Below are positions 1 through 18,918 of a DNA stretch of 18,918 nt, piece by piece. Source of the stretch: an archaeon (GTDB taxonomy: Archaea; Iainarchaeota; Iainarchaeia; Iainarchaeales; CSSED10-239); assembly GCA_035387745.1 (NCBI GenBank), contig DAOOON010000006.1:17828-36745 (forward strand). Direction: 5' to 3'. Made by a program: the position numbers and the translations under genes. Position 1 is the stretch's first letter; each line of letters begins with the position of its first letter. The notes beneath the pieces are model-generated. The model had not been told where the DNA came from. It was given only the letters and a program-made list of their open reading frames with translations, and searched no databases.

Positions 1-1374
1 GACATTTCTTTTATTTTCATTGTTATTCATTTCCCCTTTTTTTATTATCCAATATCCACCATTATCAGGGCCAACTCTTTCAATAATTGCTTTTGATTTT
101 AGTTTTTTAATGTTGTTTCTAATGTTTTTTTCCGTAATATTTATAATTTCAGATAATTCTTTTTGAGTAATATTTTTATTTTTTTGTATTTCAATAATTA
201 TTTGTTTTTGATTATTATTTAGCTCTAGGTCTTTATCTAGGTCTTTATCTAGGTCTTTATTTAGAATTAGACTTATTGGTTTATGTAATATAATTGTAAA
301 CCAATTTTCAGAAATATCAAATTCACATTTTAAATTATATTCTTTCATTGCCTTTTTTATTCTTTCAATTCCAGTTCCTGCCATTTCTCCTAGCATGATC
401 TTTGCCATTAATCCAAATAATAAAGGATTTCTAGGAACGCTTTTTTTCCCAAATTCTTTTTTTGTAATTCCAGAGATCAGGCCCCCTGGATTTGCTATTT
501 CTATTCTATTCAAATAAATATCAACTTGAATGTGCCCATTAGAAAAATAATCTCGATGAGCGATTGCATTAATTAAACTTTCAGCAATTGCTCTTTCCGG
601 TATTTCTAGTTTTTCTTCTCTCTCTCTGCCGGTAAGTATATAATTAGTATTTAGTTTTGAACAAATGTAAGTAAAGGCGTTATGATAATTAGAATATAAG
701 TCTTCTTCAAATTCTTTTTTGTCTAGTATCTCTATTTTATTGTTTCCTTTATATAATACACAAGTTATTTTTGCAGACACAAAAAAGTTAGTTGTTGTTT
801 TACAAAAAAATAAAACCCCTGCATTTTTTAGATGTTTTCCATCAAAAATAGACAAATTTTGTAGTATTTGTTTAATTGGCAATATGTTACTTATTTTTGC
901 TTTTTGAAGAAATTGAATTAAAACAATCTGATTTAAATCCTCAGATAATTTAAAACTGCTATTGATTTTTTCATCAAATCTTATAAGCCCTTCATTTTGA
1001 AAGAATTTTCTTAATTCTTCTCTTCTCATCTTTTGAGAGTTTGCACCGATTCGTAAATAATATTGACCACAATTAGAATAGGGTTTTTCTTTTCCTTCAG
1101 GTACTTCTATGATTGTAATTTTTGATTCTTCATTTACTTTCAATTGAATTGTAGGGTCAATATTTCTTCCTATATCTATTATTTGAGATTTAAGTTTATT
1201 TGTTAATCTAAATCCAATAACCTGTCCATTATCTTTAACACCAAGAATTATTCGCCCACCCGCGCCATTAGCAAACGCACAGATAGTCTTACCAATATTA
1301 TCTGAAAAAGCTTCTTTAAATTCAACAGTGTAGCCTTCTCCAGTTGCAATTATTGTTTTAATTTTCAATTTCAC
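1..1374 (-). CDS. AlbA_2 (Schlafen-like 'divergent AAA') + HATPase_c_4 + C-terminal winged-helix putative regulator (the class often auto-annotated as RecG-like helicase/transcriptional regulator). The 3' end runs off the window.
   Basis: The ORF track omits it because there is no in-window stop. Manual reverse-complement translation from GTG at 1374-1372 gives 458 uninterrupted codons ending exactly at position 1. The N-terminus is VKLKIKTIIATGEGYTVEFKEAFSDNIGKTICAFANGAGGRIILGVKDNGQVIG (AlbA_2-like). The middle is AIAHRDYFSNGHIQVDIYLNRIEIANPGGL...EMAGTGIERIKKAMKEY (HATPase_c_4-like). The C-terminus is NITQKELSEIINITEKNIRNNIKKLKSKAIIERVG (wHTH). The GTG overlaps the TGA stop of the upstream gene (GTGA). 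Confidence 0.8.
   Translation of the reverse strand, partial: MKLKIKTIIATGEGYTVEFKEAFSDNIGKTICAFANGAGGRIILGVKDNGQVIGFRLTNKLKSQIIDIGRNIDPTIQLKVNEESKITIIEVPEGKEKPYSNCGQYYLRIGANSQKMRREELRKFFQNEGLIRFDEKINSSFKLSEDLNQIVLIQFLQKAKISNILPIKQILQNLSIFDGKHLKNAGVLFFCKTTTNFFVSAKITCVLYKGNNKIEILDKKEFEEDLYSNYHNAFTYICSKLNTNYILTGREREEKLEIPERAIAESLINAIAHRDYFSNGHIQVDIYLNRIEIANPGGLISGITKKEFGKKSVPRNPLLFGLMAKIMLGEMAGTGIERIKKAMKEYNLKCEFDISENWFTIILHKPISLILNKDLDKDLDKDLELNNNQKQIIIEIQKNKNITQKELSEIINITEKNIRNNIKKLKSKAIIERVGPDNGGYWIIKKGEMNNNENKRNV
225..260. repeat. Perfect 12-bp tandem repeat x3 (ctaggtctttat), in frame within the AlbA_2-family CDS
   Basis: Read directly: three identical units at 225-236, 237-248 and 249-260. 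On the minus strand they encode KDLDKDLDKDLE in the linker before the C-terminal wHTH. Confidence 0.9.
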
Positions 1375-2186
1375 AATAGTTTCCTCGGATTATTTGTTTT
1401 AGTTAATATTGTCATTTGTTCAATTGCAATATTGTTTAATTTTTCCAGTCTTTCTAATTTATTTAATCCTTCTTTAATAAAAACAGCATTAAGATTTTCA
1501 AGATTAGATAAACAAACCAGTTGAGACACATCTGCATAGTCTCTAATGTTTCCTTTCTCTTTTGGATTTTTTTCTTTCCAGTCTTTAGCAGTCATTCCAA
1601 AAAGAGCCAGATTAAGAATATCTGCTTCTGTTGCATAAATGATGTTTTCTTTAGTTTTTGAGATCTTTGATGGAATCAGATTATTTTTTATTGCATCAGT
1701 ATGTATATGATAATTAATCTTTGCTAAGTTCCTTTTAATATCCCAGTCAAGTTTAAGTCTTTGACTTTCATCTATTTTTAATCTTTGAAATTCTTTAATT
1801 AGATATAATCTAAATTCTGCGAAAATCCAAGATGCAAATTCAAAAGCAATATCTTTATGAGCAAATGTTCCCCCATTGTGTCCAGATTTTGAAATAATCC
1901 CAATAGCCCCTGTTTTTTCTATCCATTTTTGTGGAGGCAATACAAATGCATTTAATCCAGCCATTTTAAGAAACTGGTCGAATTCGACCAGTTTGAAATC
2001 TGGGTTATTTATTCTTTCCCAAAGTCCTAGAAATACAATATTTTCTTTTGATCTCATCCAATTTTTAACTACGTCTGCAGGATGTTCTGGATTTTTATAT
2101 TTTGCAATGTCTGTAAGGGATATATAATCTCCTTCGTTTTTTGAATAATAAGATACTCTTTTGTTTAAAACAGTTATTTCATTCAT
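1371..2186 (-). CDS. KilA-N domain DNA-binding protein
   Basis: 271-aa ORF. The N-terminus is SKNEGDYISLTDIAKY...NWMRSKENIVFL, and GGTFAHKDIAFEFASWIFAEFRLYLIKEF matches the KilA-N core pattern (G-T-[WF]-x-H-x-x-[IL]-A-x-x-F-A-x-W). A GGTGA Shine-Dalgarno-like sequence lies 5 nt upstream of the ATG. Confidence 0.8.
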   Translation of the reverse strand: MNEITVLNKRVSYYSKNEGDYISLTDIAKYKNPEHPADVVKNWMRSKENIVFLGLWERINNPDFKLVEFDQFLKMAGLNAFVLPPQKWIEKTGAIGIISKSGHNGGTFAHKDIAFEFASWIFAEFRLYLIKEFQRLKIDESQRLKLDWDIKRNLAKINYHIHTDAIKNNLIPSKISKTKENIIYATEADILNLALFGMTAKDWKEKNPKEKGNIRDYADVSQLVCLSNLENLNAVFIKEGLNKLERLEKLNNIAIEQMTILTKTNNPRKLL

Positions 2187-2226
2187 TTAAGTCACCAAAA
2201 ATATATGTGCGTTCTAAAGGGGGGTA

Positions 2227-2247
2227 TTTTTGGAGGGGTAGCTGTCC
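2227..2247. promoter_or_regulatory. Left copy of a GC-rich motif (ttttggaggggtagctgtcc), inverted relative to 3539-3556
   Basis: The reverse complement reads GGACAGCTACCCCTCCAAAA. It lies upstream of the KilA-N gene and directly abuts an A/T-rich TATA-like stretch. It matches GGACAGCCACCCCCAAAA, which sits upstream of the nuclease gene. Confidence 0.45.
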
Positions 2248-2320
2248 GACCCTAAGCTGATTTATTTAATTAGTGTCTGGGAAATATCAATTAATCTACA
2301 TCTTCAGGAAGTCATTTGTA

Positions 2321-2353
2321 AATTTGAAATGCCAGTGCGAGAAATTTCAAATT
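2321..2353. promoter_or_regulatory. 10-bp perfect inverted repeat (aatttgaaat / atttcaaatt) with a 13-nt GC-rich spacer, upstream of the pilin-like gene
   Basis: Read directly: arms at 2321-2330 and 2344-2353, spacer gccagtgcgagaa. The function is unknown. AT-rich arms lower the significance. Confidence 0.3.
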
Positions 2354-2394
2354 CACAAAAATTCGTTTTTTTAAACAGTTTAGTAATCTTTATA

Positions 2395-2424
2395 TATTAT
2401 TATTATTATTATTATTATTATTAT
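2395..2424. repeat. (TAT)10 trinucleotide microsatellite abutting and overlapping the ATG of the pilin-like gene
   Basis: Read directly: ten uninterrupted TAT units from 2395 to 2424. The last unit supplies the AT of the ATG at 2423-2425. A TATA-like tttatata sits at 2389-2396. Confidence 0.95.
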
Positions 2425-3367
2425 GATAACAAACAAAAAAGCAATCACTCCAATTGTTGCAAGCATTTTATTAATTGTAGTTGCGGTGATTTTAGTTACT
2501 ATAGTTTTAAACTGGGGCAGAAGTTTTAGCAATTCTTCTTTAGCAACTGCAGACACAGAAAAGCTATCAAAATCAGATGCTTCAGAGTTTGTTTACACCA
2601 AGGCCTTTTCAGATGGTGTTATTCAATTCAACTATGCTCCGCCAGATAGCCTTACAAGTCAAAACATAATAATAACAGGTTATAAAATATTCTCAGACAA
2701 TAACGAAACTGCAGAAATTGTTCTAGATTCCAATCACACACTTAGGCAAGGCCTAAATGTTATTCCTTTAACAGATTTCTCAGATCAAAACATAACTTCA
2801 AGAAAGATGAATATACAACTACATACTTCAGATGGCAAATATATAACTTTGAATAACGTTACTAATAATAATCCTTATGTTATTCTTGAACTCCCATATA
2901 TTATGAACGGAGAAACCAAACTATATATTCATCCAACAGATAATTCAACAGGTAATATTACATGGGGTTGTTCTGGTACATTAATAGGTGCCGGGGCCCA
3001 ATCAGCAACAGATGGTGCAACAAATACTGCAGCAATTATAGCGGGTTGTGCAACAAGTCCAATAGCTGCAAGCGTGTGCGAAAACCTAGAAGCTTATGGC
3101 TATGATAACTGGTATCTTCCTGCAAAAGATCAACTAGCTGCAATTTGGAATGCCTGTACTGAAGTCACTAAATCAAATGCTTGTATGAATGCTGCAATAA
3201 ATAAAGGGGATTATACAGAAGAATGGAGTAATATTGTGAACGATTTATATTGGTCAAGTACGGAGACGTGGGCGGGCGGCGCTTACGGTATCGATATGGA
3301 TGGCGGGCACTTCGGCAGCCCCAATAAGACCGATACCAGCTACGTGCGTTGTGTTCGTGACCAATAA
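2423..3367 (+). CDS. Archaeal type IV pilin-like (class III signal peptide) protein with a C-terminal DUF1566 / Lcl-C-terminal-like domain
   Basis: The N-terminus MITNKKAITPIVASILLIVVAVILVTIVLNWG is the archaeal pilin/flagellin-type N-terminal domain. The C-terminus NWYLPAKDQLAAIW...LYWSSTE...SYVRCVRDQ matches the DUF1566 signature (W-x-LP-x-x-x-[EQ]L, YWSST, VRCVR). Confidence 0.8.
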   Translation: MITNKKAITPIVASILLIVVAVILVTIVLNWGRSFSNSSLATADTEKLSKSDASEFVYTKAFSDGVIQFNYAPPDSLTSQNIIITGYKIFSDNNETAEIVLDSNHTLRQGLNVIPLTDFSDQNITSRKMNIQLHTSDGKYITLNNVTNNNPYVILELPYIMNGETKLYIHPTDNSTGNITWGCSGTLIGAGAQSATDGATNTAAIIAGCATSPIAASVCENLEAYGYDNWYLPAKDQLAAIWNACTEVTKSNACMNAAINKGDYTEEWSNIVNDLYWSSTETWAGGAYGIDMDGGHFGSPNKTDTSYVRCVRDQ

Positions 3368-3375
3368 CCATAGTT

Positions 3376-3399
3376 TTTGACATGCTCTAGCATGTCAAA
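3376..3399 (+). terminator. Near-palindromic hairpin (tttgacatgct ct agcatgtcaaa) 9 nt after the stop codon
   Basis: Read directly: 11-nt arms at 3376-3386 and 3389-3399, preceded by a T5 run at 3374-3378. Either the hairpin or the T-tract could act in termination. Confidence 0.35.
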
Positions 3400-3409
3400 G
3401 ACAACAAGA

Positions 3410-3439
3410 CATCCAGCGGATGGCTTGCTTTGTGGTTTT
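3410..3439 (+). terminator. Small GC hairpin (catcc-agc-ggatg) with a T-rich tail; paralogue of the 3449-3478 element
   Basis: Stem 3410-3414 / 3418-3422, loop AGC, tail gcttgctttgtggtttt. Confidence 0.3.
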
Positions 3440-3448
3440 AGTGAAAGA

Positions 3449-3478
3449 CACAACCCAGCGGGTTGTGGCTTTCTGTTT
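3449..3478 (+). terminator. Intrinsic-terminator-like hairpin (cacaaccc-agc-gggttgtg) followed by gctttctgttt
   Basis: Perfect 8-bp GC-rich stem at 3449-3456 / 3460-3467, loop AGC, T-rich tail. This is a bacterial rho-independent-like architecture. Confidence 0.45.
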
Positions 3479-3538
3479 GAAAATTTTTAAGTTCTTTTTC
3501 TTTGGCTGCGAAATCACTTTTATAAAAGGAGTGTCACT

Positions 3539-3556
3539 GGACAGCCACCCCCAAAA
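3539..3556. promoter_or_regulatory. Right copy of the GC-rich motif (GGACAGCCACCCCCAAAA), immediately upstream of a TATA-like catatatatag (3557-3567)
   Basis: It matches the reverse complement of 2227-2247: 11/12 in the core gggt[a/g]gctgtcc, plus a shared ttttgg separated by a 2-nt indel. The TATA-like box lies about 25-30 nt upstream of the ATG at 3589 and there is no SD. Confidence 0.45.
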
Positions 3557-3588
3557 CATATATATAGTGTTTTGAACTTAATTTTATT

Positions 3589-4803
3589 ATGAGATACTCA
3601 CATTCAAGAATAGAGACTTACAAAAGCTGCCCAAAGAAATTCTATTTCCAATATATAGAGAAACCAGATATTGAGGAAAAGAAAGGAATTGAGGCTTTCT
3701 TAGGTTCTATGGTTCACTTAGCTTTAGAGAAACTCTATAAGGATCTAAAGTTTACAAAGCTTAATTCTCTTGAAGAGATACTAGAATACTATTCAGAAGA
3801 ATGGGAAAAGAACTTTGATCTAACAATAGAAATTGTAAGACTTGATTACACTGCAGAGCACTACAAAGAGATGGGCAAAAGGTTTCTAACAGATTATTAT
3901 GAGAAATATCATCCGTTTGATTCAGGAAAGACTTTGGGCCTAGAAATGGAAATAACTTTAAGGTTTATTGATGATTATGGTACGCCTTTTGATTTGATTG
4001 GTTATATCGATAGGCTAACAATGATTAATGAAGAACATTTTGAAATACATGATTATAAAACCAACAATAGTCTTAAGACTCAAGAAGAAGTAGATAAAGA
4101 CAAACAGCTTGCTCTTTACACCATAGCAATAAAGAAAATGTACCCAACAGTCAAGAGAGTAGACCTAGTCTGGCATTTTCTAGCATTTAATATTGAACTG
4201 CGCTCTTCAAGAAGCGATAAAGATCTAGAAGAACTAGAAAAAGAAGTTGTTAAAGCTATTCAAGAGATTGAAAGAAAACAAATAACTAATGACTTTCCAA
4301 CAAAAGAATCTGCTCTTTGTGATTGGTGTGCTTTTAAGGAGATTTGTCCAGTTAAGTCTCATTCTTTTAAGTTAAGCAAGCTTCCAGTCAACGAATACCT
4401 AAACGACGATGGCGTAAAGCTAGTAGAGGAATACCTAAAACTAACAAAGGAAAAGAAAGAAGTGCTGGATAAGCTCGACCCAGAACTAGAAAAACTAAAA
4501 GAAGCATTAGTTGCTTACTCCAAAACAAACAATTCTGAAAGAGTGTATGGCCCTGAAGGCAATTCAATTCTTGTAAAGGAATATGAAAACTATTCTCTTC
4601 CTGAGAAAGATTCAAGGCAAAGACAAGATTTCGAAAAATTACTAAAGGAAAGCGGTACTTGGGAAATGATAGCAGAAGTTAATTCCTTTAATTTCTCAAA
4701 AGCAGTAACTAGTGGGCTTTTCTCTAAAGATTTCCTAAAAAGACTAGAACCTCTGATTTCCAAAGGCAAAACAACAAGACTTTACCCAAGTTCTAAAAAG
4801 TAA
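3589..4803 (+). CDS. PD-(D/E)XK nuclease, Cas4/RecB(AddB)-like, with a 4-Cys (Fe-S type) cluster and an uncharacterised C-terminal extension of about 140 aa
   Basis: Motifs in order are C14 (YKSCPKKF), GYIDRL (motif II Asp), EIHDYKT (D-x-K), QLALYT (QhxxY) and CDWCAFKEIC (C-x2-C-x5-C). This is the Cas4/AddB 'C...CxxCx5C' arrangement. Residues from about 265 to 404 matched no family I could recognise. Confidence 0.8.
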   Translation: MRYSHSRIETYKSCPKKFYFQYIEKPDIEEKKGIEAFLGSMVHLALEKLYKDLKFTKLNSLEEILEYYSEEWEKNFDLTIEIVRLDYTAEHYKEMGKRFLTDYYEKYHPFDSGKTLGLEMEITLRFIDDYGTPFDLIGYIDRLTMINEEHFEIHDYKTNNSLKTQEEVDKDKQLALYTIAIKKMYPTVKRVDLVWHFLAFNIELRSSRSDKDLEELEKEVVKAIQEIERKQITNDFPTKESALCDWCAFKEICPVKSHSFKLSKLPVNEYLNDDGVKLVEEYLKLTKEKKEVLDKLDPELEKLKEALVAYSKTNNSERVYGPEGNSILVKEYENYSLPEKDSRQRQDFEKLLKESGTWEMIAEVNSFNFSKAVTSGLFSKDFLKRLEPLISKGKTTRLYPSSKK

Positions 4804-4863
4804 TATTTATAAACTATTTTCTCTTTATCTTTAGTAATAATTATAAGTTTATAAGGAAACAAA

Positions 4864-5973
4864 ATGTCAGAAAAAGACCAAATCAAGATTCATTCTATAA
4901 AAGTTGATTCTTCAGAAAATAAAAACATAAAAGAAGCACCAAAAAAAACAAAACTTATACATTTATCGGTCTCTGGAAAAAGTGAGAAGGATATAACACA
5001 GGTAAAAAAAGAAGTTAAAAAGAAATTAACATTTAAGGATTTTGTTTTTAACCTTTCTAAATTAATCAATAGTATTCCTAATTTTTTTGCAAATTTTTTT
5101 GATACTTCTTTTAGAACAATCGCATATACAATAGTAGGAACAATGCTAAGTTTTGGAGCAGCACTTGTTTTATTCCACGAGAATGCGGGTTTATTTTCTG
5201 TATTTTTCTTAACTATTTTTCTTGCGCCAATAGCAATAAAAGAAACAAATCAAAATGTTTTATTGGCAGGAAGAACTCAAAAAGTTGAAGAAAAAGGAGT
5301 TTCTCTTACAAAACTAAAAGTAAAAGAATCTAAGAAATTTTATTTAAAGGATTTATTTGAAGAAAATAAAAAAACTCTTTATATTTATTTATTTTTTTTC
5401 TTAGGAATAATGCTTGTAGTTATTTCTTTAATTGCAATTATGCCTGTTGATTTCTCTGCACAATTGTTTAGTGAGCAAGGCTGGAATACAGCACTTATGC
5501 CAACTAGAAGCATTGGTTTTGCAGGTTTAGAAAAAACAAGTATATTCTTTGATATTTTAAAGAATAATTTCTCAGTTATGCTTGTTTGTTTTATTATTGC
5601 GTTAATCTTTCCATTAGGCGCATTACTTATGATAGTTTGGAATGCTATGTACTGGGCGGTTTCTTTTAGTCAGTATGCTTTATTCTATAGTAAAGTATAT
5701 AGTGTGAAATTACTCTCTATTCTCTTTCCATTATTGCTTAGTGTTTCTTTACACACAATTATAGAAGCAATATGTTATTTTTTTGCAGTAATTTCTGGAA
5801 CAATGCTTTCCATGAGTATTAAATCTGAGAAGCTAGAATCTGATAGATTTTTCTATCTTTTTAAATATTGTATAATATTATTAGCATTTTCTGTATTTTT
5901 CTTAATTTTAGGTTCTTTTGTTGAAGTTTTCTTATTCGACGGTATTAAAAACTTCTTTTTTAGTTTATTCTAA
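4864..5973 (+). CDS. Multi-pass integral membrane protein with a Lys-rich cytoplasmic N-terminus; possibly SpoIIM/DUF95-like
   Basis: The 369-aa ORF has at least 6 long hydrophobic segments. The segment ILKNNFSVMLVCFIIALIFPLGALLMIVWNAMYWAV resembles the NN...G...N(G/A) core of the SpoIIM/DUF95 family. The family call is tentative. Confidence 0.5.
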   Translation: MSEKDQIKIHSIKVDSSENKNIKEAPKKTKLIHLSVSGKSEKDITQVKKEVKKKLTFKDFVFNLSKLINSIPNFFANFFDTSFRTIAYTIVGTMLSFGAALVLFHENAGLFSVFFLTIFLAPIAIKETNQNVLLAGRTQKVEEKGVSLTKLKVKESKKFYLKDLFEENKKTLYIYLFFFLGIMLVVISLIAIMPVDFSAQLFSEQGWNTALMPTRSIGFAGLEKTSIFFDILKNNFSVMLVCFIIALIFPLGALLMIVWNAMYWAVSFSQYALFYSKVYSVKLLSILFPLLLSVSLHTIIEAICYFFAVISGTMLSMSIKSEKLESDRFFYLFKYCIILLAFSVFFLILGSFVEVFLFDGIKNFFFSLF

Positions 5974-6042
5974 GACCTTTCTAAAAAAATACCTTTATAT
6001 TTCTTTTTTTACCTAAATATATTAGTTATTCTATTTATATCT

Positions 6043-6048
6043 AGGAGG
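6043..6048 (+). promoter_or_regulatory. Shine-Dalgarno-like AGGAGG, 8 nt upstream of the ATG at 6057
   Basis: Read directly from ctaggaggaaaaaaacATG. Confidence 0.6.
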
Positions 6049-6056
6049 AAAAAAAC

Positions 6057-7148
6057 ATGACTACAAATGACAATAAAGAAGAGTCAATAATGAGTCCACA
6101 TCACTCAAAAAAGAGAATACTTATTTGGCAATTGATTAGTGCTGTTCTTTTTATTGCTTTAATAATAGCAATATTACTTGCAGTAACCAATAAGCCAGAA
6201 ACTACCAATTCGCCAATGACCGGAAATATTGGTTTAGTAAATCCAACAACAGAAACAAAAATTAATCAAAAGGTAGTTGACGATACTGTTTCTTTTCTTA
6301 AAGAAGCATTCCAGTTACCAGAAGTAACGGTTAAAGAAACAAAAGTCGTTGATGGTCTTTATGAGATAACAATTACAATTGAAGATCAAGACATGCCAAT
6401 CTACACCACAGCAACTGGAGAACACATTATTGTTCCGGGCATGGGTCTTGTAAACAAACAAGAAGTTTTAGTACAAATGGAAGAAGCAAAGGCTTTAGAA
6501 GAAGCACAAGCAGAGGCTGAAGCAAATATTGCAAAGTCTGATAAGCCAAAGGTTGAAGTCTTTGTAATGTCTCATTGTCCATATGGTACTCAGATGGAAA
6601 AAGGCTTGATTCCTGTTATGGAGGCCTTAAAGGATAAAGCAGACATACAGATTAAGTTTGTTGACTATGCAATGCATGGAGAAACAGAGCTAAAAGAGCA
6701 ACTTAATCAATACTGTATTAACAAAGAAGAACCAGAGAAGTATCTACCATACTTAAAGTGCTTCTTAGAAGCAGGAAAGACTACAGAATGTCTAGCAAGT
6801 ACAAACATTAATACAACAAAAGTCAATGCTTGTATTTCTGCAACCGATACAGAATACAAGGTTACAGAGTTATTTAATGATGAGTCAACTTGGTCAGGCG
6901 GGGCTTATCCTCAGTTTAATATATACAAGGCAGAAAACGAGCTTTACGGCGTACAAGGCTCTCCATCAACAGTAATTAACGGTGTTCTTGTAAGCAATAT
7001 GCCAAGGGATTCAAAAGGAATACTAGACAAGGTTTGTTCAGTATTTAACACAGCACCAGAAGAATGTAACACAGCTTTAAGTAGCGAAACACCAAGCGCA
7101 GGCTTTGGTTGGGGCGATTCAGGAGCACCAACAGATGCTACTTGTTAG
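6057..7148 (+). CDS. Membrane-anchored extracytoplasmic thioredoxin-fold protein (DsbA/GILT-like) with a CPYG (monothiol) site in place of CxxC
   Basis: There is one N-terminal TM segment (ILIWQLISAVLFIALIIAILLAV). VEVFVMSHCPYGTQ sits where a thioredoxin-fold CxxC would be. AMHGETELKEQLNQYC aligns to the GILT signature CQHGxxECxxNxxxxC at H, G, E and the last C. The C-terminal half is rich in cysteines. Confidence 0.5.
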   Translation: MTTNDNKEESIMSPHHSKKRILIWQLISAVLFIALIIAILLAVTNKPETTNSPMTGNIGLVNPTTETKINQKVVDDTVSFLKEAFQLPEVTVKETKVVDGLYEITITIEDQDMPIYTTATGEHIIVPGMGLVNKQEVLVQMEEAKALEEAQAEAEANIAKSDKPKVEVFVMSHCPYGTQMEKGLIPVMEALKDKADIQIKFVDYAMHGETELKEQLNQYCINKEEPEKYLPYLKCFLEAGKTTECLASTNINTTKVNACISATDTEYKVTELFNDESTWSGGAYPQFNIYKAENELYGVQGSPSTVINGVLVSNMPRDSKGILDKVCSVFNTAPEECNTALSSETPSAGFGWGDSGAPTDATC

Positions 7149-7250
7149 TTTCTATTTCTTCTTTTTTTCTTATTTTTATCTCAAAACCCATACCAACACA
7201 TTTAACTTAAAAACCATACTTTTTTAAATTTGTGTTGGCATATATTATTT

Positions 7251-8126
7251 ATGGTTTCAGTAATAGAAAAGAAAAATGGCACAAAAAAAGCCTATTATTT
7301 ACATATGACTTTAAGATCTAAAACTGGCTATAAGAATCTTGATAAATATCTAGGTATAAAGTTACCAGCAGATCTTAGAACAAAAAAATTAGATTTCTTT
7401 ATTGATTCTCAACAAGGGCAATTAGAAAAAATCTCAGAACAAATATCCAAATCTAATTCTCAAAAATTAAAAATGCCAAAAACAGTTCAAGAAAATCAAT
7501 TGTTTGATTTTGCAGTAAAGTTTACATATAATACCAACAGAATAGAAGGCAACACCCTAAGTTTAAAGGATTCTTATCTTTTACTTAGAGATCAGATATC
7601 TCCTCAAAAATCCATGCGAGACATTAAGGAAACAGAATCTCATCAGAAATTATTTTTAGAGCTTATTAAAAAGAGCCAGAACATTACTTATCAAAATCTA
7701 GTAAATTGGCATTATTTTTTATTTAAAGACACAAAAAAAGACATTGCAGGAAAGATTAGAAACTATCAAGTAGGCATATCTGGTTGTAAGTTTATTCCAC
7801 CAAGCCCAGCAGAGCTTTCTGCAGAATTAAGTGGTTTCTTTAATTGGTATAATAAAAATAAAGAAAAATATAATCCCGTTGTTCTTGCAGGATTAGTACA
7901 TTTAAGATTAGTAACAATCCATCCATTTGGTGATGGTAATGGCAGAATCACTAGACTATTAATGAATATTATTTTAAGTAACAACAACTATCCTCTTTTC
8001 ATTATTGATTATAAGCACAGAAAAAGTTATTATTCAGCACTAGAGAAATCCCAAACAAAAGACGACGATTCTTATTTCTTAAGTTGGTTTATCAAAAGTT
8101 ATTTGATTTTTATAAAAAGCAAATAA
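7251..8126 (+). CDS. Fic domain protein (AMPylase family), class II type with an N-terminal inhibitory motif
   Basis: The canonical Fic motif HPFGDGNGRITR matches HxFx[DE]GNGRxxR. TNRIEG matches the inhibitory [ST]xxxE[GN] motif upstream of the core. The track ORF starts at TTG 7230. I prefer ATG 7251 (MVSVIEKK) because a TATA-like tttttaaat lies about 25 nt upstream of it. Confidence 0.85.
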   Translation: MVSVIEKKNGTKKAYYLHMTLRSKTGYKNLDKYLGIKLPADLRTKKLDFFIDSQQGQLEKISEQISKSNSQKLKMPKTVQENQLFDFAVKFTYNTNRIEGNTLSLKDSYLLLRDQISPQKSMRDIKETESHQKLFLELIKKSQNITYQNLVNWHYFLFKDTKKDIAGKIRNYQVGISGCKFIPPSPAELSAELSGFFNWYNKNKEKYNPVVLAGLVHLRLVTIHPFGDGNGRITRLLMNIILSNNNYPLFIIDYKHRKSYYSALEKSQTKDDDSYFLSWFIKSYLIFIKSK

Positions 8127-8132
8127 CTAATC

Positions 8133-8170
8133 AATACCCAAACTTATATATTTTTATAAGTTTCGGTATT
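8133..8170. promoter_or_regulatory. 16-bp inverted repeat (15/16 match) between the Fic stop and the AbiEii start, enclosing a TATA-like ttatatat; candidate operator and/or Fic terminator hairpin
   Basis: The arms are aatacccaaacttata (8133-8148) and tataagtttcggtatt (8155-8170), with a 6-nt spacer. Confidence 0.4.
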
Positions 8171-8180
8171 ATATATATTT

Positions 8181-8837
8181 ATGAAAATAACCCTCTATAA
8201 TAAATTAAAAAAACAACAGCATAGAGATATTGCTAGTCTTCAAGACGAGCTAGTTAAAATTATTTATGGCATATTTCCAGAGGCGGTATTTCATGGAGGC
8301 ACATCAATCTGGAGATGCTATGATGGAAACAGATTTTCTGAAGATATAGATCTTTATTTTTATGAAAAACAAGATATAGAAAAGCAGCTTAAAGAAGAGC
8401 TACAGGGGAAAGGCTTAAATCTTATAAAATTTAAAAAAACCGAAAATGTTATTTTTGCTAAGATTACAGATAAGAATATAGAAGTAAGATTAGAGATAAG
8501 GTTATTAGAAAAGAGCAATTCCATTTTCAAAACAAAATCCATAAAACAATATCAAAATCTAGATGGATCTTCAATAACAGTTTTTTGCCTCTCTCCTGAG
8601 GAATTACTTCTAGAAAAAGCTCTTGCTTACAAGAATAGAAAGCTCATAAGAGATATTTATGATGTTTATTTCCTTCAATCTTTAGCAAATCTTTCAAATG
8701 AACAAAAAAAGAAACTAAAAGAGATAGTTGATTCTTGGGAAAAACCAGAAGATGAGAAAAATCTAAAAGCAATAGTATATTCTGGAGCAATCCCTAGTTT
8801 TGCTCAATTGCTTTCTGAAATCAAGAGGAGATATTAA
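8181..8837 (+). CDS. abiEii: AbiEii/AbiGii-family nucleotidyltransferase toxin (DUF1814, type IV toxin-antitoxin)
   Basis: FHGGTSIWRCYDGNRFSEDIDLYF matches the AbiEii NTase motif (GGT..l......R.SeDiDf). At 218 aa it is short for the family. Confidence 0.75.
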   Translation: MKITLYNKLKKQQHRDIASLQDELVKIIYGIFPEAVFHGGTSIWRCYDGNRFSEDIDLYFYEKQDIEKQLKEELQGKGLNLIKFKKTENVIFAKITDKNIEVRLEIRLLEKSNSIFKTKSIKQYQNLDGSSITVFCLSPEELLLEKALAYKNRKLIRDIYDVYFLQSLANLSNEQKKKLKEIVDSWEKPEDEKNLKAIVYSGAIPSFAQLLSEIKRRY

Positions 8838-9415
8838 TGACCTATGAAAACAGATTAAGAGATGTATATAAGGAAGAATATAAATTTACAAAAAAAGATG
8901 CTTCTAAATTATTTTCTAAAGACAAAATTAGTAATGAATATTTAGATCAATTGTTGCATAATTTAGTAAAGCAAAATAAAATTATTAGAATAACAAATGG
9001 TTCTTATACTTTTAAAAAAGATCTCATGGTAAGTGGTTTTGCTTATTCTCCGTTCTACTATGGTCTTCAAGAAGCATTATCTTTAAGAAACCTTCACGAG
9101 CAAGAAACAAACCCTATAATTATAACAACAAACAAGATAAAGCCAGGAATAAAAACCATACAAGGAAGTAATGTATTACTTAGAAGAATAGATTGTAAGT
9201 ATTTTTTTGGATTTGATTTCATTAAATACTATGATATGGAAATCCCGGTTTCTGATTATGAAAAGACATTAATTGATTTTGTTTATTATAATGAGCCATT
9301 ATCTAAAGAAGTAATTAATGAGCTTAAAAAAAAAATAGATAAAACTAAGTTACAGAATTATTTGTTAAGATATTCAAAAAAGATAAGAGCTAAAGCAAAT
9401 TTACTTCTAAAGTAG
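8837..9415 (+). CDS. abiEi: AbiEi-family antitoxin / wHTH transcriptional regulator (COG5340-like)
   Basis: The N-terminal wHTH ends in KIIRITNGSYTF (the family pattern is l.Rl.rG.Y). The C-terminal part is PFYYGLQEALSLRNL...IPVSDYEKTLIDFVYY (the family pattern is vSd.EKTllD). A GAGGAG SD lies 6 nt upstream, and the start overlaps the AbiEii stop (TAATG). Confidence 0.75.
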   Translation: MTYENRLRDVYKEEYKFTKKDASKLFSKDKISNEYLDQLLHNLVKQNKIIRITNGSYTFKKDLMVSGFAYSPFYYGLQEALSLRNLHEQETNPIIITTNKIKPGIKTIQGSNVLLRRIDCKYFFGFDFIKYYDMEIPVSDYEKTLIDFVYYNEPLSKEVINELKKKIDKTKLQNYLLRYSKKIRAKANLLLK

Positions 9416-9416
9416 T

Positions 9417-9980
9417 TTATTCAAGAATATAGTTTTTCTTAATTTCTTCTAAAGCAGCAGAAACAAATTTTTCAATTTCTATTCCAAGTGTCTTTTCACA
9501 CAAGTATATCTGTTCTCTATTAACAGCAGCTGCAAAATACTTGTCTTTTAGTTTCTTGATTATAGATTTAGTTTCTGCTTTAGTGATGTCTTTGTCAGGT
9601 CTCATCAAGACATATGCTCTAATGATTCCTGTCAGCCCGTCAAGAGAATATAGCGCATTTCTCAAGTTGCTATTTCTCTCAACACCAATAATCTCGTTAT
9701 GGCTTTTGATGTCATCAATCAGTTCTTTATCAACGTTCTTCTCAAGAAGAATCTTTTCAGTAACAAGAGTATGTTCTTTGATGTCCTCATTAAAGCTTTC
9801 AAGGTCAAGGTCATGAAGTAGCCCAATCACAAACCAATAGTCTTGTTCTGTTTCTGAGAGATTAAGAAGTTTAGAGATTCCAAGAAGTCCATAAGCCACA
9901 AGAAAGGAATGGTCGATGTTAGGTTTTTCTTTAAGATGTTCTTTAAGCAAAACCATTGCTTGTGTTCTGTTAGGTATCAT
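9417..9980 (-). CDS. HD-superfamily metal-dependent phosphohydrolase (COG2316-like small HD protein)
   Basis: H...HD arrangement: IDHSFLVAYGLLG...VIGLLHDLDLE...IKEHT...IKSHN. It starts 6 nt after the stop of the giant gene on the same strand. Confidence 0.7.
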   Translation of the reverse strand: MIPNRTQAMVLLKEHLKEKPNIDHSFLVAYGLLGISKLLNLSETEQDYWFVIGLLHDLDLESFNEDIKEHTLVTEKILLEKNVDKELIDDIKSHNEIIGVERNSNLRNALYSLDGLTGIIRAYVLMRPDKDITKAETKSIIKKLKDKYFAAAVNREQIYLCEKTLGIEIEKFVSAALEEIKKNYILE

Positions 9981-9986
9981 AAGCCA

Positions 9987-12900
9987 TCACTTATAAGATT
10001 GATATAAGGCGTTGATATCAGAATCAGAAAGGTTAGTATCAAACACTCTCAAATACTTTATGTGGCCGTTTCCTGGCATAGGCAATCCAGCATTACCAAT
10101 AATGTGTGGATAAAGATTCTGATTTTCAGGTAATAAATAAGTGGTAATTGTAGCTGAAGAATTGAATCTAAAATTTATTTCAGGGAATGTAAGATTTGTG
10201 GGATGTAAGTAAAAAGATTGGCAATTGTCCAGCGCCCCATTAATATACATACAAAAGTTATCATCAATTCTTACTATTGCAATTTGAGAATCGCCAGTTA
10301 CGGTTCCAATAGAGGTTAAGGTTTTACCATTATATCCCTGTATCCCAAAATAACCGCTTTTTTCTTGATTTTTAATATTTTCAAGATCAGACATCGCTCT
10401 TTTTACAATTCTACTATTAGAACTATCAGCAATATAAATAAAATTGTCGTCTAATGCCAATCCCTGTGGTAAATAAAGGCCGTCTTTTTCCCAGTTAAGT
10501 CTTCCGAATTTATAAATAAAATTAAGATTTGTATCATATACTTTAATTCTGTAATTTCTAGAATCCGAAACATATAACGTATCATTATATATTGTTATTC
10601 CTGTGGGTTCGTAAAAAGAATCTGTTGTTGAACTCGCATTAACCCCTAACCCATACATTTTTACTAATGAGAGATCGTTTTTGTTTCTTTTGTGTATTCT
10701 ATAATTTGACAGGTCTGTAACATATATATAATTATCATCTATTGTTATATCAGTTGGATTATTAAATTGATCATCTCCACTTCCCGAAACAGTACCACCA
10801 ACGGATGCCACAAATGTAAATGTGTCTTTTGTAAATTTTTTTATGCGATGCCAAGATCTTTCTACAACATATATATAATTATCATCTACCGCTATGCCAA
10901 AAATATATTGTACCATTTCATTTGAAGAGCCACAGCCATTAGATAATTTAGATACATAAGACAAATCTGTTTTGTTTCTTTTAACTATGCGACAATTGGC
11001 ATTATCGCTAACATATATATAATTTTGATCAATCGCTATTCCATAAGGGGAATTAAATTGATCATTCCCACTTCCAGAATTAGGTCCCCCCACAGAATAT
11101 AATGTAGACAAATCAGATTTATTTTTTTTAATAATTCTGTGATTTCCTGTATCTGAAACATATAAATAATTTTCATCAACAGCAACCCCCCAAGGATTGT
11201 ATACCCCGTCATTATTATAAGTAGATAAATTTATATTAGTTATATAGCTTAAATCAGACGGGTGGTGTATTTTTAATCTATCATTGCCAGTATCTGCAAT
11301 TAATAAAGTGTTTTCATCTTTATATTTTATATCTATCGGGAGGTAAAAGTAATTGTTGTCGGTTCCACTAGAACCAAATTTAGTAACATATGATAAATCT
11401 GATTTTAAATGTTTTTTAATTCTATTATTTGCATAATCTACAACATAAATATTATTTTCATCAAGGGATAAATATGTAGGACTAGAAAACTGATCATTTC
11501 CAGAACCTGAGCCTGTTCCCCCCAGACGTGTCACATAGGCAAAAGTATTTTTGTCTATCTTTTTAATTCTGTTATTTGTATATTCTACTGTATAAATATA
11601 ATTTATATCAACTCCGACTCCAAATATTCCAGAAAATTGGTCATTTCCAGTTCCGTTAGTTCCAAAGTGTGTTATATATTCCATTGTATCTTTATTTAGA
11701 ATTACAATCCGGCTATTCCCATAATCAGCAACATATAAATTAGTATCGTATATTGCTAATTGTCGTGGGCCATTTAATGTGGTTGTTGTGGCCCCATTAG
11801 TTCCGGTTCCAAATTGTGAAATATAACTTAAATCAGATTTATTAAATTTTATAACTCTTGGAGACGTTCTATCAGAAACATAAATATAATCTCCATCTAC
11901 TAAAATATAATTAGGATAGTTAAAAAAATTACTTCTTATTGCTTGCGTGGTTCCACTAGCAACACCATACGGACCACCACGATATGAAACAATCTGATTA
12001 GTTGTCTTGTCTACTTTTTGTAATCTGTGTATAATTGAATCAATAACATAATAATAGTTTTCATCACTATCTACCGAATATGGAGAATAAAAGAAATTAA
12101 AATCTATTCCAGAACCCACAAAAGAAATATTCACATCAAATTCTGAAAGATTTCTTTTAATTATAATTCCGGTTGTTGGATCAGCAACATAAAGATAGCC
12201 ATTATCTATTGTTAATCCGCCAGTAGATAAAAATTCAGAATAGGCATATCCTGTTGAATACCCTATATTTGAGATATAATTAAAATTGGTATCATATTTT
12301 AATATTCTAGCATATCCGTTATTTGAAATATATAAGTAATTATTGTCATAAATAACATATGCAGGGTTATAGAGTGTGTTTGGTAAATAATTGCTATACC
12401 CTGTCAATCCGAGTTGTGAAACAAATGATAAATCTGATTTTAAATGTTTCTTAATTCTTTGATTAGTATAATCTGCAACATAAACATATGTATCATCAAC
12501 AGTAACTGAATAGGGATTACTAAATGTGTCGTCTGTTGAGCCAGTGGCCCCCCCAATATTTGCAACAACACTCCACGGAGTCGAACTAATATCTATTTTT
12601 TTTAGTGTGTGCAAAGTACTACCGTAGCCGGTAGTAACATATAAATAATTTCCATCTACCGCGATTCCATAAGGATAACCTAGTGTTCCAGAACCTGGGC
12701 TATAGGTATATACCCAGGATAAATCAGATTTGTTGTATTTTTTTACTTGATGATATTGTCTGTTTGTTACATACAAAAATTCATCATCAACAGCCAAATC
12801 CTCTGGATAATAAAAAGTTGTACTTGTAGATCCGGGATTTGGGCCCCCAATTATGCCTACCACTGCCAAATCAGATAATCTTCTTTTTACAACCCGGTGT

Positions 12901-15149
12901 AAAGCTTTGTCTGTATAGTAAATATGTTCCCCATCATTTGTTAGGCCGCTTGGTACAAAAACATTTTCTGGTAAGGGGTCAGTATCAGAAAATATTTCGT
13001 AAACAGAATAATCTGATTTTTTGATTTTTTTAATTTTATTATCTGTGGCGGTTAAAAGGTAAAGATAATTTTCATCATCAGCAATATCTGTTGGGTTATA
13101 ATGATAGTTATCATTTCCTATCCCCCCTGTTGAAGAGATAAGTGCGACATAAGTTAAATCATTTTTATTTCTAATCATTATTCTGTTGTTTGTGTATTCT
13201 GCAATATAAACATAATTATCATCTACTGTTAATCCCTTAGGTGCACGCATTTGATCAGTTCCGGTACCATAACTTGTTCCACAGGCTTTTGAAACAAACG
13301 ATAAGTCCGTTTTGTTATATTTTTTTATTCTATGATAGTAATCTTCTGTAACATAAATATAATTTTCATCAACCGCTATGCCTTTAGGATTATAAAATTG
13401 TAAATCTCCAATTCCTGATGAAGTACCGCCAAGTGTAGCAACTAATTGGAATGTTTCTTTATTTAGTTTTTTAACTCTGTGATATGTCGCATCAATAACA
13501 TAAATATAATTTTCATCAACTGCAATGCCCAGTGGGCCATTTAGTTGATTACTTGCAGATCCTGGGCCATTAGATAACATTGAATGATAAGACAAATCCG
13601 ATTTGTTTAATTTTTTTATTCTATGATTACTATAATCTGAAACATAAAGAAAATTATCATCTACAGCAAGAGCATAAGGCGCACTAAAAGAATCAATTGC
13701 ATTACCTAATCTTGGGCCACCAACAGTAGCAATCAGCTTCCAGTTATCTTTTCTTCGTTTTTGAATACTTTGCGTACCAGTAATTGAAAGATATATATAT
13801 TCGTCATCATCAGCGACCCCATATACACCCCATAGTTGGTCACTACCTGAGAGTTTAAAATTTAAATAGGAATTTTCATCTATAAACAGATTAATTCCTC
13901 CAACAAAACCTCTTTGACTGTAAATGTGTCCCTTATAATTATCTGTTACAAATGCCTCTAATGTGAAATTATCGACCCCTAAATTAAAAAAAGGATTAGA
14001 ATTATTCCAGTCGTTTTCAATATAGATATAATTATTAGAATCGTTTGTAAAATTTGCACCATTTTCATCAAACAAAACTTTGCTTTCTATAACTGATAGG
14101 TTATTATCTGAGAGATCTGTTGTTGTGTTTGTATCATATTTATTATAAAATAATACCCCCATTATTTCAGTAAATATCTTTGTGATAATTTCTGAAGGAT
14201 TATATGCATATTTATATGCCCTTAATTTTAGTATTGTGTTGTCATCTGTAATTGTTATGGGCCCCACAAAAGGAATAGAATTTTCTGTAGGATCGTTGCC
14301 ATCTAATGTATAATAGATATTTGCATCTATTGGTTCTATATTTGCAGTTACAATTAATTCTTTAGTAAATGCATTTCCATCAGGCAATATATTAAAAAAA
14401 TTAAAGTCAAGAAGTTCAAGACCAATAAATTGTTTTGATATAATTGCGCTCGGGATATAGCCATCAGCATAGCCTCTTGCTTTTATGGTTGTGCTGTCTG
14501 TTATCGTAAATGGCTCAGTATATAATGTAGATTCCTGAGTTGGCTCGCTACTGTCTGTTGTGTAATAAATATTTGCGTCTGTTGGTGTTGCAGTTAATAT
14601 TATTTCTAAAGAACCAATAAAAGTATTAAATTTTGGGCTAATTGTCAAATACACTTGCCCAAGATATTGCGTAATAGAGATAACCGGAATGCCATTAATA
14701 ATATCAGAAATAGTCAATCTTAGGGTATAGTTTCCATTTATTACTATAGTTTTATCTAAAGTAAAAATTCCATCAAGATATAAAGTAAAAGTCATTAGTC
14801 CATTTGCTTTGACAATTGCAAGATTTCCATAATTAGCGTCTTTGAAGTTTTTAAAGGAGTTATTAGATATTTTTTGCTTAATATAAACTGTGTTTGTTGT
14901 AGCGTCAAAAACAATTTCGTCTACAACATCAAGATTTAGATTTTTAAAAGTATTAATGTCATTTGTCTTTAAATCTAATAATTCTTGGTTTATCAAAATC
15001 AAGTTTTCTTTATTATGATTAAAATTTATTTCTTCTCTTAGAGAGGTAAAGAATGGCACAACTAAGCCAATAATAATTATCATTGCAGCAACAGATAATA
15101 ATATTATCATAATACTAGTAAAAATTACATTTGCGCCTTTGCTATTCAT
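9987..15149 (-). CDS. Giant pilin-signal surface protein. Order of parts: class III signal peptide, 2 x chitobiase/hexosaminidase-C-like (CHB_HEX_C_1) domains, LamG N-half, 24 NHL repeats, LamG C-half.
   Basis: The preferred start is the ATG at 15149 (MNSKGANVIFTSIMIILLSV), which forms an ATGA overlap with the upstream stop. The track ORF starts 6 codons earlier, at 15167. ANIYYTTDSSEPT...TIKARGY and ANIYYTLDGNDPT...ILKLRAY are CHB_HEX_C-like. There are 24 repeats of the NHL type (P.GIAVDENYIYV.D..N.RI.K.NK.DLS). The C-terminus, IAIVRIDDNFCMYINGAL...GNGHIKYLRVFDTNLSDSDINALYQSY, is a LamG/Laminin_G_3-type end. Confidence 0.85.
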   Translation of the reverse strand: MNSKGANVIFTSIMIILLSVAAMIIIIGLVVPFFTSLREEINFNHNKENLILINQELLDLKTNDINTFKNLNLDVVDEIVFDATTNTVYIKQKISNNSFKNFKDANYGNLAIVKANGLMTFTLYLDGIFTLDKTIVINGNYTLRLTISDIINGIPVISITQYLGQVYLTISPKFNTFIGSLEIILTATPTDANIYYTTDSSEPTQESTLYTEPFTITDSTTIKARGYADGYIPSAIISKQFIGLELLDFNFFNILPDGNAFTKELIVTANIEPIDANIYYTLDGNDPTENSIPFVGPITITDDNTILKLRAYKYAYNPSEIITKIFTEIMGVLFYNKYDTNTTTDLSDNNLSVIESKVLFDENGANFTNDSNNYIYIENDWNNSNPFFNLGVDNFTLEAFVTDNYKGHIYSQRGFVGGINLFIDENSYLNFKLSGSDQLWGVYGVADDDEYIYLSITGTQSIQKRRKDNWKLIATVGGPRLGNAIDSFSAPYALAVDDNFLYVSDYSNHRIKKLNKSDLSYHSMLSNGPGSASNQLNGPLGIAVDENYIYVIDATYHRVKKLNKETFQLVATLGGTSSGIGDLQFYNPKGIAVDENYIYVTEDYYHRIKKYNKTDLSFVSKACGTSYGTGTDQMRAPKGLTVDDNYVYIAEYTNNRIMIRNKNDLTYVALISSTGGIGNDNYHYNPTDIADDENYLYLLTATDNKIKKIKKSDYSVYEIFSDTDPLPENVFVPSGLTNDGEHIYYTDKALHRVVKRRLSDLAVVGIIGGPNPGSTSTTFYYPEDLAVDDEFLYVTNRQYHQVKKYNKSDLSWVYTYSPGSGTLGYPYGIAVDGNYLYVTTGYGSTLHTLKKIDISSTPWSVVANIGGATGSTDDTFSNPYSVTVDDTYVYVADYTNQRIKKHLKSDLSFVSQLGLTGYSNYLPNTLYNPAYVIYDNNYLYISNNGYARILKYDTNFNYISNIGYSTGYAYSEFLSTGGLTIDNGYLYVADPTTGIIIKRNLSEFDVNISFVGSGIDFNFFYSPYSVDSDENYYYVIDSIIHRLQKVDKTTNQIVSYRGGPYGVASGTTQAIRSNFFNYPNYILVDGDYIYVSDRTSPRVIKFNKSDLSYISQFGTGTNGATTTTLNGPRQLAIYDTNLYVADYGNSRIVILNKDTMEYITHFGTNGTGNDQFSGIFGVGVDINYIYTVEYTNNRIKKIDKNTFAYVTRLGGTGSGSGNDQFSSPTYLSLDENNIYVVDYANNRIKKHLKSDLSYVTKFGSSGTDNNYFYLPIDIKYKDENTLLIADTGNDRLKIHHPSDLSYITNINLSTYNNDGVYNPWGVAVDENYLYVSDTGNHRIIKKNKSDLSTLYSVGGPNSGSGNDQFNSPYGIAIDQNYIYVSDNANCRIVKRNKTDLSYVSKLSNGCGSSNEMVQYIFGIAVDDNYIYVVERSWHRIKKFTKDTFTFVASVGGTVSGSGDDQFNNPTDITIDDNYIYVTDLSNYRIHKRNKNDLSLVKMYGLGVNASSTTDSFYEPTGITIYNDTLYVSDSRNYRIKVYDTNLNFIYKFGRLNWEKDGLYLPQGLALDDNFIYIADSSNSRIVKRAMSDLENIKNQEKSGYFGIQGYNGKTLTSIGTVTGDSQIAIVRIDDNFCMYINGALDNCQSFYLHPTNLTFPEINFRFNSSATITTYLLPENQNLYPHIIGNAGLPMPGNGHIKYLRVFDTNLSDSDINALYQSYK
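10377..13841 (-). repeat. Array of 24 NHL-type beta-propeller blade repeats (about 48 aa / 144 nt period) inside the giant CDS
   Basis: I counted 24 cores of the form [DE][DEN]N[YF][IL]Y[VI].D...[NH]R[IV].K. The first is DDDEYIYLSITG and the last is DDNFIYIADSSNSRIVKR. The span is 1155 aa, and 1155/24 is about 48 aa. Confidence 0.8.
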
Positions 15150-15661
15150 GTTCTGCACTCCATGCACTCTAAGTTAATTAATATCTGATCGTTTTCATCA
15201 TCATATTCTTGATATTTTATGTTTAGTGTTGTTTTCTTATTAGATATAATAAAATCATTACAATCAAGTATTAGTCTTTTATAATTATCAAGATTATATT
15301 CAAAATATATTGTGTTATTGTTTTTATAGGTAGCTATTTCGTTAATCATAACAATTTCGTCTTTATATTTGCCAAAATAGTCTATTTCTCCAGTAATCAA
15401 GTTGTTTGTACAGTCAATTATTATTTCTCCTGGGTTTTTAACCACTAGCTCTATGTCTTTTTTATCGTCTACCACGTCTTCGACTGCGATTTTTAGAGTA
15501 GTCATGCTTTCAAGCATTGTATCATAATTGCTTTGTTCTTTAACGCCATCTAATAGTTCCATTGCAGAATAGGTAACTACACCAAGTATAATTATTGCAA
15601 TAAGTATGTAAAGTAATGTGCTAATAACTGCAGACATTCCTTTTTGTGTTTTTATTTTCAT
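15146..15661 (-). CDS. Small type IV pilin-like protein (class III signal peptide)
   Basis: MKIKTQKGMSAVISTLLYILIAIIILGVV is a short basic leader, then KG, then a hydrophobic helix. The track ORF extends to ATG 15748, which forms an ATGA overlap with the upstream stop. That 29-codon extension is read through two perfect hairpins, so I prefer 15661. The alternative start cannot be excluded. Confidence 0.7.
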   Translation of the reverse strand: MKIKTQKGMSAVISTLLYILIAIIILGVVTYSAMELLDGVKEQSNYDTMLESMTTLKIAVEDVVDDKKDIELVVKNPGEIIIDCTNNLITGEIDYFGKYKDEIVMINEIATYKNNNTIYFEYNLDNYKRLILDCNDFIISNKKTTLNIKYQEYDDENDQILINLECMECRT

Positions 15662-15682
15662 TTTTATTACTTCTTTGTTAAA

Positions 15683-15737
15683 TTCTTTCCCTAAGGAAAG
15701 AAAAACGCGCCTATTTCCTTTCCTTGAGGAAAGGAAA
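15683..15737 (-). promoter_or_regulatory. Two tandem, related perfect hairpins between the 999-aa gene and the small pilin gene (intercistronic RNA structure, attenuator or processing site candidate)
   Basis: Hairpin 1 is ttctttcc-ctaa-ggaaagaa (15683-15702). Hairpin 2 is tttcctttcc-ttga-ggaaaggaaa (15714-15737). On the plus strand each is followed by (a)aacgcgc. Confidence 0.5.
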
Positions 15738-15744
15738 CGCGCAT

Positions 15745-18744
15745 TCATGATTTTTCAAGTACTCCTATACTTATTGTTGCGGTATTGCTATCCTCAATGG
15801 AGTTATCACTTATATTAGCATCAGGATTACCAAAGTAGATATAGATTGGAGTATCTGTTGTAGATTTTGTAAAATCATATCCTGCAATATTTTCTACAAT
15901 TTCATTAGTTCCAACAGAATAGAATGTTTCTGGAGAATTAAGGTTATTATATTCTGTTTGTATAAATTCTCCAGATAAAATATCATTATATATTCTAAAT
16001 TCTTTTATATCTCCCACCCAAACGTGTGTTCCCGCAGTAGAATATATTCCAATTTTTTTTGTATTATTTTGATTAGGTAACAAAAGTTTGTTTGTATTTA
16101 CAGTGTTAATTAAGCTTCCATTTCTGTAATATTTAACTTGAGAAGCATTTTCATCGTATTTTACTGTTGCAACAATATTCAAATATTGATTAGTATAATT
16201 TAAGAAATAATTAGAAGAAGTAATATTTATAAAATTGCTAACCCCATCAGTATTTTGCATATATAAACTATTTCCACCTTTAAATATCCAAATAAAAGGG
16301 GTAGTTCCTTGCGTACGATCATTTAATAAAGAATTATATGATGCAGAGTTTGGGCTGTCTACTTTTGCCCAAAAATAATAGGTTAATGAGTTTGTATCGC
16401 TTTCTAAAGTAACATTATCTTGTGTAATGATATTTTTTGCAGTAGTATTATTAGGAAAATTAAAAGATTTATCTACATTATCAAAACTAATTAGACTTTG
16501 ATTAAATGTCCAGGAAGTATCTCCTGCTAAATCAGTAATGGTATTTCCACTACCAGGATATGAATTCCTGTTTTTTGCATTAAACCAAAGACTCAAATCT
16601 TCATAATTTATATCATTAAGATTATTTTCTTCTGAATCTCCAAAATTCAGATATATTTCTGTATCTGTAGTTGAAGAGAGTTCTGGTATTTCGATTCTTG
16701 CAAAAAGTACAGCTGTTTTTTCTAATTCTCCTACAGCAGAAAATGTTTCGGGGGCTGATTGATTATTATATTCTGTTTTTATCCATGAAGTTGTACGAGC
16801 AGTATTTGATAATCTTACTTCATCAATATTTCCATTAAATGCTCTTTTTACGGGAGTATTCCACGCACCAATATATAATTCATTATTTGGGAAATCAAAT
16901 TTTATTTGTTTATTAATGTAATTTCTACTTTGTATTAAATTTCCATTTATATAAAAATTTAAATCATCGCCATCGTAAGTTCCTACAAAATGATGCCAAT
17001 CATTATCAGTTATAGGATATTCGTTAGCATAAATTGAACCATAAGTATTATCTGAAAATCCTAATAATAAATTAAATTGATTAGTGTCTTCAATATGGCG
17101 TATTATATAAGAAAAATAAGGGACAGATGAAGCTCTGCCTTTATTTATTAAATAGGTGCCATCAGTGTGACTTCCCGCTCCGTTTAGTTTACCCCACAGC
17201 TCAATAGTTATTATTTGAGAATTATATGCAGATTTATTTCCCGTATTTATATAATCATTACTTCCATCATAGTTTTGAGCATAACCTATTTTTCCAATTA
17301 TTTCTGATGGTTCGAGAGTTGCTTTTTTTGTGCCGTTATTACTATTACTTGTACTATCTGCTATTGTCGTGGTAGTTAAATCATTCTTATGCCAAACTCC
17401 AACAAAATTACTATCCCAAACATCTGTATCATTAGTATTATTTTCTTCAGAATCTCCAAAGTACATATAGATATCTGTGTCTGTTGTTGAAGAGAGTTCT
17501 GGTATCTTTACCCATGCCACAAGGGCTCCTGTTTCAGAATTATAATCTTCAATTTCTCTTCTTAGTCTTGTAATTTCGTCATTTGTTGTAAAGTAGATAT
17601 CGTTTCCGTCTGCATTTGCTCCATAGCTTACTAAATTTTCATCTACAATACTAATAAGCATTGGGAAATCATTTAAATCTGAATCTACCAGATTATGATC
17701 AATTGTTATTTTCTTTCTATAAATTTTTGAAAAGCTTTCAATTTCTCTTTTTAGTCTTGTTGTGCCGTCACTTGCAGTAAAGTAAATATCATTACCATCT
17801 GCGTTTGCTCCAAGATTTGCTAAGTTTTCATCTACAATACTAATAAGCATTGGAAAATCATTTAAATCGCCATCTACTTTTGTGTGATCAATTGTTATCT
17901 TCTTTCTATAGGTATTATCATCATAAACAGGATTATTTATATCTGGACCATAATTAAACTGTGGGCCTTTAATAAGTACTGACAGTGCGCCAGTATCAGA
18001 ATTGTAATCTACAATCTCTCTTTTGATTTTTGTTATTCCGTCTCCTAAAGTAAAGATAATATCTGAAGCGTCAATGTTTGCATAAGACATAAGATCTTCA
18101 TCTTCTAAATCCAATTGCACAGACAGATTATTGAGATCACCAACAAGATTTCCACTATTAATTAATATCTTCTTTCTATATAACCATTCTCCTGCATTTT
18201 CATCATAAACATATTCGTTCTTTTGCGTATACCAAGAAGTGCTTGTTTCATTATCTACAGAAACAGAAATCTTATTTTCTGTAATCTTCTTAAAGACAAG
18301 CCTTGTCTGTTCTTTGTTACTAAGAGTAATGCTTCTAATCAAATCAATATTTTCAAAAGCAACACCAGAACAAATCTTTTGCAGTTCTCTATAAACATAT
18401 TTGTTATTATCTTGTTCTAGTCTTTTACCATCAGCAAAGAAGCTTAGGTTTTTACCAACAGAGCAAATCTCTATTGTTTCAGTATCGCTATCGATTGTTA
18501 GCTCAAGATTAGAAAGAGAGAAGTTAATTTCTTTAGTTGCTTCAATTGGGGAATTATATATTTCCATAATTTCAGAAAAGACCATGTCTCTAACTTTAAT
18601 GGAATTATCATAATTTGTTTTTTCTTTACCTTTAGAAATTTGAGAGTTTACTCCAGTTATTATTATTCCAACAACAATAACCATGACAAGCATAATAAGT
18701 ATTGTACTAATTATCTCGTTTACTGCTTTTTTGCTTTTTATCAT
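15745..18744 (-). CDS. Pilin-signal surface protein with repeated DUF2341-like segments and two LamG (Laminin_G_3) lectin-fold domains
   Basis: The N-terminus is MIKSKKAVNEIISTILIMLVMVIVVGIII. There are three YRKKI.I......DL.(D/N)(F/L)...DG.DI.F...DG...L.REI segments (DUF2341-like). Two LamG domains are present: DWHHFVGTYDGDDLNFYINGNL...FNGNIDEVRLSN and YLNIVATVKYDENASQVKYYRNGSL...WVGDIKEFRIYN. Each LamG ends in TEYNN..(A/S)PETF. Confidence 0.8.
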   Translation of the reverse strand: MIKSKKAVNEIISTILIMLVMVIVVGIIITGVNSQISKGKEKTNYDNSIKVRDMVFSEIMEIYNSPIEATKEINFSLSNLELTIDSDTETIEICSVGKNLSFFADGKRLEQDNNKYVYRELQKICSGVAFENIDLIRSITLSNKEQTRLVFKKITENKISVSVDNETSTSWYTQKNEYVYDENAGEWLYRKKILINSGNLVGDLNNLSVQLDLEDEDLMSYANIDASDIIFTLGDGITKIKREIVDYNSDTGALSVLIKGPQFNYGPDINNPVYDDNTYRKKITIDHTKVDGDLNDFPMLISIVDENLANLGANADGNDIYFTASDGTTRLKREIESFSKIYRKKITIDHNLVDSDLNDFPMLISIVDENLVSYGANADGNDIYFTTNDEITRLRREIEDYNSETGALVAWVKIPELSSTTDTDIYMYFGDSEENNTNDTDVWDSNFVGVWHKNDLTTTTIADSTSNSNNGTKKATLEPSEIIGKIGYAQNYDGSNDYINTGNKSAYNSQIITIELWGKLNGAGSHTDGTYLINKGRASSVPYFSYIIRHIEDTNQFNLLLGFSDNTYGSIYANEYPITDNDWHHFVGTYDGDDLNFYINGNLIQSRNYINKQIKFDFPNNELYIGAWNTPVKRAFNGNIDEVRLSNTARTTSWIKTEYNNQSAPETFSAVGELEKTAVLFARIEIPELSSTTDTEIYLNFGDSEENNLNDINYEDLSLWFNAKNRNSYPGSGNTITDLAGDTSWTFNQSLISFDNVDKSFNFPNNTTAKNIITQDNVTLESDTNSLTYYFWAKVDSPNSASYNSLLNDRTQGTTPFIWIFKGGNSLYMQNTDGVSNFINITSSNYFLNYTNQYLNIVATVKYDENASQVKYYRNGSLINTVNTNKLLLPNQNNTKKIGIYSTAGTHVWVGDIKEFRIYNDILSGEFIQTEYNNLNSPETFYSVGTNEIVENIAGYDFTKSTTDTPIYIYFGNPDANISDNSIEDSNTATISIGVLEKS
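17533..17910 (-). repeat. 189-bp (63-codon) tandem duplication within the DUF2341-like region
   Basis: Copy A (17910-17722) encodes YRKKITIDHTKVDGDLNDFPMLISIVDENLANLGANADGNDIYFTASDGTTRLKREIESFSKI. Copy B (17721-17533) encodes YRKKITIDHNLVDSDLNDFPMLISIVDENLVSYGANADGNDIYFTTNDEITRLRREIEDYNSETGA. The two share ttttcatctacaatactaataagcattgg[a/g]aaatcatttaaatc, about 45 nt identical except for that one a/g difference. Confidence 0.85.
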
Positions 18745-18844
18745 TATTCATCTTTATTAAATATATTTTAGTCTATAATATATTATATATTTAGTATTTT
18801 AAATGTTTTGTATACTAAATATTATAGAAACGGCTCTATTTTGT

Positions 18845-18917
18845 GGTCCGAATAGTGTAGTGGTTAGCATAGAGGACTGTGGATCCTCTGACTCGGGTTC
18901 AAATCCCGGTTCGGACC
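18845..18917 (+). tRNA. tRNA-His (anticodon GTG) with genome-encoded G-1
   Basis: Manual cloverleaf: G-1 (18845) is opposite C73 (18917). The acceptor stem is GTCCGAA / TTCGGAC. The anticodon stem is GAGGA / TCCTC with loop CTGTGGA, and the anticodon GTG is at 18879-18881. The T arm is TCGGG-TTCAAAT-CCCGG. The window ends one base after C73. Confidence 0.9.
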
Positions 18918-18918
18918 C

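What the first reader, a model, noticed from the sequence alone, without database searches (positions are those of the whole stretch)
9417..18744. Operon of three class III signal peptide (pilin-like) mega-adhesins plus an HD hydrolase: candidate host-attachment system
Four minus-strand genes are tightly linked, with ATGA overlaps or gaps of 83 and 6 nt:
- A 999-aa DUF2341/LamG x2 protein.
- A small pilin-like protein of about 171 aa.
- A protein of about 1720 aa with two CHB_HEX_C-like domains, 24 NHL blades and a LamG domain.
- An HD phosphohydrolase.

All three surface proteins begin with a short basic leader, then [KG/KA], then a hydrophobic helix. That is the substrate signature of archaeal prepilin peptidases, so lectin-fold and propeller arrays of up to about 190 kDa would be presented as pilin-like subunits or pilus-tip or anchored adhesins.

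No assembly ATPase, platform protein or peptidase lies within the window. For an AT-rich, small-genome (DPANN-like) archaeon this gene set occupies about half of the window. That makes it a strong candidate for the cell-cell contact apparatus. The co-transcribed HD enzyme has no obvious structural role, and may act in signalling or nucleotide turnover.
Basis: partly seen in the sequence, partly recalled or inferred. Interest (0 to 1): 0.7.

Follow-up and report, generated by a model that had tools for sequence, protein, structure and literature searches.

The report
Swappable pilin-anchored adhesin trio in an archaeon
A small-genome archaeon carries three neighbouring genes whose products start with a pilus-subunit-like stalk, two of them fused to very large sugar- or protein-binding heads that differ between strains, so this is probably its attachment gear; the adjacent HD enzyme gene looks like a conserved neighbour only.

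Summary
The four minus-strand genes, their spacing and almost all domain calls are real. Only the LamG domain claimed for the 1720-aa protein fails (Pfam E 0.04).

The pilin reading is supported by homology. The 171-aa protein belongs to a rare family. That family is related over its full length (hhalign 97.5%) to ~175-aa DPANN proteins with canonical K-G|QVWVE class III signal peptides. Those proteins sit directly upstream of a T2SSE ATPase and two T2SSF platform genes. The N-terminal ~170-185 aa of the two giant proteins are paralogues of this module (96% and 95%). AlphaFold gives a 60-residue helix plus a β-domain (pLDDT 88).

A distant relative keeps the same three module types in the same order, each with different cargo. 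Among close strains the stalks are 64-90% identical, while the heads diverge or are replaced.

A Peptidase_A24 prepilin peptidase gene lies about 3 kb beyond the window's left end. The assembly ATPase and platform could not be located in this lineage.

The HD gene is a well conserved flank gene, and I found no functional link to the adhesins.

Verdict: a new variant of a known kind, namely archaeal modular minor pilins with a hypervariable adhesin cassette. Host attachment remains an inference.

The parts
15745..18744 (-). Gene A, 999 aa: a modular pilin-like adhesin. The N-terminal A-type pilin-like module covers aa 1-185 (nt 18190-18744). The DUF2341 repeat region covers aa ~186-445 (nt 17410-18189), with a Pfam-significant stretch at aa 379-441. 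Laminin_G_3 no. 1 covers aa 493-655 (nt 16780-17268). Laminin_G_3 no. 2 covers aa 774-928 (nt 15961-16425).
   Evidence: Searches give the ORF and domains. hhalign of the A-type module against the B-type family gives 96.1% and E 3e-9 over 160 columns. The orthologous module in L026 gene 1 is 35% identical over 168 aa, E 8e-22. The N-terminal 200 aa are 86-90% identical to strains L012, L005 and L006, while the C-terminal half is 20-40% identical. The sequence equals NCBI HOZ35706.1.
15662..15744 (-). An 83-nt structured spacer between gene A's stop and gene B's preferred ATG. It forms two hairpins followed by a U-run. It may be an attenuator, a terminator or an RNA-stability element. Alternatively it is the 5' part of a 200-aa version of the B ORF.
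   Evidence: RNA fold gives -34.5 kcal/mol with z -6.5, and 0 of 200 shuffles fold as well. The same double hairpin occurs at the same place in L009-L011. It is absent in L012 and L005, where A and B overlap by ATGA.
15146..15661 (-). Gene B, 171 aa: a stand-alone B-type pilin-like module with no cargo domain. It is the predicted non-modular minor pilin.
   Evidence: Homologues are 164-178 aa, with invariant K7-G8 and a conserved Cys84/Cys134 pair. The family has only 23 representatives among 1.84 billion proteins, and 7 of them carry the module fused to DUF2341-LamG. hhalign against the pilus-locus family A3 gives 97.5% and E 6e-12 over 158 columns. The AF2 model has pLDDT 88, a helix at residues 6-66 and a β-domain. 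Sub-threshold Pfam hits are Arch_flagellin and Pilin_N.
9987..15149 (-). Gene C, 1720 aa: a giant modular pilin-like adhesin. The C-type pilin-like module covers aa 1-170 (nt 14640-15149). Two CHB_HEX_C_1/Fn3_assoc domains cover aa ~171-335 (nt 14145-14639). An unassigned linker covers aa 336-440. An array of about 24 NHL blades covers aa ~441-1590 (nt 10380-13829). An unassigned tail covers aa 1591-1720.
   Evidence: hhalign of the C-type module against the B-type family gives 95.1% and E 3e-8 over 130 columns. The orthologous module in L026 gene 3 is 35% identical over 134 aa, E 1e-13. In sister strains the first ~250 aa are kept (64-88% identity), but the rest is replaced by DUF2341+LamG in 633-, 636- and 877-aa versions. 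The sequence equals NCBI HOZ35704.1.
9417..9980 (-). HD-domain phosphohydrolase, 187 aa. It is co-directional and lies 6 nt after gene C. I judge it a conserved flank gene, not a demonstrated part of the adhesin system.
   Evidence: Pfam HD scores 24.9 bits and HDIG is sub-threshold. It is 82-87% identical in close strains and 56% identical in L026. In L026 an AAA_14/DUF4143 gene separates it from the adhesin genes. It has no PDB relative.
18846..18918 (+). tRNA-His(GTG), divergent from gene A. It marks the conserved upstream boundary of the adhesin cassette in every related locus.
   Evidence: The tRNA-Thr/tRNA-His pair lies upstream of the cluster in L001, L004, L005, L006, L012 and L026.
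2423..3367 (+). A fourth protein with a class III-type N-terminus (KKA|ITPIVASILLIVV), 314 aa, with an Lcl_C (DUF1566) C-terminal domain. It lies outside the cluster and is a further likely prepilin-peptidase substrate.
   Evidence: One search gives the sequence. TIGR02537 arch_flag_Nterm scores 18.6 bits against a cutoff of 20. Lcl_C scores 42 bits.

Best explanation
**What it is**
- Genes A, B and C encode three paralogous type-IV-pilin-like proteins, that is, class III signal peptide proteins.
- Each starts with a short basic leader ending in K-G or K-A, followed by a long hydrophobic-then-amphipathic α-helix and a small disulfide-bonded β-domain. This is the 'stalk' module.
- B is the bare module.
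- A carries DUF2341 repeats and two ConA/LamG lectin domains.
- C carries two CHB_HEX_C domains and about 24 NHL propeller blades.

**Proposed mechanism**
1. After Sec insertion, the Peptidase_A24 enzyme encoded about 12 kb away removes the leaders.
2. The three different stalks associate through their helices into a minor-pilin complex.
3. An Epd/system-1-type type IV filament machinery, encoded elsewhere, places this complex at the distal end of a filament or short pseudopilus.
4. The bulky heads then project outward and bind glycans or proteins on a partner cell or surface.
5. Head modules are exchanged between strains while the stalks stay fixed, which changes binding specificity.

**The HD gene**
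It is a conserved neighbouring gene. It is probably read through with the cluster, but it is not part of the machine.

**Shown versus inferred**
- Shown: gene structure, domains, module paralogy, homology to pilus-locus pilin-like genes, conserved A-B-C order, mosaic conservation, and a nearby prepilin peptidase.
- Inferred: cleavage, complex formation, tip location, the ligand, and the host-attachment role.
For: 1. **Motif.** K at -2 and G/A at -1 lie directly before the H-domain in A, B and C. K-G is invariant in B's close homologues despite variable leader length. This matches the archaeal rules quoted in PMC4371748.
2. **Homology to pilus-locus genes.** B's family (A4) against family A3 gives hhalign 97.5% and E 6e-12 over 158 columns. 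A3 has invariant Q at +1 and E at +5, as EppA-type substrates do. In three DPANN contigs A3 genes sit immediately upstream of T2SSE plus two T2SSF genes, among 4-5 tandem small pilin-like genes.
3. **Paralogy.** The A and C N-termini are full-module paralogues of B.
4. **Structure.** The AF2 model of B has pLDDT 88, a helix at residues 6-66 and a β-domain. A conserved Cys pair fits an extracellular location.
5. **Fused relatives.** The same module is fused to DUF2341-LamG in 491-1118-aa relatives.
6. **Conserved trio.** L026 has three genes whose modules match A, B and C one-to-one and in the same order (E 8e-22, 1e-24 and 1e-13; cross-pairs are not significant). Core genes there are only 47-56% identical.
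7. **Mosaicism.** Stalks are 64-90% identical between strains. Heads are 20-40% identical or replaced outright.
8. **Peptidase.** Peptidase_A24 scores 41.7 and 47.8 bits against a gathering threshold of 26.5. It carries D...GGGD motifs in the translated sequence. It lies on L029, which is 99.5% identical to window 1-4902. In sister strain L032 it shares one contig with HD and the end of gene C. NCBI accession numbering (HOZ35687 to HOZ35706, contig length 36,745) points to one contig.
9. **Literature.** DUF2341 proteins are predicted pilus-tip adhesins in archaeal clade-1 loci (PMC4858521). LamG expansions are linked to type IV pilus loci in DPANN (PMC5498576). S. sanguinis has a tip complex of one plain and two modular pilins, one with a ConA-like lectin (PMC9934059, PMC8179133).
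Against: - No assembly ATPase or platform gene lies within 10 kb of the cluster in any related locus.
- None could be tied to this lineage.
- No curated pilin model is passed. Pilin_N scores 15.5 bits against 25.2, Arch_flagellin 15.1 against 29.5, and TIGR02537 does not hit A, B or C.
- The structure search finds no solved pilin. The best Foldseek E-value is 0.04, to Ig VL domains, with TM about 0.1. Profile searches of PDB sequences find nothing significant.
- The window's subfamily lacks the +1 Gln and +5 Glu of the canonical relatives.
- The direct links of A-type and C-type modules to A3 are weak (76% and 60%).
- A 190-kDa subunit would be unusually large for a pilin.
- No expression, processing or localisation data exist.
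Confidence: 0.6

Rival explanations
1. The hydrophobic N-termini are uncleaved signal anchors. A and C would be ordinary membrane-tethered cell-surface lectin and propeller proteins of the envelope, B would be a small membrane protein, and no filament would be involved.
For: - No pilus machinery lies near the cluster in any relative.
- No curated pilin model is passed.
- No structural match to solved pilins was found.
- The canonical +1 Q and +5 E are missing.
- Basic residues before a transmembrane helix are expected for any signal anchor.
Against: - K-G is invariant while leader length varies.
- B's family is homologous over its full length, not only over the helix, to genes embedded in T2SSE/T2SSF loci.
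- A fixed trio of three distinct modules is kept across distant genomes. Three independent anchors would not need this.
- A prepilin peptidase lies nearby.
Confidence: 0.2
2. The proteins are pilin-like and processed, but they form a bindosome-like surface assembly that captures polysaccharides or other nutrients, as the Sulfolobus class III signal peptide sugar-binding proteins do. Partner-cell attachment would not be their role.
For: - CHB_HEX_C, LamG/ConA-like and DUF2341 domains are typical of carbohydrate-active or carbohydrate-binding proteins.
- The sister-strain contig L032 encodes Liv-type ABC transporters, so the organism imports substrates.
- Class III signal peptide substrate-binding proteins are known in archaea (PMC4371748).
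Against: - No transporter or glycoside hydrolase gene lies in or beside the cluster.
- Strain-level head swapping fits recognition of variable surfaces better than recognition of a nutrient.
- NHL propeller arrays are usually protein-interaction scaffolds. This rests on general knowledge and was not tested here.
Confidence: 0.15
3. The cluster is cargo of a mobile element or provirus, for example receptor-binding or fibre proteins, integrated next to the tRNA genes.
For: - The tRNA-Thr/tRNA-His pair lies directly upstream.
- An integrase, a methyltransferase and a ResIII helicase lie beyond the tRNAs in some strains.
- Content is hypervariable.
- KilA-N and other PHROG-matching genes occur elsewhere in the window.
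Against: - The cluster occupies the same position in strains with and without the integrase: tRNA-His, then the cluster, then HD, SpoIIM and PDDEXK. This holds even in a relative with only 47-56% core-protein identity.
- The integrase lies on the far side of the tRNAs, at the 3' end of tRNA-Thr.
- The small protein and HD have no PHROG hits.
- The stalk modules are homologous to chromosomal pilus-locus genes.
Confidence: 0.04

Closest known systems
Streptococcus sanguinis PilA-PilB-PilC minor-pilin tip complex ('modular pilins'; PMC8179133, PMC9934059)
   Same: Both have three adjacent minor pilins: one plain and two with bulky adhesive modules grafted onto a pilin module. One graft in each case is a ConA-like lectin. 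The modules are predicted to cap the filament. In the bacterial trio the subunit added first lacks Glu5; here B and C have no acidic residue near the mature N-terminus.
   Different: - The known system is bacterial, with an IPR012902 N-methylation motif. Here the N-termini are archaeal K-G/A types with no sequence similarity to it.
- The heads here are far larger (999 and 1720 aa against about 50 kDa).
- The genes here are not in the pilus locus.
- Nothing here has been shown experimentally.
Large DUF2341 proteins of archaeal clade-1/system-1 (Epd-type) type IV pilus loci, predicted tip adhesins (Makarova, Koonin and Albers 2016, PMC4858521; bioRxiv 10.64898/2026.04.22.720090)
   Same: Both are archaeal large DUF2341-containing secreted proteins associated with class III signal peptide proteins. 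System 1, with two platform genes, is reported in DPANN. The DPANN loci holding B's relatives have exactly that layout: one ATPase and two T2SSF genes.
   Different: - The published proteins are encoded inside the ATPase/TadC locus. This cluster is not, in any relative examined.
- Membership of arCOG03508 was not tested.
- Here the adhesin domains are fused to a recognisable pilin-like module, and the modules form a fixed trio.
Bacterial minor-pilin priming and tip complexes with a large effector (GspH-I-J-K; FimU/PilVWX plus PilY1)
   Same: The concept is shared: several distinct minor pilins form a staggered tip complex that presents a large adhesin. PilY1 also uses a β-propeller.
   Different: PilY1 is not a pilin, and its propeller belongs to a different family. 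No PilY1/PilC Pfam hit was found here. There is no sequence relationship to the Gsp or Pil minor pilins.
LamG-like protein expansions in DPANN archaea, for example Micrarchaeon Mia14 (PMC5498576)
   Same: Both concern DPANN-type archaea with LamG and β-propeller surface proteins. Some of the published ones are linked to type IV pilus loci and genomic islands, and a role in host interaction has been proposed.
   Different: That work did not describe a pilin-module fusion, a conserved three-gene order or strain-level head swapping.
Sulfolobus bindosome (class III signal peptide sugar-binding proteins)
   Same: Large functional proteins carry pilin-type signal peptides and are processed by PibD.
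   Different: Bindosome subunits are ABC-transporter solute-binding proteins. Here there are no binding-protein folds and no adjacent transporter.

Membership tests
Archaeal type IV pilin-like / class III signal peptide proteins | A short charged leader, with a charged residue at -2 and G/A/S at -1, placed immediately before the hydrophobic domain rather than after it | tested here: met
   A has KKA|V, B has QKG|M and C has SKG|A. K-G is invariant in B's close homologues. The rule is quoted from PMC4371748. A control signal-anchor protein in the window has KKR instead.
Archaeal type IV pilin-like / class III signal peptide proteins | A long N-terminal α-helix followed by a β-rich globular domain | tested here: met
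   The AF2 model of B has pLDDT 88 and pTM 0.75, with a helix at residues 6-66 and then 10 strands. A and C were not modelled; they are related to B by hhalign at 96% and 95%.
Archaeal type IV pilin-like / class III signal peptide proteins | A match to a curated pilin or archaellin model (Pfam Pilin_N PF07790, Arch_flagellin PF01917; NCBIfam TIGR02537) | tested here: not met
   For B, Pilin_N scores 15.5 bits against a gathering threshold of 25.2, and Arch_flagellin 15.1 against 29.5. The best family member reaches E 3.6e-4. A, B and C have no TIGR02537 hit. These are nevertheless the top weak hits.
Archaeal type IV pilin-like / class III signal peptide proteins | Homology to pilin-like genes located in a type IV filament locus | tested here: met
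   A4 against A3 gives 97.5% and E 6e-12. A3 genes lie directly upstream of T2SSE plus two T2SSF genes in L021, L022 and L023.
Archaeal type IV pilin-like / class III signal peptide proteins | Structural similarity to a solved pilin | tested here: inconclusive
   Foldseek against PDB gives a best E of 0.04, to Ig VL domains, with TM about 0.1. The long helix probably hampers superposition. PDB sequence-profile searches find nothing significant.
Archaeal type IV pilin-like / class III signal peptide proteins | A prepilin peptidase (A24) in the same genome | tested here: met
   Peptidase_A24 scores 41.7 bits on L029, which is 99.5% identical to window 1-4902 and places the gene 3.1-4.0 kb beyond the window start. 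It scores 47.8 bits on L032, on one contig with HD and the end of gene C; L032 is 99.99% identical to the 813-kb contig locus L005.
Archaeal type IV pilin-like / class III signal peptide proteins | An assembly ATPase and platform protein in the same genome | tested here: inconclusive
   None lies within ±10 kb in any relative. A profile search with a DPANN ATPase listed 120 hits, none on a contig of this lineage. One contig-length coincidence proved unrelated. The whole genome could not be scanned.
Archaeal type IV pilin-like / class III signal peptide proteins | Leader removal by the peptidase and incorporation into a filament | not testable with these tools
   This needs proteomics, biochemistry or imaging.
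Modular pilins (sensu Raynaud et al. 2021) | An N-terminal pilin module fused to one or more functional modules | tested here: met
   A is module + DUF2341 + two LamG. C is module + two CHB_HEX_C + NHL array. The B-type module is fused to DUF2341-LamG in P0014-16, P0018, P0020, P0021 and P0029.
DUF2341 adhesins of archaeal system-1 pilus loci (Makarova 2016) | A DUF2341 domain in a large secreted protein | tested here: met
   A scores 37.3 bits on PF10102. The 633-, 636- and 877-aa versions of gene C in sister strains also carry DUF2341.
DUF2341 adhesins of archaeal system-1 pilus loci (Makarova 2016) | Encoded within the ATPase/TadC locus | tested here: not met
   No T2SSE or T2SSF gene lies in the window or within ±10 kb in L001-L009, L012, L026 or L032.
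PilY1/PilC tip adhesins | A PilY1/Neisseria_PilC C-terminal propeller domain | tested here: not met
   Pfam reports only NHL (and weak PQQ_2 and Str_synth) for C, with no PilC/PilY1 model.
HD phosphohydrolase superfamily (for the fourth gene) | An HD domain | tested here: met
   PF01966 scores 24.9 bits against a gathering threshold of 22. TIGR00277 HDIG scores 26.1 against 27.6. The H...HD residues are visible in the sequence.
HD-GYP cyclic-di-nucleotide phosphodiesterases (a signalling role for HD) | A GYP motif and an HD-GYP model match | tested here: not met
   No HD-GYP model was reported. No GYP motif is present in the 187-aa sequence.

The most novel reading that the evidence does not exclude
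The three stalk modules form a dedicated heterotrimeric cap for a type IV filament in a DPANN-type archaeon. The cassette between tRNA-His and HD would then be a host-range locus. Strains would exchange giant lectin or propeller heads, up to a 190-kDa 'pilin' with about 24 NHL blades, on constant stalks, and this would decide which partner cell or surface they can attach to. The cap genes would be genetically uncoupled from the pilus machinery but close to the prepilin peptidase.
Probability: 0.3. Interest if true: 0.75.

Novelty: new variant of a known kind. Interest (0 to 1): 0.55.

Why it matters
How DPANN archaea recognise and hold on to partner cells is largely unknown. Surveys report many LamG and propeller surface proteins, but no clear way of displaying them.

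This locus offers a concrete, testable display mechanism: pilin-type stalks processed by a nearby A24 peptidase. It also defines a compact genetic unit of three ordered stalk types with interchangeable heads. The variation of those heads between strains could be compared with host or habitat.

The finding extends the 'modular pilin' idea, established in bacteria, to archaea and to much larger cargo. It also defines a previously unnamed pilin-like module family. The wider profile that includes the canonical pilus-locus relatives finds 447 clusters, whereas the window's own subfamily has only 23 representatives at 50% identity.

Tried and rejected
1. **Shallow-alignment structure model.** AlphaFold of B with only nine close homologues gave pLDDT 39 and was discarded. 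A deeper alignment gave pLDDT 88.
2. **Structure and sequence searches against PDB.** Foldseek of that model found no meaningful match. PDB sequence searches with B's family, the A3 family, HD and the peptidase found nothing significant.
3. **Split-LamG idea.** I tested whether protein C has a LamG domain split by the NHL array, with halves at aa 325-441 and 1590-1720. Pfam finds nothing for the joined sequence, and BLASTP against protein A's LamG is not significant. I dropped the idea.
4. **Locating the assembly ATPase.** None appeared among the 120 listed. One hit on a 34,328-nt contig, the same length as L001's contig, proved to be an unrelated contig that shares no 20-mers.
5. **First-frame reading of window 1-1250.** Translation in one frame suggested non-coding DNA. 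In fact the region is the 3'-truncated AlbA_2/HATPase_c_4 gene, read in another frame.
6. **PHROG search.** It gave no viral affinity for B or HD.
7. **Bacterial promoter/terminator scanner.** I did not use it because the organism is archaeal.

Full report
**1. What is in the sequence**

The window is an entire 18,918-nt metagenomic contig, ENA ERZ761564 NODE_3286. Its G+C content is about 30%.

Four co-directional minus-strand genes fill positions 9417-18744:
- Gene A: 15745-18744, 999 aa.
- Gene B: ORF 15146-15748. The start supported by homologues is the ATG at 15661, giving 171 aa.
- Gene C: 9987-15149, 1720 aa from the ATG.
- An HD gene: 9417-9980, 187 aa.

A/B is an ATGA overlap for the long ORF, or an 83-nt spacer for the 171-aa start. 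B/C is an ATGA overlap. C/HD is 6 nt.

Pfam confirms DUF2341 and two Laminin_G_3 domains in A. It confirms two CHB_HEX_C_1/Fn3_assoc domains and a strong NHL signal in C, and HD in the fourth protein. A motif count gives about 24 propeller blades at roughly 48-aa spacing.

The one domain claim that fails is a LamG in protein C. Only the last ~50 residues give Laminin_G_3 at E 0.04. A 'split LamG' idea I tried was not supported.

tRNA-His lies divergently upstream. The AbiEi-like gene converges on the HD stop codon.

**2. Are the N-termini pilin-type?**

All three proteins have a short basic leader ending K-A or K-G, directly followed by about 22 hydrophobic residues. This satisfies the archaeal criteria: G/A/S at -1, a charged residue at -2, and a processing site before the H-domain (PMC4371748).

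A motif alone is weak evidence, so I looked for homology.
- Close homologues of B are 164-178 aa. They keep K-G invariant although leader length varies, and they share a Cys pair.
- An exhaustive profile search of 1.84 billion representatives found only 23 family members. Seven of these carry the same module fused to DUF2341 and LamG (491-1118 aa).
- A broader profile pulled in 447 DPANN proteins of about 175 aa, from Pacearchaeota and Nanoarchaeota. JGI often names them 'pseudopilin PulG'.
- These proteins share the invariant N-terminus K-[G/A/S]|QVWVETVIYTLIAF, with Gln at +1 and Glu at +5. That is the signature of EppA-type substrates.
- In three long contigs these genes lie directly upstream of a T2SSE ATPase and two T2SSF platform genes, after a run of further small pilin-like genes. 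This is the layout of archaeal clade-1/system-1 pili (PMC4858521; bioRxiv 10.64898/2026.04.22.720090).

I removed the bridging sequences and compared profiles. B's own subfamily then matches the pilus-locus family at 97.5% probability, E 6e-12, over 158 columns.

With the deeper alignment, AlphaFold gives pLDDT 88: a helix at residues 6-66 followed by a β-domain. No solved structure matches it significantly. Pfam's pilin and archaellin models appear only below threshold. This is therefore a divergent, unnamed pilin-like family and not a member of a curated one.

**3. The two giant proteins carry the same kind of stalk**

The first ~185 aa of A and ~170 aa of C match B's family over the whole module, not only the helix. 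The values are 96.1% (E 3e-9, 160 columns) and 95.1% (E 3e-8, 130 columns). A and C therefore have the 'modular pilin' architecture defined in bacteria (PMC8179133).

**4. A conserved trio with exchangeable heads**

Related loci were recovered from several metagenomes and MAGs labelled 'archaeon' or 'Candidatus Diapherotrites'.
- All have the order tRNA-Thr, tRNA-His, A, B, C, HD. Fic, a redoxin, SpoIIM and a PD-(D/E)XK nuclease follow.
- Between strains the stalks are conserved. The first 200 aa of A are 86-90% identical, and the first 250 aa of C are 64-88% identical.
- The heads are not conserved. The LamG part of A is 20-40% identical.
- The NHL array of C is replaced in some strains by DUF2341+LamG, giving 633-, 636- or 877-aa proteins. 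In one strain gene C is split into two ORFs (166 + 1550 aa).

A much more distant relative, L026, has HD 56% and SpoIIM 47% identical to the window. It has three genes of about 500 aa at the same place. Their N-terminal modules match A, B and C one-to-one and in the same order (E 8e-22, 1e-24 and 1e-13; cross-pairs are not significant). There all three carry DUF2341+LamG.

Three distinct stalk types have thus been kept together in a fixed order while their cargo changed. I read this as evidence that the stalks work as one complex.

**5. The machinery**

Contig L029 is 99.5% identical to window 1-4902 and continues past the window's left end. The genes there run RadC, TGT, then a 275-aa Peptidase_A24 (41.7 bits against a gathering threshold of 26.5; D...GGGD motifs), then SRP54 and FtsY.

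This places the peptidase gene 3.1-4.0 kb beyond the window start, about 12.5 kb from HD.

In the sister strain, the single JGI contig L032 carries the peptidase (47.8 bits), TGT, the flank genes, HD and the 3' end of gene C. L032 is 99.99% identical to the corresponding part of an 813-kb contig. NCBI accession numbering for the window's own proteins (SRP54 HOZ35687 through A HOZ35706, all on a 36,745-nt contig) agrees.

The assembly ATPase and platform were not found within 10 kb of any related locus. My attempt to identify them elsewhere in the lineage failed. That part remains open.

**6. The HD gene**

HD is co-directional and 6 nt downstream of C, so read-through is likely. Several observations argue against a functional link:
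- It behaves like the other flank genes. It is 82-87% identical among strains whose A proteins are 53% identical, and 56% identical in L026.
- In L026 an AAA_14/DUF4143 gene separates it from the adhesin genes.
- It does not occur in the DPANN pilus loci examined.
- It has no HD-GYP features and no solved relative.

I treat it as a conserved neighbour.

**7. Mechanism proposed**

The shown and inferred steps are separated in the Best explanation section. In short:
1. The neighbouring A24 peptidase removes the leaders.
2. The three stalks associate into a minor-pilin complex.
3. A system-1-type machinery places the complex at the end of a filament or short pseudopilus.
4. The lectin and propeller heads bind ligands on a partner cell or surface.
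5. Head swapping alters specificity.

The closest studied analogue is the S. sanguinis PilA/PilB/PilC cap, which has one plain and two modular pilins, one with a ConA-like lectin (PMC9934059). In archaea, DUF2341 proteins were already predicted to be pilus-tip adhesins (PMC4858521). LamG expansions linked to pilus loci were noted in a DPANN archaeon (PMC5498576).

**8. Rivals**

- Uncleaved signal anchors: about 0.2.
- A bindosome-like nutrient-capture assembly: about 0.15.
- Mobile-element cargo: about 0.04. The position is conserved regardless of the integrase, which sits beyond tRNA-Thr.

**9. Verdict**

The pilin-like nature is considerably strengthened and a peptidase has been found. The HD link is unsupported, and the host-attachment role and filament assembly are still inferred.

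This is a new variant of a known kind: archaeal modular minor pilins arranged as a fixed trio with a hypervariable adhesin cassette, uncoupled from the pilus locus. Interest is 0.55.

Noticed in passing
window 15662-15744 (-); also L009 160-240, L010/L011 267-347 and L025 ~479: The 83-nt A/B spacer folds into two strong hairpins (-34.5 kcal/mol, z -6.5) followed by a U-run. The same double hairpin is present in a relative whose B protein is 61% identical, but it is absent in strains where A and B overlap. The core palindrome TTCCTTTCC-N4-GGAAAGGAA also occurs in an intergenic region of an unrelated contig, upstream of an AAA_14 gene that immediately precedes another modular pilin of this family (P0018). 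It may be a regulatory or terminator element, or a protein-binding site.
   Followed up: partly
window 2423-3367 (+): A fourth protein has a class III-type N-terminus (KKA|ITPIVASILLIVV; TIGR02537 scores 18.6 bits against a cutoff of 20) and an Lcl_C/DUF1566 C-terminal domain. Its C-terminal part matches phrog_4245 (E 3e-17).
   Followed up: partly
window 1-3367: This block holds a truncated AlbA_2/HATPase_c_4/HTH gene (1-1374, -), KilA-N (1371-2186, -; phrog_2657 at E 2e-55) and the Lcl_C pilin-like gene. The block is absent from sister strains L005 and L012, where the nuclease gene is followed by a 57-aa gene and RadC. It looks like a strain-specific insertion, possibly of viral or mobile origin.
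   Followed up: partly
window 7230-9415 (+): A Fic gene and an AbiEii/AbiEi-like toxin-antitoxin pair lie between HD and the core flank genes. The AbiE pair is present in the window, L006-L009 and L001, but missing in L003-L005 and L012.
   Followed up: no
L006 4960-6231; L025 563-1852; L026 13190-14473: An AAA_14/DUF4143 (COG1373-type) ATPase gene sits next to the adhesin genes in three different arrangements: upstream on the opposite strand, overlapping the start of a modular pilin, and between gene 3 and HD with an ATGA overlap. The association is recurrent but unexplained.
   Followed up: no
window 17548-17721 and 17737-17910 (-): Gene A contains an internal tandem duplication of about 175 nt (83% identity). 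It repeats the 'YRKKITIDH...DGNDIYFT...' unit of the DUF2341 region.
   Followed up: no
L001 1-9800 (just beyond the window's right end): A tyrosine integrase lies next to the 3' end of tRNA-Thr, followed by hypothetical genes, an N6_N4 DNA methyltransferase and a ResIII helicase. The integrase is present in L001, L002 and L004 but absent in L003, L005 and L006. This is probably an integrated element carrying a restriction-modification-type system.
   Followed up: partly
L021/L022/L023/L028, about 7800-14500: These DPANN type IV filament loci share a fixed layout: 4-5 tandem pilin-like genes of 150-190 aa, then a T2SSE ATPase that is more than 74% identical across the 120 best of about 8,000 database matches. 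Next come a 54-57-aa soluble coiled-coil-like gene, two T2SSF genes and two small genes, followed closely by archease and RtcB. The conserved small gene after the ATPase has no transmembrane segment and is not a pilin.
   Followed up: partly
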